Positions 1 through 64,000 of a DNA stretch of 64,000 nucleotides are shown here, in pieces (positions within the stretch are counted from its first letter, which is position 1; each line of letters begins with the position of its first letter). The notes under the pieces are model-generated. The model saw nothing but the letters and a program-made list of their open reading frames with translations, made no database searches and was not told where the DNA came from. Source of the DNA: a bacterium (GTDB lineage: Bacteria > Patescibacteriota > Minisyncoccia > Phycocordibacterales > VMGT01); assembly GCA_030697645.1 (NCBI GenBank), contig JAUYPI010000018.1:10457-74456 (forward strand), in the 5' to 3' direction. The position numbers and the translations under genes are program-made.

Positions 1-70
1 CCCACCGCGAACGGCGTGAGAAAGATGGCGAGGAGCAGCTTCCCTATTTCTTTGAGCGCGCTGAGCAACG

Positions 71-379
71 TCATATTTGTACCGTATCACATGCACGTAA
101 AAATGCGCGCGCGAGTACGCCGTGGACAGCGTTACGCGGAACGGTATACGTCGCCTCGCTCCACGACAGCGTACTTGCGAGCACGAGCGTGTCGACATTC
201 TGCTCGGCGACGCGTTTGACGACATACAGTATGCACGATTCACCTATTGCCGCGCCCGAAACGACGACAAAATCACCCACACGCGCTCGCCGGAGCGACG
301 TGGCCCAGTAAGTTTTCCCGGGGACGAGGCAGGGCCAGCAGGAGAGACCGGAAACGCGGACTCGAAAAATTGGCAGCAT
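71..379 (-). CDS. hypothetical protein (about 100 aa). The ORF-track N-terminus, 380-493, is translated palindromic repeat, so the start is taken at the first Met after the repeat
   Basis: Open minus-strand frame with GC-rich third codon positions like neighbouring genes. No recognisable motif; the VPGKT stretch is not a convincing P-loop. Confidence 0.3.
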   Translation of the reverse strand: MLPIFRVRVSGLSCWPCLVPGKTYWATSLRRARVGDFVVVSGAAIGESCILYVVKRVAEQNVDTLVLASTLSWSEATYTVPRNAVHGVLARAFLRACDTVQI

Positions 380-400
380 GCAGTATATATCCGTTACTCG

Positions 401-577
401 AATTTCCAAATTCCAAAAAACAAGCTCCAAACCAAATAAATTCCAAGCTCCAACCAACAAGCTCCAAACAAATTTCAAATTCCCATGCATCAAATCTCAA
501 ACACGCACGTCGTGTTTGGAAATTGGATTTTGAATATTGAGACTTGTTTGGAAATTGTTGGTTGGAAATTGGAGCTT
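401..577. repeat. Palindromic heptad-repeat element, B-type (TTTCCAA / TTGGAAA units around a CAAACACGCACGTCGTGTTTGG core)
   Basis: Left arm repeats AATTCCAAGCTCCAA-like units and the right arm is its reverse complement. The same architecture recurs at 9293, 31509 and 57371. Confidence 0.8.
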
Positions 578-646
578 ATGCGGGCTTCGACCATGGCGCT
601 GCATGTTGTTTACTGCTTGCCGCATACTGCTTGCTGCCAGGCCGTG

Positions 647-1129
647 TCAGTAAAGTGTATCAGTGATCGTTTTATACGCCTCATATTTCTCCGGCGCGCC
701 TTTAGTCTCGTAGAATATGCGCGCGATTTCGTCGACACCAGCGAGGAGCGCGACGGCATCTTCGGTGTGCGGATCTTGCTTGAGCTTCGAGGCGAGTTTT
801 ATGGTTTTCCAGAAAAGCTCATGGAGGTTCGGATATTTCTCAAGGTGCTCGGGTTTGAAGAAGTCTGACCAAAGGATTTCAAGTTCGCGCTTCACGAGCT
901 CGGCATGTTGCTCCTTGATCATAATGCGCCGCATGAGAGCGTTGTGATATGCGTTGATTGCGAGCATGTCGTTTTCATCTCCGGGCAGCGGCAGCGTATC
1001 GAGCTGCTCGACCATGCGCGCAACCGTTTTTGCGGCAATTTTCGCCGGTGTGGGATCGTAGATTCCGCACGGGATGTCACAGTGCGCCTCGGCGCGGATC
1101 GTGTGGATGAGTTTCATAGACGTTCTCAC
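647..1129 (-). CDS. sodN: nickel-containing superoxide dismutase (NiSOD) precursor
   Basis: After a short leader the sequence reads HCDIPCGIYDP, the Ni-hook motif, and ILWSDFFKPEHLEKYPNLH matches the NiSOD four-helix core. A propeptide precedes His1. Confidence 0.85.
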   Translation of the reverse strand: MRTSMKLIHTIRAEAHCDIPCGIYDPTPAKIAAKTVARMVEQLDTLPLPGDENDMLAINAYHNALMRRIMIKEQHAELVKRELEILWSDFFKPEHLEKYPNLHELFWKTIKLASKLKQDPHTEDAVALLAGVDEIARIFYETKGAPEKYEAYKTITDTLY

Positions 1130-1197
1130 TAAAGTTACGCGAATAATGGTAAACGTAGTATAGCAAAGCCGAGCATGGCACGGAAGCCCGCGAGGAA

Positions 1198-2118
1198 GTG
1201 GACGTCGCTCTGCTGCGCGCGCAGCCGCGGCGAGATGCTATACTGCCTCTAATGACGCCAGATTTTTTTGCCCACCACCAATATCGTGATTACGTGATTT
1301 ATACCGCGCTTGCAAGACGCGAGCGTAATCCGGAGTTCCGTCGGATTCTCGAGCTCCTGATTGGCCAGGAGTACACCGACTACGAGTTCTGGAAACAGTT
1401 TGCAACGCAAAAAGAGTTCCGCGTGCGGCGGCTTGATGTTGTGTTTTACCTGCTGCTGCGGCGGCTCTTCGGCCTCACGTTTACCGCGAAGTTTCTTGAG
1501 GGACGTGAGCGGCTTATGATCGAGCGCTACGAGCGCTACATCGCGGGAGTCAAAGATGCTGCGCTCCGAGTGCGGATGGAGGAGGTGCTCGCGCATGAGC
1601 GCGAGCACGAGCGGTACTTCATCAACCAGGTGAGGGAGGGAAAAGTGGAGTTCATGTCGAGTATCGTCTTGGGGCTTAATGACGGCCTGATCGAGCTCAC
1701 CGGTGCGCTCACCGGTTTCTCTTTTGCGCTTGGCACGACGCGCCTCGTTGCCGCGGCCGGGCTCATCACCGGCGTCGCGGCGTCGCTCTCTATGGCCGCA
1801 AGCGCATTCCTCCAGGCCGAGTTTGAGGCAGGGAAGCGGCCGCAGAGCGCCGCGCTCTACACCGGCGTCTCGTACCTCGCGGTCGTCGGCATCCTCGTCG
1901 CACCGTTTTTCTTTTTCGGCAGCGTTTTTTCGGCGCTCGCCCTGATGCTTACGAGCGCCGTCGCGATCATCGCCGCGGTGTCGTTTTACACCGCCGTGAT
2001 CTTCGGCCGCTCCTTCGCGCGCCAGCTCGGCACGATGCTTTTCTTCAGCCTCGGCGTTGCGGCAGTTGCATTCTCGATCGGGTTTCTTTTTCGTACACTC
2101 ACAGGCGTTACGGTATAA
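1198..2118 (+). CDS. VIT1/CCC1-family iron/manganese transporter with an N-terminal ferritin-like (rubrerythrin-type) domain. The start may be the internal Met near 1252
   Basis: N-terminal ferritin-like helices with ExxH-type motifs (EVLAHEREHE) are followed by a glycine-rich multi-TM domain typical of VIT1. The gene is divergent from sodN. Confidence 0.7.
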   Translation: MDVALLRAQPRRDAILPLMTPDFFAHHQYRDYVIYTALARRERNPEFRRILELLIGQEYTDYEFWKQFATQKEFRVRRLDVVFYLLLRRLFGLTFTAKFLEGRERLMIERYERYIAGVKDAALRVRMEEVLAHEREHERYFINQVREGKVEFMSSIVLGLNDGLIELTGALTGFSFALGTTRLVAAAGLITGVAASLSMAASAFLQAEFEAGKRPQSAALYTGVSYLAVVGILVAPFFFFGSVFSALALMLTSAVAIIAAVSFYTAVIFGRSFARQLGTMLFFSLGVAAVAFSIGFLFRTLTGVTV

Positions 2119-2184
2119 GGGTGGCAGTTTGCGAGCGTACCTTTCCCCTGCTCTAGTTTTCGTCGTGTTGGCTGCGGAATGTTG

Positions 2185-3135
2185 TTAGTTTTTGGCCGAG
2201 TCTTGAAACCAGCGAACTGTTCTTGCGAGGCCCTCTTTGAGCGGCGTGCGTGCTCTGAAGCCGAGGAGGCGTCGGGCTTTGTGTGTGTCCGCACGGGTGG
2301 CGCGGACATCGCCGATGCGCGGCGGTCGACGCTCGAGCTCGAGCGGCTTGCCAGTCGACCTCTCAATAAGCGAGTGCAGATCAGAGAGCGAGACGCTGGT
2401 GCCGCCTGCGACGTTGATTGCCATGCCGGAAAAAGGTTTTGCGGCGCGCATCGCGAGGATGTTTGCCTCGGCTACGTCGTCAACGTAGCAGAAGTCGCGT
2501 GACTGCCCCCCGTCGCCTTCAAGGTAGGGTGTTTTCGCGCCGTTTGTAAAGAGTGTTTCGAGCCATGCGGCAATGACGGTCGAGTACGGCGAGTCGCCGT
2601 GCTGCCCGGGGCCGTAGACGTTGAAATAGCGCAGGCAGACCGTGTCGAGTCCGTAGAGCTTGCTCCATTGTTGGCAGAGGAGCTCGCAGAGGTATTTTTG
2701 GAGCGCGTAGGGCGAGCGGGGGTTTGCGGGCGTGCTTTCCCTCGTCGGAAGTTGTGTCGTGTTGCCGTACACGGACGATGAGGAAGAGAATATGAAGCGT
2801 TTGACGTGGTGTTTTGCGGCTGCTTCAAGAAGCGCGATTGTGCCCAAGACATTGGTTTCCGCCGTTTCGTGCGGGTGCTCCACCGAATACGCGACGCGCG
2901 GGAGTGCCGCGAAGTGGAAGATATAGGAAGGGGAGTGGTTTCGAAACACACGCGCGAGAAGCTCGCGGTCGCAAATTGAACCGCGATAGAGCGTGGCGTC
3001 CTGAGGCACCACTTCAGCGCGGCCGTTTGAGAGATCGTCAATGCCGATAACTGGCACGCGTGGTCGTGCCCTCATGAAGCGCTTCGCGAAATTACTGCCG
3101 ATAAAGCCGGCGATGCCGGTGATGAGGATAGACAT
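2185..3135 (-). CDS. NAD-dependent epimerase/dehydratase (UDP-sugar 4-epimerase family)
   Basis: N-terminal GIAGFIGSNF Rossmann motif, a YxxxK catalytic motif (YALQK), and an SDR-extended fold along the whole length. Confidence 0.85.
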   Translation of the reverse strand: MSILITGIAGFIGSNFAKRFMRARPRVPVIGIDDLSNGRAEVVPQDATLYRGSICDRELLARVFRNHSPSYIFHFAALPRVAYSVEHPHETAETNVLGTIALLEAAAKHHVKRFIFSSSSSVYGNTTQLPTRESTPANPRSPYALQKYLCELLCQQWSKLYGLDTVCLRYFNVYGPGQHGDSPYSTVIAAWLETLFTNGAKTPYLEGDGGQSRDFCYVDDVAEANILAMRAAKPFSGMAINVAGGTSVSLSDLHSLIERSTGKPLELERRPPRIGDVRATRADTHKARRLLGFRARTPLKEGLARTVRWFQDSAKN

Positions 3136-3139
3136 GGTT

Positions 3140-3384
3140 TACACAATGTTTACACAATTTCCAATTTCTAACTTCTGATTTTTGAGTACGGACTTACCTC
3201 AATTCGAAATCAGAAATTAAAAATCCGAAGTTGCGTTAGCAAAATTCGAATTTGCGTCAGCGGTTTGCACAATTTTCAATTTTCAAGGGCCCAATTTTCA
3301 AACACGACCGTCGTCGTTATTGAGTCATTGACACATTAAAAATTGATTGAAAATTGCAAAATTGAAAATTGGAAATTAAGTGAT
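3140..3384. repeat. Composite palindromic heptad-repeat region: a degenerate arm at 3140-3262 plus a canonical A-type palindrome at 3271-3377
   Basis: AATTTTCAATTTTCAA...CAAACACGACCGTCGTCG...ATTGAGTCATTGACACATT...GAAAATTGCAAAATTGAAAATT. It sits between two minus-strand sugar-nucleotide genes. Confidence 0.8.
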
Positions 3385-4158
3385 TTAGGCATTGACGACA
3401 TCACTGCGTCCGGAGAAAAGCGAAGCGCGCACATTTGAGACTGTCCGGAGCTGCTCTGGCGTGTTGACGCCGAGGACTTCTTCGGGGAGCGCGGCGGGCA
3501 GGGCGAGAATAGAGCGGCCGCGCCCGGTGAGCACGCGCACGGCGTCAGTGAGATAATACTCGCCGTTTGCGCTGTTCGGCCGGAGGTTTTTGAGCGCAGA
3601 AAAGAGCGCTCGCGCACGATAGCAGTAGGCGCCCGCGTTGATCTCGCGGATCTCTCGCTCCTCCTCAGTCGCGCTTTTCTCTTCTTCAATCCGCACAACG
3701 CGGCCCGAGGCGTTCCGGACGATGCGGCCGTAGCCGGTTGGATTATCGAGGAGGGCGGTAAGAAGTGCTCCTGTCGCGCGTGCCTTTCGGTGCGCGACAA
3801 AAAGGCGCGCGAGGGTCTCGGAGCGGATAAGCGGCGTATCGCCGTAGCGGATGAGGACGTCACCGTCAAATCCTTTGAGGAGGCTCTCGGTAATGGAGAC
3901 CGCATGCCCAGTGCCGCGCTGTTCCTCCTGTCTTATAAACTCAATAGGAAGCTCCGAGTACGCACGCACGGCCCCGGCGACTGCCTCGGCCCGATAGCCG
4001 ACGACGAGAATGACGCGCTGGGGTGCGAGCGGCACAATGGCTTCGAGCACATGCGCGATCAATGGCTTGCCATCGAGTTCGTGGCAGACTTTCGGGATGT
4101 CGCCACCCATACGGGTACCTTTACCCGCCGCAAGGATTATTACTGCAAGGGAGCGCAT
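3385..4158 (-). CDS. sugar-phosphate nucleotidyltransferase (GlmU N-terminal uridyltransferase-domain-like), with no acetyltransferase LbH domain
   Basis: LAAGKGTRM nucleotide-binding motif near the N-terminus. The length fits a single NTP-transferase domain. The start is taken at the Met preceding the motif. Confidence 0.7.
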   Translation of the reverse strand: MRSLAVIILAAGKGTRMGGDIPKVCHELDGKPLIAHVLEAIVPLAPQRVILVVGYRAEAVAGAVRAYSELPIEFIRQEEQRGTGHAVSITESLLKGFDGDVLIRYGDTPLIRSETLARLFVAHRKARATGALLTALLDNPTGYGRIVRNASGRVVRIEEEKSATEEEREIREINAGAYCYRARALFSALKNLRPNSANGEYYLTDAVRVLTGRGRSILALPAALPEEVLGVNTPEQLRTVSNVRASLFSGRSDVVNA

Positions 4159-4250
4159 AGAAAATATGCACTTTCTGTAACTTCGCACGCCTGTGCGACG
4201 CTACATGCCTGGGCGCTACTCTCGCGAGCCCGCGTGAGATACAATGCTTA

Positions 4251-4430
4251 GGCCCCGTCCATAAATACCTTCCCCATCTCGCACTCACTGCACGCCCTTA
4301 TCGAGCATCGTGCTCAATCGCGAAATCCTCATCGTATCTCGATACGTCTCGGATTCGCTCATTCCGCGCCAAGCTGCATCAGGCCATGCACTGAGCACGA
4401 TATTAGGGGAACTTATTTATGGACGGGGCC
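4251..4430. mobile_element. MITE-like structured element, copy 1, with 17-bp terminal inverted repeats (GGCCCCGTCCATAAATA ... TATTTATGGACGGGGCC)
   Basis: Perfect terminal inverted repeats read directly from the sequence. The internal 145 bp is about 90% identical, in reverse orientation, to the copy at 60669-60845, and contains further internal inverted repeats. Confidence 0.75.
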
Positions 4431-4436
4431 TTACTG

Positions 4437-5300
4437 ATGTTCGTCGGCTTTAAGAAAAATATTCGCTCCTACGCACTCGTGGCGCTTTTTGCCGTGACCG
4501 TCTTTGTCTGGTACGCCGCGCTCCGCGAGGAGCGCGGCGGCGTGCTCTCCGTGGCATTCCTCGACGTAGGGCAGGGCGACGCGGCCCTGATTGAGAGCCC
4601 GACTGGCCGCCAGGTGCTCATTGACGGCGGGCCGGGGAGGAGCGTGCTCCGCGCCTTGGGGCGCACTATGCCTTTCTTCGACCGCTCGATTGACGTCGTA
4701 ATTGCAACGCACCCAGACCAGGACCACATCGGCGGGCTGCCGGAGGTGCTTGCGCGCTATCGCGTTTCGCATATCCTCGAGCCGGGCGTCGCTGCGGACA
4801 CGGCCGTGTACGGTGCGTTTGCAGAGAGCGTCCGAATCGAGGGTGCGGAACACATACTCGCACGGCGCGGGCAGAAAATCGAGCTTGGCGGCGGGGCGTA
4901 CCTCGACATTCTCTTCCCGGACCGCGACGCAGGCGGCCTCGAGACGAATACCGCCTCTGTCGTTCTAAAGCTCACCTATGGCGCGACCTCATTCCTCCTC
5001 ACCGGCGACTCGCCGAAGCAAATCGAGGAATACCTCGCGGCGCTCGACGGCGAAGCGCTCGACGTTGACGTCCTAAAGGCCGGGCACCATGGCTCGAAGA
5101 CGTCGACGTCAGACTACCTCCTCGGCCTTGCCTCGCCTGCCTATGCCGTGATCTCGGCCGGGCATGACAACCGCTACGGCCATCCGCACCGGGAGGTGCT
5201 CGACGCACTGGCACGTTTCGGAGTCAAGCCCCTCGGCACGTATGAGCGAGGCACCATCATTTTTGAGAGCGACGGCAGGGAGGTGCGGCTGAAGAAATAG
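4437..5300 (+). CDS. ComEC/Rec2-family metallo-beta-lactamase domain protein (competence-related), with a single N-terminal TM
   Basis: VAFLDVGQGDAALIE, HPDQDHIGG and KAGHHGSKTSTS motifs match the ComEC C-terminal MBL domain. The ORF-track start at 4419 lies inside the terminal repeat of the upstream element, so the next ATG is used. Confidence 0.8.
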   Translation: MFVGFKKNIRSYALVALFAVTVFVWYAALREERGGVLSVAFLDVGQGDAALIESPTGRQVLIDGGPGRSVLRALGRTMPFFDRSIDVVIATHPDQDHIGGLPEVLARYRVSHILEPGVAADTAVYGAFAESVRIEGAEHILARRGQKIELGGGAYLDILFPDRDAGGLETNTASVVLKLTYGATSFLLTGDSPKQIEEYLAALDGEALDVDVLKAGHHGSKTSTSDYLLGLASPAYAVISAGHDNRYGHPHREVLDALARFGVKPLGTYERGTIIFESDGREVRLKK

Positions 5301-5381
5301 GGGCGAGAGAACGATTGACATATATTAAAGTGCGTGCTACACCTGACATAGGGGTTTTTCGATAGCCACGCCACCTTACAT

Positions 5382-5813
5382 GTGGAGGAATCATCGATGA
5401 CGTTTTATGTTGTCAGACAGTATGGTGGTTCAGAACGTCGCCTCCAGGGAGTTTTGGTCGTTAGAAAATCAGAGTATTTTGTTATGGAGGCTTTGATCTC
5501 TGAGTGTCATGATACGCGCTTAAAACGCGTAAAAGAAGGACCTATCGCTGATCGAGCGCATGCTATCGAATTTGATTTAGGGCCTGAACGCGACTTTATT
5601 CCTCCTGCACTTCAGGAAGTATTACGACGTGCTGTCGACGACGGGTGTATGTTGAAATGGATGGTGGTCGACGAAAATCCTAGATTATTTTTCAGTCGTT
5701 GGGATGGGCGTTACAGTACCGAACGCGCCTTTACCGAATGGGAGGAGGTAGGAAAACAAGATGGAGGGCTAGAGGTCGTTCGAGATTATGCAGAAGAGGT
5801 TTCTCGATCGTAA
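5382..5813 (+). CDS. hypothetical protein, encoded in a lower-GC (~48%) segment
   Basis: Clean ORF followed by a strong terminator. Composition differs from the flanking DNA. No recognisable motif. Confidence 0.5.
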   Translation: MEESSMTFYVVRQYGGSERRLQGVLVVRKSEYFVMEALISECHDTRLKRVKEGPIADRAHAIEFDLGPERDFIPPALQEVLRRAVDDGCMLKWMVVDENPRLFFSRWDGRYSTERAFTEWEEVGKQDGGLEVVRDYAEEVSRS

Positions 5814-5834
5814 ACCGTAGAAAGCCTGCCGTAT

Positions 5835-5877
5835 CCCTGTGCTCGTGTTTGTCTCACGAGCACAGGGCTTATTTTTT
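5835..5877 (+). terminator. rho-independent terminator
   Basis: CCCTGTGCTCGTG-TTTGTC-TCACGAGCACAGGG hairpin followed by a CTTATTTTTT tract. Confidence 0.8.
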
Positions 5878-5948
5878 CATGCTTCAATTTGCTAATCAGC
5901 GAGGATTTTGGTTTGATAAAGCACAATGCATACCTCTCTGGTGTGCGC

Positions 5949-6023
5949 GCGAGCGTAGTTCAGTGGTAGAACGCTGACCTGATAAGTCAGAGGTCGAAGG
6001 TTCGATTCCTTCCGCTCGCACCA
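5949..6023 (+). tRNA. tRNA-Ile (anticodon GAT), CCA encoded
   Basis: Cloverleaf: acceptor GCGAGCG/CGCTCGC, D-arm GTAGTTCAGTGGTAGAAC, anticodon stem-loop CTGAC-CTGATAA-GTCAG, T-arm GAAGGTTCGATTCCTTC, 3' ACCA. Confidence 0.85.
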
Positions 6024-6046
6024 GATAGGAAAAGTCAAAGCATTTC

Positions 6047-6929
6047 GGAAAGGCGGCGGAGCCGCACCGCTCAAAACCGCAAAAGAACCTGGAGAAAAAC
6101 ATCGGCTCGCCTGCCCGCCTCTGGAGGGAACCATATTTTAATTTTGGGGGAAGAAAATTTTTTAATCCTATGAATAAGAAGGTTACTTTTTTTATAGGTT
6201 TATTAGGATATATATTCGCGGGAATAATAGCGCGATTAGTTTTTAGTAAATCTTCTTTTTATCCAGGGTTAGGATTACAGACTGCCGACTACTCAATTGC
6301 CAATTTAGCTTTTCTATCAATTATTCCCGCGATAATTTTTGTATTGTTTTTTTTCATTTTTCATTATCTATTTAAAGATAGAGAAAATATTATTTTAAAG
6401 TCAAGCGGTTTTATTTTAGTATTTTCTTCTATCTCAATTTATATATGGCGTACACTTTTAGTTTTTGGAATAGGTAGTAATGATCTTCCTATCGATCCAA
6501 TAATAGGATTATTGGGATTTGTTGGAACGCTTACGACATTTATTTATCTCTCCTATCATTCTCTCCGTCTTTATAAAAGTAGCAGCCGTTTATGGGTAGC
6601 CGAACTGATTGCATCAATAGTTGTTTTAGTATCAGGGACTATTTTTAGTGCTTCTGAGTTGTCATATGTAGGTCTAGTCTTACTACCTGCGAGCCTCGTA
6701 TTTTTCCTATTTTCTTTTTTCACCCTACTTATTAAATCATGGAGAGAAACACATAAGTCATCATTTTTCTTCTCTATTCTTGGTCTACTCGTCATAATTT
6801 TCTCAACAGGGCTAGTTTTTGTCATTAAAGTACTTTCCGAATGTTGCCACTGATTATTAACAACTTTTAAGATGGGTCGCCGCCAAAGAAAAATTGGAAA
6901 TTGTTATCGGTGCGGCTCCGCCGCCTTTC
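6047..6929. mobile_element. AT-rich inserted segment bounded by perfect 23-bp inverted repeats (GGAAAGGCGGCGGAGCCGCACCG / CGGTGCGGCTCCGCCGCCTTTCC), 24 bp downstream of tRNA-Ile
   Basis: The inverted repeats were read directly at 6047-6069 and 6907-6929. The enclosed DNA is ~30% GC against ~60% flanking. Confidence 0.6.
6170..6853 (+). CDS. hypothetical multi-pass membrane protein (AT-rich, probably foreign)
   Basis: Six or more hydrophobic segments and Ile/Phe/Leu/Lys-rich composition. It lies inside the inverted-repeat-bounded segment. Confidence 0.55.
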   Translation: MNKKVTFFIGLLGYIFAGIIARLVFSKSSFYPGLGLQTADYSIANLAFLSIIPAIIFVLFFFIFHYLFKDRENIILKSSGFILVFSSISIYIWRTLLVFGIGSNDLPIDPIIGLLGFVGTLTTFIYLSYHSLRLYKSSSRLWVAELIASIVVLVSGTIFSASELSYVGLVLLPASLVFFLFSFFTLLIKSWRETHKSSFFFSILGLLVIIFSTGLVFVIKVLSECCH

Positions 6930-7016
6930 CGAATTTTCGCGGGGGGATTTCTTCGCCGCCGCAGGCGGCGAAATGCGTTCGGACTAATTTAAGTAAGAAT
7001 GCTGCATGACGTTGTT

Positions 7017-7598
7017 ATGCTTGCTACGATTTTAAAATCGAAAAAACGCTGTTCGTGGGTTGGAAATGATCTGCCGATGCAGCAATATCACGATGAGGAA
7101 TGGGGCGTGCCTACCTACGATGACCTGAGGGCATTTGAATTTCTTGTACTTGAAAGTGCCCAGGCAGGATTAAGTTGGCGCACAGTTCTCCACAAAAGAG
7201 AAAACTATCGAAAAGCATTTGCAAACTTTGATCCACAAAGAGTTTCTCGTTTTTCGAGTCGTGATGTTGCGCGATTGTTAAAAAACTCTGGCATTATTAG
7301 AAACAATGCAAAAATTAATGCAGCCATTAATAATGCACATCGGTTTGTTGAAGTACAGGAAGAGTTCGACTCCTTTACGGCATATTCATGGGGGTTTGTT
7401 CATAACGAACCAATAAGACACTCTATTCGAGGAATAGCTGATTATCCAACGATAAGCGCTGAATCAGTTGCGTTTGCTGCCGATCTGAAAAATCGCGGAT
7501 TCAAATTTCTCGGCCCGACGATCATGTATGCTCACATGCAAGCCGTCGGCATGGTGAATGATCACATGATAGGATGTTTTCGTCGCACACGCGTATAA
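7017..7598 (+). CDS. tag: DNA-3-methyladenine glycosylase I
   Basis: CSWVGNDLPMQQYHDEEWGVP, LVLESAQAGLSW and C-terminal AHM..CF motifs characteristic of Tag. Confidence 0.85.
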   Translation: MLATILKSKKRCSWVGNDLPMQQYHDEEWGVPTYDDLRAFEFLVLESAQAGLSWRTVLHKRENYRKAFANFDPQRVSRFSSRDVARLLKNSGIIRNNAKINAAINNAHRFVEVQEEFDSFTAYSWGFVHNEPIRHSIRGIADYPTISAESVAFAADLKNRGFKFLGPTIMYAHMQAVGMVNDHMIGCFRRTRV

Positions 7599-7795
7599 TT
7601 CGACTACCATCTTCTTTCGGCGACGGTAGCCGAGTACGATGTCGTTTTATGAAAGGCGAGTATGTACAAGAGAAAGCGCGACCGCGGTCGGCACGGAGGC
7701 CGCCGCGGCTCGAGTGGAAAGTCGCGCGACGCGGCTCACGGCCGGTGCGGAAAGCACGTGCAATAGAGACGAAGTAGCGGCGGCAGTCGTGCACA

Positions 7796-8149
7796 CTACA
7801 TGCCGAGCGCGCGACGAATGCGCGTGTCGACTTCGGCCATATCGGCACTGCTTAGTCTGCCTGGCGCATAGCGTACCAAGCGCGGATCGAGCGTTGCCAG
7901 TTTCGCGCGGACCCACGACGGTGCAAGGAGGTTTGCCTGTCGCCAGTCTTTGAGCGCGTAATCGAACCGCGTGGCATGCCGCATTGAGGTAATCATGGCA
8001 ACCGTGAGATCGTCAGTTGCGTGTGTGAACGCAGACACGCTCACCACCACAGCGGGCCGTGTTTTGGCGGTCGAGAGGTCGCTAAAGGGGAAGGGGATGA
8101 GGACGACATCACCTCTGCGGTACATCGTAGATTTTTTGCCAGTTGTCAT
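7796..8149 (-). CDS. PemK/MazF-family endoribonuclease toxin (type II toxin-antitoxin)
   Basis: RGDVVLIPFPFSDLSTAKTRPAVVVS is the MazF/PemK signature. It overlaps the upstream antitoxin ORF. Confidence 0.8.
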   Translation of the reverse strand: MTTGKKSTMYRRGDVVLIPFPFSDLSTAKTRPAVVVSVSAFTHATDDLTVAMITSMRHATRFDYALKDWRQANLLAPSWVRAKLATLDPRLVRYAPGRLSSADMAEVDTRIRRALGM

Positions 8150-8357
8150 AGAGGGCGTCCTGTGGATTGTCCCAGTCGGCAGCGAAACTCGTCGCGGCGA
8201 GCGAACTCCACGCGGTGTCGTTCGCTACCGGGACTGTGTGTAGGCGATCGTCTGACGTGCGATTGCGGCGGAGCAAGCGCACCACTCGATGAACGAGCCG
8301 TACTTGATCAGAGCGGAGATCGCGGACGTCTATTGTATTGTGCGTGGTCGTTTGCAT
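8109..8357 (-). CDS. MazE-like antitoxin
   Basis: Small ORF directly upstream of and overlapping the MazF-like gene. The C-terminal acidic/aromatic tail (DWDNPQDALYDNW) is typical of MazE/PemI toxin-binding regions. Confidence 0.6.
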   Translation of the reverse strand: MQTTTHNTIDVRDLRSDQVRLVHRVVRLLRRNRTSDDRLHTVPVANDTAWSSLAATSFAADWDNPQDALYDNWQKIYDVPQR

Positions 8358-8425
8358 AACATGCGCATATCATAGCAAACGATTGGGAAAGGGCAACACG
8401 CAGGCGCGTACGCCGACTCGGCAGT

Positions 8426-9289
8426 TCAGGGCAGTTCAAGCATCGCGACGAATTTTTCGATTGGCACGCTTGCGCCGGAGGCATTGCGGTGCCCGCCGCC
8501 GCCGAGGAGAGTGGCGAGATCGAGCGCTGACGGGTTCTGCCCATCGGCGCTCCTCACGCTAAAATTGACGACCGCCCCTTTGAAGCGAAAAATGGCGACC
8601 GCGGAGTCGTGTTTTTTCGAGAGCGCATGCCCGAGCTCGGATTCAAAGTAGGGCGAATTGTAGCCCGGTACACGGTGCTCTCCTACACGGAGCCATGTCG
8701 GATCGCGGCCCTCGGCAAAGTGCGAGATCAGGGTGTCGGCGTAGCGGGTCATGTGCTCTCCGGCCGCAATAAACGGCTCGAGATTGCCACCGAGGAGCTC
8801 AAGTACGCGCTTGGGCTGGTTCATGAGCGTCGAGAGGTGCATCAGAAGATGGCGCGTGCGTTGTCCGAAGCTAAAGCGCCAGAGGTCATTATCTTCGACG
8901 AGCGTGATGAGTTCCGTCACGGGCTTCTCGGGAAAAAAGTGGTGCCACGCGAGGGAGGCACCGGAGCGTTCGTTATCAAAGACGAAAGTGAAGTTTTCGT
9001 GTTCGCGCGCGAGCTGCTCGAGGGTCTCTTTAATGCCGATGTGGTGATCAATCGTGACGACGCTTTTTGCATGTGCGAGAAGCTCCTGCACGCCGACCGC
9101 AATGTCAACGGTGTAGACTTCTGTGTCTGCGCTGACACGCCCGAGGAGGTTCTCGAGCTCGGAGTGTGAAATGTCGTGGCCCACCGGATGGAGCTCGATG
9201 TGCGGAAATTTTTTGAGCAGCACCGCGGCGGCCGCAGTGCCGTCCGTGCAGTCTTTGTGATAGAGGCCGATAGTGTGAGGGTGGTGCAT
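8426..9289 (-). CDS. DHH-family phosphoesterase (NrnA-like oligoribonuclease / pAp phosphatase)
   Basis: DHH motif (VTIDHHIG) and DHHA1 motif (GGGGHRNASGA). The start is taken at MHHPH, immediately after the upstream repeat. Confidence 0.8.
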   Translation of the reverse strand: MHHPHTIGLYHKDCTDGTAAAAVLLKKFPHIELHPVGHDISHSELENLLGRVSADTEVYTVDIAVGVQELLAHAKSVVTIDHHIGIKETLEQLAREHENFTFVFDNERSGASLAWHHFFPEKPVTELITLVEDNDLWRFSFGQRTRHLLMHLSTLMNQPKRVLELLGGNLEPFIAAGEHMTRYADTLISHFAEGRDPTWLRVGEHRVPGYNSPYFESELGHALSKKHDSAVAIFRFKGAVVNFSVRSADGQNPSALDLATLLGGGGHRNASGASVPIEKFVAMLELP

Positions 9290-9292
9290 ATA

Positions 9293-9445
9293 AGCAAAAT
9301 TCGAAATCCGAAACAAATCGAATTTCCAAGCAACCAATTTCCAAATTTTCAAATCTCAAACACGAACAACGTTCGGGTTTAGAAATTGGAGCTTTGAGAT
9401 TTGGAAATTGTCTTCCAAATTGATTCCTTGGAGCTTGGAAATTCG
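9293..9445. repeat. Palindromic heptad-repeat element, B-type
   Basis: AATTTCCAAGCAACCAATTTCCAAATTTTCAAATCTCAAACACGAACAACGTTCGGGTTTAGAAATTGGAGCTTTGAGATTTGGAAATT... It lies immediately 5' of the DHH gene start on the minus strand. Confidence 0.8.
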
Positions 9446-9576
9446 GGCATTGCCTGTATTTTGTGCTTCGATATTCGGATTTAGTGGGCTGAGGCATCGG
9501 ACGCCCCACAATTTTGTTGTTCAGCGCAAAAAGTGCCAACTAAAACGAATTTTGCTAGAGTATAGCATAGTCTTTC

Positions 9577-9660
9577 GGGCACGTGGCGGAATTGGTATAC
9601 GCGCTACGTTCAGGGCGTAGTCCCCGCAAGGGGTTGGGAGTTCGACTCTCCCCGTGCCCA
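9577..9660 (+). tRNA. tRNA-Leu (anticodon CAG), long variable arm, no encoded CCA
   Basis: Acceptor GGGCACG/CGTGCCC, anticodon stem-loop CTACG-TTCAGGG-CGTAG, variable arm TCCCCGCAAGGGGT, T-arm GGGAGTTCGACTCTCCC. Confidence 0.85.
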
Positions 9661-9692
9661 CAAACGCGAATTTTTCCATTTGTTTACGTTGT

Positions 9693-10277
9693 ATGGATAC
9701 TTTGAAACAAAACTGCATAATTATCCACGGCTGCCCATCAGATGCGGAGAAGGCGATGAATCCCACAACCAGAACATACGACAAGCACTGGATTCCTTGG
9801 GCCAAAAAGGAACTAACGACACTGGGCATAAAAACAGAAACGCCGCTCATGCCGAGTCCTTGGGAGCCGGACTATGAAAAATTTAAATCGGAGTTTGAAA
9901 AATATACAGTGGGAGAAAATACCACCGTGGTCGGCCATAGTTGCGGAGCGGCCTTTTTGGTTCGGTGGCTCGGAGAAACGAAGAGAAAAATCTGCAAACT
10001 TGTGCTTGTTGCTCCGTGGAAAATCTCTGACAAAGATGACGCGTTCCGGAAAGCATTTTACGCATGCCCCATCGACGAGACGATAAAATCGAGAGTCAGC
10101 AAGGTTGTGATGTTTACTGCCGACGACGAGGAAAGTGATGGAAAAGAAAGTTTACGAATTTTTCACCGCGCATTAGGCGGTGAAATTATCGAATTGCAAG
10201 GGCACGGCCACTACACAATGAATGACATGGGAACAGAGGAGTTCCCCGAATTACTTGAAGCAATGGTTGGGAAGTAA
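9693..10277 (+). CDS. serine hydrolase of the alpha/beta fold (YdeN/RBBP9-like esterase family)
   Basis: IIIHGCPSD near the N-terminus and the VGHSCGA nucleophile elbow (GxSxG). Lower-GC gene immediately after tRNA-Leu. Confidence 0.65.
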   Translation: MDTLKQNCIIIHGCPSDAEKAMNPTTRTYDKHWIPWAKKELTTLGIKTETPLMPSPWEPDYEKFKSEFEKYTVGENTTVVGHSCGAAFLVRWLGETKRKICKLVLVAPWKISDKDDAFRKAFYACPIDETIKSRVSKVVMFTADDEESDGKESLRIFHRALGGEIIELQGHGHYTMNDMGTEEFPELLEAMVGK

Positions 10278-10290
10278 TCAAGGCACCGTT

Positions 10291-10740
10291 ATGAACGAAA
10301 TCCCCCATATCGAACACGTCTGGTCGCAGCTGTGTCAATTGTCCTCGGTGGACCAGGACACGAATAGCGTGTCGCTTTTTCATCTGATTGAAGAGCTGGC
10401 GATTGAGCGCGCGAAAAGTGCGCCGCCTCCGCCTGAGGGGGGCGTCGTGATCCCCGTCGCCTGCGAGCTTGTGACGCTCTGGCATAAGCGCTCCGAGGGG
10501 CAGCACGTGATTGCCGACGTCGAGGTGGCGCTCTTTGATCCTCAAGGGGCGCGGCTTCAGAGTGTGATCTACAAACTCGACATCGCGCCGCAGCATAGTC
10601 GTACGCGTTTTCGTCTCAAGATGAATGGGCTCAAGATTACCACTGCGGGCACATATTCGTTTGCGGTGAATATCCGCGGCCCGAATGAGACGCAGTTTGT
10701 TGAGGCCGCCCGCGTGCCGCTCGGGGTGCGGATCAGCTGA
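10291..10740 (+). CDS. hypothetical protein
   Basis: ORF with a start adjusted to the first Met after the upstream stop. No recognisable motif. Confidence 0.45.
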   Translation: MNEIPHIEHVWSQLCQLSSVDQDTNSVSLFHLIEELAIERAKSAPPPPEGGVVIPVACELVTLWHKRSEGQHVIADVEVALFDPQGARLQSVIYKLDIAPQHSRTRFRLKMNGLKITTAGTYSFAVNIRGPNETQFVEAARVPLGVRIS

Positions 10741-10772
10741 AAGGCCACTATAGTTCGCTTCTCCACTGAACC

Positions 10773-12359
10773 ATGGGTGACTACAGCGCTTATTTTCGCG
10801 GCAAGCAGATTACGCTAATAGGCCTGGGGCTTCTTGGGCGCGGTGTTAATGTGGCGAAGTTTCTTGCGGAGTGTGGGGCGGATATGCTCGTGACCGATTT
10901 GAAAACGAAGGATCAGCTTCAGCCGTCGCTTAAAAAACTCGCGCGGTTTAAGAATATTCGCTTCGTGCTCGGCGAGCACCGACTCGAGAACTTCCGGGGT
11001 GTCGACATGGTGATCAAGGCCGCGGGCGTGCCGCTTGATTCGCCGTTTATCGCCGAGGCTCGCTCACATGGCGTGCCGGTCAAAATGGACGCGTCACTCT
11101 TTGCCGAGCTCGCGCCGCCCGGCGTGCTTCTTGTCGGCATTACCGGAACGCGCGGGAAGTCAACGACGACGCAGTTGCTCTACGAGGTGCTAAACGACTG
11201 GCGTAAGGTATTAGGTGTTAGGTATCAGGTTGGCGGACGTTCCGGCCACGAACTCCCCAGTTACCAGTTACCAGTTACCAGTCCCTCGCGGTCACATCGC
11301 GTCTTCCTCGGCGGTAACATCCGTGGCATGGCAACCCTGCCACTCCTCAAAAAAGTCCGCCCTGGCGACATCGTCGTTCTCGAGCTCGACTCGTGGCAGC
11401 TTCAGGGCTTCGGCGAGGCGAAGATCAGTCCGCACGTTGCGGTTTTTACGACATTTTTCGATGACCACCTTAATTACTATGATAGGGACCGCGGACGTTA
11501 TTTGAAGGATAAGGCAAACATTTTTACATACCAAAGTGGCGTAAAAAATTTTCAATTTTCAATTTTCAATTTTCAAACTCGGCCAGTATTGATTGTGGGC
11601 GCACAGGCGGCACCTTTGATACGCAAACATTTTGCGGAGCACGCACAGCGGATGAAGGTGGTGCGGCCGAGCAATGTACCGAAAAATTGGAAGCTCGCGA
11701 TTCCTGGCGAGCATAATCGCGCGAATGCTGCCTCGGCGCTCGTGGCGGCGGATGCACTTGGTGTGCCGCGTTCGGTCAGCAAGCGCGCTATTACTTCTTT
11801 TCATGGTCTCCCCGGTCGCCTCGAGCTCGTGCGAGAGCTCCGCGGCGTCAAAATTTATAACGACACGTGTGCGACGACTCCGGAGGCAACGATCGCCGCG
11901 CTCCGCGCGCTCGGCAGACTAAGCAGCAAGCAGCAAGCAGCAAGCAGCAAGGTCCATCGGATAATTCTTATTATGGGTGGAGCGGACAAAGGGCTCGACA
12001 TGTCGGGGCTGCTCAAGGAGATTCCAAGGTATTGCAGAGCAGTTATTTGGCTTCCGGGTACTGGCACAAATAGAATTATGAAGCATGAATCAAGAAGCAT
12101 GGAAACGGAAGCAATAATTCATTATTCCAAATTCTTGATTCAAGAGATGTACACAACCACACTGAGCGCGGCAATAAAGCAGGCGGTCCTTGTCGCAAGG
12201 AAGGGGGATAGTATTCTCTTCAGCCCCGCCTTCGCCTCATTCGGCATGTTCAAGAATGAGTACGACCGGGGAGAAAAATTTAATCGCGCGGTAGCGGCCC
12301 GTAAAGACACGACCCGCGCGAAGGCGCGGGTCAGTAGAATGCAACATAACGAATCTTAA
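10773..12359 (+). CDS. murD: UDP-N-acetylmuramoyl-L-alanine--D-glutamate ligase, enlarged by three in-frame heptanucleotide-repeat insertions
   Basis: Mur ligase ATP motif GITGTRGKSTTT, central and C-terminal Mur ligase domains (GGADKG, SPAFASFGMF). At 528 aa it is longer than a typical ~450 aa MurD. The coding sequence contains (TTACCAG)3 at 11261-11283, (AATTTTC)4 at 11547-11576 and (CAAGCAG)4-5 at 11921-11951. Confidence 0.85.
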   Translation: MGDYSAYFRGKQITLIGLGLLGRGVNVAKFLAECGADMLVTDLKTKDQLQPSLKKLARFKNIRFVLGEHRLENFRGVDMVIKAAGVPLDSPFIAEARSHGVPVKMDASLFAELAPPGVLLVGITGTRGKSTTTQLLYEVLNDWRKVLGVRYQVGGRSGHELPSYQLPVTSPSRSHRVFLGGNIRGMATLPLLKKVRPGDIVVLELDSWQLQGFGEAKISPHVAVFTTFFDDHLNYYDRDRGRYLKDKANIFTYQSGVKNFQFSIFNFQTRPVLIVGAQAAPLIRKHFAEHAQRMKVVRPSNVPKNWKLAIPGEHNRANAASALVAADALGVPRSVSKRAITSFHGLPGRLELVRELRGVKIYNDTCATTPEATIAALRALGRLSSKQQAASSKVHRIILIMGGADKGLDMSGLLKEIPRYCRAVIWLPGTGTNRIMKHESRSMETEAIIHYSKFLIQEMYTTTLSAAIKQAVLVARKGDSILFSPAFASFGMFKNEYDRGEKFNRAVAARKDTTRAKARVSRMQHNES

Positions 12360-13513
12360 ACACGTAACTTGGTGAGCAAACTGCGTGCTTGCTGCTCCGC
12401 CCATTCAATCGCGCTGAAAAGCGACACCACATCGTTCGCTTCGTACGGCGTATGTAGTCGCATCACGCCTTGGATACCGAGCGGAATCTGGTGAAATCCA
12501 ATGGAGCGGTCGAGAAATGCCCGCACAAAAACATCATTCGCCGCGCACATCACCGCTGGCATGGTGCCGCCGATTTTCGCCGCCTCGTAGGCCAGACTGA
12601 CGCACGGGAAACGATCGGTATCGCATGGCTCAAAGGTGAGTTCTCCTGGTGCGTCAAACAATGAAAATTTTGTTGCGTTGTGTACGGGGCGCCGCTGTGG
12701 GTACAGAAGCGCGTACTGAATGGGAATACGCATGTCCGGCACGCTCAGCTGGGCAAGGGTTGTTCCGTCTTTGAATGCCACCATGGAGTGGATGATTGAC
12801 TCAGGGTGAACCACTATATCTATCCGCTCCGGAGGAATCTCAAAGAGATGCATCACCTCAATCACCTCAAAACCCTTGTTCATCAGCGTTGCTGAGTCAA
12901 CGGTGATCTTCGGACCCATTTTCCAGGTGGGGTGCTTGAGGGCCTGTAGAGGTGTCACGCGCTCGAGTTTTCTTTTGGGGGTTTTGCGGAACGGCCCCCC
13001 TGAAGCCGTGAGGATAAGTCGTGCGACTGATTCTCGCGGCACTCCCTCGAGGCACTGAAAGATGGCGCTCGGTTCCGAGTCCACCGGAAGGATCCACGCC
13101 CCGTATTTTTTTGCGGTTTCCATCGTGAGGACTCCAGCCGCGACCATGGTTTCTTTGTTCGCGAGCGCCATGTCCTTTCCTTTTCCGAGCGCGGCAAGAG
13201 TGGGCTTGATTCCAGCAACCCCGACAATGCCGTTGACCACGAGATCGGCCTCTCCGAGAGTCGCGAGTTGTGCAAGCCCCGCTTCCCCCACAAACACCGG
13301 GATTGATACCTCCGGTATTAAAATTTTTGCCTGCGATGGATCGCTGACCGCGACGACTTGGGGCCGAAATTCCTTGATCTGTTTATACAACAGGGCGATT
13401 TTTTGGTGCGTGGAAAGAGCAACTATTTCGAGCAGATCAGGGTTATTTCGCACCACATCAAGTGTTTGCGTTCCGATAGAACCGGTTGATCCTAAAACGG
13501 TAAGTTTTTTCAT
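12356..13513 (-). CDS. dxr: 1-deoxy-D-xylulose 5-phosphate reductoisomerase
   Basis: N-terminal GSTGSIGTQTLDV NADPH motif and conserved Dxr core (ANKE, LPVDSEPSAI, HPTW) along the full length. Confidence 0.9.
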   Translation of the reverse strand: MKKLTVLGSTGSIGTQTLDVVRNNPDLLEIVALSTHQKIALLYKQIKEFRPQVVAVSDPSQAKILIPEVSIPVFVGEAGLAQLATLGEADLVVNGIVGVAGIKPTLAALGKGKDMALANKETMVAAGVLTMETAKKYGAWILPVDSEPSAIFQCLEGVPRESVARLILTASGGPFRKTPKRKLERVTPLQALKHPTWKMGPKITVDSATLMNKGFEVIEVMHLFEIPPERIDIVVHPESIIHSMVAFKDGTTLAQLSVPDMRIPIQYALLYPQRRPVHNATKFSLFDAPGELTFEPCDTDRFPCVSLAYEAAKIGGTMPAVMCAANDVFVRAFLDRSIGFHQIPLGIQGVMRLHTPYEANDVVSLFSAIEWAEQQARSLLTKLRV

Positions 13514-13638
13514 CGCTTTTCCCTTGCGTTGGCTCGCGGGTTTTTAATTGTGTCTGTGGTGTATAACCACGCTGCGCCAAAAAAGGAGACACGGGTTAGT
13601 TGAATAGAGCCTGACGACATAGGAGTCGTTGTAAAAAA

Positions 13639-13667
13639 TACGGCCGCCTGTAGAGCAGGCGGCCGTA
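13639..13667 (-). terminator. rho-independent terminator for the upstream minus-strand gene
   Basis: TACGGCCGCCTG-TAGAG-CAGGCGGCCGTA hairpin. On the minus strand it is followed by TTTTTT. Confidence 0.8.
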
Positions 13668-13690
13668 GACCGTTCAAGCGTTCTCCACCC

Positions 13691-14587
13691 TTACCGCCGG
13701 CGGATGACAAGCACTCCATTGCGGCCGTCGTGCTGGCCCAGGCTCACGGCGCGGCGGTGTGACCACCACACGTAATCGTTATCCGCGTCGAGGGCGCTAT
13801 AGGTGTCGGTGCCGTCTGTAGCTATGTTCGATGGCTCGATGTCACGGTGCTGAAATTGTGCCCGGATGATTTCCGGTATTGAGAGGCAGCCCGATGCGGG
13901 GTAACCACCACTCGCTAGGTGGCCGCAGGTAGCGTAGAAGTGTGCAAGTATGGCCTTGTTGGCCACAGCGTAGCGCGGATGGCGTGGGTCGTGAGTGAAG
14001 TGTACCGGGCCGATACCTCCGGCGACGAACACTTTTATCTCAGCCGAAATGCCTCTACGTATGCCATTTATTATCGCGTCAACAACGCTTGCCGATCGCA
14101 CTGTGGGCTCGATGTCGCCGACGATAGCAGCGCGGTTAAAGAGGGAATCTCGTCCGGCGTGCGCCGCGATGACCCAGTGCGTTGCGGTGTTGTACGCGAC
14201 TATAACGTGGCAGTCCGCGACAGAAAACCATGCGCCCGAGTGTGGCGGGAGCACGCACCCCTCTGCCAATGGGCCACGGAGCAGTGCGAATTTGCTGTTG
14301 GCGAGCGAAATGCGCTCGGTGAAATCCTCGCTCTCGCAGATAGCTGCGTTAAATCGTGAATGGTCAGGCGCATACACCGTATCGATGCCTGCCTGAAGTG
14401 CGACGTGGCGTAGCTGCGAGAATTGCTCGAGTGCTTCCGCGTGTTCGAGTTCCTCTTGCCGGCGCACCGCATCAATACGCCAATCAACGTCAGCACCATT
14501 ACGGCCGAAAAGGCGTACCTCAACCTTGCCGTCGAACGGCGTGAAGATTGCGCTGGGGTTCATAGGGTTCGATCGATTTCCGAGCAT
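13691..14587 (-). CDS. YfiH/PgeF-family (DUF152, Cu-oxidase_4-like) purine nucleoside phosphorylase / peptidoglycan editing factor (tentative)
   Basis: Conserved Cys and His spacing (SVADCHVIV ... HAGRDSL ... H) resembles the YfiH family. The assignment is uncertain. Confidence 0.5.
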   Translation of the reverse strand: MLGNRSNPMNPSAIFTPFDGKVEVRLFGRNGADVDWRIDAVRRQEELEHAEALEQFSQLRHVALQAGIDTVYAPDHSRFNAAICESEDFTERISLANSKFALLRGPLAEGCVLPPHSGAWFSVADCHVIVAYNTATHWVIAAHAGRDSLFNRAAIVGDIEPTVRSASVVDAIINGIRRGISAEIKVFVAGGIGPVHFTHDPRHPRYAVANKAILAHFYATCGHLASGGYPASGCLSIPEIIRAQFQHRDIEPSNIATDGTDTYSALDADNDYVWWSHRRAVSLGQHDGRNGVLVIRRR

Positions 14588-14629
14588 ATTTTTTCTCCTC
14601 GTCTCTAGGCGTGTGTGACATGTACTTTG

Positions 14630-15247
14630 TTACCATTTCCAAAAGAAGCGCGGTACGCTTTCGTAATACCGTGCGTACTCGGGCCCTTTCATCTCACGAA
14701 GGAGCGTCTCCTCGCGCGCGATGTTTGACCGGACGTAGCAGTAGGTGAGTACGCCGAGCAGAAGTGCGGCGACGTTTTGTAGCAGCAACACGAGCGCGAA
14801 TGCCTCGGCGAGTGAACCGCAATACATCGGGTTGCGACTCCATCGGTAAAGTCCGCGCACCGTCACTTTTCCTTCGCGAACAATCGGCCCCTTGACTGCA
14901 TTGCTCCAGTTCGCGCCAAGCTCCCACTTCGCACGAAGCTGAAGCACGATTGCCGCGATAAGAAGCGCAAGTCCCGCGAGGCAGAGCGCGTCATCTTCTG
15001 CAAAAATGCCCACAGGAATGGCCCTCAATGGACGAAGCACGCTCACAAACAACCACGGTGCAAGAGAACGAACAATGAGTGCGCCCCACAACAAGAGGAG
15101 TGCTCGTTCTTGAACCCAAAGCCATGGTACTTGTCGGTGCTTTTCGACACGCCCCTGTACTATTTTTTTGGAGAGCCACCACCTGCCAGTCCTGAGGACG
15201 ACAAAGAGCGAAACGATGATAACGAACAACGTTGTGTTTTCGATCAC
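14630..15247 (-). CDS. isoprenylcysteine carboxyl methyltransferase (ICMT)-family / phospholipid methyltransferase-like membrane protein
   Basis: Multi-TM protein with a C-terminal GLYRWSRNPMY motif and downstream E...R typical of the ICMT family. Confidence 0.7.
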   Translation of the reverse strand: MIENTTLFVIIVSLFVVLRTGRWWLSKKIVQGRVEKHRQVPWLWVQERALLLLWGALIVRSLAPWLFVSVLRPLRAIPVGIFAEDDALCLAGLALLIAAIVLQLRAKWELGANWSNAVKGPIVREGKVTVRGLYRWSRNPMYCGSLAEAFALVLLLQNVAALLLGVLTYCYVRSNIAREETLLREMKGPEYARYYESVPRFFWKW

Positions 15248-15484
15248 GGTTTTCTCCTCCGTGTGAGTGACTGCGAAGATTCAACTGTCCGCGCTTCAAA
15301 CTACTACAGTTGCCGCCGGAGCACAACGACACGCTACATTGCAGACGGACGGTGTCGGGCGCGAACGGGCTTGCTTTCGGCAAGGTCCTGTGGTAGCTTG
15401 CGCCGAGGATTGCATCGCGGCATAGTGCCGCAGCGCAACGTACGTTTCAGCGCAACAGTATTGTTGCAGGGAAAGGAAGTTGAG

Positions 15485-16288
15485 ATGGAGAACCAGGCCA
15501 CATATGGCGGCATACTGAGGTATCTTGACGCAATACCGATTCCGTCGAGTGCTATCGCGGTGCCGGTGCGGACCACGCAGACGGCAGAGACCCTGGCGGC
15601 ATCTCGTATTCTTTTTGATTTTGTCCATGATGAAGCCAGGCAGAGCCAGTTGGCAAGGTTTTTCGACGCTGTCAGCGTCGCACGGAAAGAGTCGGGGTTT
15701 GTTCAATCGTGTCGGCGGCTTTTAGTGCCCGAACGCGCCCCTTACGGTTTGCGCGGTTTTTCTTTTCTGACCGAAGAGCATGGCCTATTTCTCCCACTTA
15801 TTTGCGCCGCTATGAAGTGGGGGATTGATGTGCCTCCTTCTGACCCCGTGCTTACCAAACTTCGCCGTGTCTCTATCGACTCAAGCGCGCTGGGGGTAGT
15901 GGTGCAGGCGGGCGGAGGAGATTATTCTATTAAAACACGTCTCGACGGTAGCACACTCGGCGGCGAGCTCCACATTGTAGGAAAAAACGTCAAAAAGGAA
16001 CTCGTGGTTCTTGAGCGTCGGTGTTTACAGCTCGGATTCGGAACGATCCAGGAACCCATGGAGACAACGGGTCAAATCGGCGTGGCGCTCTTTGCCACAG
16101 AAGTTTTGTGGTATCCGATCTTCGGGCATGACCATGTCGTTAAGTATCTGCGGCACGCGCTCCAGGGCGCGATCGGCAGGGTGACGGACCCGCTACAGTT
16201 GGTGCAGTTGATGGCGAAGTGTGAGGCGAACGCGCCGCGTTTGCGCGAGGTTCTCTTTGCCGAGCCCGAGAAGGACCCAAGAAGCTAA
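15485..16288 (+). CDS. hypothetical protein. The ORF-track N-terminal extension runs antisense into the ICMT gene and is trimmed to the internal Met
   Basis: Start chosen at ATG 15485 (MENQATYGG), downstream of the convergent gene. A terminator hairpin follows. Confidence 0.5.
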   Translation: MENQATYGGILRYLDAIPIPSSAIAVPVRTTQTAETLAASRILFDFVHDEARQSQLARFFDAVSVARKESGFVQSCRRLLVPERAPYGLRGFSFLTEEHGLFLPLICAAMKWGIDVPPSDPVLTKLRRVSIDSSALGVVVQAGGGDYSIKTRLDGSTLGGELHIVGKNVKKELVVLERRCLQLGFGTIQEPMETTGQIGVALFATEVLWYPIFGHDHVVKYLRHALQGAIGRVTDPLQLVQLMAKCEANAPRLREVLFAEPEKDPRS

Positions 16289-16300
16289 AGGCCCAGAAAC

Positions 16301-16332
16301 ATAGCCCAGCCGCTTTTAAGCGACTGGGCTAT
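16301..16332 (+). terminator. terminator hairpin
   Basis: ATAGCCCAG-CCGCTTTTAAGCGA-CTGGGCTAT, a 9-bp perfect stem followed by a T-rich stretch. Confidence 0.6.
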
Positions 16333-16446
16333 CCGATTTTTCGGCAGACTTCTTTACAACGATACGAAGCCCGCTCCCTCGCGCGTGAGGGAGCGGTGTA
16401 CGTTTGAGCGCGTGCTGCGTATGGCTTGCTCGGCGTTGTTTACTGA

Positions 16447-17127
16447 TCAGCGAAGTTGTGCGTTGGGATCGAGACGGAAGCGGTCGAGGAAGTCCTGTCG
16501 CGCATTTTCGGGCGATCTCGATAAGAACACGCCCACCAGAGCAAAAAATGTGACCAAGCACGAGAAGGTTAGGAAGGTTAGGGCGTTCCTGGCGTGTGCT
16601 GCGGCATTTCGTGCAGGGTATGCCACTTCGAGTTCGAGTCCCGCGAGGTAGCTGAGGGCAGCAACAGCGCCAACAAATCCGAGCCGCCAGAGCCAGCCGC
16701 GAAATTTCACACGCCTGCTTGCGGAAACAATGCTCGCGATTTCCCCGATCGGTCGGATGCTCTCGCCCCAGAGGGCGATGCGGTGGCGGACGCTATTTTT
16801 GTCTGTCCCAATAAAAAGGGGATCGCGAAGATCGCGCCGCTCCGGCGTGCGAAGCTCGTAGCTCGCAAAGAGTTCCAGTTCATCCGCGAAGCGGAGTTCC
16901 TCATGGACTTCCTTTGGCGCTTCGTGTTGCGCCAGGGTGCGCGCGACGGTGTGGTGCAAAAGGGCGCGATTGGCATGCGAGTATGCATATCGCGTCGGGA
17001 GCCACGCCTGCCACGTGCTCTCTTCTTCGGCCGAGATCACAGGGTAGAAGAGTGATGGTTCGAGTTCGGTGAGCGCCGTGTTGTCCGGTGTTGCAAGCGT
17101 GTGCGTACGGAAAATATCTGTTTGCAT
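16447..17127 (-). CDS. hypothetical membrane-anchored protein
   Basis: Two C-terminal hydrophobic segments. No recognisable motif. The start is tentatively the second Met. Confidence 0.45.
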   Translation of the reverse strand: MQTDIFRTHTLATPDNTALTELEPSLFYPVISAEEESTWQAWLPTRYAYSHANRALLHHTVARTLAQHEAPKEVHEELRFADELELFASYELRTPERRDLRDPLFIGTDKNSVRHRIALWGESIRPIGEIASIVSASRRVKFRGWLWRLGFVGAVAALSYLAGLELEVAYPARNAAAHARNALTFLTFSCLVTFFALVGVFLSRSPENARQDFLDRFRLDPNAQLR

Positions 17128-17262
17128 GAGACGTCCTCCTCTGTGCAATATTTATTCTCGCGCAGGCATGACCTGTGCACTTGGTATCTATTCTTACATA
17201 TAGCAGGAATGCTGCAGTGAGGCAAGTCTCTTTGTCGAAGACGCGGCTGCGCCTACATATAC

Positions 17263-17288
17263 CAAACGCCCCCGAAGGGGCGTTTGGT
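17263..17288. terminator. bidirectional terminator hairpin downstream of the HU gene
   Basis: CCAAACGCCCC-GAAG-GGGGCGTTTGG. Confidence 0.6.
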
Positions 17289-17334
17289 ATAAATGGGATA
17301 CGTGCGCTCCGGAGCACACATTTCTTTTACGCGG

Positions 17335-17607
17335 TTATTTCACCGCGTCTTTGAGCGCCTTTGCGGCGCGGAACTTCGGCACGCGCTGTGCTGCCACCTG
17401 GATCGTCTCTCCGGTCCGCGGGTTGCGGGCTTGCCGTGCGGCACGCATCTTTGCCGAGAATATACCGAGGCCAGCGATCGAGACTTCGCGTCCTTGCTTG
17501 AGCGTTGCCACAATGGCCTCCATGAGGACCTCCATGGCCCGCTCGGCCTGAGCCCTCGTGAGCTCGACCTTGTGGCTGATTTCGTTCACTAAATCTGCTT
17601 TGTTCAT
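17335..17607 (-). CDS. hup: HU-family nucleoid-associated DNA-binding protein
   Basis: 90 aa with MNKADLVNEIS, GLGIFS and RNPRTGE motifs of the HU/IHF fold. Confidence 0.9.
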   Translation of the reverse strand: MNKADLVNEISHKVELTRAQAERAMEVLMEAIVATLKQGREVSIAGLGIFSAKMRAARQARNPRTGETIQVAAQRVPKFRAAKALKDAVK

Positions 17608-17726
17608 AGGAAAAGGTTAATTATCGCGAGTAAAATCGACCCAAACCCTTACACCTAGCCATTATAGGGCACTATCGGCGGTGCGCAAATGATAAAAATC
17701 GTGACTGTGGATAGCGAAAGTGGACG

Positions 17727-17817
17727 TGTATCTTGTATTTTGTATTTCGTAGTTTGTATAAAAGCTGAATCTCGCTATACAAAATACGAGATACAAGATA
17801 CGAAATACAAGCTACAA
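17727..17817. promoter_or_regulatory. Long imperfect AT-rich palindrome between rny and the HU gene
   Basis: GTATCTTGTATTTTGTATTTCGTAGTTTGTATA ... TATACAAAATACGAGATACAAGATACGAAATACAAGCTACAAG, imperfectly complementary arms around 17767. Confidence 0.4.
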
Positions 17818-17818
17818 G

Positions 17819-19348
17819 TTACCGCGCGAACTCTATCGCCCTGGTCTCGCGAATCACGGTTACTTTGATCTCTCCCGGAAATTTGAGCTCCTGCTCGACG
17901 CGTATTGCGATCTCGCGCGCGGTGGCGCGCGCCTCGGCGTCGGAGACGTCCTCGGGCTTCACAAAAATGCGTATCTCGCGGCCTGCCGAGAGGGCGAAGG
18001 ATTTTTCGATTCCCGGGAACGAGTTGGCGATCGCTTCGAGGTCTCCGAGGCGCTTGAGGTAGTTCTCTACGCTGTCGCGGCGCGCGCCGGGGCGGCCTCC
18101 GGAGATCGCGTCCGCGACTTGGACGATGATGGACTCGAGCGTCTCGTACGGGTATTCCTCATGGTGCGATTGCATGGCGAGAACGATCGCGGGGTCCACG
18201 TTGAACTTCTGAAGGATGCGTCGCCCGATCTCAACATGCGTACCTTGCACGTCGTGATCCACGGCCTTGCCGATATCGTGGAGGAGTGCCCCTGCGCGCG
18301 CGACAGCGGGGTTTGCGCCGACCTCCTCGGCGATCATGCCTGCGATATGGGCCATTTCGATTGAGTGCTGGAGCACGTTCTGTCCGTAGCTCGTGCGGAA
18401 ATGGAGGCGCCCCAGGATGCCGAGGAGCTTCGGGTCGAGGTTGAGCGCGCTGCACTCATAGGCGGCCTGCTCGCCTTTCTCTTTGATGATTTTACTGATG
18501 TCCGCCTGGGCTTTCTCAACAAGATCCTCGATCCGCGCGGGCTGGATTCTGCCGTCGAGGATGAGATTCTCGAGTGCGAGGCGCGCGACGTGGCGGCGCA
18601 CCGGATCAAAACAGGAGAGCGTGATCACCCCCGGCGTGTCGTCAACAATCACCTCGACGCCGGTTGCGCGCTCAAAGGCTTTGATATTGCGGCCCTCTTT
18701 GCCGATAATTTTTCCCTTGACGTCGTCCGAGGGGAGGGCCACGGTTGTCGCGAGCGTCTCCGAGGTGACGGCGTTCCCGAGCCTATGGATCGCGGTCGTG
18801 AGGATCTCGCGCGCGCGGCGCTCCAGGCGCTCGAGACCCGCGCTCTCGAGCTTCTGGACGCGCACCATCATGTCCTGGTCGAAATTTTTCTCGACCGTCG
18901 CGAGCAGTTCCGCGCGAGCCGCCTCCTCACTGAGACCCGCGACGCGCTCGAGCTCGCTCTGCTTGCGGCGCTCGAGTTCCTCGGCTCGCGCGCGTACCGC
19001 TTTTACCTCCTCGACTTTCTGCTTCACCCGCTCGACCTCGGCGTCAATCTCGCCTTGCCTGCGGTCGAGGAGTTCTTCTTTTTTAATAAAGCGCTCTTCG
19101 GTGCGTCTGAATTCGCCCTCACGGGTCTTCAGCGTGCGCTCGAATTCGGCCATCCCGACTTTTGCCTTTTCTTCTCCCTCGGCGACGATTTTTTGTGACT
19201 TTTCCTTGGCGTCAAGCATCATCTGCTTAATCGCAAGTTCCATCGAGCCCTTTTTTCCGAGCGAGACGATCCAGCGCAGGAAATATCCGAACGCTGTGCC
19301 TAGTAGGCCGGAGGCGGCGGCGAGAGCCAGTGCTATTTTAAGTGACAT
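17819..19348 (-). CDS. rny: ribonuclease Y
   Basis: N-terminal TM, long coiled-coil, KH domain (GKIIGKEGRNIK), and HD domain (HSIEMAHIAG...LLHDIGK). Confidence 0.9.
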   Translation of the reverse strand: MSLKIALALAAASGLLGTAFGYFLRWIVSLGKKGSMELAIKQMMLDAKEKSQKIVAEGEEKAKVGMAEFERTLKTREGEFRRTEERFIKKEELLDRRQGEIDAEVERVKQKVEEVKAVRARAEELERRKQSELERVAGLSEEAARAELLATVEKNFDQDMMVRVQKLESAGLERLERRAREILTTAIHRLGNAVTSETLATTVALPSDDVKGKIIGKEGRNIKAFERATGVEVIVDDTPGVITLSCFDPVRRHVARLALENLILDGRIQPARIEDLVEKAQADISKIIKEKGEQAAYECSALNLDPKLLGILGRLHFRTSYGQNVLQHSIEMAHIAGMIAEEVGANPAVARAGALLHDIGKAVDHDVQGTHVEIGRRILQKFNVDPAIVLAMQSHHEEYPYETLESIIVQVADAISGGRPGARRDSVENYLKRLGDLEAIANSFPGIEKSFALSAGREIRIFVKPEDVSDAEARATAREIAIRVEQELKFPGEIKVTVIRETRAIEFAR

Positions 19349-19629
19349 AGAGACGAAGGGCTTGCTCTATGCCGGTCGTGCATGAGTGTTCTTTGAGGCG
19401 CGCGAGGTTCGGGAATCCTGAGTCAGACGTACGAAGAGATACCCCCGTGTGCGCCAGGGCTCGAGCGGAAGGAATCTCGACATGTGCGGCTCAGGTGGGG
19501 TATGCTCATGAGAGAGACAAGCACGATACGGCCGGAGCAAACAACAATTGACTAAATTCCGGTAATAGCTACACTATACGCCGGAGTGTTCTTTTTGTCG
19601 AGCTGCTTTGAGGGAGGAGGCGATAGGCC

Positions 19630-20130
19630 ATGGCGTTTCTCAGTGGGTTATGTAGCCGTTGTCCGGGTGTCCTCATTGGGAGCTATTGGTGCGCGCACCT
19701 AGCGTGGTCCTTGTGTTTGTGGGGCTCATTTTCGACATTCGACAGTACGTGGTGGCGCGACCTTGGGGCGCATGCGGTTTCTGGGGCCATGCTTCTACTG
19801 TCGTGGTACGTTGCCTTCGGCGAGCCGAGCCCGCTGCCCGGCTGGGCACGGCGTATGTGCGAGTGGTTTCTCGTCCATCATACGTATACACGGGCTGTCT
19901 TTTTTGCGATTGTCGAGGGTGTGGTGTGGGAGCTTTTCGAGTGGACTCTCGATCGTGTGCGGTTATCTCTACCATTCCATCTTGCGGCGGCGCAAGACGG
20001 TTGGACGGACACACTGCTCGATATCGCCGTGGCGATCCCGACCGCGATGCTCGCGATGGCTGCGATCAGATGGCATGAGCGGCGGCGTCGATCGGCGCGC
20101 GAGCCTGTGGCGGTATGCGCCGCACCCTAA
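19630..20130 (+). CDS. hypothetical membrane protein (possibly VanZ-like). Which of three overlapping plus-strand frames is real is uncertain
   Basis: Hydrophobic helices with conserved-looking W/E/D positions. A high-GC region with several overlapping ORFs. Confidence 0.3.
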   Translation: MAFLSGLCSRCPGVLIGSYWCAHLAWSLCLWGSFSTFDSTWWRDLGAHAVSGAMLLLSWYVAFGEPSPLPGWARRMCEWFLVHHTYTRAVFFAIVEGVVWELFEWTLDRVRLSLPFHLAAAQDGWTDTLLDIAVAIPTAMLAMAAIRWHERRRRSAREPVAVCAAP

Positions 20131-20243
20131 CCCCCCTACGTTTGGCGTAGGGGGTTTCGTCGTGGCTGCCCGCCAGGCTTGTGCACAGACCGCAAAGATT
20201 ATCGCGCGGGTTGTTTGGTATACTGTGTGTAAATATAGGATTG

Positions 20244-20372
20244 AATTTTCAATTTCTAATTTTCAATCAATTTTCAATTATTCAATTTTCAAACACGAAC
20301 GGCGCGCCACCGTCATTGGATCATTGTAACATTGAAAATTTATTGGAAATTGAAAATTGTAAATTGAAAATT
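20244..20372. repeat. Palindromic heptad-repeat element, A-type, ending 4 nt before the pilB ATG
   Basis: AATTTTCAATTTCTAATTTTCAATCAATTTTCAATTATTCAATTTTCAAACACGAACGGCGCGCCACCGTCATTGGATCATTGTAACATTGAAAATTTATTGGAAATTGAAAATTGTAAATTGAAAATT. Confidence 0.85.
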
Positions 20373-20376
20373 TTGT

Positions 20377-22143
20377 ATGCACATAGAGGACCCCCAGCTC
20401 ATTGAATTCATCGAAGACGCCGGGCTTGTCTCGCGTGCCGATCTCGACCGAGCGAAGACAGAGGCGACGAAAAAGAAAACACCCCTCGGCGACTTTCTGG
20501 TGACCGATGGCAAGATTACCGCGGATGACTTACGTCGCATCGAGGCCTATATTCTCGGCATACCCTTTGTAAGCTTGCATGACCAACCGCTTGACCAAGC
20601 GACGCTCGCCCTCGTGCCCGAGCCCATCGCACGCACGCACAATATCGTCGCGTTCCGCAAAGACGGCGAGACGCTCGAGGTTGCGATGCTCGACGTCGAA
20701 GACCTCGGAGCTATTGATTTCGTGAAGAAGAAGACCGGTCTCAAAATCCTGCCGCGCCTCACCGACAGCGTTTCGATCAAGGACGCGCTCAAGCTCTATC
20801 AGCGCGGGCTCCATGAGGAATTTGGGGAGCTTATTAAAACCGACACCGCCGCGCTGCCGGACATTAAAGCCGCCGCGGAGGATATAGGCGGGGGCGGCGA
20901 GCCGAAAAGCGAGGCAGACCTCAAGAAGCTCGCGGAGGATCTGCCGGTTATAAGAATTGTCGACACGCTCCTTAAGCACGCCGTGCTCCAAAATGCCTCG
21001 GACATCCACATCGAGCCGATGGAAAATCAGGTTCTCGTGCGCTATCGGATTGACGGCCTGCTTCGCGACGCGATGGTGCTCCCGCGGCACGCGGCGGAGA
21101 GCATTACGGCGCGTATCAAGGTGCTCGCGCAGCTGAAGCTCGACGAGAAGCGCCTGCCGCAGGACGGGCGCTTTAAGGTGGAGTCCGAGAGCGAGCGGGT
21201 GGCGATCCGCGTCTCGATCCTACCCACCTACTTTGGCGAGAAGACGGTGATGCGTCTCCTCAGAGAGAGCGTTCAGGGATACACACTCGAGGGGCTTGGC
21301 TTTCACGGTGCGGCGCTTGAGCAGGTGCACCATGCGCTCACCAAGACGACCGGGATGGTTCTCACCACAGGCCCCACTGGATCAGGTAAAACCACGACGC
21401 TCTATACCATGCTCGACATCCTAAATACTCCGGGCGTCAACATTTCGACCATTGAAGACCCGATCGAGTACCAGATGGCGCGCGTCAACCAAACGCAGGT
21501 TCGCCCCGAGATCGGGCTTACCTTTGCCTCGGGGTTGCGCACCCTCGTGCGGCAGGACCCAGACATCGTGATGGTCGGCGAGATACGCGACACTGAGACC
21601 GCAGGGCTTGCGATCAATGCCGCGCTTACCGGCCACCTCGTGCTCTCGACCTTGCACACAAACTCCGCTGCGGGCGCGATGCCGCGCTTGATTGATATGA
21701 AGGCCGAGCCGTTCCTTCTCGTTTCGACTCTCAACGTGGTGATCGCACAGCGGCTCGTGCGCCGCATCGGCAAAGAGCGGGAGAAACTATCCCTCACGAA
21801 GAACGACCTCGCGTCGCTCGAGAAGCACGTTAATCTCGATCGCATTCAGAAGCAGCTTGAGGAGGAGAGTGTGATACCGGAAGGCACGAAGTTCGACAAA
21901 ATCGCGTTCTACCGGCCGAAGCACCCCGATGCGCTGGAAGGTTATCAGGGACGTGCGGGCATTTACGAGGTGCTGGTCGTCACGCCGGCGATTAAAGAGC
22001 TCGTGATGCGCGGCGTCCCTTCCGATGAGATCGCGGCTCGTGCGCGGGCGGATGGGATGCTCACCATGTTTGAGGACGGGATCTTCAAAGCGGCGCAGGG
22101 GATAACGACGATAGAAGAGGTGCTCAGGGTAATATCAGAGTAG
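20377..22143 (+). CDS. pilB: type IV pilus assembly ATPase PilB (GspE family)
   Basis: N-terminal GspII domain, Walker A TGPTGSGKTTTLY, Asp box and His box of secretion ATPases. Confidence 0.9.
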   Translation: MHIEDPQLIEFIEDAGLVSRADLDRAKTEATKKKTPLGDFLVTDGKITADDLRRIEAYILGIPFVSLHDQPLDQATLALVPEPIARTHNIVAFRKDGETLEVAMLDVEDLGAIDFVKKKTGLKILPRLTDSVSIKDALKLYQRGLHEEFGELIKTDTAALPDIKAAAEDIGGGGEPKSEADLKKLAEDLPVIRIVDTLLKHAVLQNASDIHIEPMENQVLVRYRIDGLLRDAMVLPRHAAESITARIKVLAQLKLDEKRLPQDGRFKVESESERVAIRVSILPTYFGEKTVMRLLRESVQGYTLEGLGFHGAALEQVHHALTKTTGMVLTTGPTGSGKTTTLYTMLDILNTPGVNISTIEDPIEYQMARVNQTQVRPEIGLTFASGLRTLVRQDPDIVMVGEIRDTETAGLAINAALTGHLVLSTLHTNSAAGAMPRLIDMKAEPFLLVSTLNVVIAQRLVRRIGKEREKLSLTKNDLASLEKHVNLDRIQKQLEEESVIPEGTKFDKIAFYRPKHPDALEGYQGRAGIYEVLVVTPAIKELVMRGVPSDEIAARARADGMLTMFEDGIFKAAQGITTIEEVLRVISE

Positions 22144-22145
22144 GC

Positions 22146-22265
22146 AAATTTTCAATTTTCAATTTTGCAATTTTCAATCAATTTTGCAATGACTCAATTT
22201 TCAAACACGAACGACGTCGTCGTCATTGAGACGTTGAAAATTTATTGAAAATTGAAAATTGAGAA
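22146..22265. repeat. Palindromic heptad-repeat element, A-type, between pilB and pilC
   Basis: AAATTTTCAATTTTCAATTTTGCAATTTTCAATCAATTTTGCAATGACTCAATTTTCAAACACGAACGACGTCGTCGTCATTGAGACGTTGAAAATTTATTGAAAATTGAAAATTGAGAATTGGAAATTG. Confidence 0.85.
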
Positions 22266-22283
22266 TTGGAAATTGCGATAGCT

Positions 22284-23513
22284 ATGCCTTCCTTCACCTA
22301 CAAGGCCAAAAAAACCGACGGTGCCGAATACGACGGCACCTTCGACGGCGTTGATCGCTTCGCGCTCTTTCACCATATCCGCGAGGAGGGCGGCACGGTG
22401 GTCTCGTTTGAGGAGAAAGGAGGAGAGAAACGCCGTGCGTTCCATGTGAACCTCGAGTCGATTAACGCGTTTTTGAGCCGGGTCAGAGAGCACGATAAAA
22501 TTTCTCTCGCGAGGAACCTCGGCGCGATGCTATCCGCCGGGCTCTCCGTCTCCCGCGCGCTCGAGATTCTCGATCGCCAGATGCGGCACCCAGCGCTCCG
22601 GAGAGTCTTCGGGCACCTCCAGGGCTCAATCAGCGCCGGCAAAACGCTCCATGAGGGGCTCTCCGCGTTTCCGCGCGTGTTCCCGCCGCTTTTTATCGCG
22701 ATGGTGCGGGCAGGGGAGGAGAGCGGCGGGCTCGCACAGGCGCTCGCGCTCATTTCGACCCAGATGGAACAAACGTATCTTCTCAAAAAACGTATTCGCG
22801 GCGCAATGATGTACCCGACGATCGTCCTCTGCGCCATGGTAGCGGTTGGCGCGGCAATGATGGTCTATGTGGTGCCGACCCTCTCGGACACCTTTCGCGA
22901 ACTCAAGGTAGAACTTCCCACGAGTACGCGCATCATCATCGGCATTAGCGATTTTATGAAAGCGCACTATCTGCTTGCGTTTGGTGGAGCCGTAGCGGCA
23001 ATCGTGGGCTTTTTCGCGCTCCTCCGCACGCGTCTTGGTCGCCGCGCCAAGGAGATCGTCCTACTCTATACCCCGATCATTCGCCCCTTGGTCCAGGAGA
23101 CGAATGCCGCGCGCGTCGCCCGCACGCTCTCCTCGCTCCTCTCTGCCGGCGTGGCGATTACCCACGCCTTTGAGATTACTGCCGACGTGGTGCAGCACAG
23201 CTCATTTCGCGCCGTGCTCGTCGAGGCCGAGGGGCGAATTCAGAAAGGGACGTCGATTGCGGATGTGTTCCGCGCCGCCGAACATCTTTATCCGCCGTTC
23301 GTCTCCGAGATGATCGCGGTTGGCGAGGAGACAGGCGATCTCTCCGCAATGCTTGTGCGCGTCGCTGATTTCTACGAGGAGGAAGTATCGCGCAAGACCA
23401 AGGACATGTCAACGGTCATCGAACCGTTTCTTATGGTGACGATCGGCGCCGGCGTCGGCTTCTTTGCCGTGTCCATGATCCAGCCCATTTATTCGTTATC
23501 GTCGGCAATTTAG
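22284..23513 (+). CDS. pilC: type IV pilus inner-membrane platform protein PilC (GspF family)
   Basis: Two GspF repeats with conserved motifs (LSRNLGAMLSAGLS / LSSLLSAGVAI) and three TM segments. Confidence 0.9.
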   Translation: MPSFTYKAKKTDGAEYDGTFDGVDRFALFHHIREEGGTVVSFEEKGGEKRRAFHVNLESINAFLSRVREHDKISLARNLGAMLSAGLSVSRALEILDRQMRHPALRRVFGHLQGSISAGKTLHEGLSAFPRVFPPLFIAMVRAGEESGGLAQALALISTQMEQTYLLKKRIRGAMMYPTIVLCAMVAVGAAMMVYVVPTLSDTFRELKVELPTSTRIIIGISDFMKAHYLLAFGGAVAAIVGFFALLRTRLGRRAKEIVLLYTPIIRPLVQETNAARVARTLSSLLSAGVAITHAFEITADVVQHSSFRAVLVEAEGRIQKGTSIADVFRAAEHLYPPFVSEMIAVGEETGDLSAMLVRVADFYEEEVSRKTKDMSTVIEPFLMVTIGAGVGFFAVSMIQPIYSLSSAI

Positions 23514-23539
23514 GTTTGTATAGCGCAAAGTGCTGCTAG

Positions 23540-23657
23540 AATTTTCAATTTACAATTTTCAATTTTCATTAAATTTTCAATTCCTCAATTTTCAAACACG
23601 AACGACGCCGCCGGCATTGAATCATTGACACATTGAAAATTGCAAAATTGAAAATTT
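23540..23657. repeat. Palindromic heptad-repeat element, A-type
   Basis: GAATTTTCAATTTACAATTTTCAATTTTCATTAAATTTTCAATTCCTCAATTTTCAAACACGAACGACGCCGCCGGCATTGAATCATTGACACATTGAAAATTGCAAAATTGAAAATTT. Confidence 0.85.
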
Positions 23658-23714
23658 AAGATACGGCGAGCACTTTGGTTTTGGCATGTGATATTAGTGC
23701 GACTACCAGTATTT

Positions 23715-24161
23715 ATGCGCGGTTTCACTTTAATTGAAATTCTTATCTCTGTTGCAGTCATTGCGATTCTCGCAAGCATTGCGACAATCTCGTTTACGGG
23801 CCTCCGCGAGCGGCAGGCGCTTTCAATCGGCGTCGAGGAGGTGCGCACACTCCTCTCTCGTGCCCGGGCGCGCACGCTTGCCGCGGAAGATGACAGCGTT
23901 TTCGGGCTCCACATAACCACTTCATCAGTCACGCTTTTTCGGGGTGTGACGTACAATCCTGCTGCAGGAGACAATGAACTGCATGTGCTCGATTCGCTCG
24001 TGACGATTTCCGCCCACGCACTTGCTGGCGGCGGCGCGGACGTGGTATTCGACAAACGAACTGGGATGACGAGTGATTACGGTACGATAACGGTGGCTCT
24101 CGCGAGTGACGTGAGCGAGAATAAGGTCATCACGATTGCGCAGACGGGGCTTGTGGAATAG
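23715..24161 (+). CDS. prepilin-type N-terminal cleavage/methylation domain protein (type IV pilin or pseudopilin)
   Basis: RGFTLIEILISVAVIAILASIA class III signal peptide with Gly(-1), Phe(+1), Glu(+5). Confidence 0.85.
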   Translation: MRGFTLIEILISVAVIAILASIATISFTGLRERQALSIGVEEVRTLLSRARARTLAAEDDSVFGLHITTSSVTLFRGVTYNPAAGDNELHVLDSLVTISAHALAGGGADVVFDKRTGMTSDYGTITVALASDVSENKVITIAQTGLVE

Positions 24162-24190
24162 CGAAATGGCCAAGGCAGCTGGTCGGGCCG

Positions 24191-24308
24191 AATTTTCAAT
24201 TTACAATTTTCAATCAATTTTCAATTACCCAATTCTCAAACACGACGCCGTCCGTAATTGAGTCATTGAAACATTGAAAATTTATTGAAAATTGAGAATT
24301 GGAAATTT
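24191..24308. repeat. Palindromic heptad-repeat element, A-type
   Basis: AATTTTCAATTTACAATTTTCAATCAATTTTCAATTACCCAATTCTCAAACACGACGCCGTCCGTAATTGAGTCATTGAAACATTGAAAATTTATTGAAAATTGAGAATTGGAAATTT. Confidence 0.85.
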
Positions 24309-24318
24309 AATTGCGGTT

Positions 24319-25365
24319 ATGTTGCTTACTACCAAGCCACCACGGGGCTTCAGCCTCGTTGAGGTCGTCGTCGGTTCCGCCATCATTCTCATCGTGCTCG
24401 GCGGGCTTATTGCCGCGTTCACTCGCTACGCAGCGACGCTTTTCCGCACTACCGATCGGGTACAAGCAACGTATCTTGCCGAGGAGGGGATTGAAGTGGC
24501 GCGTATCCTCCGCGACGCGAGCTGGACCAGCTTTGCCGCGCTCACGCTCGATACGCCGTACCGGCTCGCGCTCTCAAGCGGCGTGTGGGAGGCGACGACA
24601 AGCGAGGCGCTCATTGATGGCGCGTTTGATCGCACGATGACGCTTCAGAGCGTGTATCGGCGGACGAGCGATAGTGATATCGTTGCGTCAACCTCGCTCG
24701 CGAGCAAGGCGATCGACCCCGACGCGCGGTACGTTTTAGTGCGCCTCAGCTGGAGCCCGCTGCCGTTCTCCGAGGCCTCTGCGGAGGCATTTGAGGCAGG
24801 CTCCACAGACGGGGATCTTGGGGGCTTTCCGTCAAATAACGGCGGCAATGGCGACATCGCGCAGGGTTTCACCGTGCCTGCCGGGAGCGACATCGTGGTG
24901 CCGCGCGTGGAGCTTTATCTGCGTCGTGTAACCGCCGCACCATCTGATTTGTACCTTGAAATCCGAAGCGGCTCGACGGTAGGGCCCGTCGTTGCGACGT
25001 CCGCGACGCTTGATGGCGCGTCCCTGCCTGCGACACTGTTGTGGACTTCATTTACTTTTCCGACACGGCCGACGCTCACCGGGGGCGTTCTCTACCACCT
25101 GCGCCTTCGGAGTGATCCCGATTCGACCGTCGCATTTTCCGGTTCGATCGGAACGATTCATTGGGGCTATCTACAGGCTGACCCGAGCCCCTACGGAGGC
25201 GGCATCGCGCGACGATACGTTGGACGTCTTGGGAATCCACTGGACGAAGGTCAGGCGCTCGATCAGTACGACTTTTCGTTTCGTGTCTACAAGGAAGTGC
25301 CGGGCGGTTTTGCTGAGGCAATCGAGTACACGACACACCTTGTGAATTTGTTTGAGACACCGTAG
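24319..25365 (+). CDS. prepilin-like minor pilin (large pseudopilin)
   Basis: PRGFSLVEVVVGSAIILIVLGGLIA prepilin leader with Glu+5. 350 aa, Gly/Ser/Thr-rich C-terminal domain. Confidence 0.75.
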   Translation: MLLTTKPPRGFSLVEVVVGSAIILIVLGGLIAAFTRYAATLFRTTDRVQATYLAEEGIEVARILRDASWTSFAALTLDTPYRLALSSGVWEATTSEALIDGAFDRTMTLQSVYRRTSDSDIVASTSLASKAIDPDARYVLVRLSWSPLPFSEASAEAFEAGSTDGDLGGFPSNNGGNGDIAQGFTVPAGSDIVVPRVELYLRRVTAAPSDLYLEIRSGSTVGPVVATSATLDGASLPATLLWTSFTFPTRPTLTGGVLYHLRLRSDPDSTVAFSGSIGTIHWGYLQADPSPYGGGIARRYVGRLGNPLDEGQALDQYDFSFRVYKEVPGGFAEAIEYTTHLVNLFETP

Positions 25366-25367
25366 GC

Positions 25368-25660
25368 GAAATTTTCAATTTTCAATTTTGCAATTTTCAA
25401 TAAATTTTCAATGAATCAATTTTCAAACACGTAACCACTCACCTTCGTACACAACCGCGTAACAAAGCCGTCATTGCGAGGAGCAAGATCCCTTCGCTTC
25501 GCTCGGGACAGGCTCCGCAATTCAGAGTCAGTACGTAAAACCCCTGGATTGCTTCGCTCCTTTTAGTCGCTCGCAAAGACGGGCGTGAGTGATTACTCAA
25601 ACACGAACGGTGCCGTGGTCATTGAGACATTGAACCATTGAAAATTGCAAATTGAAAATT
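25368..25660. repeat. Palindromic heptad-repeat element, A-type, split by a nested 165-bp insertion
   Basis: The left arm ends ...CAATTTTCAAACACG at 25431 and the repeat resumes TCAAACACGAACGGTGCCGTGGTCATTGAGACATTGAACCATTGAAAATTGCAAATTGAAAATT at 25596, directly abutting the ATG at 25661. Confidence 0.85.
25431..25595. mobile_element. MITE-like insertion with 12-bp terminal inverted repeats (GTAACCACTCAC / GTGAGTGATTAC, one mismatch) and an 8-bp target-site duplication (TCAAACAC)
   Basis: Inverted-repeat ends and duplicated TCAAACAC on both flanks read directly from the sequence. The insertion interrupts an otherwise typical palindromic repeat at its core. Confidence 0.7.
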
Positions 25661-26191
25661 ATGCGAGATTTCCAACATCCAAAACTCGGTCAGACATTGA
25701 TTGAACTACTCGTCTATGCTGCGCTCGTGGTCATCATTGGCGGTATCGTGACGACGATGCTTGTCGCGATGCAGCGCGCGATTGCGCAGACGCTTGTTGC
25801 GCGCCGCGTTCAGGCGACGGCCGCAGTGGTACTTGAGCGCATCGTGCGCGACGCGCGAGTGGCCCATGACATTGACGAGCTCGCGAGTACGCTTGGCGTG
25901 CATCCCGGGCGTGTGACCCTGCTCGTTCGTGATGAGGGCGGCGGGCCGGATGTCGCGTACGCCTTCGAGGCGGTAGCGTCAGCGCTCGAAGTGCGGCGCA
26001 ACGGCGTGCTTGAAGGATCCCTGACGCCCGACACCGTTTCGGTTGCGAATCTTGTTTTTCGGGAAGTCGTAACGCCGGTGTCGGAGGCGCTCCGCATCGA
26101 GCTCACGCTGCATGCGGAGCAGGGGCGGGCGTCGAGTACGGAGAAATTTTATGTAACTACCGTTTTGCGGGATTCGTATCAGTTGGAGTAA
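25661..26191 (+). CDS. prepilin-like minor pilin
   Basis: KLGQTLIELLVYAALVVIIGGI N-terminal hydrophobic helix with Glu+5 after a short leader. Confidence 0.7.
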   Translation: MRDFQHPKLGQTLIELLVYAALVVIIGGIVTTMLVAMQRAIAQTLVARRVQATAAVVLERIVRDARVAHDIDELASTLGVHPGRVTLLVRDEGGGPDVAYAFEAVASALEVRRNGVLEGSLTPDTVSVANLVFREVVTPVSEALRIELTLHAEQGRASSTEKFYVTTVLRDSYQLE

Positions 26192-26213
26192 TCGTATGTC
26201 TTCGTGTGTGAAA

Positions 26214-26327
26214 AAATTTTTAATTATCAATTTTGCAATTTTCAATCAATTTTCAATTACCCAATTTTCAAACACGACGCCGTCGTCATTGAGTCATTGA
26301 AACATTGAAAATTGTAAATTGAAAATT
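26214..26327. repeat. Palindromic heptad-repeat element, A-type, abutting the ATG at 26328
   Basis: AATTATCAATTTTGCAATTTTCAATCAATTTTCAATTACCCAATTTTCAAACACGACGCCGTCGTCATTGAGTCATTGAAACATTGAAAATTGTAAATTGAAAATT. Confidence 0.85.
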
Positions 26328-27617
26328 ATGACATACCTGCAATCTCAAAACCGCGGCGCCGCTCTCACTCTCGCCGTTCTGATGCTCACCGCCGCCATGA
26401 TTCTCGTCGTCGGCGGCGTGATGTTCCCTGCGCTTCACGCGATCCGCTCCGCGCACGAGTTCACGCGCTCCGAGGACAGTTTTTTTCATGCTGAAGGATT
26501 GCTTGAGGACGTGCTCTATCGGATGCGCGAAGACGTCGACGTGGATACGCTCGAGGTTTTCTCGGAGAGCGGCCGCGTCGCCACCGCAACGGTAACAGCA
26601 GTGGGGACGCTCCAGGAGATCGTCTCACGTGGTGAGCGACTGCGCTCAGTGCGTAAGGTGCGCGCGCTTCTTGATATCGGCAGCGGTGGCGCGGTGTTTA
26701 ACTTCGGCATTCAAGCAGGCGATGGCGGTGTTGATCTCGATAACAACGCGAGCGTTATAGGCAATGTCTATTCAAATGGTCCAATAGTAGGCGAAGGCCT
26801 CAACGACATTACGGGCTCAGCCGTTTCAGCGAGTACAACGGGGCTTATAGACGACATTCATACCGGAGCGGATGCGTTCGCACACATGATCAAAGATTCC
26901 CTCGTTGACGGCGATGCCTACTATCAGATCATAACCGGCACGACTGTCACCGGCACGCCTTTCGATGAGAGTCCGGATCAAGCGACGAGCACGCTCCCCA
27001 TAAGTGACGCGATGGTAGCAGACTGGGAGGCGGACGCTGTCTTGGGCGGCACACTCGTGTGCAATAGCGGATCAGAGCATAAAATTACAAGCGATACGAC
27101 ACTTGGCCCGGTAAAAATTCCCTGCGATCTTGAGATTTCCGGCAATACGACGATCACACTTCGCGGCGTGGTGTGGGTCGAGGGAGATATGAATGTTCAG
27201 AATAATTCTATTATCCGCGTCGATCCTTCTTTGGGCGCGAAGAGCGTGCCAATTATCGCTGACAAGCCGTCGAGTCCTCTCACCAAAGGAAAGGTGATAC
27301 TGCAAAACCACGCCACGTTCCAAGGATCTGGAGTGGGTAACTCATATGTATTAGTCCTCTCGCAGCATGCTTCGAGCGGTTGTGGGGGCACACCGGCGAT
27401 TGATGCCAAAAATTTTGCGACCGGCGACCTCCTCGTCTACGCTGGCCATGGTGAGGTATTGATTGAGGACAACATTAATCTCAAAGAAGTGACCGCAAAC
27501 TGCGTGCACGCAAAGAACAGTGCTCAGGTTGTCTACGAAGGCGGACTTGCAACGCTCCTTTTTGTTACCGGCCCCAGCGGCGGCTATATCATCTCAAGCT
27601 GGCGGGAGGAGGAGTAG
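26328..27617 (+). CDS. large pilus-associated protein with an N-terminal pilin-like TM helix (PilX/PilY-like minor pilin or tip-adhesin candidate)
   Basis: N-terminal GAALTLAVLMLTAAMILVV helix, then a 400-aa Gly/Thr/Asn-rich domain. It is the last gene of the pilin gene series. Confidence 0.55.
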   Translation: MTYLQSQNRGAALTLAVLMLTAAMILVVGGVMFPALHAIRSAHEFTRSEDSFFHAEGLLEDVLYRMREDVDVDTLEVFSESGRVATATVTAVGTLQEIVSRGERLRSVRKVRALLDIGSGGAVFNFGIQAGDGGVDLDNNASVIGNVYSNGPIVGEGLNDITGSAVSASTTGLIDDIHTGADAFAHMIKDSLVDGDAYYQIITGTTVTGTPFDESPDQATSTLPISDAMVADWEADAVLGGTLVCNSGSEHKITSDTTLGPVKIPCDLEISGNTTITLRGVVWVEGDMNVQNNSIIRVDPSLGAKSVPIIADKPSSPLTKGKVILQNHATFQGSGVGNSYVLVLSQHASSGCGGTPAIDAKNFATGDLLVYAGHGEVLIEDNINLKEVTANCVHAKNSAQVVYEGGLATLLFVTGPSGGYIISSWREEE

Positions 27618-27620
27618 GTG

Positions 27621-27660
27621 GGCGAATTTCCAATTTCCAATAACCAATTTCCAAACAATT
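27621..27660. repeat. Heptad-repeat fragment (B-type units) upstream of tpiA
   Basis: GAATTTCCAATTTCCAATAACCAATTTCCAAACAATTTTGC. The ORF track translates it as a spurious N-terminal extension of TpiA. Confidence 0.6.
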
Positions 27661-27695
27661 TTGCTTCAGCGTGCCGCGTGCGCTACACTGGGGCC

Positions 27696-28469
27696 ATGGC
27701 GGCAGGCAGACAATACTTTCTCGTTGCAAACTGGAAGCTTCACCCGGCGCGGATGGCCGAGGCGAAGATGCTCGCGGGTATTGCAAAGAAGCGGGCGAAT
27801 CGCTGCACTCGCGTGCTGAGCGTAATTTGTCCGCCCGCGATTTTTCTCGCGGAGCTTGCCGCACGCTACAGCTCGCAGAGGCTCTCCTTCGGCGCGCAGG
27901 ATTGCTTTTTTGAAGAGCGCGGCGCATTCACCGGAGAAATCGCGGCGCAGATGATTAAAGACGTGCGGGGGCAGTATGTGATTCTCGGCCACTCGGAGCG
28001 CCGCGCACTCGGTGAGACTGACGAGACGGTTAGTAAGAAAGTACGCGCCGCGCTCGGCGCGGGGCTCACCGCAGTGCTCTGCATCGGCGAGCGCGAGCGG
28101 GACGATGAGGGTCGCTACCTCGCGTTTCTCGAAAGCCAGCTTGGGGCGGCGCTCGCAGGGCTCTCGCGGCAGAAGCTCGGCAAGCTCATGGTCGCCTACG
28201 AGCCGATCTGGGCTATTGGGAAGGGCGCGGAGAGCGCAATGGGTCCGCACGACATGCACGAAACTTCGCTTTTTATCCGGAAAGTTCTTCGCGAGCGCTA
28301 TGGCGAGAGAGCGGCGTTTGCCGTGCCCATACTCTACGGCGGATCAGTCGCACCGGAGAACGCGGCAGCGATTGTGCGGGACGGCGAAGTCCAAGGCCTC
28401 CTCGTGGGCCATAAGTCGCTTGACCCGAAGGCATTCGGGGAGATTATGGGAGAGCTTGACAGCATTTGA
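27696..28469 (+). CDS. tpiA: triosephosphate isomerase
   Basis: VANWKLH, ILGHSERR and AYEPIWAIGKG catalytic motifs. Confidence 0.9.
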   Translation: MAAGRQYFLVANWKLHPARMAEAKMLAGIAKKRANRCTRVLSVICPPAIFLAELAARYSSQRLSFGAQDCFFEERGAFTGEIAAQMIKDVRGQYVILGHSERRALGETDETVSKKVRAALGAGLTAVLCIGERERDDEGRYLAFLESQLGAALAGLSRQKLGKLMVAYEPIWAIGKGAESAMGPHDMHETSLFIRKVLRERYGERAAFAVPILYGGSVAPENAAAIVRDGEVQGLLVGHKSLDPKAFGEIMGELDSI

Positions 28470-28493
28470 TCCTCAATCATCAGGCGTTGTCAG

Positions 28494-28625
28494 AATTTTC
28501 AATGCTCAATTTTCAATTTTCAATCAATTTTCAATTACTCAATTTTCAAACACGACGCAGCCCGTCTTTGAATCATTGGGACATTGAAAATTTATTGGAA
28601 ATTGGAAATTGGAAATTGGAAATTT
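28494..28625. repeat. Palindromic heptad-repeat element, hybrid: A-type left arm and B-type right arm (GGAAATTGGAAATTGGAAATT)
   Basis: GAATTTTCAATGCTCAATTTTCAATTTTCAATCAATTTTCAATTACTCAATTTTCAAACACGACGCAGCCCGTCTTTGAATCATTGGGACATTGAAAATTTATTGGAAATTGGAAATTGGAAATTGGAAATTT. Confidence 0.85.
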
Positions 28626-29784
28626 AGACCGTGCACATATTCCGAGCATTCGAGACGCTGCCAATCTTCGAGGCAAGCGGATAGTGCTGCGCCTGGACTT
28701 GAATGTCCCTCTGACTCCGCAAGGCGAGGTGGCGGACGATTTTCGTATTCGCAAGGTGTTGCCGACGCTCGCGCTGCTCGGTGAGCGGGGAGCACTGGTG
28801 CGCGCCGTGAGCCACATTGACGGTGCGGGGGGGTCGCTGCGCGCGGTTGCGGACTATATGGTTCGGCATCTTGGCGTCGCGCTCACATTTGTGCCGGAAA
28901 TGGCGCACCCGCAAGCTGCACTCGTACTCGAGCGCCAGAGTCCGCGCGAGATTGTGCTTTTTGAAAACATCCGCCGCGAGCCCGGGGAAGAGCGTAATGA
29001 CCCGGCGTTTGCCGAGCGTCTCGCTGGCCTCGGGGATGTATATGTCAACGACGCGTTCTCCGTGTCGCATCGCCCCCACGCCTCGATTGTCGGCGTGCCA
29101 AAACTCCTTCCATCCTATACGGGGCTCCAGTTTACTGATGAAATCGAACACCTCTCGCAGGCCTTTGACCCGCCGCGCCCGTTTATCTTTATCATCGGCG
29201 GCATTAAATTTTCGACGAAGTTGCCTCTCGTGCGTAAGTTCCTCGATATCGCCGATGCCGTGTTTGTCGGCGGCGCGCTTGCAAACGACATTTTCCGGGC
29301 GCGCGGGCTCTCGGTGGGGAAATCGGTTGTTTCAGAGGAAGCGCTTGATCTATCTGGCATCGTTAATCACCCAAAACTCCTCACGCCCTCGGACGTCCGG
29401 GTGCGTCCGGCGGATGATCCGCGCGAAGAGGCAGCGCACCTCGCGCGGCCGGAGAATGTCAGCGCCGACGAGATTATTATGGACGCGGGGCCAGCGACAC
29501 TTGAGGCGCTTCGCGAGAGCATCGGCTCGGCAGCGTTCATTGTCTGGAATGGCCCCCTTGGCGATTACGAACATGATTTCGAGGAGGGGACCGAGGCGCT
29601 TGCGGCTTTGATCGCTGCGGCACTCGGGCGCTCGGTCGTTGGCGGCGGCGATACCATTGCCGCGATCAGTCGCCTCAAACTTGAAGCAAAGTTCACCTTT
29701 GTCTCCACCGGCGGTGGCGCGATGCTCGACTTTCTCGCCGATAGCATGCTGCCGGGTCTTGAGGCGTTGATGGCGCGTGTGTGA
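28609..29784 (+). CDS. pgk: phosphoglycerate kinase. The true start is probably GTG at 28631; the first codons of the ORF are translated repeat
   Basis: KRIVLRLDLNVP N-terminal motif, hinge and C-terminal GGGDT / TGGGA nucleotide-binding motifs. Confidence 0.9.
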   Translation: MEIGNLDRAHIPSIRDAANLRGKRIVLRLDLNVPLTPQGEVADDFRIRKVLPTLALLGERGALVRAVSHIDGAGGSLRAVADYMVRHLGVALTFVPEMAHPQAALVLERQSPREIVLFENIRREPGEERNDPAFAERLAGLGDVYVNDAFSVSHRPHASIVGVPKLLPSYTGLQFTDEIEHLSQAFDPPRPFIFIIGGIKFSTKLPLVRKFLDIADAVFVGGALANDIFRARGLSVGKSVVSEEALDLSGIVNHPKLLTPSDVRVRPADDPREEAAHLARPENVSADEIIMDAGPATLEALRESIGSAAFIVWNGPLGDYEHDFEEGTEALAALIAAALGRSVVGGGDTIAAISRLKLEAKFTFVSTGGGAMLDFLADSMLPGLEALMARV

Positions 29785-30009
29785 AGTCGGTTAGTTTTCA
29801 CTCTCCGGGGTTTTTGGGGTTGGGGACGACCACTTCTCCGACTGAATACCCAATATCAGCTTTCATCTTGCGCGGACTTTTTCGCGCCTCAATGCCTCTC
29901 TGTATCGCGCCCACTAAGGCCTCTTCAAATTCGCGTGTCTTGGAAATTTTTCTAGTTTTTCTGCTTGAAACCGCCAGAACATGTCTTTGACGGCTTTCTC
30001 GCTAAAATA

Positions 30010-30786
30010 TCACACGCTATATTCCCAATTTCTAATTTTTTCTGCATACTGCTCCTGCAATATAAGATATTCCTCTTTCAGTAAGAGCAACAATTGGGTG
30101 TCGGGGTAGCACAAACGAAATTCTTGATCACGTTGGTATGAGTATGGCGCGAGAAAATTTTTAATTTCTACAAAAAGATCCAACTCGGGTAAATAGAAAT
30201 CTGGCGTATAATTTTGTCTTAAAAGCCGAAACGTCTTTGGTTGATGTACCCATCTAATACTAAAGAAATCAAGCAGGCGGGCAAAGTTGGCCTCCCACCG
30301 ACTATAGAAATATATATCTCCGAGATCAGCACGCACGCCAGCCTTGGCGCGTGCGGCTCGTGGAGACGTTGGTTTTCCACCAATTACTTGCATCGCGCAC
30401 CTATTGCTGCAAAACTTTCGAGGCTGCCATCGCGCAAATACAATTTCTTTGCCGCACAGTGCGTTTTCACACCTCCCTCGTACAGGAGGTACCCGGATGA
30501 CACCTTTATGCTTATTGGGGCGACCGCGTAGTGCGTTTGCAATTTTATGCCTCGTGGCCTCAGTGTGGTGACGCAGAACGTTATTATACATCGCCGCGCA
30601 AGATTGAGAACAAAACTTTTTAGGGTCGGAGGGATTAACGACGAACACCCGACCACAGGCAACTTGTAGACAAGTTCGTTCCTCCTTTTTGCACAAACTA
30701 CCTAACTTACCTTCCTTCCAACCGTTGATAGAAATCACGCTTTGTTTTTCTCTGTATTCCAAAGAATCGTAAAAAGCGTATCTCAT
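30010..30786 (-). CDS. PD-(D/E)XK-nuclease-like protein with two N-terminal Cys-rich (zinc-ribbon-like) repeats. AT-rich, and abuts the tRNA-Thr 3' end
   Basis: C-terminal YTPDFYLPELDLFVEIK fits the D...E-x-K restriction-endonuclease-like motif. Tandem CxxC...FCSxxC repeats (KKFCSQSC, RKFCSNRC). ~40% GC. Confidence 0.55.
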   Translation of the reverse strand: MRYAFYDSLEYREKQSVISINGWKEGKLGSLCKKEERTCLQVACGRVFVVNPSDPKKFCSQSCAAMYNNVLRHHTEATRHKIANALRGRPNKHKGVIRVPPVRGRCENALCGKEIVFARWQPRKFCSNRCAMQVIGGKPTSPRAARAKAGVRADLGDIYFYSRWEANFARLLDFFSIRWVHQPKTFRLLRQNYTPDFYLPELDLFVEIKNFLAPYSYQRDQEFRLCYPDTQLLLLLKEEYLILQEQYAEKIRNWEYSV

Positions 30787-30789
30787 AGA

Positions 30790-30863
30790 GCCGGTGGAGG
30801 GACTCGAACCCACAAAGCCTTCGCTTTACAAAAGCGCTGCTCTACCAATTGAGCTACACCGGC
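30790..30863 (-). tRNA. tRNA-Thr (anticodon TGT), probable
   Basis: Minus strand: acceptor GCCGGTG/CACCGGC, D-arm GCTCAATTGGTAGAGC, anticodon stem-loop GCGCT-TTTGTAA-AGCGA, T-loop GGTTCGAGTCC. The variable region is one or two nt longer than canonical, so the fold is slightly irregular. Confidence 0.65.
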
Positions 30864-30963
30864 GCCTCTCAACCACCACACTAACACAAAAGCCCTGCCT
30901 CTTGCAGGGCTGTCGGCACTCTTTGCTCTCCACTCGCCGCTTTCTCGTTCTACCCTCCACCCT

Positions 30964-31347
30964 CTACTTTCCATCCGCTACTCTCTCTTTGTACCCTGCC
31001 ATCTTACGCAAGAAGGGCGAGGCGGTGGATGTCGCGGCGAGCGCACGTTTGCTCGCAAACATCATGTTCGTCGCACGCTGAGAGATCAGCGCGCTCGGCG
31101 CGCGCACGCGCGAGAATTGCTCAATCACGGCATTGGCAGAGCGCGCGATACACACACACACACGCACTCGTGAATCAGCCCCAAGCGCCGAGCGACATGC
31201 ATCGAATGCTCCGCTCACCACCGCATCCGCGGCTTCTCTCCTTGTGCCGCCAAAGCGTCGTCCCACGTGCATTTGACGGGCGGCGAGGATAAAAAGCGCG
31301 GCAAGGGCACCGAGCGAGCTTAGAAACACGACGATCAAGGCCGTCAT
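30964..31347 (-). CDS. hypothetical small membrane protein (low confidence) containing a (CA)8 microsatellite
   Basis: N-terminal hydrophobic helix. ACACACACACACACAC at 31148-31163 lies in-frame. Confidence 0.3.
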   Translation of the reverse strand: MTALIVVFLSSLGALAALFILAARQMHVGRRFGGTRREAADAVVSGAFDACRSALGADSRVRVCVCIARSANAVIEQFSRVRAPSALISQRATNMMFASKRALAATSTASPFLRKMAGYKERVADGK

Positions 31348-31508
31348 AGAAGTTCTGCGCTAGAAGTCATGGTATGATTACAGTGTAGCATACTGACGCA
31401 AAATATGCTCCAGCTCTTTCCACAATTTCGTATTCATTCGCTTCCAGCGCCGCGGTTTGGAAGTTGGAGGTCATAATTTTAGCGCATAATGCAAAATAAC
31501 ACAGTAAA

Positions 31509-31667
31509 AATTCCAAGCTCCAACCAACAAATTCCACGTAAATTCCAAGCTCCAAAAAACAAGCTCCAAACAAATTCCAATGATTCAAATTCCAATTTCC
31601 AAACACGCACGTTTGAGATTTGGAGTTTGAGATTTGTTTGGAAATTGTTTTTTGGAATTTGGAAATT
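31509..31667. repeat. Palindromic heptad-repeat element, B-type, upstream of smpB
   Basis: AATTCCAAGCTCCAACCAACAAATTCCACGTAAATTCCAAGCTCCAAAAAACAAGCTCCAAACAAATTCCAATGATTCAAATTCCAATTTCCAAACACGCACGTTTGAGATTTGGAGTTTGAGATTTGTTTGGAAATTGTTTTTTGGAATTTGGAAATT. Confidence 0.85.
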
Positions 31668-31693
31668 CATTTTGCTTTTTGTACTACCATACC

Positions 31694-32146
31694 ATGCCCC
31701 AGCTGCTCACCAACAAAAAGCGCTTGACCGACCTCGACGTCCTTGAGACGCTCGCGGCGGGCATCGAGCTCCTCGGCCACGAGGTAAAAGCCCTGCGCAC
31801 CGGCATGGGGTCGCTCTCGGCAGCACACGCGATCGTGCGCGGCGGCGAGGCGTTCCTCGTCAACATGTCGATCCCGCCCTACCAGAGCGCGAACACTCCC
31901 GCAGGCTACGATCCAGAGCGGCCGCGAAAACTGCTCCTCAGACAACAAGAAATCGCCCACCTTGCCGGCTACGAACGACAGAAGGGCTTGACAATCATAC
32001 CAATTTCTGTGTATACTTCCCGCAGGAAGATAAAAATCTCGCTCGCGATCGGCCGCGGCAGGAAAAAACACGATAAACGTGAGGTTCTCAAAAAGCGTGA
32101 CGCCGAGCGCGACATGCGACGCACTGTAAAGAGCAGTTCGCGCTAA
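31694..32146 (+). CDS. smpB: SsrA-binding protein SmpB
   Basis: KKRLTDLDVLETLAAGIELLGHEVKALR ... EAFLVNMSIPPY ... RPRKLLLRQQEI ... KKHDKRE matches the SmpB fold and the C-terminal basic tail. Confidence 0.9.
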   Translation: MPQLLTNKKRLTDLDVLETLAAGIELLGHEVKALRTGMGSLSAAHAIVRGGEAFLVNMSIPPYQSANTPAGYDPERPRKLLLRQQEIAHLAGYERQKGLTIIPISVYTSRRKIKISLAIGRGRKKHDKREVLKKRDAERDMRRTVKSSSR

Positions 32147-32163
32147 ACCCTCAGCAGTCGTTC

Positions 32164-32199
32164 CCAGCACCACTTTTACGCTTGTAAAAGTGGTGCTGG
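32164..32199 (+). terminator. Perfect 16-bp hairpin between smpB and the tmRNA 5' end
   Basis: CCAGCACCACTTTTAC-GCTTG-GTAAAAGTGGTGCTGG. Its 3' arm runs directly into the GGGGATG acceptor of ssrA. Confidence 0.5.
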
Positions 32200-32609
32200 G
32201 GATGATTGGTCTTGACAAAAGAATACGCCCGTGAGGTGCGCAGGAGTGCTCCGACATCACTTAAAAAGGCCGGAACCAATACGTGCCAAGAACACTCTTG
32301 CACGAGCAAAGTCTATTCTTTCTCCCTATTTTGGGGTAAGCGACTTTGCTCTCGCATACGCCTAAAGCCGCGTCAGCGGTTTTCACGTCTGCGACGCTTG
32401 TTCTCTTTGACGCCCGATAAGACCGAACGAGTGTAATAAAAATTCGGACTGGAGCGCCGCGTGTCCCGCGCAGCGCTCAAGATTCTAGGGACGGCACGCT
32501 CGGTGAGATTTTGCTTGTTTCTCACTCGCCAGTGTATAAAAACAAGCTACCCTGCGTAGATGCCTCAGAGCAATTCTTTTGCACCCGGGTTCGACTCCCG
32601 GCATCTCCA
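32198..32609 (+). ncRNA. ssrA: tmRNA (transfer-messenger RNA)
   Basis: 5' GGGGATGATTGGTCTTGAC (tRNA-like domain acceptor and D-analogue), 3' GGGTTCGACTCCCGGCATCTCCA (T-arm and acceptor), with a G3.U70 wobble as in tRNA-Ala. It follows smpB. A candidate tag reading frame is GCAAAG...GCCTAA at 32306-32365. CCA is not encoded. Confidence 0.85.
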
Positions 32610-32712
32610 CTCGACTCGCCCCTCCTCGCGGAGGGGCGCGCTCGTAACGCTCGTAAAAAAACGAGGCGTTAAAAACAGCATACGTAAGTTACCCTGTCTT
32701 TTTGATGAACTT
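32605..32712 (+). repeat. Direct repeat copy 1 (about 107 bp): the last few nt of ssrA plus the downstream terminator region
   Basis: CTCCACTCGACTCGCCCCTCCTCGCGGAGGGGCGCGCTCGTAACGCTCGTAAAAAAACGAGGCGTTAAAAACAGCATACGTAAGTTACCCTGTCTTTTTGATGAACTT is duplicated with one SNP at 34183-34289. Confidence 0.85.
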
Positions 32713-32930
32713 TTTTTCTTCTGCTGGGATTAGTCCTCCACATTCCGCGCATCGTTTTAACCACTGCACACTAAAGCGCGAAATAGTTTAAAACAAACTA
32801 TTTCTGTGGATTACTATACCACTTGATTTATTGTATAAAATATTGTAGTGCTAATGCAGACTAAAGACCGACAATTCCGATCCTCATAACATAAGGAGGG
32901 AGCATATCTCCTCAAGATCGGTGGGAGTCT

Positions 32931-33707
32931 GTGCCTAAGCTGGAGTGTGCATTGTTCGATGGCGGCGCCTGGAGCTTCATACTCCCGATTGCAGTGGTGT
33001 TGGGATGTATTCTAGTATTGTTCCTCCATACTATGCGCCGCTCACGGCGCGGAGAAGCCATATCGTTAAGTGAGTGGCTACCAACTCCTCCAACGGGTCC
33101 AGATTCACAGTCGCCCACGACATGGCTAATCTATGGGCTGAGTGTCGTGAGTAGAGTCCTCCCGCTAGCAACGTTCTCGAAAGTATTTTCACTGCGCTGG
33201 CATATCGTTGTGCACGACGCGTATTTTGCGTTCTGGGTCGCGCTTGCATTGGCAACGCTACTATGGCCTCAGTATGTGGATTTACCGTTGCCGCTCTTCA
33301 TACTTCGGATAGGCGAGCACCTCACCGTATTTCTATATGAACTGATATACATTAGCGGTTTGCCGGCAAATCTGCGCCGACAAGTCCGATTCTCAATCGT
33401 GTATCGTATGCTCTTTGAAGAGATCCAGATCTTTTTCACGGTGGTGATATACGCCGCCGCGATCTATCGCGCATATGCGCCGTATATCGGGCTCGAAACA
33501 AGTTCCTCCCCGGCATGGGACGCGCTCTACGTGAGCATCGTAACCATAAGTACGCTCGGGTTTGGTGACCACGTGCCTCGTGACTGTCTTCGGTTGGTTG
33601 TCATGGCTGAAGTCCTCGTGGGTATGTTCATCGTGATTATCGGCATCGCTCGCTTGGTCGGTAAGATTACCGGATATATGGGCAACCATGACCAGACGAC
33701 AGCATAA
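32931..33707 (+). CDS. potassium-channel-like membrane protein, encoded in an islet bracketed by ssrA 3'-end repeats
   Basis: Multi-TM protein with a pore signature VTISTLGFGDHVP (TxGFGD selectivity-filter-like) near the C-terminal TM pair. The flanking leader is AT-rich. Confidence 0.6.
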   Translation: MPKLECALFDGGAWSFILPIAVVLGCILVLFLHTMRRSRRGEAISLSEWLPTPPTGPDSQSPTTWLIYGLSVVSRVLPLATFSKVFSLRWHIVVHDAYFAFWVALALATLLWPQYVDLPLPLFILRIGEHLTVFLYELIYISGLPANLRRQVRFSIVYRMLFEEIQIFFTVVIYAAAIYRAYAPYIGLETSSSPAWDALYVSIVTISTLGFGDHVPRDCLRLVVMAEVLVGMFIVIIGIARLVGKITGYMGNHDQTTA

Positions 33708-34182
33708 TGCCGGGCGTAACAGAAAGAGCAACCCCCTGATTTTTTGAAATCAGGGGGTTGAATATTGTGAGAGCAGGACTGCCGTTTTATTTCCTGTCGA
33801 GCAGGCGGCGTATTAATCCCTTTACGTAGGCGATACAGGCGCGACGTCTTTTCATTCTTGCTAATTTCCTCCTCTGCTCTTCGGCCATTCCTTCGTCAAT
33901 TTCTGCCTGCGATACAAAGATTCCCCCGCGTATACAAATCACCCGTGCTTCTCGCATACTTCGTTCTCCGGCAGTAGAATTATTCACGACTCCCATGTCT
34001 TTTCCTTATGTAGAAAGCAAACGAATGTGTAGTGACGTACCCCTCTAATCTTATAAAATTTTACTATGTATATCTTAATAAGTCAAAAATTGCGCTCGTA
34101 GGTTCCACAAGCAAGCGAAATATCTGGCATATGAATATATCCCATTTCCCCCTCAAAAATAGTTCTAACGTCCTGCACGGTG

Positions 34183-34289
34183 CTCCACTCGACTCGCCCC
34201 TCCTCACGGAGGGGCGCGCTCGTAACGCTCGTAAAAAAACGAGGCGTTAAAAACAGCATACGTAAGTTACCCTGTCTTTTTGATGAACT
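34183..34289 (+). repeat. Direct repeat copy 2 of the ssrA 3'-end / terminator segment
   Basis: About 99% identical to 32605-32712 (CCTCGCGG becomes CCTCACGG). Confidence 0.85.
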
Positions 34290-34613
34290 TCGTTTTGTTT
34301 CTATGGTGCTAAACCCATCACGCACTTCGCACGGAAATCAAGCCCGTAAACAACCCTGTGCTCTTCGCACAGGGTTGTTTATATACGTTTGATTTGTAGA
34401 AGCGCGGCTTACTCGATTGCCCCCGTCTCCACACGCCACCCCGCACACCGTCACTGCCGTGGCGGTGTTTGTATGATGAGCAGATACGGAGGGAATCGAG
34501 TGCGCGCTCGAGAACAACTATAGCGCTCCCTACCATGCAGTTCGTATAATGGTGCGTAATTCATAGTTAGTGTGTTACATTTTATTTTCTTGATATCTTG
34601 ATAGATGTGGGGG

Positions 34614-35984
34614 TTATATACCGATGCCGCGATAGACGATTCCTGCCGTAAGAAATTTCTCCTTATCTAAACAATTGCGCCCATCCACGACTGCCCTGAC
34701 GCCGTGCGTCGTAAAAAAATCGGGAGATAGGTCCACGAACTGCTGGTGCGCTGTCGCAACAACGACCGCCGTTGCTCCTGAAACCGCCTCGTCGATAGTC
34801 TCGGCAGTGGATTGTTTTGGAACAAACGGATCAAAGACACGCACGGAAAGTCCGGCTCGCTCCAAACGCTCAATAATCTTATACGACGGACTCTCACGAT
34901 CGTCCTCGATATTCGGCTTATATGCGACACCCAGCACCGCGGCGGAGGCGCTGGCGAATGGTATTGAGAGATCCTTTAGCGCGCGGAGTAAGAGGTCTGC
35001 GGTATAGGCAGGCATGCGATTGTTGATCTTCCGCGCCAGGGAAAGAAAGTCATGGTGGAAACCATTCTCCTCGGCATAGCGGATCAGGTAATACGGATCA
35101 ACCGGAATGCAATGCCCGCCCACGCCGCAGCCGGGGTAATGCGCCAGAAACGAAAACGGCTTTGTCGAGGCGCCACGTATCACGTTCTCCACGTTAATCC
35201 CAAGACGCGCGAAGGAGAGCGCAAGCTCGTTTGCAAATGCGATATTCACGTCGCGAAACGAATTCTCGACGACTTTGACCGCCTCCGCTTCTCGAACGGA
35301 GTTCATCTCGAGAATCGCGGCATCAATGACCGACCGATAAAACGCGGACGCCCTCTCGAGACTCTCCGGTCCAATGCCGCCCACCACCCGCGGAATGTTC
35401 CCGACATGCCACAGGGAATCCCCCGGGTTAATCCGCTCCGGCGCATGGGCAACAAAAAAGTCACGTTCGACGGCAAGCCCGGAGTTCTTCTCGAGGAGCG
35501 GAACAACAATACTCTCTGTAACATTGGGGTTTACGGTCGACTCAAGTATGACGAGCTGCCCTGCCCGGAGGTACCGACCGACATCCCGACAGGCCGCTTT
35601 GAGCGGGCTTAAGTTCGGCGCATGATTCTTATAGACTGGCGTTGGCACGCATACCGCGATGATATCAGCGTCGGCCACGGCGAGAAAATCCGTCGAGAAT
35701 GTAAGCGACGGATTCGCGCCATTCTTCCTCTCGAGGCGGTGTGCAAGTGCGCTCACTTTTTCCTCGTCTATGTCTATGCCGGTTACAGAATACCCTCTGC
35801 GGTACGCCTGCTCCGCAAGCGGCAGGCCGACATAGCCAACGCCCACGACCGCAAGGGTCTTCCAAGCCGTACTCTGCTCCTCTCGGTTCTTCTCCGGCTC
35901 ATCAGCACCCCATTCACGCCGCTCGGTTTTTTGCGCTTCTTTATGTGTACTCATAACATAATCGCGAATAATCGCGAAAAACAA
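34614..35984 (-). CDS. nucleotide-sugar dehydrogenase (UDP-glucose / UDP-N-acetyl-mannosamine dehydrogenase family)
   Basis: N-terminal LAVVGVGYVGLPLA NAD-binding motif, catalytic Cys region (GGHCIPVDP), and C-terminal UDP-binding domain. Confidence 0.85.
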   Translation of the reverse strand: MFFAIIRDYVMSTHKEAQKTERREWGADEPEKNREEQSTAWKTLAVVGVGYVGLPLAEQAYRRGYSVTGIDIDEEKVSALAHRLERKNGANPSLTFSTDFLAVADADIIAVCVPTPVYKNHAPNLSPLKAACRDVGRYLRAGQLVILESTVNPNVTESIVVPLLEKNSGLAVERDFFVAHAPERINPGDSLWHVGNIPRVVGGIGPESLERASAFYRSVIDAAILEMNSVREAEAVKVVENSFRDVNIAFANELALSFARLGINVENVIRGASTKPFSFLAHYPGCGVGGHCIPVDPYYLIRYAEENGFHHDFLSLARKINNRMPAYTADLLLRALKDLSIPFASASAAVLGVAYKPNIEDDRESPSYKIIERLERAGLSVRVFDPFVPKQSTAETIDEAVSGATAVVVATAHQQFVDLSPDFFTTHGVRAVVDGRNCLDKEKFLTAGIVYRGIGI

Positions 35985-36236
35985 ACAAACTAATAATTAA
36001 AAGACCAACGATTCAACGATTCTGAATACACTGTATCGCAGAGTCGGTGAACGAAGCATGAACGTACGCATCAGACATCCTGCGCTTTGAGATACGCGAT
36101 ATGCCTAAAGATATGTCAACTGATTTAAAAATCCCGACGCCGTGGGCCGGTTTCCATTCATGAAAAATTTTATGAACAGACACGCACAAAAATGCTTTGA
36201 AATAAAAATGAATTCCAATACACTTCTCTGCATCCT

Positions 36237-37853
36237 ATGCATACAAACCCGAATAAAAAAAATAACGGTCGCGCGCTTTCAAATATGCTCCTGGCGACGA
36301 TTCTCTTTTCGCTCGGGCTCTTTGGTATAATGACCCTCGGCACTCGCGGGAGAGTACGCGCCGCGCCGAGTGAGCCGTTTCGGTACACATTTTCAACAGA
36401 CGGAAACCTGCGAGAATCCGCAACAAAAGAAGGGAGTTCGAGCCCGTACTGGTGGCTCGCATCGGGCGGCTATCTCGGCATACAAGGAGGTGTCGGGAAG
36501 AGCGTGCATGGCGCGCTCGACGTCGCTGATCCCGTCCGCGTACTTACTGCAAAGAAAAATGCATACGCGACCGACAACGGCTTTCATCCCCAAAATGTAT
36601 TCCGGCTGCTTACAAAAAATACGTCATGGGACAATGTCCATGTTGACGCCCTCGTTACTCTCGATAGCACCAATCTGTTCAACCCCGACAACGCTCACCC
36701 GTGGAACGGCGCGCACCTTATTGCCCGCTACACTGACGAAAATAATTACTACGCCGCGGGAATTCGTTTTGACGGCACTGCGGCCATAAAGAAAAAATCG
36801 GGCGGTATCTATACCACACTCGCCCAAGCGCCGGTATTTAGTGGTTTGTATGACCCGCTCAAATCCCACAATCTCCTGCCACACCACGAACCCATTCGCC
36901 TCCGCATGAGCGTCTTAAATGAACCGGGTGGAAATGTTCGCATCGCCCTCGAAAAAAACCCGACGAGCTCGGGGGTATGGACGTCGCTTGTCGAGACACT
37001 CGATACCGGAGCGCTCGGTGGCGCAATCCTCCCCGCAAGCGGCAGCGTCGGTCTATTCTCAGACTTCCTCGACATCACACTTGACGATATCGTCATTGAA
37101 AGCATCCCTGCGGAACCCGCCGTCCCGTATTATGGCCTCTCTCCGGAACGGCTCGTTCAAGAAGAGGGCTCTATGGCGGAGACCAGCGATGCGGCATGGT
37201 GGGTAAGCTCCGGCGGCTACTTCTCCATTCTCGGAGAAACCGGAGCTACGGTGCGCGGAGAGCTTGCAGATAACGACTACTGGCGGAAAGTATATGCTCT
37301 GGACAATCCGATAGACACCGACGATGGGTACCGGCCGCAGAATGTCTTCCGGCTTGTTACCAAAAAGCAAGCAAAAAACGTGAGCCAGCAGGCGTACTTT
37401 ACGATCGAACGATATAATACGAGCGAGAGCCCGAACCGCCAAGCTCATAATGGTATCCTTTTCTTCAGCCGCTACGTTGACGCAAATAATCTCTACTATA
37501 CCGGCATTCGGGTTGACGGGTATGTTGTTATTAAGAAAAAAATAAAAGGAACGTACTACACGCTCGCGACGAAAAAAATCTTTGACGGAACATATAATCG
37601 TACGACGAGCCCCATCCTCCTCCCCACTCTTGTCTGGATCGGCGTGCGCTCTGTAGTGGCGACGATGCCAGACGGCACCATTCTGATCTCGGTCGATGTG
37701 GATAAAAACAACAGCGGCTCTTGGGAGCGTGTTCTCAGCGCTCTTGACGATGGAACCAGCTTCGGGCCAACAATCGACCAGACAGGATACGCGGGTATGC
37801 GCACCGACTTTATGGATGTCGTGTTCAAAAAATACGCATTCGACTCACTCTAG
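36237..37853 (+). CDS. secreted protein with two tandem ~250-aa homologous repeats, function unknown
   Basis: N-terminal signal/TM (LLATILFSLGLFGIMTLG). Two halves share YWW/AWW-SGGY, PQNVFRL(L/V)TK, NNYY(A/T)GIR(F/V)DG and IKKK...YTLA motifs. A terminator hairpin lies at 37872-37910. Confidence 0.65.
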   Translation: MHTNPNKKNNGRALSNMLLATILFSLGLFGIMTLGTRGRVRAAPSEPFRYTFSTDGNLRESATKEGSSSPYWWLASGGYLGIQGGVGKSVHGALDVADPVRVLTAKKNAYATDNGFHPQNVFRLLTKNTSWDNVHVDALVTLDSTNLFNPDNAHPWNGAHLIARYTDENNYYAAGIRFDGTAAIKKKSGGIYTTLAQAPVFSGLYDPLKSHNLLPHHEPIRLRMSVLNEPGGNVRIALEKNPTSSGVWTSLVETLDTGALGGAILPASGSVGLFSDFLDITLDDIVIESIPAEPAVPYYGLSPERLVQEEGSMAETSDAAWWVSSGGYFSILGETGATVRGELADNDYWRKVYALDNPIDTDDGYRPQNVFRLVTKKQAKNVSQQAYFTIERYNTSESPNRQAHNGILFFSRYVDANNLYYTGIRVDGYVVIKKKIKGTYYTLATKKIFDGTYNRTTSPILLPTLVWIGVRSVVATMPDGTILISVDVDKNNSGSWERVLSALDDGTSFGPTIDQTGYAGMRTDFMDVVFKKYAFDSL

Positions 37854-38089
37854 CCATGCCAGTGAGACCGAAAGACAAACACCCCCGCCTATAGCGGGGG
37901 TGTTTGTCTTTCATGCTATACGCAAAAGAACTAAACAGAACTTTCAAGAATTCTCTCAACACTTTCACCACCGATGCAACCCATACAATGCAGACGACTC
38001 CTTCGCATTCACGCCTTCATATCAATCCTCTTCCGTCGTTCTGTTTTTTAGAATACCACAACAATCGTGAACAATTCGTGAACATGTAT

Positions 38090-39250
38090 CTATTTACGTA
38101 AAAAGTCGATCGATATCTCGTCTTGATAGTGCGCAGCAGGGGCTGTATCGTGTGCGCGCGGATCATAATTGCCACACGGGAGCAGCACATACACGATCGT
38201 GCCTTTTCCCTGACTGCTTTTTATGCTGATGCGGCCATTATGGAGACGAATCAACTCGCTCACTATCGCAAGCCCGAGTCCGCTCCCGCCTTGTTTTCTG
38301 CCGCGCGATGGATCGCCTCGATAAAAAGGTTCGAAAATATGAAACAGGTCCTTTTTTGCGATGCCCCTGCCGGTGTCCGCGACGACCAGTTCAATATGAC
38401 CCTTATAATCGGGCCGAATCGTGAGGGTAATAACGCCGCCCTCTGGCGTATGCGTGACGGCGTTTTTCAGAAGATTCATCACCACCTGTTCCATCGCCAC
38501 CGCGTTCGCCCATATACTGCAAAAATCGCTTCGTTTGATAACGATGTCGATGTTTTGGCTGCGAATCATCTGGGTCAATTTGTTAATCGTACGATCCACT
38601 ATCACCCCCAGGTCGATGTCCACGAACTCGATACGTCCGGGCCGAAGGAGCCGGTTGAACGTGAGCAGGTTGTTAATGATTTCAGAGATGCGGTCGAGCT
38701 CTTCTATATTGCTTTGCAGCTGTTTTGTCGTTTCTGCATCGAATTTTTCTCCCTCAAGCAGGAGGACTTCGGTATTTGCCTTCACTATGGCAAGCGGCGT
38801 GCGTAATTCGTGGGCGATATCGGAAATAAATCGTTTTTGTGCCTCAATCGTTTTACGAGTCGGTATCAGTATGAGACGCGTCAGGAAGTATCCGAACACG
38901 GCGGTAAGCGAGAGCATCACCGCATAAAAAATGAGGTAGTTATGGCCGTATATCTTACGAAGGGATTCGTCGATGGATATTTTCGGCGGTGTGCCGGTTT
39001 TTATAAGCGACGAGAGGCCGGTGGTTATGGTTTCCGTTATCCGCGCGTTGAACCTATATAACATCGCCGTGAAGACGATCACCATGGTGATGGTAAACAC
39101 TACCATCAACACGACCACCATGATGGTCGTGTTGGCGAATGTGCCTCGCGGGATTTTATTCCTTAAAACGGTAGCCAGTTCCCCTGACCGTTTCAATAAT
39201 TTCCGCAGTGTCTCCTTTGTTCGCAAGCTTCTTGCGGAGTTTTTTAACAT
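38090..39250 (-). CDS. sensor histidine kinase (two-component system). The ORF start overlaps the upstream response-regulator gene by ~95 nt, and the true start may be the internal Met near 39121
   Basis: Two N-terminal TMs, H-box ISDIAHELRTPL, N, G1 (DTGRGI) and G2 (GGSGLGLAIV) boxes. Confidence 0.85.
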   Translation of the reverse strand: MLKNSARSLRTKETLRKLLKRSGELATVLRNKIPRGTFANTTIMVVVLMVVFTITMVIVFTAMLYRFNARITETITTGLSSLIKTGTPPKISIDESLRKIYGHNYLIFYAVMLSLTAVFGYFLTRLILIPTRKTIEAQKRFISDIAHELRTPLAIVKANTEVLLLEGEKFDAETTKQLQSNIEELDRISEIINNLLTFNRLLRPGRIEFVDIDLGVIVDRTINKLTQMIRSQNIDIVIKRSDFCSIWANAVAMEQVVMNLLKNAVTHTPEGGVITLTIRPDYKGHIELVVADTGRGIAKKDLFHIFEPFYRGDPSRGRKQGGSGLGLAIVSELIRLHNGRISIKSSQGKGTIVYVLLPCGNYDPRAHDTAPAAHYQDEISIDFLRK

Positions 39251-39833
39251 ACACGTCGACTACATTGCTAAAGCCATCGAAATAAAAATCCCAGACGTTC
39301 GTTATGATCTCTTCCCGATTCAGCGCTCGGCCGGGATTGCGCATCAGGTATTCAAGCAGCGCAAACTCCCGAAGCGTCAGAGCGAGCAGCACGTCCTCTT
39401 TTTTTGCAACCCGTGCCGCGGGGTCGAGCTCGATACCGTGTGCGCTTAATTTAGTCGGCAGCGTTTTCTGCGGCCGCCGCATAAGCGCCTGAATACGCGC
39501 ACAGAGCTCGGCGAATGAAAACGGTTTCAGGACATAGTCATCTGCACCTGCGTTCAGAGCTTCAACCTTCTTGTCAATCTCGTGGCGGGCGGTGAGCACC
39601 AAAAACGGCATCAACACTCCCGCCTCTCTCGCCTCGCGACATATGGCTATACCGTCAAGCGAGGGGAGCATCAAGTCAACTATCGCCAGGTCATACTCAT
39701 TGCGGTAGAGCAAGATACGACGGAGGGCTTTATGTCCGTCATCTAATATATCTACCGCATAGCCCATCTTCGTAAGTCCTTTTTCGAGGCTCTGGGCGAG
39801 CTTCTCTTCGTCTTCAATGAGTAGTATTCGCAT
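39156..39833 (-). CDS. OmpR/PhoB-family response regulator
   Basis: Receiver domain (MRILLIEDE, DLAIVDLMLP) and a winged-helix C-terminus (LTLREFALLEYLM...GTGYRF). Confidence 0.9.
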   Translation of the reverse strand: MRILLIEDEEKLAQSLEKGLTKMGYAVDILDDGHKALRRILLYRNEYDLAIVDLMLPSLDGIAICREAREAGVLMPFLVLTARHEIDKKVEALNAGADDYVLKPFSFAELCARIQALMRRPQKTLPTKLSAHGIELDPAARVAKKEDVLLALTLREFALLEYLMRNPGRALNREEIITNVWDFYFDGFSNVVDVYVKKLRKKLANKGDTAEIIETVRGTGYRFKE

Positions 39834-39984
39834 ACGAGAATATATACTGGTTAAAGCGAGTAGGTAGGTATTCTGCGCTGCTCACGCGTCGTCTCAGAAA
39901 TCGTCTCTACAGTTCAGTATACTACTCGTACATGAATTTTTCATGAACGGGCGTCCACCGATGCGAGAGACGGGTTTTCGAGCG

Positions 39985-41616
39985 CTATTCGTCGATCGGC
40001 GTCGCACGAGGGGTTGTCGCTCTAATTGGGGTTACCGAGACGGAATCAACCACAAGCTCGCTTTTGTCTACCTCAGGGTCCCAGATCTTTATACCGATGC
40101 CACCTTGAGACAGCTCGGGCTCGAGAAATTCGCTTGCCACGAGCACCTCGTCGTTCATGCTACAGGAGACGACTCTGCCTTCCACACGAATACCGACGCT
40201 AAAGGTGCCCTCCGGGATCAAAAACGAAGGACGCCGCTCGCCCTTTATGACACGCCGCTCCCCCTCAAGCGTCTCTTCGACGTGCGCAAACCCATTGCCG
40301 AAATTGCAAGCGGCATTGTTGTCTTTGTCCTTAAAACGCGCCCAGAGGAGCACTCCGGTGCGGGGCTCTGATGCGACGAGTGCCCTGAATTCATAATCAC
40401 CCCAATGACCGGTTCCATCAAGCAAAGCGGCGCTGCCGGTTTCCCCGGGGGAATTCACCATTTTCAATACTCCGTTTTCGAGGGCGTGCTCACCCCACAT
40501 CGAGAACCAGTCAAGAGTATTCGTTTCGAATATATCGCGATACGGCAAGTCTTTTCCGTACCCGCTCTCGAGTACCGCGAGCAGGTCTTTTCCGTCCCAG
40601 AGAGAAGATACCTCGATGCGCTTTACCATAAACGACTCATGGTGCGGATCAGGATAATTCTGCGAGAGCCCTTCGCCCCTAAAAGTCTGGTAGAACACGG
40701 TATCATAGACAGCGTGCGCTCTGTCGCGTAAAACGACTGACGGTTCAAGGCCTGAATCCAACTGCCCGAAATCTCCAAAGGGGAATGCAAACGTGTGCAC
40801 CGGCAGGCCATAAACTGCCTCAAGTCTCTCCCGCGAGACTCTGAGATCCTCGCCGATGCGCGCGCGGTACTCCTCGAGAGTCTCCGTGCGGTCCTCCTCG
40901 GCGAGCCAGAGCGGGTGCGCGAGGTACGAGCCGGTATTCCCCTCTCTGTCTATAGCGACTGAGGCGTCGTGTCCGTCCTGGCCATGAGAGCCGATCTCCC
41001 ACCTGCCGCTCGCGAGCATCGAGGCAATTTCGCCTTCTGAGAGATAATAACTGCTGCCTTCTCTGGTTGAATACTTGGGAAGTATGAAGTTGACCGCTCT
41101 AAACCCGAGAATCTGGAGCACAGGATCGACGGGGTAAAAGCTCTCTTTTGGACCGTCGTCGAAGGTGAGGAGAAATGAGCGCGCCGGAAGTCGCTTGGTG
41201 CCGTCAAGGAAGGCCGCTGCGTCTCTAAGCGTCACCGTGTGCCACCCGGCACGCTTCAGTATAAACATCTGCTCCGCAAACAGCGCTCGCGTCACCTTGT
41301 GCCCGTTTGGCTCACGTGTCAGGGCGTGGTATATCAGGACCGGAAGAGCCTCGGTGGGCGGGGATTCATGTCTGTAGCGCACCGCGCTGATACCGGCAAT
41401 GGCAGCCGCGAGCGACGTACCCCCGCCGAGCGCCCACCGGCTCGAGTAGTTCGCCAGGAAAACATACCGCTCACCGATGCGCTTGAGCGCGTAGGTAAAC
41501 GGCATACTGCCAAACCGGGCTTCTTTAACCGCGAGGGTACCCGCGACACACCCCATCAGCATGATTATGATGGCGGCGAGCACACATATTTTTCTTAAAG
41601 AGATGTCGGCGTGCAT
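39985..41616 (-). CDS. polysaccharide deacetylase (NodB homology domain; PgaB/IcaB-like) with a large C-terminal extension
   Basis: N-terminal TM, NodB motif LTFDDG and downstream His motifs. It is adjacent to a processive GT2 gene. Confidence 0.7.
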   Translation of the reverse strand: MHADISLRKICVLAAIIIMLMGCVAGTLAVKEARFGSMPFTYALKRIGERYVFLANYSSRWALGGGTSLAAAIAGISAVRYRHESPPTEALPVLIYHALTREPNGHKVTRALFAEQMFILKRAGWHTVTLRDAAAFLDGTKRLPARSFLLTFDDGPKESFYPVDPVLQILGFRAVNFILPKYSTREGSSYYLSEGEIASMLASGRWEIGSHGQDGHDASVAIDREGNTGSYLAHPLWLAEEDRTETLEEYRARIGEDLRVSRERLEAVYGLPVHTFAFPFGDFGQLDSGLEPSVVLRDRAHAVYDTVFYQTFRGEGLSQNYPDPHHESFMVKRIEVSSLWDGKDLLAVLESGYGKDLPYRDIFETNTLDWFSMWGEHALENGVLKMVNSPGETGSAALLDGTGHWGDYEFRALVASEPRTGVLLWARFKDKDNNAACNFGNGFAHVEETLEGERRVIKGERRPSFLIPEGTFSVGIRVEGRVVSCSMNDEVLVASEFLEPELSQGGIGIKIWDPEVDKSELVVDSVSVTPIRATTPRATPIDE

Positions 41617-41672
41617 GAAGATAAAGAACGTGAATTACGAAACTGCCCTTTCGTCATTAGAAAAAAGGGGAT

Positions 41673-43073
41673 TTACCGCGTTCCCCACCGGGAGTCATTC
41701 AGGGTGAAGATGGCCCACGGCAGCTGCCATATCAGCACGACCGTATTGATCCAAAAATATAAAACCGCCATAATCCATGCCCGCGGCCCTGCTTTCAGCC
41801 GATAATACGCGCCGTGGAGAAGCAACATGCAAAAAAGACCGAACAGGTAGGCGATCGGCAGTGCCCTCGTCGAGAGCGGCAGCCAGAGAACCGCTCGAAA
41901 GAAGACAATCGGCGAGACAAAAGCAAGAAAGACGTAACAGTAGAACGAGAGCGCGGCAATCGGATTTTTTCTCCACACGAACGAGCTGGCGATGAACGTT
42001 TCCCGCACCCATGATTTTTTCCAGCGCTGCTGCTGCCGCAGGTACTTCTTAAACGTATCGGGAACAACGGTGTGCGCCTTTGCCTCCGGAGAATAAACGG
42101 CTTTCCAACGCCGAATCACGAAGTTGGTCAGACTGCGGTCATCGCCAAACGTGCACTCGGTGCCTAAAAATTTTTGGTGCAGCCATTCCTCAATCACCGG
42201 CATGATATAGGCCCTCCGGTATGCGCTGCAGCAGCCGGGGCAACAGGTAACCATCCCGAAGACTGATTCCGCGGCCTTGTATACCGCGAAAGAAATATAA
42301 TAACGGACGGACTGCATTTGCGTCAGGAGATTCGTCTCCCGATTATAGACATCCGTGTGCCCCGACACGGCTCCCACAGCGCGATTCGAAAAATATTTCA
42401 CGAGGTGTTTGACGCAGTCCGGTTCAATGAAGCTGTCGGAGTCGATAAAGATGACGATCTCATTCAACGCGCGTTTGACGCCTTCGGCCATCCCGTGCCG
42501 TTTGCCACGATTTTTTTTCCAATCAATAACCTCAACGCGCTTGATGAACGGCTCGATCAGGCGCTCGACTTCGAGCATTTTTTCGAGCGTCCCGTCCGTC
42601 GAGCCGTCATTGATCGCGATCACTTCGATCTTCTCGTGCGGATAATTCACCTCCGCAAACCGCCATATCGTCTGCGCAATATTGTCTTCTTCGTTCTTTG
42701 CAGGTACGACAAAAGTAACGGACGGTTCATAATTCTTGTCGTACGGCAGAGAACGCTGAAAGTATGCAAGCAAAAACCGAGAGAGAATATAGACGGTGAT
42801 AAGGATGCTATAGGTCCCAAAAAGTATATTGTCGGTAATCGAAGACGCGGTCAGGGCCTTGAGCAGCAAGATGACATATATGGTAAAAAAGAAAAGAAAC
42901 CAAGCGCCGAGGTCGCCAAAAACCCCCCGGACAGAGCCAGGATAGCGAAATACATGCCGCTGCTGTGGGAGGGCGTTTCGAGGCATGTGCCTCACCCTAG
43001 CAACAGGAGCATTAAAAAAAGATGAATGAATCTTCCCCCAGGAAATGTAAGATTTCATGGGGCACGCCGACAA
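41673..43073 (-). CDS. processive family-2 glycosyltransferase (PgaC / IcaA / cellulose-synthase-like polysaccharide synthase)
   Basis: GT-A domain with DGSTD and DSD motifs, a QQQRW (QxxRW) motif, and multiple TM helices on both sides. Confidence 0.8.
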   Translation of the reverse strand: MSACPMKSYISWGKIHSSFFNAPVARVRHMPRNALPQQRHVFRYPGSVRGVFGDLGAWFLFFFTIYVILLLKALTASSITDNILFGTYSILITVYILSRFLLAYFQRSLPYDKNYEPSVTFVVPAKNEEDNIAQTIWRFAEVNYPHEKIEVIAINDGSTDGTLEKMLEVERLIEPFIKRVEVIDWKKNRGKRHGMAEGVKRALNEIVIFIDSDSFIEPDCVKHLVKYFSNRAVGAVSGHTDVYNRETNLLTQMQSVRYYISFAVYKAAESVFGMVTCCPGCCSAYRRAYIMPVIEEWLHQKFLGTECTFGDDRSLTNFVIRRWKAVYSPEAKAHTVVPDTFKKYLRQQQRWKKSWVRETFIASSFVWRKNPIAALSFYCYVFLAFVSPIVFFRAVLWLPLSTRALPIAYLFGLFCMLLLHGAYYRLKAGPRAWIMAVLYFWINTVVLIWQLPWAIFTLNDSRWGTR

Positions 43074-43078
43074 CTAGT

Positions 43079-43588
43079 ATGAATCAGGATATCGAGGAAC
43101 AATTTTTGAAAGCACACGACGCATACGCCGATGCGCTCTTTCGCCATTGCTATTTCCGCGTCTACGACCGGGAGCTCGCGAAGGATTTGACCCAGGAGAC
43201 ATTCTGCAGAACGTGGACGTATCTTGCCGAAGGCAAAGAGATCGGCAACATCCGCGCCTTTCTCTACCGCGTCCTCCACCACGTCATTGTCGATGAAATA
43301 AGACGGAAAAAGTCGATCTCGCTCGATCGGCTTATAGAAAAGGGATTCTCGCCGCAGGACGAATCCTTTTTAGAGGGCGAGGATCAGCGCCGTGTCGTCA
43401 CCGAGCTTCTGCAGAAATTAAGCCGCCTTGATGAACCGTATCGAGATGCGGTCCGCATGCGATTTGTTGACGAGCTGTCTCCCAAAGAAATAGCCTCGAT
43501 TCTCGGCGTATCGGAAAACGTCGTATCGGTACGTATACACCGGGGGACGAAAAAACTGCGGCACTTACTACACGCAGAACAAGCATGA
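43079..43588 (+). CDS. ECF-type RNA polymerase sigma-70 factor
   Basis: Region 2 (FRHCYFRVYDRELAKDLTQETF) and region 4 HTH (LSPKEIASILGVSENVVSVRIHRGTKKLR). Its stop overlaps the start of the following gene (ATGA). Confidence 0.85.
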   Translation: MNQDIEEQFLKAHDAYADALFRHCYFRVYDRELAKDLTQETFCRTWTYLAEGKEIGNIRAFLYRVLHHVIVDEIRRKKSISLDRLIEKGFSPQDESFLEGEDQRRVVTELLQKLSRLDEPYRDAVRMRFVDELSPKEIASILGVSENVVSVRIHRGTKKLRHLLHAEQA

Positions 43589-44838
43589 TCCTTTCCTATC
43601 TCACTCGTATGGACAACGATCTACAAAACATTTTTAATACAGCACAGCACGTACGCCTCTCATCTGTGGAAAAAGCAGAGATGCGGGCGGGCTTGGTGTT
43701 GTTCACGGAAAAACACCCGGTAAGAAACATCGCGGTCGCCCGACAACTCATGAGAGAAAGGTCGAAACCCGATATTCTCGCGTTTGCGGAAATGTCGGCA
43801 TTACAATCATTGCTAAGCAGATTACAACCTATGTTTATAGCTTTACTTATTGCACTCCTCGTAGGAGGAGGCACGTCGTTTGCGGCGGGGAGCGCCCTTC
43901 CCGGCGATGTCTTGTACCCGGTCAAGATCGGCGTCAATGAAGAGGTCGGCAGTTTCCTCGCGTTTTCCGACGAAGCGCAAGCCCGCTTCGATGCGAGAAG
44001 GGCGGAGAATAGGCTCGAGGAGGCGGAAAAGCTCGCCGCCAAAGGACGATTAGATGCCGAGGCAAGTGCTCAAATAGAATCTCGCTTCGAGAGTCACACC
44101 AAAGCATTCGAAGAGGGTGTCGCGGCGGTAGCGGCAAAGAAAAATAGTCCATCATCGTTTGAAATGCATTCAAACTTTGAAGCGTCGCTCGGTGCTCACG
44201 AACAAGTTCTGGCTCGGCTCGCCCTCGAGCGCTCAGAGGCTCGTCTCGTGCTGGAACCTCTCTTGATTAGCGTACGTACGCGGCTCGAAGCAACAGAGAG
44301 AGCGAGGGTCAGCGCCGAGACGGATGTCAGAGCACAAGCGAACGGCGAGTTCAAAACCGCGGCAGAAGGTAAGATGCGCGCTGCAGAAAACAAAATCCGC
44401 GAAGTTCGCAGCTTTCTCGAGAGAAAGAAAGCGTCCATCAGCGCAGGCGCATACGCAGCGGCCGAAGCACGGCTCGGTGTTGCAGCAGACGTCATTGCCC
44501 GAGGAAAAGCAGAAATGGAGGCCGAAACATACGGCAGTGCATTTGCGAGCTTGCAGGAGGCAATCCGTATTGCCCAGGAGGTACAGGTGCTCACGGCAGT
44601 GGAAGATCGCATCGACATTGAAATCGAGGTGCCGGGGATCGATCTAAAAATAAAAACCGGCGACGCCTTAGAGGATGAGGCACGAGTGGAAGGAGCGGGA
44701 GAAGCCGAAGAGGGTGCCACACAAGGAACATCGTCAAGGGCTTTCATTGAGCTGGAATCGGAAACAAAACTGGAATCGGAAACTGATTCTAAAAAAATTG
44801 AAGGAGAAGGTAAGATAAAAATCGATGTTGGGTTGTAA
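43585..44838 (+). CDS. putative anti-sigma factor (DUF5667-like): single TM and an extracytoplasmic coiled-coil domain
   Basis: Translationally coupled to the ECF sigma gene. One TM segment (FIALLIALLVGGG) followed by the PGDVLYPVK motif typical of DUF5667 partners of ECF sigmas. Ala/Glu/Arg-rich. Confidence 0.55.
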   Translation: MILSYLTRMDNDLQNIFNTAQHVRLSSVEKAEMRAGLVLFTEKHPVRNIAVARQLMRERSKPDILAFAEMSALQSLLSRLQPMFIALLIALLVGGGTSFAAGSALPGDVLYPVKIGVNEEVGSFLAFSDEAQARFDARRAENRLEEAEKLAAKGRLDAEASAQIESRFESHTKAFEEGVAAVAAKKNSPSSFEMHSNFEASLGAHEQVLARLALERSEARLVLEPLLISVRTRLEATERARVSAETDVRAQANGEFKTAAEGKMRAAENKIREVRSFLERKKASISAGAYAAAEARLGVAADVIARGKAEMEAETYGSAFASLQEAIRIAQEVQVLTAVEDRIDIEIEVPGIDLKIKTGDALEDEARVEGAGEAEEGATQGTSSRAFIELESETKLESETDSKKIEGEGKIKIDVGL

Positions 44839-45081
44839 CCATCTCCGCTGTTGCGCTACCTTGCTGCACCACGAAGCTATGCGTTGGATTTCCAAAGAGC
44901 TCGAAGCGAAACATTCCCCCATCTCCACCACCAAGCGCACACCGCACATCACGAACCGCGCAGCAAGCTGCGCGGTTCGTGATGTGCGGACGGTTCCGAG
45001 AAACTTTTCGTCCGCACTCTTTGTTTTCTTAAATGTCGCGACACAAAAACAGTTCTCCTATACTGCATGGAGGTTTGAGAG

Positions 45082-45858
45082 GTGATTCTAGTCTGCTCTG
45101 ATTCAGACGGCGTTCTCAAAGATGGCAAGAAGCCGGTGCCACTAGAAATCATTCGAGCAATCGACACTGCCCGCGCGCGGCTCGATATCATGTTCGTCAG
45201 AATCACCGGCGCCCCCGTTGCCCACCTCTCTGACGGCCTCAAAGCTGATCGCGCTTTTGGCGAAGCCGGTGGCGTGGAACTATTGCCCGATGGTGCTGTC
45301 GCCGTAGCACGCTATGCCGAGAGGGCAGTCAGAGCTCTACGCACGCTAAAACAGGGTCTCGACGTCAGAGCCGAAGATGGAATCGTCGGCAGTCCATACG
45401 GCACGTTTGGCCTTGAGGGCGTACGGCATACATCCCTGACACTTTTTTTTGGAGAGCATGCGCTCTACCCCGGCCAGTCCACAACAGCAGAGCCTGAGCA
45501 CGTCGCAGCATGGATTCAAAATCACATTAGAAGGCTGGACTTGCCGCTCTATATGAGAGCTGGCAGAAGTGGCACGTACACGTATCTTGATATCGGCCAC
45601 CCGCAGGTCATGAAAAAAGAACGTGTGGTCAGGGTGATTTTGAGAAGCACATCCCATGAACGAGCCTATTATCTGGGCGACTCGGGGAATGATGCGGGTG
45701 CCATGCGTTTGAGAGGGATAATTCCGGTAACGTTTGCAAACGGTACCGCTGACATCCAAAGAATCGTCAAGAAAAGAAAGGGGTTAAAAATAGAAAAGCC
45801 TGGTCCGTACGGCGGTGTCGAAGAATTCTTTGCCCGCCTCAGTACAGGAGGTCTATAG
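45082..45858 (+). CDS. HAD-superfamily hydrolase (Cof-like sugar phosphatase)
   Basis: Motif I variant SDSDGVL and motif IV GDSGNDAGAM. Confidence 0.6.
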   Translation: MILVCSDSDGVLKDGKKPVPLEIIRAIDTARARLDIMFVRITGAPVAHLSDGLKADRAFGEAGGVELLPDGAVAVARYAERAVRALRTLKQGLDVRAEDGIVGSPYGTFGLEGVRHTSLTLFFGEHALYPGQSTTAEPEHVAAWIQNHIRRLDLPLYMRAGRSGTYTYLDIGHPQVMKKERVVRVILRSTSHERAYYLGDSGNDAGAMRLRGIIPVTFANGTADIQRIVKKRKGLKIEKPGPYGGVEEFFARLSTGGL

Positions 45859-45905
45859 CTCATAGTGTGGGGAGGTACTCGTACCTCCCCATTACCTTTG
45901 GTTGG

Positions 45906-46838
45906 TTATTGCCTCCCCCGCGCAAACACTGCTGCTGCGGCGCCTAAAAGCCCGGCATCGTCGCCAAGCGGCGTTCGTTGAATCTTTGGCAACGCAAGGT
46001 AGCGATCTGCATATTTCTTTATCCCCGCAAGAATAGTGGGGTTCTGGAGTGCCACCGACCCTCCGAGCGTGATTATTTCGGGATCGTACGCAACGATACA
46101 ATTAGAGATTGCGCGTCCGTTAATCCTATGCAGCTCTTCGAGAAAACGGCGTGAAAGACTCTCGCCCGCGCGAGCTCTCTCGAACAAATCCTTGGAGTCG
46201 GTCGGCTCAAAGTCAGTTCTACATCCATTGGCTTTCGTCCACGCTTCGAAAAATCTCGGGATGTTCCGTCCGGACGCATAGCCCTCCCAATGCCCGGCTC
46301 CCGTGCCGCAGGTACAGGGAAGATTAAGAGCGGTGTCAATGACCATGTGGCCCACTTCAGCCGCGTTGCCGCTTCTCCCGAGCACAAGTCTCCCATCAAC
46401 GAGCGCCCCAGCGCCAATGCCGGTTGAGATTGTTATATACAGAATGTTCTTGCGCCGTCGGCCTGCACCAAACCGCTGCTCCCCCAAAACCGCAGCATTA
46501 CAGTCGTTCAATAATACAACGGGCAGGTTGAATCTTTTTGAGAGCGGGGCCACCAGTGGCACAAAAGCAAATGGAATGTTGGGCGAGGAGAGCGGGCCTC
46601 CGCGCCTGTAATCGAGGGGGCCCATTGAAGATACACCGACGCCGAGAATGGGGATGCGTCTGTGCTTCGACGCGACTGACTCGAGCATCGCCGCAATTTT
46701 TTGAGGAATAACACCAGGTGTTTTTCCGTGCCGCGGCGTGTTAACTTTTAGTCTCTCAATAATCCGCCCGTCGGAGCATATAAGCCCGACCCGAACGTTC
46801 GTTGCCCCGAGATCAACCGCAAACGCATACGTTTTCAT
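45906..46838 (-). CDS. ROK-family sugar kinase (glucokinase / N-acetylglucosamine kinase-like)
   Basis: N-terminal DLGATNVRVGL ATP-binding motif, ROK Cys/His zinc motif (CTCGTGAGHWE), and GIGAG. Confidence 0.85.
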   Translation of the reverse strand: MKTYAFAVDLGATNVRVGLICSDGRIIERLKVNTPRHGKTPGVIPQKIAAMLESVASKHRRIPILGVGVSSMGPLDYRRGGPLSSPNIPFAFVPLVAPLSKRFNLPVVLLNDCNAAVLGEQRFGAGRRRKNILYITISTGIGAGALVDGRLVLGRSGNAAEVGHMVIDTALNLPCTCGTGAGHWEGYASGRNIPRFFEAWTKANGCRTDFEPTDSKDLFERARAGESLSRRFLEELHRINGRAISNCIVAYDPEIITLGGSVALQNPTILAGIKKYADRYLALPKIQRTPLGDDAGLLGAAAAVFARGRQ

Positions 46839-47041
46839 GGCACTGATTGCAACGACATTCAGTCCTTAGAAGATACAAACTGTCCTGGGCCGCACGGGCG
46901 TCTCTCTCTGGCCGAGCGGAGATGATTTATCGGGGGGACATAGTGAGGGGCATTTTGTGCCTTCCACAAAATGGTTATCCCCAGCTCATCGCTGCTATCT
47001 TACAGGTTACCATGTGATAAATTTAAGTCACCAGTGATGCT

Positions 47042-47377
47042 ATGCCCAAAGGTAAACCAATTTCAGGTGGAGGTGGTGGTATGCCTGCCGACGATGCATA
47101 CATGACGAAACGTGGCTGGGACAAGGGTCTCAGGCGTGATATTGCAGCGCTTCCGCGTCGAGATCGTGCACGCATTGAAGCCATGAAAGACGCAGGACAA
47201 TTGCTCGATTCGGACTATGCACGAGGCGGCGTATTCGGTCCAATAAAACGTGATGTTATCACCGGAAAAGAAGCAAAAACATTTATAGAGGGTATAGAGA
47301 AAAATCGCGCAACGTTGGGGTTGTCAGGGCGGTCAGTCGACGCTCTTAAAAATGCTTTTAAAAAACGAATGAGGTAG
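47042..47377 (+). CDS. hypothetical small basic protein
   Basis: ORF with a Gly-rich N-terminus, followed by a strong bidirectional terminator. Confidence 0.45.
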   Translation: MPKGKPISGGGGGMPADDAYMTKRGWDKGLRRDIAALPRRDRARIEAMKDAGQLLDSDYARGGVFGPIKRDVITGKEAKTFIEGIEKNRATLGLSGRSVDALKNAFKKRMR

Positions 47378-47438
47378 TGGAGAAGTAAGCGTTTTCTGCT
47401 CGCGTGGGGCTCGATAAAGCGCAAAGTTAATTACAGCA

Positions 47439-47482
47439 CCAAACAAAACCGTCCTGTCTGAAGCAGGACGGTTTTGTTTGGT
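47439..47482. terminator. bidirectional rho-independent terminator
   Basis: CCAAACAAAACCGTCCTG-TCTGAAG-CAGGACGGTTTTGTTTGG, a perfect 18-bp stem. Its 3' end abuts the tRNA-Leu 3' CCA. Confidence 0.8.
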
Positions 47483-47565
47483 GCCCAGGAGAGGATTTGA
47501 ACCTCCACGGGATTGCTCCCATACGCCCCTCAAGCGTACGCGTAAACCAGTTCCGCCACCTGGGC
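47479..47565 (-). tRNA. tRNA-Leu (anticodon GAG), long variable arm, CCA encoded
   Basis: Minus strand: acceptor GCCCAGG/CCTGGGC, anticodon stem-loop TACGC-TTGAGGG-GCGTA, variable arm TGGGAGCAATCCCGT, T-arm GGAGGTTCAAATCCTCT, 3' ACCA. Confidence 0.85.
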
Positions 47566-48270
47566 ATTTTTATTGTGGGTCTCATTTATGGAAAATATTT
47601 TTTGCGCTTTGACGAATTTTCTTTCTAGACAAGGAAGGCCTGTCGCATAGTACATGCGTTCAAAAAGAGCGAGGGATTCTCTTTTGGCGTATCGCAGTTG
47701 TAACACGCGCGAACCCTGACCTATTCGACCCCGTACGCCCACTAACCTCCGCGAGGTTTGTTGCAACCACTCTAAAAATGGGCGGCTTGCCGACACAAAC
47801 GAAAGATAAAACACGTAGCTGCTATGCCAACGTGGATCCCAATATGCATAGATGCTGCCGTCCCCATCAAAACATCCACGCAAAAAATCAAAAAAGAACT
47901 GGTCTGGAACCGCGAGCGCGCCGATGGTCTTGGATTTATTGGGGGTTAACCCAATGCCCTGCAACCAATGATAAAAACTAACATCTCCGAATTGAACCTT
48001 GTAATACTCCTTTTGATCCCCGCGACCACTATAACCCGTTCCTATTTTAATCCTTTGCAGCCCAAGAATATTTTTGAACGTTTCAAGCTGGTCCTTGTCT
48101 TTTGATACAAGAATTATATGTCGACCGCTTTTTGACAGGCTGCCGTCTGTTGCGATCAGGCCAACAGCGTAGGCCATTTTTTCTGACCACTCAATCGAAG
48201 ACGGATCGCGAGGTTTTGGCCCTCTCTTTCCCATCACTCTAGTATACCCTGTATACCAATTAGTAGACAA
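47530..48270 (-). CDS. LAGLIDADG-family homing endonuclease (double-motif, free-standing). Its 3' end overlaps the first ~35 nt of tRNA-Leu
   Basis: Two LAGLIDADG motifs, LIATDGSL and FDGDGSI, about 100 aa apart. Lower-GC gene between rplS and tRNA-Leu. Confidence 0.8.
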   Translation of the reverse strand: MSTNWYTGYTRVMGKRGPKPRDPSSIEWSEKMAYAVGLIATDGSLSKSGRHIILVSKDKDQLETFKNILGLQRIKIGTGYSGRGDQKEYYKVQFGDVSFYHWLQGIGLTPNKSKTIGALAVPDQFFFDFLRGCFDGDGSIYAYWDPRWHSSYVFYLSFVSASRPFLEWLQQTSRRLVGVRGRIGQGSRVLQLRYAKRESLALFERMYYATGLPCLERKFVKAQKIFSINETHNKNAQVAELVYAYA

Positions 48271-48305
48271 CCCAACAGCAAAGAAAGGGAAGCAGTGCGG
48301 ACCCG

Positions 48306-48737
48306 TTACCCGGCAACAACATTACTACCCTCCTGTTGGTCGCTCACCTCGACCGGCTTCGGTGTATCGTCCTCCGTCGTCCGGTATTCGAGCCTGCTGC
48401 GGCGGAGCTGGCGGCGCGCTTCTCTCGCCGCTCTCTCGCGGATGTAGCCAAGCTTCGCGCGGCGCACCTTCGCGCGCTTCACAATCTCGATTTTGGCGAT
48501 GACCGGCGAGTGGAGGGGAAAAATGCGCTCGACGCCGACGCCGCTTGCGACGCGCCGCACTGTAAATGTCGCGCCGATCTCACTCCCATGCCGCACGCCG
48601 AGCACGAGCCCCTCGAAGAGCTGCACCCGCGTCTTGCCCTTTTCTTGTATTTTCTGCGAGACGCGCACCGTGTCCCCGGGCCGAATGCCGAGCTTAGCGC
48701 GCGCTGCCCTATTCACCGGCGTAAAAACAATTGCCAT
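48306..48737 (-). CDS. rplS: 50S ribosomal protein L19 with a ~40-aa C-terminal extension
   Basis: [31 protein letters not shown] core of bL19. The start is taken at MAIVFTPV. Confidence 0.85.
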
Positions 48738-48778
48738 TAGACAAGACGATACCATGACGTCTCGCGGGGCGCAATGCA

Positions 48779-49549
48779 CTATGACGCCCGCATGCCGTCG
48801 AGTAGTACGAGCGCCCGCTCGAAATCCTCCGGCAGTGGCGCCTCGAGTGTGAGACGCACGAGAGAGGGCATAACGAGCGAGAGTTGCCGTGCATGGAGCG
48901 CAAGGCGCGTGAAGCCGAGCGCGCAGGCTCGGGCGGATGCGTACCGACGGTCACACACAACGGGGTGCCCAATTGCCTTGAAATGAACACGGATCTGATG
49001 CGTCCGGCCAGTCTTCGGCCGCACCTCGAGAAAAGAAAAGCCCCCCGCAGTCTCAAGCACGCGATACTCGGTCAGTGCGTCGCGAAGTTTCCCGCGCGCC
49101 CCTCGCTCCGCAGAAAACTTTCTAAAATCGTTCCGACTCCGGCCGATTGAAGCCGTAATCGTGCCAGAATGCTCGTGCGGCACACCATAAAGAAACGCAT
49201 TATATGTCTTACTCACCTCGCGCGCTTGAAATGCGTGTTTCAAATACGCAAACATCTCCTGTGTTTTTGCGATAAGCACTACACCAGAGGTCTCCCGATC
49301 AAGTCGGTGCACGATCCCCGGGCGCGCGAGCACGCTTCCGTCGGCGAGCCGCATCGGCTCGCCGACCCCCTCGATCGCCGGATAATGCTCCGTGGCCCAG
49401 TCGGCAACCGTGCCGCCTGCTTCCTTATCGCTCGCATGTATCAAAACACCTGCTGGTTTATTGATACCTATGAGCACGTCATCTTCGTATATAACAGTAA
49501 TTGTTCCCGCCATGTAGTTATCTGCCATGACGCCTCGTGCGCTCGGCAT
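48779..49549 (-). CDS. RluA-family pseudouridine synthase (RluD/RluC-like)
   Basis: Catalytic [12 protein letters not shown] motif and the RluA-family core ([18 protein letters not shown]). Confidence 0.85.
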
Positions 49550-50240
49550 ACTGTTTAATCAGAGAAAAAAATTCCTTTTTTGAAAAAGCGGGCCAGTAAG
49601 TATCGGTGAAAAAAAGTTCGCTATACACCGACTGCCACGGCAAAAAGCCCGAGAGCCGATATTCCCCACTCGTACGAATAATCATATCTGGATCGGGAAA
49701 ATCCTTCGTCCATAATTTCTTCGTAAACAGCGTTTCATCGAGATGTATAGTTTCTGTTGGGGAAAGAGAGCGAATCGCCGAAATAATTTCCGCTCGTCCA
49801 CCATACGAGAGTGCCACACCAAGCGTCAGACCGGAAAATATCTTTGTTTTTTCTTCAACACGTTTCATCCCCGCCACCACATCAGGCGAAAAACGTTCTC
49901 GCTCACCGATAAAAATAACACGTGTTTTTTGTGTTGTTGCTGCCGTGAGCAAATCATTCATCATCGTGCGGAAAAGATCCATCAAATAACTGACTTCGTC
50001 TTGGGCACGATTCCAATTTTCCGTCGAAAACGCATAGACAATAACATGTGAAATGCCGATTTCCCGGGCCCATTCGATAAGCTTTTTGAGTTTCGCATAT
50101 CCTCGTCTATGCCCTTCGAATGTTGGCAGGCCCCGCGCACGAGCAAAGCGGCGGTTGCCGTCCATAATGATTCCGACGCAGCAGGGCACTGTTGTTGCTT
50201 TCTCGGGAATAGCACCGTCTTGTTTTTTTCTCCAAAGCAT
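49518..50240 (-). CDS. uppS: undecaprenyl-diphosphate synthase (cis-isoprenyl transferase)
   Basis: GIIMDGNRRFA substrate-binding motif and the C-terminal RxxG / ExxxR region of the UPPS fold. Confidence 0.85.
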   Translation of the reverse strand: MLWRKKQDGAIPEKATTVPCCVGIIMDGNRRFARARGLPTFEGHRRGYAKLKKLIEWAREIGISHVIVYAFSTENWNRAQDEVSYLMDLFRTMMNDLLTAATTQKTRVIFIGERERFSPDVVAGMKRVEEKTKIFSGLTLGVALSYGGRAEIISAIRSLSPTETIHLDETLFTKKLWTKDFPDPDMIIRTSGEYRLSGFLPWQSVYSELFFTDTYWPAFSKKEFFSLIKQYAERTRRHGR

Positions 50241-50245
50241 CGTAC

Positions 50246-50524
50246 TTAGTACACTATTCGGAAATCAGAATAGTTTCCCTGCGGCTCGTTCCATGCGACA
50301 GCGACATGCTCGACAGACGAAAGTAGAGGACCTTTTTTGAGGATCTCGATGAATGCTCGCAAGTCCTCTTCTCTTCCCTCCGCCTCCACTCGTACGGAAC
50401 CATCCGGCATATTTTGCACCGTCCCGACAAGGTGAAGCCGCCGAGCATTGCGTTTCGCAAAGTCGCGGTACATCACCATCTGCACACGGCCGGTAATGCG
50501 ACACAAAATTTCTTTCTGTTTCAT
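50246..50524 (-). CDS. acyP: acylphosphatase
   Basis: 92 aa. ITGRVQMVMYRDF and GTVQNMPDGSVRVEAEG motifs of the acylphosphatase fold. Confidence 0.8.
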   Translation of the reverse strand: MKQKEILCRITGRVQMVMYRDFAKRNARRLHLVGTVQNMPDGSVRVEAEGREEDLRAFIEILKKGPLLSSVEHVAVAWNEPQGNYSDFRIVY

Positions 50525-50618
50525 ACGTTGGCATTGCGCTCGGCGCTACAAGCATGCTATAAAAACGTGAGTTGTAAGCTCTACTCGAATCGAAGGCACC
50601 TCAGAAAAGGGAATACCC

Positions 50619-51251
50619 ATGCTCAAAAAAGTAGACCATGTGACCTATGCCGTGCTACCGGAGCGTATGCGTTTCTGGCTATGGTACCATATTGAAGTAG
50701 AAGGGGGGCGGCTCGTAACTAAGCTCGACGATGTAACTCCCGACGCACCGAGCAGTATGACGCTCTGCTGTATCGACTACGATGACGAATTCGGAATCGC
50801 GCTCGTCTCGGGTATTGACCGGGTGAAACGCTCGCAGGTGAGCGTCTTCGTTGAGCGACACGGAGATCACGCCGTCCAGCACGTGGCGTATGGCGTCGAA
50901 AACCTCGACGACTTTGTCAATCGGCTCTGCTCGCTCGGTGGACGGATGCGCGGTGAAATGATCACGCGCCATGACGGTTTCGGCCTGGTGAAGCAAGGCT
51001 TTGGGAAAGGATACGCGGCGTCCGGAGACCCGGCGGCAGACTCGTTCCCGGAGTACCTCGAGCGTCCTCCTCGTGCGCGGCGCAAGAAAGCCCGCATGCG
51101 GCCGCATATTACTTTTTCAGTAACCGCAGGGCGCGGATTCTACGAACAACTTGAACGCGCTCGCGCTACGGCTGACGCCGAGCCGCTCATCGACGAGTCC
51201 TCAATGCCATCCGATTGGACGATACCGGAGCCGCAAACAAAAACGCCGTAA
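50619..51251 (+). CDS. VOC-superfamily (glyoxalase/dioxygenase-like) protein, tentative
   Basis: Paired beta-alpha-beta-beta-beta-like modules beginning HVTYAV / VQHVAYGV. Weak assignment. Confidence 0.4.
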   Translation: MLKKVDHVTYAVLPERMRFWLWYHIEVEGGRLVTKLDDVTPDAPSSMTLCCIDYDDEFGIALVSGIDRVKRSQVSVFVERHGDHAVQHVAYGVENLDDFVNRLCSLGGRMRGEMITRHDGFGLVKQGFGKGYAASGDPAADSFPEYLERPPRARRKKARMRPHITFSVTAGRGFYEQLERARATADAEPLIDESSMPSDWTIPEPQTKTP

Positions 51252-51352
51252 GCGATGCACGTAGCGTCTATGGCACCATCGCCCCGCCCGAGAGAGCGGG
51301 GCGTCTTCTGTGGGATTCTCGCGTTTACCACAGAAGACTGTGGTGGGCACGC

Positions 51353-51613
51353 TTATCCATACAATCGATCATGCGGGCCGATTTCGACAAAAACGACCGT
51401 GTCGCGATCGAGCTGTTTAAAAATGACTCGTAGGTCCCCGCCGACATTAAAGCCCCGGTACCCATCATATTTCCCGGCGAGCGGATGATTGTTGAGCAAC
51501 GGATGGAATTGATCCGCCAAAAAAAGATCGCGTCGCTCCTTGAATTTTCTTTTCTCGGCAAGACGGAGCAGCCGATACCTCTTCTCAAAACGCCTATGGA
51601 GAATAATAATCAT
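51353..51613 (-). CDS. RelE/ParE-superfamily toxin (YafQ-like)
   Basis: 86 aa. HPLAGKYDGYRGFNVGGDLRVIF...VFVEIGPHDRLY matches the RelE/YafQ pattern. It overlaps the upstream antitoxin gene (ATGA). Confidence 0.75.
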   Translation of the reverse strand: MIIILHRRFEKRYRLLRLAEKRKFKERRDLFLADQFHPLLNNHPLAGKYDGYRGFNVGGDLRVIFKQLDRDTVVFVEIGPHDRLYG

Positions 51614-51885
51614 AGCGCGTCGAGGTAGGCGTCCATTTTCGCGGCACTCGTAAACGCGGGCGAAAAATTTTTCTTCCTGCGAATATCACGATCAACGTCC
51701 ACCAACAGCCGCTCGAGCTCCGGCGACATGCGGGGGATAGTGGCGGCATACAGCGCTCGGCTCCGAATAAATTGGCGGAGCTGCGCATTCATCACCGCGG
51801 AGAGGGAGAGACCGAGCTCTCCCGCGATCTGCTGCGCGTTTTCTTTCACTTCCCGATCTGCCTTAATGTGAATGATTGTTTTCAT
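51610..51885 (-). CDS. RelB/DinJ-family antitoxin
   Basis: Small ribbon-helix-helix-like N-terminus (IHIKADREVKENAQQIAGELGLSLSAVMNAQLRQF). Translationally coupled to the toxin. Confidence 0.7.
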   Translation of the reverse strand: MKTIIHIKADREVKENAQQIAGELGLSLSAVMNAQLRQFIRSRALYAATIPRMSPELERLLVDVDRDIRRKKNFSPAFTSAAKMDAYLDAL

Positions 51886-51943
51886 AACCTGAAGTATATA
51901 CGACGGTTACAGATGAGTCAAGCAGGCCTCTCGTACCTATCTC

Positions 51944-53173
51944 TCACACCACAATTTCTTCCCCTTTGTAGTGCCGCAGCGTCGGGAGCGCGCGGGCGAC
52001 GAGGAGTGTCGCGACGAGCGTCCCTATGCCGCCCGCGACGACCGAGAACGGTGCCGACGTCGCCGCGGCGAGAAGCCCGGCCTCGGCATCCCCGAGCTTC
52101 GGTCCCCCTGCTGCAAACAGAAGATTGATGCCGACCATCCGGCCCCGGAGGCGCCCGGGCGTCAGTGTGTGTCGAATCGTATTGCGCAGGATAACGCTCA
52201 CCATGTCGCCTGCCCCCGCGAGCGCGAGCAGCGCGAGCGAGAGATAAAAGGAACGTGAGAGCCCGAACCCGATCGTTGCAATGCCGTAGACGCTGACCGC
52301 TACAAGTATAATCCGCCCCTGATGTTCTATGTGTTTCAGGCCGGACAGCGCAAGTCCCGCAAGAATGGCGCCTGCGGACGTCGCCGCGTAGAGGATCCCA
52401 AGCCCCCGGGCGTCCACCGCGAGAATGTCCAGCGCGAAAATAGGCAGGAGCGACGTTGCGGATCCGAAAAACGTGGCAAAAAAATCGAGGAGGGTTGTCG
52501 AGAAAATAATCTTTGAGTTTTTGACGAATCGCACCCCTTCCACAAACGAGTGCACGCTAAATGACGCCCGTGCCTCGGCGTGGTGTGGGCGAATGTTGAG
52601 CGGGATAATGGTGAGTATCATCGCGACGAGCGCAACGCTGTTAAAGAAATAAATACTCTGCACGCCGTAGAGCGCGATGAGAAAGCCGGCGATCGCGGGG
52701 CCGACGATAACCGCTGCCTGCCGCGCGAGCGTGTTTAAGCTGACCGCGTTAAGAAGGTGCGTCTTGGGGATCAAATCTGGGATGATGGATTGCCGCACCG
52801 GCCCAAAGAAAGCCATCGCAGCAAAATTGCATGCCACCAGCGCAAAGAGCAGCGCCGGAGAAACTGCGCTAGACGCTGTTGTGAGAGCGAGGGTGAGAGC
52901 AACGAGGGCCAGGAAGACCTGGGTGGCAACCAAGAGTTTCTTTCTGTTCACGGTGTCCGCCGCGATCCCACCGACGCTCGAAAGCAGAAGAATCGGCAGA
53001 AAACTCACGACACCGATGAGCCCGAGCATCACGGCGGAGCGGGTCATCTCATACATCTGCCAGCTGATCGCAATAGCCTGCATCTGGGAACCCATCTGCG
53101 AGACAAAAAAGCCGGCGAGAAAGAGCCGGTATTCCCTGATGGAGAGTGACGAAAAAGGGGAAAGTTTTTTCAT
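51944..53173 (-). CDS. MFS-family transporter
   Basis: Twelve predicted TM helices with MFS-like loop motifs. The start is set at MKKLSPF; the ORF-track upstream extension is GC-rich leader. Confidence 0.8.
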   Translation of the reverse strand: MKKLSPFSSLSIREYRLFLAGFFVSQMGSQMQAIAISWQMYEMTRSAVMLGLIGVVSFLPILLLSSVGGIAADTVNRKKLLVATQVFLALVALTLALTTASSAVSPALLFALVACNFAAMAFFGPVRQSIIPDLIPKTHLLNAVSLNTLARQAAVIVGPAIAGFLIALYGVQSIYFFNSVALVAMILTIIPLNIRPHHAEARASFSVHSFVEGVRFVKNSKIIFSTTLLDFFATFFGSATSLLPIFALDILAVDARGLGILYAATSAGAILAGLALSGLKHIEHQGRIILVAVSVYGIATIGFGLSRSFYLSLALLALAGAGDMVSVILRNTIRHTLTPGRLRGRMVGINLLFAAGGPKLGDAEAGLLAAATSAPFSVVAGGIGTLVATLLVARALPTLRHYKGEEIVV

Positions 53174-53192
53174 AAAAAATAAGGTAACGAAC

Positions 53193-53335
53193 GGAGGAGG
53201 TGGCATTGAACCTCGTCGCTCCGCTCCTCGCTCAGAACCCACGGTTCTAAACAGCTCCCCCCAGCCCTCTCTAGCGGGAAGGGCTGGGTCGCTGCTCTCC
53301 TGCACGGGGAACTCCCGTCTTCGGCGGGGCTCCCT
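53193..53335 (+). repeat. GC-rich tRNA-Ser-related repeat, copy 1 (partial)
   Basis: Shares GGAGGAGGTGG, ACCCACGGTT and CACGGGGAACTCCCGT blocks with 56171-56303. It flanks an AT-rich islet. Confidence 0.5.
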
Positions 53336-53336
53336 T

Positions 53337-53708
53337 CTACATAGTAGCCCTATATGCCTTTATCCTATCCTTATCTTCGTTTTCCGATTCACCCTTGAAA
53401 TAAATCTCAATAAACTCGACCTTCAGTGTTTGGACATGGAAAGCGTAGATGATCCTGATCCCACTTTTCACTCCACGTCCCTTCAATGCCTTACAAGCAA
53501 ATTTTTTGAGTTTGCAAATTAGAACCTCGTCAGTACAGAATTGCGGCATCGGGAAGATTGCCTGCTTATTGATCTTTTGGGTGTGGTAAAGCTCAGTGGC
53601 GAACGCCTTGGCAACCTCAATATCTTCGTTGAGGGAGTGAAATTTCTTGAGAAGTCTCTTGAGATCACGCTCAAATTCTTCCGTGGAGCTATAAGTCAGT
53701 TTCGTCAT
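53337..53708 (-). CDS. RelE/ParE-fold toxin (ParE_toxin-like)
   Basis: C-terminal LKGRGVKSGIRIIYAFHVQTLKVEFIEIYFKG resembles the ParE/RelE core (Y-R-I-I-Y ... hydrophobic ... K). It overlaps the upstream HTH-antitoxin gene by 20 nt. ~35% GC. Confidence 0.55.
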   Translation of the reverse strand: MTKLTYSSTEEFERDLKRLLKKFHSLNEDIEVAKAFATELYHTQKINKQAIFPMPQFCTDEVLICKLKKFACKALKGRGVKSGIRIIYAFHVQTLKVEFIEIYFKGESENEDKDRIKAYRATM

Positions 53709-54468
53709 AGATCCGTACGGAAGTTTCCGGAGTTCGATAAAAGACAGATTCGTATTTTATGATTTGCCCCTCTTCGGTCCCAAGCCAGGGCACATCTTTA
53801 TGAGAGTAGTCGCTCAATTCAGTCGCGGTTTTATCGGAAAGTCGAGAAAGCACTTCGTCTATATGTTTGATTTCTTGGGCATTTAGGACGGAAATATCAG
53901 CATCTCTTCGCGGAAGATACTTGGTTTGCTCGTGTTGAAAATACTTGCTCTTGACCGTCTCTAGTTCGCCTTTCTTCTCCATTGACTCAACGATCTTCTT
54001 AAACTCAACTGGAGTCGGTCCGAAATGATTCCGTGTGTATGTTGCTCCAATGAGCTGTTCTTCAAACTTTTCGTAAAAATCAAAGTCAATAAAGTAGAGT
54101 AGCTTATACAGCACCGTCATACCGACATTTGGTTTACTGCCGACTTTCTTAAGTATATAAAGCAAAACCTCCTTGAACTTTTTAACATGACGTTGGGGCA
54201 CATCAATACGCATCTCCTGTTTCGGGGAGCTGTGGGCTTTTTCACTTAAAGAAACTTTGACGTCCGGAGCTACCTTGCCTGCAATCAGATCTGAAAATGA
54301 AATATTAAAAATTTGGGCGATCTTGTTCGCCTGGGAGAGAGTGAGTTCTTTTGCCCCCTTCTCAATTTCTATATAACTCGCACGAGAAACACCGATTTTA
54401 TCAGCCACAAAAGCCTGCGAAAGCCCCTGCTTATTACGCAGTTCTAGTAGAAAATAGTGCTTAATCAT
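53689..54468 (-). CDS. XRE-family HTH fused to a Panacea (DUF4065, SocA-like) antitoxin domain
   Basis: N-terminal HTH (LRNKQGLSQAFVADKIGVSRASYIEIEKG). The C-terminal VLYKLLYFIDFDFYEKFEEQLIGATYTRNHFGPTPVEF matches the DUF4065/Panacea pattern. Confidence 0.65.
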   Translation of the reverse strand: MIKHYFLLELRNKQGLSQAFVADKIGVSRASYIEIEKGAKELTLSQANKIAQIFNISFSDLIAGKVAPDVKVSLSEKAHSSPKQEMRIDVPQRHVKKFKEVLLYILKKVGSKPNVGMTVLYKLLYFIDFDFYEKFEEQLIGATYTRNHFGPTPVEFKKIVESMEKKGELETVKSKYFQHEQTKYLPRRDADISVLNAQEIKHIDEVLSRLSDKTATELSDYSHKDVPWLGTEEGQIIKYESVFYRTPETSVRIYDETDL

Positions 54469-54650
54469 GGTTTGAGTATAGCAAACGGGAATAAGTTGTC
54501 AAGTATTCCGACAATCTAACTGTTGATAATCTTGACAACGAAAATGCGAGGAGTAAAATAGCAAAAGAGTGGCACTGTTGCGGCAGTAACCACTCGATCA
54601 TTCGGAAAGGCTTTTTAGCCCTTTGGGGCCTTCCGGCCTATCTCTGCACA

Positions 54651-54929
54651 ATGCGATCCAACAATTTCATTCTAACAGACCTAGACTCATTAACAAACAA
54701 GGGTTATAAACTTCTTCACAAAATGCCCTATTACACTCGTAATACTGGCAAACCGTGGAAGGCACAAGACGTTTCCCAACTCAGGCAACTGATTCATCAA
54801 AATGCCCCGACGCGGGTAGCCGGATTCAAACTTGGGAGAACTGATGATGCAGTCAGGGCCGAGGCAAGCAAAATAGGCCTCAGTCTCAAACCGGCAAATC
54901 AGTCCCCGTACACTCGCCGTAAGTCGTAG
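54651..54929 (+). CDS. hypothetical small protein (AT-rich islet)
   Basis: ORF with no recognisable motif. Confidence 0.35.
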   Translation: MRSNNFILTDLDSLTNKGYKLLHKMPYYTRNTGKPWKAQDVSQLRQLIHQNAPTRVAGFKLGRTDDAVRAEASKIGLSLKPANQSPYTRRKS

Positions 54930-55003
54930 GTAATAAAAGAGGAGCAGAGCCGCAACCTGCTCCTCTTTTATTTCCCAGATTTAGTTCGATTATCTTGTTT
55001 GCA

Positions 55004-55468
55004 TTACCGATTTCCTTTTGCCCGGTTGTGTGTTTTGCACAACATCTGGCAATTTTCGACGATAGTTTTACCGCCTTCATGCCAAGGAGTAATGTGATCT
55101 GCTTCCATTTCTGAAATATCGTACTTCTTCTTACAAAATGGGCAAATACCATTTTGCCGCTCGTATGCTTCGCGCTTCATCTTGTCGGTAAAAGCACGGA
55201 TTGAAAGATAGTTCTCTCGTCTTGTCAGAACATACGGATAAATACCGGATTTTTTGGTAACATCCTCGTCTTGCATTAACTCTTTAATTTCGGTTTCCAG
55301 TTTAGCGGCGTTTAGTTTCTTATCTTTGTATTGGTTGTGTAGTTCTCCCCAATTTACATGCGCCATTTCATGTCGATAATTTGGAAAAGTTTTTCGCACC
55401 CACGCAATCACATCTTGGAAGTATTGCCACAACTCATCAGCATTTCTGTCGTGCTGATGTTTGGCCAT
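55004..55468 (-). CDS. HNH-family nuclease domain protein (DUF1524 / McrA-like His-Me finger), probably a remnant of a larger defence gene
   Basis: CPFCKKKYDISEMEADHITPWHEGGKTIVENCQMLCKTHNRAKGN is an HNH motif with Cys-pairs and an H-N-N/H arrangement. Confidence 0.7.
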   Translation of the reverse strand: MAKHQHDRNADELWQYFQDVIAWVRKTFPNYRHEMAHVNWGELHNQYKDKKLNAAKLETEIKELMQDEDVTKKSGIYPYVLTRRENYLSIRAFTDKMKREAYERQNGICPFCKKKYDISEMEADHITPWHEGGKTIVENCQMLCKTHNRAKGNR

Positions 55469-55559
55469 ATAATCTTCTATTTTGCCGTCATTTATCCATG
55501 AAAGCGTGGTTTCTAAGTATTCTTGCCGGATTGGTGAGCCGCTAACTAATTGTCCGCCG

Positions 55560-55916
55560 TCATTCGCTAACAGATACGCCGCACAGTTTGATTTGCTGAA
55601 TTTTAAAGATTTCTTTGTAAGTAATCGCGTTTTGATTACCCATAATTAAGAACTTTTTCTTGTGCTTTACTAGTTGAGCAACATATTCACGGAATAAAGA
55701 AAATGGAGGGTTGGTTATGACTATATCGGATTGCTTGAGTGATTCGATGCATTCGTCGCTCCGAAAGTCACCACTACCACGCAGAGGGGTTGCGGTGTTC
55801 TTGTCGTGTTTGAGCAAATACTTAACGTCATCAAGATTTATCGCTCCATCCTTGTCGATATCCGGCACTTTTGTAATTTCAATTTTGAAAGGTTGTTTGC
55901 CTTTTGATCCAGCCAC
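55560..55916 (-). pseudogene. fragment of an N6-adenine DNA methyltransferase (motif IV only)
   Basis: VITNPPF catalytic motif in a 118-aa ORF with no motif I or target-recognition domain. Different frame from the downstream HNH ORF. GTG start. Confidence 0.5.
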
Positions 55917-56060
55917 TTCAAATAACGGTAATTGCCCTCCAACAATCGGTGAACCGCTGTAGCTTGTAGTGATGAGCTTTTTCAGCCCGAGAGCGTTGAA
56001 ATTAGATGCAAAGTATTTGAAAAAGTTGCTCTCATGTGGATCATCGCAATTACAATATTA

Positions 56061-56162
56061 TTTCAAGAGCTCGTCGCTTGTTACTCCCAACGCTTGGGCG
56101 ATTTTTTCAATGGTGGCAAGCGTGGGATTGCCTTTGCCTGCCTCAATATTGCTCATTTTTTC
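56061..56162 (-). pseudogene. C-terminal fragment of an XRE-family HTH regulator
   Basis: The minus-strand translation MSNIEAGKGNPTLATIEKIAQALGVTSDELLK is the second half of a Cro/C1-type HTH, with no N-terminal half. Confidence 0.5.
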
Positions 56163-56170
56163 AATTTTGG

Positions 56171-56303
56171 CGGAGGAGGTGGGATAGAACCGTTTGGAAA
56201 CCCACGGTTTTCCAACGTTCGCTCACTCCGTTCGCTCACTGCCTTCCTCCACGGGGAACTCCCGTTCCCCGACCCCCTCCCGTTCGAATCCCACCTCCTC
56301 TCG
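56171..56303 (+). repeat. degenerate tRNA-Ser-like sequence (pseudo-tRNA / att-like repeat copy 2)
   Basis: 5' GGAGGAGGTGGGATAG and 3' CCCGTTCGAATCCCACCTCCTC resemble the ends of the adjacent tRNA-Ser, but the T-stem cannot pair and about 60 extra nt lie in the middle. Confidence 0.5.
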
Positions 56304-56333
56304 CAAAATATATTCGCTGCGCTCGGTATTTTG

Positions 56334-56417
56334 CGGTGGAGGTGGTATTCGAACCCACGAGGCCTTGCGGCCGGCTGTTTTCAAAACAGCTGGAATAAAC
56401 CACTATCCGACTCCTCC
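56334..56417 (-). tRNA. tRNA-Ser (anticodon TGA), long variable arm
   Basis: Minus strand: acceptor GGAGGAG/CTCCACC (one A.A mismatch), anticodon stem-loop GCTGT-TTTGAAA-ACAGC, variable arm CGGCCGCAAGGCCTC, T-arm GTGGGTTCGAATACCAC, discriminator G. Confidence 0.8.
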
Positions 56418-56455
56418 AGTGTGTATGGAATGTGTGATAGTATAGCATGGAGCGC

Positions 56456-56905
56456 ATGAGATTTTTAGGCATTGACTATGGCACGAAACACGTTGGGATC
56501 GCGATTTCCGATGAGCGGGGAGCGGTTGCGTTTCCGAAGGCGGTGCTTGTGAACATTCCCGGCGTCGTTGATGAGATCGCAGCTCTGGCGCAGGCGGAGG
56601 GAGTTCAGGGCGTCGTGGTCGGAGAATCGCGTCGCGCGGATGGGGGAGAGAATGCGCTTCAGCGCGAGATAGTTCGATTTAAACACACGCTCGAGAGCGC
56701 GCTGCCGGGCGTGTCTGTTTCTCTACAGCACGAGGGGATGAGTACGCAGAGCGCGCGGGTGGCGCCTAAGGCGCGGCGTGGCGTTCTCTCGCGAGAGCGC
56801 CGCGCTCCGGCGGCCGCGGCGCGTCGGCGTGAGCCCGCTGATGCTCGTGCCGCGGCAGTGATTTTACAGCGGTTTCTTGATCGACAGTCTCACACTAAAA
56901 GCTAG
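56456..56905 (+). CDS. ruvX: RuvX/YqgF-family putative pre-16S rRNA nuclease (Holliday-junction-resolvase-like)
   Basis: FLGIDYGTKHVGIAISD N-terminal RNase H-like motif and conserved acidic residues. Arg-rich C-terminal tail. Confidence 0.8.
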   Translation: MRFLGIDYGTKHVGIAISDERGAVAFPKAVLVNIPGVVDEIAALAQAEGVQGVVVGESRRADGGENALQREIVRFKHTLESALPGVSVSLQHEGMSTQSARVAPKARRGVLSRERRAPAAAARRREPADARAAAVILQRFLDRQSHTKS

Positions 56906-56930
56906 AAGCTAACAGCTAAAAGCTAAGTCC

Positions 56931-57254
56931 GTGGTTTCCTTCGACGATTTTCAAAAACTTGATGTTCGCATCGGTACCATTGTTTCTGCCGAGCGCGTCG
57001 TGGGGAGCGACAAACTCCTCAAGCTCACCGTGGATATCGGGGAGTCCTCACCGTGCCAGATCATTGCCGGCATCGCGGCGTTCGTTCGGCCCGAGGCGCT
57101 TGTCGGAGCGCAGTGTCCGTTCGTGGCAAACCTTGAGCCGCGGATGATTCGCGGCCTCGAGAGCCAAGGGATGCTTCTCGCGATAGACGCGGAGGAGGGA
57201 TTCGCACTCCTCCACCCGAGCCGTGCTGTAGCGACAGGCAGCAGGGTACGGTAG
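56931..57254 (+). CDS. tRNA-binding domain protein (CsaA / Trbp111 / EMAP-like OB-fold)
   Basis: FQKLDVRIGTIVSAE...KLLKLTVDIGE...QIIAGI...LVG...VANLEPRMIRG.ESQGMLL matches the Myf/tRNA-binding domain. Confidence 0.75.
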   Translation: MVSFDDFQKLDVRIGTIVSAERVVGSDKLLKLTVDIGESSPCQIIAGIAAFVRPEALVGAQCPFVANLEPRMIRGLESQGMLLAIDAEEGFALLHPSRAVATGSRVR

Positions 57255-57370
57255 TCCAGTGGCAACTGTGTATCCGGTGGACAATGAATCCGCGATTCAG
57301 ATGTCCCCCCGTCATTTCTAAATCCGAAGTCTGGATATGGAGATCAAACATACCCAGAATACCAAGCTCG

Positions 57371-57510
57371 AATTTCCAAATTCCAAAAAACAAGTTCCAA
57401 ACAAATCACAATACTCAAAATCCAATTTCCAAACACGACGTGCGTGTTTGGGATTTGATGCATTGAAATTTGAAATTTGTTTGGAACTTGTTGGTTGGAG
57501 CTTGGAGTTT
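57371..57510. repeat. Palindromic heptad-repeat element, B-type, upstream of pilM
   Basis: AATTTCCAAATTCCAAAAAACAAGTTCCAAACAAATCACAATACTCAAAATCCAATTTCCAAACACGACGTGCGTGTTTGGGATTTGATGCATTGAAATTTGAAATTTGTTTGGAACTTGTTGGTTGGAGCTTGGAGTTT. Confidence 0.85.
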
Positions 57511-57668
57511 ATGACTCGGAGTCTCGGGTCGGCAATTTCGTTATTCACCGTGCTCATATTCTTGCTCCACTCGAATGCGGGAAGCGTACGAGGTTCTCAA
57601 CAGGCGCATGGTAGAGCTCGCTCACGCGGCGCGGTATACTAGAGGTGCGGCAGACCTTTGCCTCTACC

Positions 57669-58811
57669 ATGGCAGCTACAGTGCTCACTCACACGCCTGC
57701 GCTCCGCGGCGCCTCTCTCGGTGATCGGATTCTTGACTGGTTTCCGGCGCCGAAACTGCTTGCGCTGCCTGCAATAGGCATTGACATCTCAGAGAGCGCC
57801 GTTCGCTACATAGAGCTTTGCCGTACGGCAGCAGGCGTGAGGCTTGGTTCCTTTGGCGACATTGCTCTTGGAGCAGGCACATTCCAGAGTGGCGGCATCG
57901 CAGATCGTGCACGGGTCGTGGACGCGCTGCGGCGCGTGCGCAGCGTGATCCGTACTCCCTACGTGTGGGCTTCTCTACCGACTGAGAGGGCATACATTTT
58001 CGAGGTCGCACTGCCATCGCGCACTATTGGATATGCTGATCTGCGGCGAACGATTGAGTTCCACCTCGAGGAGCACGTGCCGCTTGCCTCACGTGACGCT
58101 ATCATCGATGTTGTCACCGCAGATCTGCTCGCCCCCTTGGCCGGGGCCGCCGTCGTTGCAGTGCCGGCTACACTGGCCGAGGAGTATCTCGGCGTTTTTC
58201 ATGAGAGCGGGCTGCGCCCGCTCTCGCTTGAAGTCGCTGCGGAGGCCGTAGCGCGCGCTCTTGTGGTCCCCGGGGATGCCGAGACCGTCCTCATCCTGCG
58301 TATGGGGAGCGACCGTACGTCCCTCATCTTCGCCCGCTCTGCGGTGGCGTTGTTCGCCTCGACGATTGAGTTTGGTGGAGCGGCGCTTACGGCCGCGCTC
58401 GCACATGAGCTCGGGATCGTCGTGGATGAGGCGGAGCGTCTTAAGCGCGAGAGCGGGCTCATCGCGAGTGCGGAGAATAAGCGCATCTCTACGACGCTCG
58501 GCGAGCATGTAGGCGTTCTTGTCAAGGAGGTCGCGCGTTACATCGGGTACTGGAGTACGCACGGAGCCGAGACGCCGAGCGGCGAGGCTCTAAAAGCTGG
58601 CCGGCAGGGCGTCTCCCGCGTGTATCTCTGCGGCGGCGGGGCAAATCTTCGCGGTCTCGCGTCACATCTCAGCTCCGCGCTCGCTCTCCCGGTCTCTCTT
58701 GCCGATGTGTGGACGAGCTGTTTTTCGCTCGACGAGTATATTCCGACGCTCCCGCGGCACGAATCACTGGCGTATTGCGCTGCAGTCGGCCTTGCCCTCC
58801 GAGGGCTGTGA
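57669..58811 (+). CDS. pilM: type IV pilus assembly protein PilM (actin-like ATPase fold). An alternative GTG start lies at 57645
   Basis: AIGIDISESAVRYIEL N-terminal sugar-kinase/actin-fold motif and C-terminal LCGGGANLRGL. It is followed by a pilN-like gene. Confidence 0.75.
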   Translation: MAATVLTHTPALRGASLGDRILDWFPAPKLLALPAIGIDISESAVRYIELCRTAAGVRLGSFGDIALGAGTFQSGGIADRARVVDALRRVRSVIRTPYVWASLPTERAYIFEVALPSRTIGYADLRRTIEFHLEEHVPLASRDAIIDVVTADLLAPLAGAAVVAVPATLAEEYLGVFHESGLRPLSLEVAAEAVARALVVPGDAETVLILRMGSDRTSLIFARSAVALFASTIEFGGAALTAALAHELGIVVDEAERLKRESGLIASAENKRISTTLGEHVGVLVKEVARYIGYWSTHGAETPSGEALKAGRQGVSRVYLCGGGANLRGLASHLSSALALPVSLADVWTSCFSLDEYIPTLPRHESLAYCAAVGLALRGL

Positions 58812-58835
58812 TAAGAGGAGCTAGAGGAAATAATA

Positions 58836-59393
58836 ATGTCAAATCTTCTTCCGATAGTAGAAAAACGATTATTGCTGCGCGAGTATCGGCTCCGCACGGG
58901 AATCGCGATCCTGTATTTTCTCGGAGCGCTTGCGGCGATCGGCGCCGTTGCGCTCATCCCCTCGCTCGTGCGCGTCCACTCGCTCGTTTCCTCGGTGGAG
59001 CGTGCGCGACAATTCGAGGAGAAAACCCTTGAGCAACTCGGCGCCTCCGCTGTCGCACATGGCTTCCGGGAAGCGAACGAGGAACTTGCCTCACTCGCGT
59101 CTATCCTCACAGAGCCCGAGCTCGCGGTTCTCGTGCATACCGTTGCGGTCGTTCGTCCTGCCAGCGTTTCTATTCAGAGCATTGCGTATGAACCGAAGGG
59201 CGATGGAGCTGGATCGCTTACCCTCGGCGGTACGGCGATGCTTCGGGATGATCTGCTGCAGTTCGTCGAGGCGCTCCGGCGCGAGGCGGCGTTCGTCGCC
59301 GTCAATCTTCCGATCGGCGCCCTCGCGCGTGAGCGCGACGCGAATTTCACTATTTCGGTTAAGCTTGCGGAGAAGGAGCGGACGGGGGAGTGA
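58836..59393 (+). CDS. pilN: type IV pilus assembly protein PilN
   Basis: MSNLLPIVEKRLL, the NLLP motif at the N-terminus, and a single TM. A GAGGAG ribosome-binding site lies 8 nt upstream. Confidence 0.75.
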   Translation: MSNLLPIVEKRLLLREYRLRTGIAILYFLGALAAIGAVALIPSLVRVHSLVSSVERARQFEEKTLEQLGASAVAHGFREANEELASLASILTEPELAVLVHTVAVVRPASVSIQSIAYEPKGDGAGSLTLGGTAMLRDDLLQFVEALRREAAFVAVNLPIGALARERDANFTISVKLAEKERTGE

Positions 59394-59487
59394 GATGTGC
59401 AGGACGCAAGGCCTGAAAGCCGATGTTCCCAAATAATCAATAAGCAAGATATAAAAAGTTCAAATGCCAAAATCGAAATGTCAACGA

Positions 59488-59612
59488 AATTTTCAATTTT
59501 GCAATTTTCAATCAATTTTGCAATGACACAATTTTCAAACACGACGTCGTCCGTCATTGAGCATTGAAACATTGAAAATTCATTGAAAATTGCAAAATTG
59601 AAAATTGTAAAT
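59488..59612. repeat. Palindromic heptad-repeat element, A-type, upstream of the pilO-like gene
   Basis: AAATTTTCAATTTTGCAATTTTCAATCAATTTTGCAATGACACAATTTTCAAACACGACGTCGTCCGTCATTGAGCATTGAAACATTGAAAATTCATTGAAAATTGCAAAATTGAAAATTGTAAATT. Confidence 0.85.
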
Positions 59613-59708
59613 TCTTGGACTTGATTTGACATTTGGCATTAATGCACGGTCACATTTTTGGTGTTTGGCGACTTGTATATTTGCTATTTTGATTTGTACT
59701 TTGTATCC

Positions 59709-60248
59709 ATGGGTTACAAGCAACAATTTTTTCTCGCGCTCTCGGTGGGCATCGTCGCGCTTGCACTTCTCGTTAGTGAGCTCGCGGCGATCCGCAGCGG
59801 CAGAGCGCGTCTCGCGTTCACGCTCGAGGCGATATCTGCCCTCGAGCACGAGCGTGAGGCGCTCGACGCGACACGTTCACTCGCGGAGAGAACGGCGAGA
59901 GATCGCGCGGCGCTCGACGAGAAGTTTATACCGCGCGACGGAGTCGTCGCGTTTTTGAAACGCATTGAGGATTTGGGGAAACGCTCGGGCACAACACTTG
60001 CGGTCGAGACCCTCTCGGCTGCCTCCCCCATATCATCGGAGGCATCACTTGAAGACATGGCGCTCCGTTTTACCGCTCTCGGAGCGTTTCAGAACATTGT
60101 GCACCTGCTGGCGCTCGTTGAGTCTCTGCCGGTGGCCGCAGAGGTCACCTCCGCGCGTCTCGAGGCTGCACCCGCCGGTGAGGAGGGCGCCTCCTTGTGG
60201 CGGACGACCGTTTTTCTTCACGCGCTCAAGAAGCGCGACGCACAATAA
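59709..60248 (+). CDS. pilO: PilO-like type IV pilus assembly protein
   Basis: Single N-terminal TM then a coiled-coil and periplasmic domain. Position after pilM and pilN. Assigned by architecture only. Confidence 0.5.
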   Translation: MGYKQQFFLALSVGIVALALLVSELAAIRSGRARLAFTLEAISALEHEREALDATRSLAERTARDRAALDEKFIPRDGVVAFLKRIEDLGKRSGTTLAVETLSAASPISSEASLEDMALRFTALGAFQNIVHLLALVESLPVAAEVTSARLEAAPAGEEGASLWRTTVFLHALKKRDAQ

Positions 60249-60267
60249 AAATAAATAATGACTTGCT

Positions 60268-60609
60268 ATGTTTCCATTTGGAATGTTCAATAATGGATTT
60301 GCGCACCTTCGGCGCCACTCGGGCGCCGAGCGGGCGTGGCGTTTCCCGGATGTGCGCCGCCTATGGCTTTGGATGCTCATCGCGGGTGCGGGCCTTGTGG
60401 TGGGACTCTCCGGATACGGCGTTCTCACGTTTCGATATCTCGACCGGCTTGATCTCACCGTAGCAGAGCCTGACATACCCCTCCGCCTCGCGCGCGTGCT
60501 CGATGAGGAACTCCTGCGCTCGGTGCGCGCCGAATTCGATGCCCTCGAGACCGTACATAAACGACTCCTTGAGAATCCGTCAGCCGATATTGTTGACCCC
60601 GCGCGGTAA
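60268..60609 (+). CDS. hypothetical small membrane protein (possible PilP-like partner)
   Basis: One TM (LWLWMLIAGAGLVVGLSGYGVL). Last gene of the pilMNO block. Confidence 0.35.
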   Translation: MFPFGMFNNGFAHLRRHSGAERAWRFPDVRRLWLWMLIAGAGLVVGLSGYGVLTFRYLDRLDLTVAEPDIPLRLARVLDEELLRSVRAEFDALETVHKRLLENPSADIVDPAR

Positions 60610-60668
60610 TATTGATAGCGTGTTTGTGAACTCCCTGCGTACGTGACCTATGGTGCTGCGTACGCTAA

Positions 60669-60845
60669 GGCCCCGTCCATAAATAAGTTCACTCATATCG
60701 TGCTCAATGCGTGCCCTGATGCAGCTTGGCGCGGAATGAGCGAATCCGAAACGTATCGAGATACGAAGAGGATTCGCGACTGAGCACGAGTTGCATAAGG
60801 GTGCGCAGTGAGTGCGAGATGGGGAAGTTATTTATGGACGGGGCC
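60669..60845. mobile_element. MITE-like structured element, copy 2 (same 17-bp terminal inverted repeats, reverse orientation relative to copy 1), 6 nt upstream of tRNA-Arg
   Basis: GGCCCCGTCCATAAATA ... TATTTATGGACGGGGCC. The interior is about 90% identical to the reverse complement of 4270-4413. Confidence 0.75.
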
Positions 60846-60851
60846 TAACCA

Positions 60852-60923
60852 CCCCTCGTAGCTCAATGGACAGAGCCGCGGACTTCTAAGCCGCTGATGG
60901 GGGTTCGATTCCCTCCGAGGGGA
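60852..60923 (+). tRNA. tRNA-Arg (anticodon TCT)
   Basis: Acceptor CCCCTCG/CGAGGGG, D-arm GCTCAATGGACAGAGC, anticodon loop CTTCTAA, T-arm GGGGGTTCGATTCCCTC. No CCA. Confidence 0.8.
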
Positions 60924-60969
60924 TAGAAAGGTTTTGCGAAGAAGGAGCGGCCAAAAAAACTCAGCTGCC

Positions 60970-61046
60970 GGACGATTAGCTCAGTTGGCTAGAGCGCTGC
61001 TTTTACACAGCAGAGGCCGGAGGTTCGAGCCCTCCATCGTCCACCA
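60970..61046 (+). tRNA. tRNA-Val (anticodon TAC), CCA encoded
   Basis: Acceptor GGACGAT/ATCGTCC, anticodon stem-loop CTGCT-TTTACAC-AGCAG, T-arm GGAGGTTCGAGCCCTCC, ACCA. Confidence 0.85.
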
Positions 61047-61198
61047 GAATTTTTAAGTGCGGTTAATTGCTTGCGTGAAAACACGCACACTGTGGTGAGT
61101 TCTGGCCCGCAGCGACGCAATCGCTGCAGGGCTTTTCTTTTTGTGTTTTTCTTGATAGAAATTGGATAGGACGTGCCGCTGTTTTGAAAGTCAAACAC

Positions 61199-61380
61199 GC
61201 ACCCTTAGCTCAGCTGGCTAGAGCGTTCGTTCATCCCGTTAGAAAGCGTGGGCACTTAGCTCAGTTGGTAGAGCGTTCCCTTCACACGGGAGAGGCCACA
61301 GGTTCGAGTCCTGTAGTGCCCATTGCTTTCTAACGGGACGAGCACGCGAGAGGCCGTAGGTTCGAGTCCTACAGGGTGCA
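61199..61380 (+). tRNA. Split tRNA-like gene (182 nt): canonical acceptor, D- and T-arms, but the anticodon region is occupied by a 13-bp helix bearing a complete tRNA. The anticodon cannot be assigned
   Basis: 5' GCACCCT-TA-GCTCAGCTGGCTAGAGC and 3' GTAGGTTCGAGTCCTAC-AGGGTGC-A form a perfect acceptor and T-arm. Between them lie TTCGTTCAT-CCCGTTAGAAAGC-GT-[tRNA-Val]-TT-GCTTTCTAACGGG-ACGAGCACGCGAG. Confidence 0.6.
61250..61322 (+). tRNA. tRNA-Val (anticodon CAC), nested inside the split tRNA-like gene
   Basis: Acceptor GGGCACT/AGTGCCC, D-arm GCTCAGTTGGTAGAGC, anticodon stem-loop TTCCC-TTCACAC-GGGAG, variable AGGCC, T-arm ACAGGTTCGAGTCCTGT, discriminator A. Confidence 0.85.
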
Positions 61381-61413
61381 TCGAAACGCTACACAAGCTG
61401 CGCGAAATACTTC

Positions 61414-61484
61414 GGGCTCATAGTAAAGTGGTATTACGCGGCATTCGCATTGCCGAGTCCCGGGTTCGATTCCCGGTGAGTCCA
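61414..61484 (+). tRNA. tRNA-Ala (anticodon CGC), G3.U70 present
   Basis: Acceptor GGGCTCA/TGAGTCC with a G3.U70 wobble, D-arm GTAAAGTGGTATTAC, anticodon stem-loop CGGCA-TTCGCAT-TGCCG, T-arm CCGGGTTCGATTCCCGG. Confidence 0.8.
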
Positions 61485-61529
61485 TGTCAATCCATTTTAA
61501 TCTACTCGCAGCTACGTTAATCTATAGAT

Positions 61530-61925
61530 ATGACAAGGCGAAACATTTTAGCGGTCATTATCGGATTGATTATTGGGTTTGTTCCTGCTTACACGAGGTT
61601 GCTTTTTTATGTCGGTAAACCGTTCTTAATGTTCTTTAACCCAATAATTAGTAGTTTAATTGCAGAGTGGTTATACTTCTTGATTTTGGGGATTGCGGTA
61701 TTCGTTGCAAGTTTTCCTAAATCGTATTACCTAATTCCTGTTGTTGGATTACCTATTGCAATAGTATCCGCATTGAATAATTATTTGACCCTATCGGTAT
61801 GGACAAGCACAGTATCGGTGTTTCTATCCTTTATGGTTTTCGGAAGTATTGGTTATTTTATAGCAAAACTGATATCTGTAAGTTTTGCCAAACCACCAAC
61901 TCTTGTAAAATCTGGTTCCAATTAA
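61530..61925 (+). CDS. hypothetical membrane protein (AT-rich, directly after the tRNA cluster)
   Basis: Four hydrophobic helices. ~35% GC against ~60% background. Confidence 0.5.
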   Translation: MTRRNILAVIIGLIIGFVPAYTRLLFYVGKPFLMFFNPIISSLIAEWLYFLILGIAVFVASFPKSYYLIPVVGLPIAIVSALNNYLTLSVWTSTVSVFLSFMVFGSIGYFIAKLISVSFAKPPTLVKSGSN

Positions 61926-62052
61926 TCCTCACGAAGTCCATACATACCCGAAAGCAATAGGTTTGCGAAAATGTTGGAGATCGATCGCCATAAGAATCTG
62001 CGCAAAGAATTCGTCCGGTGCCTTTGCCACAATAGAGCTGCAATTATGAGCT

Positions 62053-63216
62053 ATGTTAAGGGCTCGTCCAAAAATTTTTTATGTTGCGAACGCACGGATG
62101 CCCTCGGAAAAAGCGCACGGGATTCAGCTCGCGAAGATGTGCGAGGCGTTTATTGAGCAGGGCGTTGATCTTACGCTTGTGGTGCCGCGTGTGAGTGGTG
62201 GCGGCCACGGCAGCGTGCGTGCGTACTACGGCCTGCGCGTCGATGTGCCTACTGTTTTTTTGCCTGTTCTAAATTTTTTTCCATCGGCGTCGTGGGGTTT
62301 TACGCTCCGGGCGTTTTCGTTTGCGGTGAGTTCGTTTTTGTATGTGTTGCTCAAGCGGCTGCGGTACGGCCGCGCTGGCGCGTTTATCTACACAATAGAC
62401 CTTGATCAATTTTCCTATTTTCTCTTGCCGCTTGCAGGGTTTCCGGTTTTTTTTGAGGCACACGGGGGGAAGTGGTCGAGTGCGTTTTTGCGGTTTTTCC
62501 TCCGCCGCGTGCGTGGCGTTATCACAAACAGCGGCGGCACCAAGGCCGCTCTCTTGCGAGATTTTGATCTCGCCGAAGCGCGCGTCGTCGTCGAGCCGAA
62601 CGGTATTGATCTTGCTCAGTTTGCTGCGCTCCCCACGCGAGAGGAGGCGCGGCGCGCGCTTGGCTTGCCGCAAGAAGCCGAGATCGCGCTCTACGTCGGT
62701 CGTTTCTACGGGTGGAAGGGGCTCAGTATTCTTATCGAGGCGGCGCGATTGCTCCCAAATGTCGCCTTTTGGCTCGTCGGCGGCGGGATTGAGGAATTTT
62801 GCGGTGTCGCGGGCGTCTCGATGAGCGACGTGCCCGCAAACATTTCTTTTGTTGGCGGCGTGTCGCAGAGCGAGGTGCCGCGCTGGCTCGCCGCCGCAGA
62901 CGTCCTCCTCGTCCTCGGCACGCAGCACAACGAGTACTCCTGGCGCGAGACCTCGCCGATGAAGCTTTTTGAATACATGGCCTCGCGCCGTCCCATAGTC
63001 GCGAGCGCGACGCCGGCAAACAGAGAAATTGTCTCCGACGACGAGGCGATCTTTTATACGCCCGACGATGCAGATTCTCTCGCACGCGCAATTACACGCG
63101 CGCTTGGCGAACGAGAGATTTCTACCGCACTCACTGACAGAGCGTTCGCGAAAGTCGCTCGATGGACCTGGTCCGAGCGCGCGAGGCGAGTGCTTGACTT
63201 TTGCTTACGTTCGTGA
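62053..63216 (+). CDS. family-4 (GT-B) glycosyltransferase
   Basis: GT4 C-terminal domain with an E-x7-E-type motif region (EYSWRETSPMKLFEYMASRRPIVAS) and an N-terminal GT-B half. Confidence 0.8.
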   Translation: MLRARPKIFYVANARMPSEKAHGIQLAKMCEAFIEQGVDLTLVVPRVSGGGHGSVRAYYGLRVDVPTVFLPVLNFFPSASWGFTLRAFSFAVSSFLYVLLKRLRYGRAGAFIYTIDLDQFSYFLLPLAGFPVFFEAHGGKWSSAFLRFFLRRVRGVITNSGGTKAALLRDFDLAEARVVVEPNGIDLAQFAALPTREEARRALGLPQEAEIALYVGRFYGWKGLSILIEAARLLPNVAFWLVGGGIEEFCGVAGVSMSDVPANISFVGGVSQSEVPRWLAAADVLLVLGTQHNEYSWRETSPMKLFEYMASRRPIVASATPANREIVSDDEAIFYTPDDADSLARAITRALGEREISTALTDRAFAKVARWTWSERARRVLDFCLRS

Positions 63217-63382
63217 TAGTGAACTAGCAGATGAACGCACCAACGAGATCCAGGCGTTATCCCTTTGTTCATGTGTTCAATGAAGTCCAGAGGAGGAGAG
63301 GATTGCAGTACCCACAGCCCCGTATCGTTTTCGCAGGAGCGAGCGTGCAATCTACGCGGAGATTTTCTTCCCAAAGAAGGTC

Positions 63383-63802
63383 GTGTACATGCGCGAGGTT
63401 TATCGGGCCTTGGAGGAAAGTTTACAAGAAAGTATAGTGAGGAGCGACCTGATGACGAATGCACCAGATCTGCTGGTTGAATTGCAGGACTACACCAATC
63501 TTTTCGATCCCCAGCAGTACAGAAGAATGTATCCCCGCACGACACCGATCACGGTTGCAGAAGCCCATCAGCGCATTTTACGGTATCGAACTGTCATCGC
63601 TGGCTGGTCAATCTATGAAGTTGATGGCGTCTACATGAACCCGCGTCGTGACCAACCGGACGATGAGTTGACACAGGTGGTGCGGCTCGTTTTCCGTCCG
63701 GAGAATCATATAAGGAGGAACATAAAGCGGGTAGAAAAAGCACGCAAAATTCATGGCCGCAGACAGTACTACGCAGCGTATCAAAGGCGTCGTCGCGCGT
63801 AG
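63383..63802 (+). CDS. hypothetical protein
   Basis: ORF with a basic C-terminus. No recognisable motif. Confidence 0.4.
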   Translation: MYMREVYRALEESLQESIVRSDLMTNAPDLLVELQDYTNLFDPQQYRRMYPRTTPITVAEAHQRILRYRTVIAGWSIYEVDGVYMNPRRDQPDDELTQVVRLVFRPENHIRRNIKRVEKARKIHGRRQYYAAYQRRRRA

Positions 63803-64000
63803 AGGCACCACGGTACACAAAAAGTCATCATCGAGCCGGCTTCCTTCGTGGAGCCGGTTTTGTTTCTATGCCACACCATGTTCAGTTTGGTCCTGGTTGC
63901 CGACACCCACACGGACGTGTGGCTCGCGACCGAGGAAGAGTTGCTGCCGGAGAACTCCTGCGGCCACTGGTATCCGCGGCACGTTGCACTTCGTGCGCTC

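What the first reader, a model, noticed from the sequence alone, without database searches (positions are those of the whole stretch)
53193..56417. AT-rich defence/addiction islet beside tRNA-Ser, flanked by degenerate tRNA-Ser-like GC-rich repeats
Between the MFS transporter and tRNA-Ser(TGA) lies ~2.8 kb of ~35% GC DNA. It carries five elements. (1) A ParE/RelE-fold toxin (53337-53708) overlapping an HTH-XRE::Panacea (DUF4065) antitoxin (53689-54468). (2) A small hypothetical. (3) An HNH / DUF1524-like nuclease (55004-55468). (4) A frame-disrupted DNA-methyltransferase fragment containing only the NPPF motif (55560-55916). (5) A 33-aa remnant of an HTH regulator (56061-56162). The islet is bracketed by two GC-rich repeats sharing GGAGGAGGTGG, ACCCACGGTT and CACGGGGAACTCCCGT. 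The right copy (56171-56303) has tRNA-Ser-like 5' and 3' ends but a broken T-stem, and lies tail-to-tail 30 nt from the real tRNA-Ser. This is the pattern of a tRNA-targeting integrative element that has decayed, leaving a Panacea-type toxin-antitoxin module as the only intact unit. Panacea antitoxins pair with many different toxins, so this particular toxin partner may be an undescribed pairing.
Basis: partly seen in the sequence, partly recalled or inferred. Interest (0 to 1): 0.7.

Follow-up and report, generated by a model that had tools for sequence, protein, structure and literature searches.

The report
Toxin-antitoxin islet beside tRNA-Ser
A 2.8-kb patch of foreign DNA next to a serine tRNA gene in a candidate-phyla-radiation bacterium holds one working-looking toxin-antitoxin pair and a wrecked restriction-modification operon. 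That part is ordinary, but the GC-rich "repeats" around it belong to an apparently undescribed folded element that follows tRNA genes in these bacteria.

Summary
The islet is real. It spans 53,320-56,170 at 42.4% GC (not ~35%), against ~59% GC in the flanking genes.

- **Toxin-antitoxin pair.** HTH-Panacea antitoxin (Pfam PF13274, E 4e-18) with a 123-aa toxin. The toxin has no Pfam hit, but its model matches only RelE/ParE-fold structures, best V. cholerae HigB2. The pair is a sharply bounded 1.2-kb cassette found in at least four other CPR contexts.
- **Pairing type already catalogued.** Panacea with HigB2-like toxins appears in Kurata et al. 2022, Dataset S1.
- **One dead operon, not three elements.** The "HNH nuclease", "methylase fragment" and "HTH remnant" are the collapsed remains of a single operon: control protein, EcoRI-like methylase, DUF262-HNH restriction enzyme. 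All three genes are truncated.
- **The closest relative found has different cargo.** It shares the backbone up to window 56,168 and carries another restriction-modification system beyond that point.
- **The right repeat is conserved backbone.** It belongs to a covariation-supported structured element that lies 22-209 nt downstream of tRNA genes and has arms that mimic the tRNA 3' end. The left repeat is a truncated second copy.
- **No integrase is present.**

Verdict: a cargo hotspot holding a new member of a known toxin-antitoxin kind. The tRNA-trailing element is the novel lead.

The parts
53192..53323 (-). Left GC-rich repeat: a 5'-truncated second copy of the tRNA-trailing structured element. 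It retains the tRNA-3'-like arm (GGTTCAATGCCACCTCCTCCG on the - strand) and two internal hairpins. It lacks the inverted arm.
   Evidence: Aligns with the right copy at 62% over 128 nt and with the species-B copy at 60%. It shares two exact motifs with the right copy. 66% GC. Covariance model R1 does not detect it, consistent with truncation.
53324..54537 (-). Self-contained toxin-antitoxin cassette: promoter, panA-like gene and toxin gene.
   Evidence: DNA homology to four unrelated CPR contexts starts at 54537 (54544 for L001) and ends at 53324-53358. Identity is 82% to L090/L094 and 71% to L001/L007.
53337..53708 (-). 123-aa toxin of the RelE/ParE superfamily, HigB2-like; predicted ribosome-dependent mRNA endonuclease.
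   Evidence: No Pfam, NCBIfam or PADLOC hit. AlphaFold2 model pLDDT 84.8. Foldseek PDB hits are almost all RelE/ParE-fold toxins, best HigB2 8a0x_C at E 3.4e-4. Profile against PDB sequences: HigB-2 E 0.028. At least 1098 homologues and 664 clusters at 50% identity. Invariant K66, K68, K69, R78, R85, Y88, Y103, K105.
53689..54468 (-). 259-aa antitoxin: N-terminal Cro/C1-type HTH plus C-terminal Panacea (SocA_Panacea/DUF4065) domain.
   Evidence: PF13274 E 4e-18 (residues 120-228); HTH_3 E 1.7e-13 (residues 8-61). A 257-259-aa HTH_3 + SocA_Panacea protein (same Pfam domains) sits upstream of every toxin homologue examined.
54475..54559 (.). Divergent sigma-70-like promoters. Their -35 boxes lie inside an 8-nt inverted repeat (TTGTCAAG 54496-54503 / CTTGACAA 54531-54538), a candidate operator for the HTH domain.
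   Evidence: Both promoters match 11 of 12 consensus positions. The inverted repeat was read from the sequence. The operator role is inferred.
54651..54929 (+). 92-aa ORF of unknown function, weakly similar to phage HTH DNA-binding regulators. Followed by a bidirectional terminator hairpin at 54929-54975.
   Evidence: No Pfam or NCBIfam hit. phrog_323 E 6e-7. Hairpin is 19 nt, 95% complementary. No homologue in any fetched locus except the same organism.
55004..55603 (-). 3' part (~205 codons) of a DUF262(GmrSD_N)-HNH type II restriction endonuclease gene. The N-terminal DUF262 domain has been deleted.
   Evidence: 80-87% identical to more than 100 proteins of 363-369 aa that carry PF03235 + PF01844. 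PADLOC REase_II PDLC03418 positions 169-371 of 372, E 2e-66. Deletion breakpoint at 55603.
55603..56057 (-). Internal fragment of an EcoRI-like N6-adenine DNA methyltransferase gene.
   Evidence: PF13651 positions 37-182 of 345, E 2e-61. PADLOC MTase_II positions 45-173 of 332. Colinear with L203 365-829.
56058..56174 (-). C-terminal 32-38 codons of the HTH control protein of the same restriction-modification cassette, cut off at the junction with the right element.
   Evidence: HTH_3 positions 27-55 of 55, E 4.9e-8. The intact cassettes have a 65-74-aa HTH gene directly upstream of the methylase.
56170..56304 (-). Right GC-rich repeat: a complete tRNA-trailing structured element. Its 5' arm is the reverse complement of the tRNA-Ser 3' end, it has internal hairpins, and its 3' arm is a copy of the tRNA 3' end followed by CCA.
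   Evidence: Conserved in the related species; the backbone homology starts at 56168. Fold z-score is -5.8 on the + strand and -3.5 on the - strand. It is the only significant hit in the window to model R1, which was built without it (22.7 bits, E 2.8e-5).
56333..56417 (-). tRNA-Ser(TGA), with two pair-breaking changes in its 3' part (A61, A70).
   Evidence: ARAGORN. Rfam tRNA score 38.9 bits, against 49.6-55.7 bits for tRNA-Ser genes of relatives. All ~75 related tRNA-Ser genes have canonical 3' ends.

Best explanation
The region is a variable-cargo hotspot at the trailer of tRNA-Ser(TGA) in a Patescibacteria (CPR) genome. The only named relatives found, through the neighbouring MFS gene, are Sungbacteria and Saccharibacteria MAGs.

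**Cargo**
1. An intact, horizontally mobile 1.2-kb toxin-antitoxin cassette. The toxin is a HigB2-like member of the RelE/ParE superfamily and most likely cleaves mRNA on the ribosome. The antitoxin neutralises it by direct binding through its Panacea domain. Its HTH domain probably represses the operon at an inverted repeat over the -35 box. These mechanistic steps are inferred from the families; none was shown here.
2. A small HTH-like ORF with its own promoter.
3. The wreck of a three-gene type II restriction-modification operon (control protein, EcoRI-like methylase, DUF262-HNH endonuclease). It is inactivated by a 956-nt internal deletion and by truncations at its 5' end.

**The GC-rich 'repeats'**
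They are one complete and one truncated copy of a structured element that follows tRNA genes in CPR genomes. The complete copy is conserved backbone. Its outer arm is a copy of the tRNA 3' end, and it marks the exact point where cargo differs between related species.

**How the cargo arrived**
The cargo most likely entered by recombination at this tRNA-3'-like arm, catalysed by an enzyme encoded elsewhere. It was then eroded by deletions. The toxin-antitoxin pair survives because it is self-selecting.
For: - **Composition.** Islet 42.4% GC against 59% in the flanking genes.
- **Antitoxin domains**.
- **Toxin fold**.
- **Conserved pairing.** The same pair, with the same cassette ends, occurs in four other contexts.
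- **Intact restriction-modification cassette elsewhere.** Seen in L203-L207, with colinear breakpoints at window 55603 and 56058.
- **Synteny.** Backbone homology with the related species starts at 56168, with different low-GC restriction-modification cargo to the left.
- **Direct repeats.** Three direct copies of the tRNA 3' 21-mer.
- **Parallel case.** A DinJ-YafQ pair is bracketed by a tRNA-Ser 3' end and a 16-nt direct copy of it (≤2 mismatches) in L115/L142.
- **Structured element.** 24 predicted pairs, 16 with compensatory changes. Paired cells 84.4% against 68.3% in shuffles. Covariation 0.468 against 0.188, exceeded in 0 of 500 shuffles. Slid controls 0.10-0.15.
- **Independent detection.** A model built without the window finds 56170-56304.
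- **Position.** All 18 hits lie 22-209 nt downstream of a tRNA gene on the same strand.
Against: - No integrase, transposase or other recombinase lies in the islet, so the insertion mechanism is inferred.
- Both islet junctions cut through features (the HTH gene at 56170, the left element at about 53320). This fits illegitimate deletion as well as site-specific recombination.
- The related species has no second element copy at the far end of its island.
- No empty site could be reconstructed. Everything to the left of the element differs between the two species, and MFS relatives share no synteny.
- Toxicity, neutralisation and mRNA cleavage are untested. The toxin fails every sequence-profile library.
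- Most other copies of the structured element are followed by housekeeping genes. The element is therefore not an island marker in itself.
Confidence: 0.6

Rival explanations
1. One classical tRNA-targeting integrative element carried its own tyrosine integrase and inserted into tRNA-Ser. The two GC-rich repeats are its attL and attR. The integrase and most genes were later lost.
For: - Direct repeats of the tRNA 3' end flank the islet.
- The tRNA's own 3' end is aberrant, while the displaced copy at 56171-56191 is canonical. That is the pattern expected if an element-borne copy replaced the original end.
- The cargo is foreign, low in GC and variable between species.
Against: - No integrase or fragment of one is present.
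- The right repeat is conserved in a related species that carries different cargo. It belongs to a family present after many tRNA genes that have no island.
- The repeats are only 62% identical over 128 nt.
- The cargo is a patchwork of at least two independently mobile cassettes, each found alone elsewhere.
Confidence: 0.25
2. The islet was imported by homologous recombination, for example after natural transformation. The donor DNA came from another CPR lineage, and two copies of the tRNA-trailing element served as homology arms. No site-specific recombinase was involved.
For: - The left copy shares features with the species-B version that the resident right copy lacks: the TTCAAT variant of the arm and a CCCAGC...GCTGGG hairpin.
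- A PilM-type competence or pilus gene lies nearby at 57645-58811.
Against: - Identity between the copies (60-62%) is low for homologous recombination.
- The left copy is truncated and abuts the toxin gene directly.
- No donor arrangement of element, cargo, element was found in any fetched locus.
Confidence: 0.12
3. The low-GC segment is an assembly chimera of a metagenome-assembled genome and not part of this chromosome.
For: The sequence comes from a MAG. There is a sharp GC step.
Against: - An independent Logan assembly contig (L009, 10.6 kb) carries the same MFS, left repeat, toxin-antitoxin pair, orf92 and restriction-enzyme fragment arrangement.
- The related species has an analogous low-GC island at the same junction, seen in five contig records from different samples.
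Confidence: 0.03

Closest known systems
PanAT toxin-antitoxin systems (Panacea/DUF4065 antitoxins; Kurata et al. 2022, PMC8832971), especially cluster T14, whose toxins HHpred assigns to HigB-2
   Same: A Panacea-domain antitoxin is encoded first and overlaps a small toxin by a few to ~20 nt. The toxin has a RelE/ParE (HigB2-like) fold. An N-terminal HTH occurs in 343 PanA sequences in that study.
   Different: The listed T14 members are archaeal (Methanobacteriaceae) and lack the HTH domain. This family is from CPR bacteria, which were not found in that dataset's held text (one file is truncated). Sequence relatedness to T14 could not be tested. Neither pairing has been validated experimentally.
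Vibrio cholerae HigB2 (HigBA2 system; PDB 5ja8, 5jaa, 8a0x)
   Same: Best structural match (Foldseek E 3.4e-4, probability 1.0, TM 0.46-0.59) and best sequence-profile match. The shared motif is KG(K/R)G..(G/S)G.RIIY.F...(L/F).(T/E)IY.K.E.
   Different: Only 18-23% identity. The partner antitoxin here is HTH-Panacea rather than HigA2. Catalytic residues were not mapped.
Genomic islands integrated in tRNA genes (the Islander paradigm, PMC4383910) and tandem accretion at tRNA sites; tycheposons (bioRxiv 10.1101/2020.12.28.424599)
   Same: Foreign cargo lies next to a tRNA 3' end. Displaced direct copies of the tRNA 3' end are present. Different cargo occupies the same site in relatives.
   Different: There is no integrase. 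The proximal 'repeat' is a conserved structured element rather than a simple tRNA fragment. The comparison with tycheposons rests on that paper's abstract and my own knowledge; its text was not read.
Type II restriction-modification operons with a control (C) protein
   Same: The gene order HTH, methylase, endonuclease is seen intact in L203-L207. PADLOC calls the parts MTase_II and REase_II.
   Different: All three genes are truncated here, so the system is dead.
tRNA-like structures and acceptor/T-arm minihelices (the closest analogy for the flanking element)
   Same: The terminal helix is made of the tRNA acceptor and T-stem 3' strand paired with its complement. It is often followed by G-CCA.
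   Different: There is no D arm or anticodon arm. About 100 nt of conserved hairpins and junctions sit where the T-loop would be. No Rfam 15 family matches.

Membership tests
Panacea (PanA / SocA_Panacea, PF13274) antitoxin | Panacea/DUF4065 domain above the Pfam gathering score | tested here: met
   PF13274 66.8 bits (cut-off 25.7), E 4e-18, profile positions 1-112 of 113
Panacea (PanA / SocA_Panacea, PF13274) antitoxin | Conserved two-gene arrangement with a small partner gene | tested here: met
   The same 257-259-aa HTH-Panacea gene overlaps the toxin homologue in 5 of 5 contexts
Panacea (PanA / SocA_Panacea, PF13274) antitoxin | Neutralises its cognate toxin by forming a complex | not testable with these tools
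   Requires co-expression and pull-down. Shown for other PanAT pairs in PMC8832971.
RelE/ParE superfamily toxin | RelE/ParE fold (N-terminal strand, two-helix hairpin, antiparallel sheet) | tested here: met
   Model pLDDT 84.8. Secondary-structure order is strand, two helices, four strands, helix. The top 45 Foldseek PDB hits are RelE/ParE-fold toxins apart from one ribosome-bound chain at rank 36.
RelE/ParE superfamily toxin | Match to a curated sequence profile (ParE_toxin PF05016, YafQ, HigB and similar) | tested here: not met
   No Pfam, NCBIfam or PADLOC family at E <= 0.1. The only sequence-level signal is HigB-2 at E 0.028 in a profile search of PDB sequences.
RelE/ParE superfamily toxin | Ribosome-dependent mRNA cleavage (RelE branch) or gyrase poisoning (ParE branch) | not testable with these tools
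   Invariant Lys, Arg and Tyr residues and the HigB2 similarity favour the RelE branch. This is inference only.
tRNA-targeting integrative element (genomic island) | Integrase gene at one end | tested here: not met
   No integrase domain in any ORF between 53173 and 56333
tRNA-targeting integrative element (genomic island) | Direct repeat of the tRNA 3' part at the distal end | tested here: met
   21-mers at 53192, 56171 and 56334; the copies at 56171 and 56334 are 90% and 76% identical to the reference copy at 53192
tRNA-targeting integrative element (genomic island) | Absent from the same site in related genomes | tested here: inconclusive
   The related species lacks this cargo but has other cargo at the same junction. 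No empty site was found.
Type II restriction-modification system | Full-length methylase and endonuclease genes | tested here: not met
   The methylase covers profile positions 37-182 of 345. The endonuclease covers positions 169-371 of 372. A 956-nt deletion lies at 55603.
Any described RNA family (Rfam 15), for the GC-rich repeat | Covariance-model match | tested here: not met
   No hit covering the right repeat (56170-56304) and none at the left repeat at E <= 10; the only hit touching it is a chance-level sX4 match (56289-56417, 18.9 bits against a gathering score of 70) that mostly overlies the tRNA. No hit at family members in L119, L127, L169, L161 or L120 at E <= 1, other than chance microRNA matches.

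The most novel reading that the evidence does not exclude
The GC-rich 'repeat' belongs to an undescribed class of structured elements, about 95-170 nt long. Each lies 22-209 nt downstream of a tRNA gene (Ser, Val, Arg, Tyr or Lys) on the same strand in CPR bacteria. The outer helix is built from a copy of that tRNA's 3' end paired with its reverse complement. The interior hairpins covary.

The element could be a processed non-coding RNA that mimics the acceptor/T-arm minihelix. More provocatively, it could be a folded recombination site that lets integrase-less defence and toxin-antitoxin cassettes be slotted in next to tRNA genes.
Probability: 0.4. Interest if true: 0.75.

Novelty: new member of a known kind. 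Interest (0 to 1): 0.45.

Why it matters
- **The toxin-antitoxin pair.** It extends the Panacea antitoxin network to a large CPR-specific family of HigB2-like toxins (664 clusters at 50% identity). Sequence profiles miss this family, so defence and toxin-antitoxin censuses of these reduced genomes undercount it.
- **The cassette ends.** The sharply defined 1.2-kb ends, and the parallel dead restriction-modification cassette, show that small defence modules move between CPR lineages as discrete units, with no recognisable recombinase beside them.
- **The bigger lead.** The tRNA-trailing structured element sits exactly at the point where cargo differs between species. If it is a recombination site or a tRNA-mimicking RNA, it bears on how genomes with few recognisable mobile-element genes acquire accessory DNA.

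Tried and rejected
- **Empty site through the MFS gene.** Its four close relatives (65-70% identity) share no other synteny with the window and have no tRNA-Ser(TGA) beside the MFS gene.
- **Exact-protein look-up of RuvX.** Nothing on record. A homology search was needed instead.
- **Left flank of the related species' island.** It has no counterpart anywhere in the window, so the left boundary could not be set by synteny.
- **Second element copy at the far end of that island.** None was found, only an IS30-like transposase remnant identified by eye.
- **Phage carriage.** No relative of the toxin was found on IMG/VR viral contigs.
- **Retro-origin of the inverted arm** (as a primer-binding site for mature tRNA). 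Rejected, because the arm also copies the genomic trailer (GCAAAAT) rather than CCA.
- **Other identities for the element** (integron attC site, hammerhead or other ribozyme, tmRNA or RNase P fragment, T-box). The ribozyme, tmRNA, RNase P and T-box readings were rejected because no Rfam family matches and several copies occur per contig. The attC reading was set aside from my own knowledge of its motifs and was not tested with a tool.
- **DUF1524 assignment for the HNH ORF.** Not supported.
- **Literature searches** for a described CPR tRNA-trailing element found nothing relevant.

Full report

tRNA-Ser(TGA) lies at 56333-56417 on the minus strand. GC falls from about 59% in the MFS gene (51944-53173) and in RuvX-PilM (56447-58811) to 42.4% across 53337-56170. 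The window mean is 53.6%. The islet therefore exists, but it is not as AT-rich as the ~35% GC claimed.

The two GC-rich repeats are real:
- GGAGGAGGTGG occurs exactly at 53193 and 56172.
- CACGGGGAACTCCCGT occurs only at 53303 and 56250 in the 64-kb window, against 0.04 expected by chance.
- The copies align over about 128 nt at 62% identity, with indels.
- A 21-nt segment is present three times in direct orientation, at 53192, 56171 and inside the tRNA 3' end at 56334.

**2. The toxin-antitoxin pair**

The 259-aa protein (53689-54468, minus strand) has an N-terminal HTH_3 domain (E 1.7e-13) and a full-length SocA_Panacea domain (E 4e-18).

The overlapping 123-aa protein (53337-53708) matches nothing in Pfam, NCBIfam or PADLOC. 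It does have a large family:
- at least 1098 close homologues; the few that carry a taxonomic name are Patescibacteria, and some are labelled RelE by JGI;
- 664 clusters at 50% identity in an exhaustive search.

An AlphaFold2 model built from 25 family members (pLDDT 84.8) has the order strand, helix, helix, four strands, helix. Foldseek against the PDB returns RelE/ParE-fold toxins almost exclusively. V. cholerae HigB2 is best (E 3.4e-4), followed by RelE, YafQ, YoeB and ParE. A family profile searched against PDB sequences also picks HigB-2 first (E 0.028), through a shared KG.G..G.RIIY.F...IY.K.E motif. Invariant Lys, Arg and Tyr residues fit an mRNA endonuclease better than a ParE-type gyrase poison, but that is inference.

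In every other context examined, a 257-259-aa HTH-Panacea gene precedes and overlaps the toxin homologue:
- after dnaJ (L001);
- beside a Z1/ResIII/PDDEXK cluster (L007);
- beside a second Panacea module (L090);
- beside PAP2 and Obg genes (L094).

DNA homology to all four starts at window 54537 (54544 for L001), about 70 nt upstream of the start codon, so it includes the promoter. It ends at 53324-53358, at or just past the stop codon. The pair is therefore a discrete, mobile 1.2-kb cassette.

A sigma-70-like promoter (11 of 12 matches, with an extended -10 TG) drives the cassette. Its -35 box lies in one arm of an 8-nt inverted repeat. The other arm carries the -35 box of a divergent promoter for the 92-aa ORF. 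That the HTH domain binds this repeat is inferred.

No relative of the toxin was found on IMG/VR viral contigs.

**3. Is the pairing new?**

Kurata et al. 2022 (PMC8832971) report Panacea antitoxins paired with dozens of toxin folds, and 343 of their PanA sequences carry an HTH domain. Their Dataset S1 lists cluster T14 in Methanobacteriaceae. Its gene order is antitoxin then toxin, with overlaps of -8 to -17, and HHpred assigns its toxins to HigB-2 at 99.7%. Further clusters are assigned to RelE, YoeB or ParE. All are marked untested.

The kind of pairing is therefore catalogued. This CPR family, with the HTH-bearing antitoxin, is a new member. I could not retrieve T14 sequences to test direct relatedness.

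**4. The rest of the cargo is one dead restriction-modification operon**

The frame containing the "HNH ORF" is open for 213 codons (55007-55645). It is 80-87% identical, over 95-96% of its length, to more than 100 proteins, almost all of 363-369 aa, that carry DUF262/GmrSD_N plus HNH domains. PADLOC places it at positions 169-371 of a 372-position type II restriction-enzyme model (E 2e-66).

The methylase piece is a single open frame, 55563-56057. It matches EcoRI_methylase positions 37-182 of 345 (E 2e-61).

In the loci L203-L207 the intact arrangement is:
- an HTH control protein (65-74 aa);
- an EcoRI-like methylase (350-351 aa);
- a DUF262-HNH enzyme (363-369 aa).

Alignment of the window with L203 shows two colinear blocks. 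Window 56058-55603 corresponds to L203 365-829, and window 55603-55023 corresponds to L203 1786-2384. A 956-nt deletion at window 55603 therefore removed the 3' half of the methylase gene and the DUF262 domain of the nuclease. The first ~128 nt of the methylase gene are also missing. The control-protein gene survives only as its last 32-38 codons and is cut off at the junction with the right repeat.

The 92-aa ORF (54651-54929) is intact, has its own promoter and a bidirectional terminator, and resembles phage HTH regulators only weakly.

**5. Is the islet accessory?**

The four close relatives of the MFS gene (65-70% identity; Sungbacteria and similar MAGs) share nothing else with the window.

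The RuvX side was informative. A relative with 80% identical RuvX ("species B") is represented by five contig records from different samples (L098-L101 and L147). Four of them were compared with each other and are 99.7-99.9% identical; L147 carries an identical copy of the element. Species B is colinear with the window from 56168 rightwards, through the right repeat, tRNA-Ser, RuvX, a tRNA-binding protein and PilM, at 77-82% DNA identity.

To the left of that point species B has a 3.6-kb island of 33-43% GC. The island carries a LexA-like gene, an N6_N4 methylase and a HinfI endonuclease. A more distant relative has a Fic gene beside its tRNA-Ser.

The site is therefore a hotspot for defence-type cargo, and the synteny break coincides with the outer end of the right repeat. 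No empty site could be found. The left flank of the species-B island has no counterpart anywhere in the window.

**6. What the GC-rich repeats are**

The right copy folds into a long hairpin whose terminal stem has about 16 bp. The z-score is -5.8 on the plus strand and -3.5 on the minus, tRNA-sense, strand. Read on the tRNA-sense strand, its parts are:
- a 5' arm that is the reverse complement of the tRNA-Ser 3' end plus its genomic trailer;
- internal hairpins;
- a 3' arm that is a canonical copy of the tRNA 3' end (ATCCCACCTCCTCCG) followed by CCA.

The species-B copy keeps the same stems with different loops, and it has an extra hairpin that also occurs in the window's left copy.

A scan of metagenome contigs with the tRNA-Ser 5' 27-mer returned 100 CPR tRNA-Ser loci. 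In about a dozen of them an element of the same architecture follows the tRNA. These elements share internal motifs: GATTCGAAAGNCGGAGC, GAGTCGGGGT and GTGACCGAATC.

Structure support comes from nine members aligned without the window copy:
- a 24-pair consensus, with compensatory changes at 16 pairs, including helices that are not tRNA-derived;
- 84.4% of cells paired, against 68.3% in shuffles;
- covariation 0.468 against 0.188, exceeded in 0 of 500 shuffles; slid controls give 0.10-0.15;
- G-U pairs outnumber A-C mismatches 11 to 3 on the tRNA-sense strand. This modestly favours an RNA, or a single strand, of that polarity.

A covariance model built from these nine sequences finds one significant hit in the window, 56170-56304 on the minus strand (22.7 bits, E 2.8e-5). 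It gives 27 hits in the 100 loci.

All 18 hits examined lie 22-209 nt downstream of a tRNA gene on the same strand: Ser in 13 cases, Val in 2, and Arg, Tyr and Lys in one each. Their arms resemble that tRNA's own 3' end more than non-cognate ones (mean local score 13.1 against 9.2).

No Rfam 15 family matches. Most other copies are followed by housekeeping genes such as IF-2, TrxB and FtsZ, or the AcyP-UppS-RluD-L19 block. The element is therefore not simply an island scar.

The window's left copy lacks the inverted arm and the first hairpin strand, and it abuts the end of the toxin cassette at about 53320.

**7. How the islet probably arose**

*Shown.* The cargo is foreign. It is a patchwork of at least two cassettes that each occur alone elsewhere. 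It sits at a junction that is variable between species and is defined by a tRNA-3'-like arm. A truncated second element copy lies on its far side.

*Inferred.* Insertion happened by recombination at the tRNA-like arm, catalysed in trans, followed by deletions.

In favour of site-specific events:
- the three direct 21-mers;
- a DinJ-YafQ pair in L115/L142 that is bracketed precisely by a tRNA-Ser 3' end and a 16-nt copy of it (≤2 mismatches).

Against:
- there is no integrase;
- both junctions truncate features.

Homologous import using element copies as arms is possible, and assembly chimerism is unlikely. Both are scored as rivals.

**8. An oddity**

The window's tRNA-Ser has A61 and A70. These break the G53:C61 and 3:70 pairs. 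All ~75 related tRNA-Ser genes, including that of species B, are canonical. This fits replacement of the 3' end by an imperfect copy, but it could also be a consensus error in the MAG.

**9. Verdict**

As given, the finding is a new member of known kinds: a PanAT-type module and a tRNA-adjacent cargo hotspot. The flanking element is the part that deserves follow-up.

Noticed in passing
window 51353-51885 (-): A second type II toxin-antitoxin pair lies 60 nt beyond the MFS gene: a YafQ/ParE-family toxin (PF15738, E 3.5e-8) preceded by a weak RelB-like antitoxin. Its GC is 52%, intermediate between the islet and the backbone.
   Followed up: partly
window 56333-56354 (tRNA-Ser 3' end): The tRNA-Ser(TGA) carries A61 and A70, which break the near-universal G53:C61 pair and the 3:70 acceptor pair. 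All ~75 related tRNA-Ser genes are canonical. Its Rfam score is 38.9 bits, against 49.6-55.7 bits for tRNA-Ser genes of relatives.
   Followed up: partly
window 51944-53173 (-): The closest relatives of the MFS_3 transporter (65-70% identity) sit in unrelated gene contexts in other CPR MAGs. The next tier (37-45% identity) is mostly Chloroflexota, with some Myxococcota. The gene may itself be horizontally acquired cargo.
   Followed up: partly
L115 and L142 (tRNA-Ser and about 670 nt downstream): A DinJ-like/YafQ-like toxin-antitoxin pair (identified by eye from the translation) is bracketed exactly by the tRNA-Ser 3' end and a 16-nt direct copy of it (≤2 mismatches). No recombinase lies between them. 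This is a second case of a toxin-antitoxin cassette slotted in at a CPR tRNA-Ser.
   Followed up: no
L163 about 680-4500; window about 47-50.5 kb: In L163 the block acylphosphatase, UppS, RluD, L19, LAGLIDADG directly follows a structured element behind tRNA-Val(TAC). The same block occurs in the window's genome (seen in L009), but there a 210-aa ORF, the YafQ pair, the MFS gene and the islet separate it from the elements.
   Followed up: no
L147 about 6180-6330: The left border of the species-B island carries what looks like the C-terminal remnant of an IS30-family transposase (WQKGTNQHSD...). This was identified by eye only.
   Followed up: no
L090 5516-8372: Two Panacea modules lie in tandem. 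A 229-aa HTH-Panacea gene with 131-aa and 172-aa partners sits immediately upstream of the 259-aa HTH-Panacea gene and the HigB2-like toxin. A HicA-family toxin gene lies nearby.
   Followed up: no
L203-L207; window 55004-55603: The DUF262-HNH restriction enzyme is 80-87% identical at the protein level across many Patescibacteria lineages. Hits also include records labelled Nanoarchaeota and Chloroflexota. This suggests very recent and wide horizontal spread of the cassette.
   Followed up: no
L169 655-924: Two structured elements lie in tandem behind one tRNA-Ser(GGA). Each ends in a perfect copy of the tRNA 3' end.
   Followed up: partly
window 57250-57550 and 59350-59800: Two further short low-GC patches (42% and 37-40%) lie in otherwise ~60% GC backbone, between the tRNA-binding protein and PilM genes and further right. 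Their content was not examined.
   Followed up: no

Follow-up and report, generated by a model that had tools for sequence, protein, structure and literature searches.

The analysis of the 64-kb window (the whole stretch of 64,000 nucleotides) revealed an intact tRNA-Val(CAC) gene (61250-61322) at the tip of a perfect 14-bp helix that lies, in turn, inside a second, split tRNA-Val(CAC) gene (61199-61380; all features described here are on the forward strand). The most probable explanation for this nested locus is that a miniature transposon carrying a tRNA gene replaced the resident gene, that the two outer halves are a young relic of the latter and that the arms surrounding the inner gene act as a processing stem. 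The arrangement of a tRNA gene nested in a split tRNA gene recurs in other genomes, and no published description of it was found.

The outer gene consists of a 5' half (61199-61233) and a 3' half (61343-61380). Re-reading of the sequence bore out the description of both halves given in the earlier note. The 5' half comprises the acceptor strand GCACCCT (61199-61205) and a D arm GCTC-AGCTGGCTA-GAGC (61208-61224), and the 3' half contains a T arm GTAGG-TTCGAGT-CCTAC (61356-61372), the acceptor strand AGGGTGC (61373-61379) and a discriminator A (61380), with complete pairing in the acceptor (7/7) and T (5/5) stems. The claim that the anticodon arm is missing and has been replaced was not upheld. 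Alignment to the uninterrupted Val(CAC) gene of L005, a related locus, identified both strands of the anticodon stem and remnants of the loop. After G26, the 5' half continues with the stem strand TTCG (61226-61229), from which C31 is missing, and with the loop remnant TTCA (61230-61233), corresponding to T32, T33, C34 and A35. The 3' half opens with the loop remnant CAC (C36, A37 and C38; 61343-61345), followed by the stem strand GCGAG (61346-61350) and the variable loop AGGCC. In this alignment, the locus contains a 109-bp insert (61234-61342) in the outer anticodon loop, at position 35/36.

The insert begins with a left arm TCCCGTTAGAAAGC (61234-61247), which pairs perfectly with a right arm GCTTTCTAACGGGA (61325-61338). 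The perfect inverted repeat reported around the inner tRNA is hence present, but its 5' arm CCCGTTAGAAAGC spans 61235-61247 rather than 61234-61246, and the reported 13-bp helix is extended to 14 bp by the pair T61234-A61338. Within the 64-kb window, the 13-mer occurs in these two arms only. Each arm contains a 9-bp core, CCCGTTAGA (61235-61243) on the left and TCTAACGGG (61329-61337) on the right. A GT spacer (61248-61249) connects the left arm to the inner tRNA gene, and a TT spacer (61323-61324) follows the gene on its 3' side. The GT spacer can pair with the discriminator A61322 and with T61323, leaving T61324 bulged, and ARAGORN draws T61249-A61322 as an eighth acceptor pair of the inner tRNA. 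Between the right arm and the outer 3' half, the predicted fold and the alignment to L005 delineate four extra bases, CGAG (61339-61342), which are complementary to 61229-61232 and occupy the place of the second flanking-repeat copy in sister elements.

The inner gene presents an acceptor stem GGGCACT/AGTGCCC and a discriminator A, and does not encode the CCA end. Its identification as a canonical tRNA-Val(CAC) was confirmed by a match to the Rfam tRNA model (71.1 bits, E = 2e-15, gathering threshold 29) and by ARAGORN, which calls it as Val(cac), and its positions 6-64 are approximately 90% identical to Patescibacteria Val(CAC) genes. Beyond the 14-bp helix, a single A-C mismatch is followed by four further pairs, formed by GUUC (61229-61232) with GAGC (61340-61343), and this mismatch and one bulged U are the only irregularities in the helix. 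The predicted fold of the 182-nt stretch has a free energy of -91.4 kcal/mol (z = -6.25), a stability reached by none of 200 shuffled sequences, and keeps the outer acceptor stem closed. Among the 831 tRNAs in all the fetched loci, 19 present leader/trailer arms of at least 11 bp, versus none in a swapped-partner control. The nested arrangement thus exceeds chance.

The comparison of orthologous clusters, which the earlier note had put forward as a check, identified an intact, uninterrupted version of the outer gene. In L005, a PilM-PilN-PilO cluster (PilM 63% identical) is followed in synteny by Arg(TCT)-Val(TAC)-Val(CAC)-Ala(CGC). The first 26 bases of the outer gene are identical to those of the L005 Val(CAC) gene (26/26), as are 36 of the 38 positions in the 3' half, and joining the two halves gives a sequence that agrees with this gene at 69 of 74 positions, with a single 1-nt gap. 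A scan of the genome collection with the outer 5' half found the same 26-mer at the start of Val(CAC) genes in more than 100 Patescibacteria genomes among the matches listed. These matches also informed the taxonomic placement and included the loci L081 and L121. Of 67 distinct Patescibacteria Val(CAC) genes, 64 are more similar to the outer halves than to the inner tRNA. The proposed paralogy of the inner and outer genes was borne out. Their acceptor stems differ in four of seven pairs and it is the outer gene that keeps the ancestral sequence, indicating that the inner gene is not a recent local copy. Other window neighbors were less informative for synteny: none of the relatives of the neighboring glycosyltransferase was syntenic, and a search for homologs of a neighboring 131-aa protein did not return any. 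In two further PilM relatives (L003 and L004), the sequence ends directly after Val(TAC).

The defect in the outer gene bears on the intron reading proposed in the earlier note. Under this explanation, which we consider quite unlikely, the 109-nt insert would be removed from the RNA by an undescribed bacterial pathway, for example through a cut at the helix base followed by RtcB-type ligation, and the locus would produce two Val(CAC) tRNAs. Several features are consistent with such a pathway. The outer halves are nearly unchanged with respect to the orthologue, the helix is kept by covariation across the element family described below, and position 35/36 is a reported site of self-splicing group I introns in Patescibacteria tRNAs (PMC13011429). 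However, an in-silico join of the outer halves (61233|61343) yields a 6-nt anticodon loop, which becomes a canonical Val(CAC) when one C is restored. Since C31 is absent from the outer halves, even exact excision would give a defective loop. Furthermore, T61234 and ACGAG (61338-61342), six bases lying outside the 9-bp cores, have no counterpart in the uninterrupted orthologue.

The archaeal bulge-helix-bulge geometry suggested in support of the intron reading was not recovered either. The helix starts at the junctions and lacks two 3-nt bulges separated by 4 bp, and the motif was rejected after inspection by hand of both the window copy and L144. Likewise, no group I intron core (Rfam RF00028) was detected at the gathering threshold in the window, or at E <= 1 in 60700-61600. 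ARAGORN in intron mode (0-300 nt) did not call the outer gene, and lowering its threshold produced only a spurious antisense call. When 720 in-silico deletions were scanned with ARAGORN, nearly every deletion was accepted, because the outer acceptor, D and T arms are intact.

The alternative offered in the earlier note, that the tRNA gene was disrupted by a mobile element bounded by inverted repeats, is favored by the uninterrupted orthologue and by the identity of the repeats themselves. Patescibacteria genomes and viral contigs harbor a family of hairpin elements, 90-120 bp in length, that is recognized by the invariant ends CCCGTTAGA/TCTAACGGG. These ends were identified as inverted pairs in Kaiserbacteria and Saccharibacteria genomes (L022, L040, L056, L071 and L121), in metagenome contigs (L153, L155 and L196) and in viral contigs (L270-L279). 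The 9-bp core does not vary among 12 elements taken from different genomes (12/12). The 3 bp inside the core are also paired in all 12, with three to five pair types each, and the 1 bp outside it is paired in 11 of them. The covariation score of the arms (0.335, versus 0.163 in shuffles) was reached by none of 500 shuffles. Members at non-tRNA sites provide evidence of movement. The insertions in L022 and L071 have corresponding empty sites in L044, L071, L022 and L061, and the sequence ATTCAT or ATGAAT is present in two copies at the filled L022/L071 sites and in one copy at the empty ones. These flanking direct repeats and empty sites demonstrate that the family is mobile, and the behavior of the sister elements as DNA insertions argues against removal of the insert at the RNA level.

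The ends CCCGTTAGA/TCTAACGGG are a marker for a Patescibacteria mobile-element family, of which no description was found in the searchable literature. Rfam searches did not identify any family for the arms or for the whole unit, returning only weak matches below threshold (mir-4859, Plastid-ycf2) that correspond to tRNA or hairpin look-alikes, and BLAST searches against phage records detected generic tRNA similarity only. The window contains a single copy of the element. The 109-bp insert has no open reading frame and is filled by the tRNA, so that a transposase cannot be encoded inside it. No transposase associated with these ends was detected in the 64-kb window or in the fetched loci, where single 8-mers are scattered at approximately chance level. 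The low-GC islands of the window correspond to defence and repair genes, and not to a transposase. Among known mechanisms, insertion of the IS200/IS605 type, with a one-sided target and no duplication, is contradicted by the duplicated ATGAAT where empty sites exist. A resemblance of TCTAAC/GTTAGA to integron attC sites was also rejected, given that the order of the motifs relative to the hairpin is reversed with respect to attC.

A salient feature of the family members located within tRNA genes is that their cargo tRNA always matches the type of the interrupted gene. In addition to the window copy, this nested architecture with matching cargo was observed in L081 (Val-CAC), L153 and L155 (Val-GAC), L196 (Thr-CGT) and L121 (Ala-CGC), and every tRNA-carrying element observed in the fetched loci lay at a matching tRNA gene, none being at a non-tRNA site. 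The restriction to matching genes counts against a freely moving transposon, as do the mutually unrelated interiors of family members, which are unusual for a miniature-transposon family, and the lack of a recognizable target-site duplication at the window copy, which has TTCA on its left flank and CGAG on its right. Further points against the transposon reading are the single copy in the window, the failure to find a transposase with these ends in the window or the fetched loci, and the coverage of the nested core by one assembly only.

The same restriction would be expected if the nest had arisen without any transposition at this site, through in-situ duplication, repair synthesis or gene conversion into a pre-existing hairpin. 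In this view, tRNAs of these bacteria would often lie in leader/trailer helices needed for their maturation, and the arms would persist because the inner tRNA needs them. Additional support for such a local origin comes from tRNA-Pro(CGG), which lies between 9-14-bp arms in at least 11 Patescibacteria genomes, with arm sequences that vary while their pairing is kept, and from L159, L162 and L169, where the inner sequence is the same, or almost the same, as the outer one. At the window locus, however, the inner acceptor stem departs at four of its seven pairs from an outer stem that is ancestral, and the arms bear the exact 9-bp ends of elements demonstrably inserted elsewhere. We therefore regard a local duplication as unlikely here.

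The transposon reading can be outlined as a series of putative steps. The outer gene would be the resident tRNA-Val(CAC) gene of a probable Patescibacteria genome, and a 109-bp non-autonomous hairpin-ended element (61234-61342) would have entered its anticodon loop between A35 and C36. The sole cargo of this element would be a complete, different Val(CAC) gene that now supplies the function, leaving the outer halves as a young relic that, one base short at C31, could not form a normal anticodon loop. In the cluster transcript, the arms and the inner acceptor stem are predicted to form a near-continuous helix of approximately 25 bp, from which double-strand or 3' cleavage, together with RNase P and CCA addition, may free the inner tRNA, with the outer halves as probable by-products of processing. 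Two candidate causes could account for the constant match between cargo and target. It may reflect selection, if only a matching cargo can rescue a hit on a single-copy tRNA gene, or it may result from true homing or in-situ capture. That the nested units are cassettes for the replacement of tRNA genes, in which cargo and target are intrinsically linked, is a doubtful proposition at present. In one version of it, a selfish element could home into, destroy and replace the gene of the tRNA it carries, and such homing could act as a gene-replacement drive on the tRNA genes of candidate-phyla-radiation bacteria.

The fate of the outer halves in other nests is consistent with a loss of function after insertion. 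The T loop is degenerate in L196, the anticodon has been lost in L081, and the Pro-like shells around tRNA-Pro(CGG) present degenerate D arms and further hairpin insertions. Hairpin inserts were found to pile up in outer shells and in none of the inner tRNAs examined. Both the decay and the distribution of inserts argue against an intron whose removal would regenerate the outer tRNA. At the window locus, the outer halves are pristine apart from C31, which is also compatible with purifying selection acting on them. The arms and the acceptor stem could conceivably keep the two halves together as a functional two-piece tRNA-like RNA, such as a decoy, a regulator or a primer, and the intact outer acceptor stem, D arm and T arm, together with a predicted fold in which that acceptor stem stays closed, would agree with this role. 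The decay of homologous shells in other lineages and the lack of any sign of outer-half conservation after insertion make it very unlikely.

The possibility that the locus is a chimeric join of two Val tRNA genes introduced during assembly was also considered. A second assembly from the same population (GCA_034376905.1) agrees with the window at every base up to 61224 and from 61433 onwards, and its contigs end at these two points, so that the nested core (61225-61432) is covered by one assembly only. The assemblies of relatives also break in this tRNA cluster. Yet the junctions do not share a common long repeat, and a chimeric join cannot yield a perfect 14-bp inverted repeat with a motif found independently in many genomes. 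Furthermore, the architecture recurs mid-contig in long contigs from unrelated samples (L121, L144, L155 and L081). An assembly artefact is hence extremely unlikely.

The inferred element resembles in several respects the miniature inverted-repeat elements known as MITEs and the mobile insertion cassettes (MICs) exemplified by MIC231 of Bacillus cereus, which are short, lack a transposase of their own and end in terminal inverted repeats, the mobile insertion cassettes carrying in addition a passenger gene. Such elements are mobilized in trans by an autonomous element with the same ends and occur in multiple copies per genome. The window element is likewise short, with conserved terminal inverted repeats and no transposase, belongs to a family present across many genomes with sister copies that show flanking direct repeats and empty sites, and carries a passenger gene as a MIC does. 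The presence/absence polymorphism expected of a MITE is seen for the window copy in the L005 Val(CAC) gene, which is uninterrupted in the same cluster. In contrast to MITEs and MICs, the window element carries a tRNA gene as its passenger and targets the gene encoding this very tRNA, leaving the passenger nested in a relic of its own kind. Family interiors are unrelated, the pairs adjoining the invariant core co-vary, the window copy has no target duplication, and the window and the fetched loci yielded no autonomous partner with these ends.

Phage and island integrative elements that target tRNA genes encode an integrase, restore the target tRNA from their attachment site and leave only its 3' part duplicated, in the form of a direct repeat. 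The window element similarly lands in a tRNA gene and brings sequence that keeps a tRNA functional. Such an origin was nonetheless rejected, given that no integrase is present and that the duplication is a nested one, with a whole tRNA placed between the 5' half and the 3' half, instead of a 3' direct repeat. The split gene encloses a complete tRNA, and the 109 bp contain no recombinase gene. The arms can also be compared with the leader/trailer processing stems of rRNA operons and with the intervening sequences removed by RNase III. In both settings the sequences on either side of a mature RNA pair into a long helix that carries it at the tip, and pairing is conserved over sequence, as in the Pro(CGG) arms. 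Here, by contrast, the helix surrounds a single tRNA, the flanks that form it lie within the halves of another tRNA, and its processing is predicted.

Archaeal tRNA introns present the bulge-helix-bulge motif and depend on a splicing endonuclease (EndA) and a ligase of the host, and split or permuted tRNA genes are found in Nanoarchaeum, Caldivirga and Cyanidioschyzon. The window locus shares with them a helix-closed insert that interrupts a tRNA gene and complementary sequences that hold the halves together, and related inserts occur at non-canonical positions (D arm, T loop), some of them exact. It differs from them in the absence of the motif, the bacterial host, an insert that contains a whole tRNA and an outer gene that excision cannot restore. 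Self-splicing group I introns have been reported in the anticodon loops of Patescibacteria tRNAs, including at position 35/36 (PMC13011429), and thus have in common with the window insert both the host phylum and this unusual position. Unlike them, the window insert spans 109 nt, has no catalytic core (no Rfam match), contains a tRNA and is bounded by terminal inverted repeats.

If the transposon reading is correct, candidate-phyla-radiation bacteria, whose genomes are reduced, would have their tRNA genes turned over by tiny hairpin-ended elements carrying a spare copy of the gene they break, which would be a new route for the replacement of an essential single-copy gene. This turnover could explain puzzling switches of acceptor-stem sequence between close relatives. 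It would also account for the assembly breaks at tRNA clusters and for standard tRNA finders reporting the inner gene alone while missing the shells.

The comparative analysis also outlined a second arm family (family B), with arms CCTGCCCGCC...GGCGGGCAGG, in L133, L144 and L242. Its inserts are exact, and their removal in silico yields canonical tRNAs exactly, including in one gene with two inserts. This is intron-like behavior, and the restoration of canonical tRNAs in these three loci counts in favor of the intron reading of the window insert and against the transposon reading. As an alternative to insertion elements, these loci could conceivably harbor a new bacterial tRNA intron, neither group I nor bulge-helix-bulge, that yields two tRNAs per gene. 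They also raise the question of whether helix-bounded inserts are processed or rejoined by bacteria with no known tRNA splicing enzymes. Tandem arrays of tRNA-like 5' fragments, identified in L177 and L187, turned out to be a different phenomenon.

The nested locus at 61199-61380 lies on the forward strand. As read from the sequence, its outer 5' half comprises an acceptor strand GCACCCT (61199-61205) and a D arm (61208-61224), and its outer 3' half a T arm (61356-61372), an acceptor strand AGGGTGC (61373-61379) and a discriminator A (61380). Between these halves, a left helix arm TCCCGTTAGAAAGC (61234-61247) forms a perfect 14-bp pairing with a right arm GCTTTCTAACGGGA (61325-61338), enclosing an inner tRNA-Val(CAC) (61250-61322) called as such by both ARAGORN and Rfam (71.1 bits; gathering threshold, 29). 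The tRNA within a tRNA at the tip of a helix, described in the earlier note, is hence real, with sequence reading, ARAGORN, Rfam and folding in agreement; the inverted repeat it reported is indeed perfect, but its 5' arm had been placed one base too low. The same note held the anticodon arm to be missing, which is incorrect: both anticodon-stem strands (TTCG, 61226-61229; GCGAG, 61346-61350) and remnants of the loop (TTCA, 61230-61233; CAC, 61343-61345) border the insert.

Folding of 61199-61380 returned the structure as originally drawn (-91.4 kcal/mol; z = -6.25 relative to shuffles), and the insert folded alone yielded the helix and cloverleaf with z = -6.8. The 13-mer of the arms has no occurrence in the 64-kb window besides the two arms. 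Among all tRNAs in the fetched DNA, 19 of 831 presented leader/trailer arms of at least 11 bp, and none did in a control pairing the upstream flank of each tRNA with the downstream flank of another. The nested core is present in one assembly; another one from this population (GCA_034376905.1) shows no differences as far as 61224 or from 61433 onward, where its contigs end: L283 stops at 61224, on the last base of the outer D arm, and L001 starts at 61433. The independent assemblies of this population and those of the relatives L003 and L004 (PilM 81% identical) all break inside the tRNA cluster.

The window encodes PilM, PilN, RuvX, glycosyltransferases and tmRNA, and is therefore bacterial DNA; the named homologues of its glycosyltransferase belong to Patescibacteria, Parcubacteria, Paceibacteria or Kaiserbacteria MAGs. 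Comparison with orthologous clusters, proposed in the earlier note, provided an uninterrupted Val(CAC) in a syntenic relative (L005; PilM 63% identical), where PilM-PilN-PilO are followed, as in the window, by tRNA-Arg(TCT), Val(TAC), Val(CAC) and Ala(CGC). The joined outer sequence (61199-61233 and 61343-61380) agrees with this gene in 69 of 74 positions, the alignment having a single 1-nt gap (C31), against only 56 matching columns for the inner tRNA. Of 67 distinct Patescibacteria Val(CAC) genes, 64 are nearer to the joined outer sequence than to the inner tRNA. Because of these two relationships, sequence comparison identifies the outer gene as the ancestral resident Val(CAC), interrupted after A35 and before C36 by an insert of 109 nt (61234-61342). 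Its 26-base 5' half is also the start of Val(CAC) in more than 100 Patescibacteria genomes among the matches listed. Together with the glycosyltransferase homologues, this makes a candidate-phyla-radiation bacterium the probable host. ARAGORN recognized a tRNA in the joined halves, its anticodon loop being 6 nt long, and restoring a single C rendered a canonical Val(CAC), indicating that the outer gene is already slightly damaged.

The earlier note had also entertained an intron with the bulge-helix-bulge geometry of archaeal introns, and this reading is not supported for the window copy. The archaeal motif (two 3-nt bulges and a 4-bp central helix) is absent, the helix beginning at the junctions; Rfam detected no group I core in the insert region; and excision in silico leaves no normal anticodon loop. 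In intron mode, moreover, ARAGORN did not call the outer gene. Introns at position 35/36 are known in Patescibacteria tRNAs, in an account that is silent on nested tRNAs and on inverted repeats (PMC13011429), and this shared position is their sole link to the window insert.

The arms of the insert contain the inverted pair CCCGTTAGA/TCTAACGGG, and a search for this pair in the fetched DNA and in one scan of viral contigs recovered further elements of 90-120 bp. Four non-tRNA copies from Kaiserbacteria and Saccharibacteria genomes (L022:4017-4134, L040:3124-3240, L056:1557-1656 and L071:5088-5199) and one viral-contig copy (L278:3736-3827) share the same ends and sit exactly on a start codon, and additional copies lie within tRNA genes (L121, L153, L155 and L196). 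A nest with a variant arm, CCCTGTTAAAT, was found in L081, and short or phage-borne hairpins were also recovered (L270 and the L271 and L275 groups). Direct repeats (ATGAAT ... ATGAAT or ATGGGT ... ATGGGA) border the non-tRNA copies, and orthologues of the L022 and L071 target genes carry a single, element-free ATTCAT or ATGAAT. These flanking repeats and empty orthologous sites therefore mark the L022 and L071 copies as DNA insertions with target duplication, of 6 bp, or of 4 bp when the outermost T-A pair is counted within the repeat. In the start-codon copies, a ribosome-binding site precedes ATGAAT, the element (a hairpin of about 100 nt), a second ATGAAT and the reading frame; one lies upstream of a putative gene with a predicted N-terminus like that of ribosomal protein L21.

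Alignment of 12 pairs of ends revealed an invariant 9-bp core. The three pairs inside it are always paired, with 3-5 pair types each, and the pair outside it is paired in 11 of 12 cases (UA 6, CG 4, AU 1). The covariation score (0.335, versus 0.163 when shuffled) was reached by 0 of 500 shuffles and fell to 0.08-0.13 in slid registers. The interiors of the elements are unrelated to each other, and a search of the elements against Rfam returned no family match. Full-text literature searches found no description of a bacterial tRNA gene nested in a tRNA gene, nor of a Patescibacteria hairpin element with CCCGTTAGA/TCTAACGGG ends. Among known kinds of element, miniature transposons and mobile insertion cassettes come nearest, and the window element is a putative variant of these that was assigned to no described family; neither a recognizable target duplication at the window copy nor an autonomous partner in the window or the fetched loci was found.

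Given this family membership, the empty site in L005 and the mobility of the sister copies, we infer that a non-autonomous, hairpin-ended element carrying Val(CAC) entered the anticodon loop of the resident Val(CAC). Its cargo core is typical of Patescibacteria Val(CAC). Since the inner acceptor stem (GGGCACT/AGTGCCC) differs from the outer one in four of seven pairs, while the outer gene keeps the ancestral sequence, the cargo is not a fresh local copy. The perfect arms and the single lesion in the outer halves suggest that the insertion is probably recent. Once transcribed, the arms would stack with the two spacer pairs and the inner acceptor stem, giving a helix of about 25 bp whose predicted geometry is like that of rRNA-type processing stems. 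Release of the inner tRNA, which does not encode CCA, would then involve cleavage in or beside the helix, RNase P, trimming of the 3' end and addition of CCA, leaving two outer fragments. Among the five tRNA genes or shells of the cluster, CCA is encoded only by Val(TAC) (61044-61046), and not by Arg, Ala, the inner Val(CAC) or the outer shell. A terminator-like hairpin (61104-61150; -22.1 kcal/mol, z = -3.2) with a U-run after it separates Val(TAC) from the nested unit, so that unit and tRNA-Ala are probably transcribed apart from Val(TAC). They may have their own promoter; a consensus scan detected none. The spacer from Val(TAC) to the nest spans 152 nt, versus 27 nt in L005.

A generic search for paired tRNA D-arm motifs 30-60 nt apart, run on a metagenome collection and on viral contigs, matched 23 viral contigs and identified at least about 20-30 complete nests among the matches listed, a count that is not a frequency estimate. 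Some nests at contig ends (e.g. L159) may be assembly loops. In every readable nest, inner and outer tRNAs are of the same type: Val-CAC (window, L081), Val-GAC (L153, L155), Thr-CGT (L196, L242), Ala-CGC (L121), Arg-GCG (L133), Thr-GGT (L144, L237), as well as Ile, Met and Val-TAC. Decay of the outer halves is evident in L196, whose T loop reads TTTAATT and whose acceptor has a mismatch, and in L081, which has lost the anticodon. The match between cargo and target could reflect selection, if only cargo of the matching type rescues a hit in a single-copy tRNA gene, or else a direct mechanism, for instance homing or capture in the course of repair. None of the elements seen at non-tRNA sites in the fetched loci carried a tRNA. 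Furthermore, in copies borne by tRNA genes TGAA(Y) is kept on a single side and faces a partly complementary 4-6-mer in place of a direct repeat; the window insert is flanked by TTCA and CGAG. A second arm family, CCTGCCCGCC ... GGCGGGCAGG, inserts in the D arm or at 35/36 without any overlap, and deleting its inserts in silico restores canonical tRNAs, including a gene with two inserts. The insertions are base-exact on the reverse strand of L133 (2092-2298, Arg(GCG)), L144 (7255-7437, Thr(GGT)) and L242 (1495-1674, Thr(CGT)), an exactness that looks intron-like. The constant cargo-target match with no tRNA cargo seen elsewhere, the one-sided TGAA(Y) and this exactness leave some room for an RNA-level or homing interpretation of the nests, which we consider unlikely.

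Tandem arrays of tRNA-like 5' fragments (periods of 68 and 51 nt) directly upstream of a tRNA gene (L177:4745-5090, L187:12-640, L205 and L219) represent a phenomenon distinct from nesting. In addition, an unbiased survey of all tRNAs in the fetched DNA outlined tRNA-Pro(CGG) between 9-14-bp leader/trailer arms in at least 11 Patescibacteria genomes (L013, L027, L036, L041, L070, L073, L075, L080, L089, L106 and L113), with varying sequences and conserved pairing. These units usually lie within Pro-like outer halves with decayed D arms and further small inserted palindromes, an arrangement resembling a nest that is both old and conserved. One of these palindromes, the 20-nt, GC-rich CCTGCCTGCCGGCAGGCAGG, is found repeatedly, both within relic tRNAs (in their T loops and D loops) and between genes (L113:3442-3461, L080:2820-2839, L133:5426-5445, L029:4306-4325, L045:3208-3227 and L232:3972-3991), in the manner of a small hairpin repeat.

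Elsewhere in the window, two islands of low GC content (53689-55916 and 6170-7598; about 42-44%, versus about 55%) were observed, in neither of which a transposase was found. One contains an HTH and SocA/Panacea antitoxin gene, an HNH endonuclease and an EcoRI-type methylase fragment, and the other a 3-methyladenine glycosylase. The tmRNA gene (32198-32612; Rfam, 90.9 bits) has an unusually long predicted tag, AKNTLARAKSILSPYFGVSDFALAYA.
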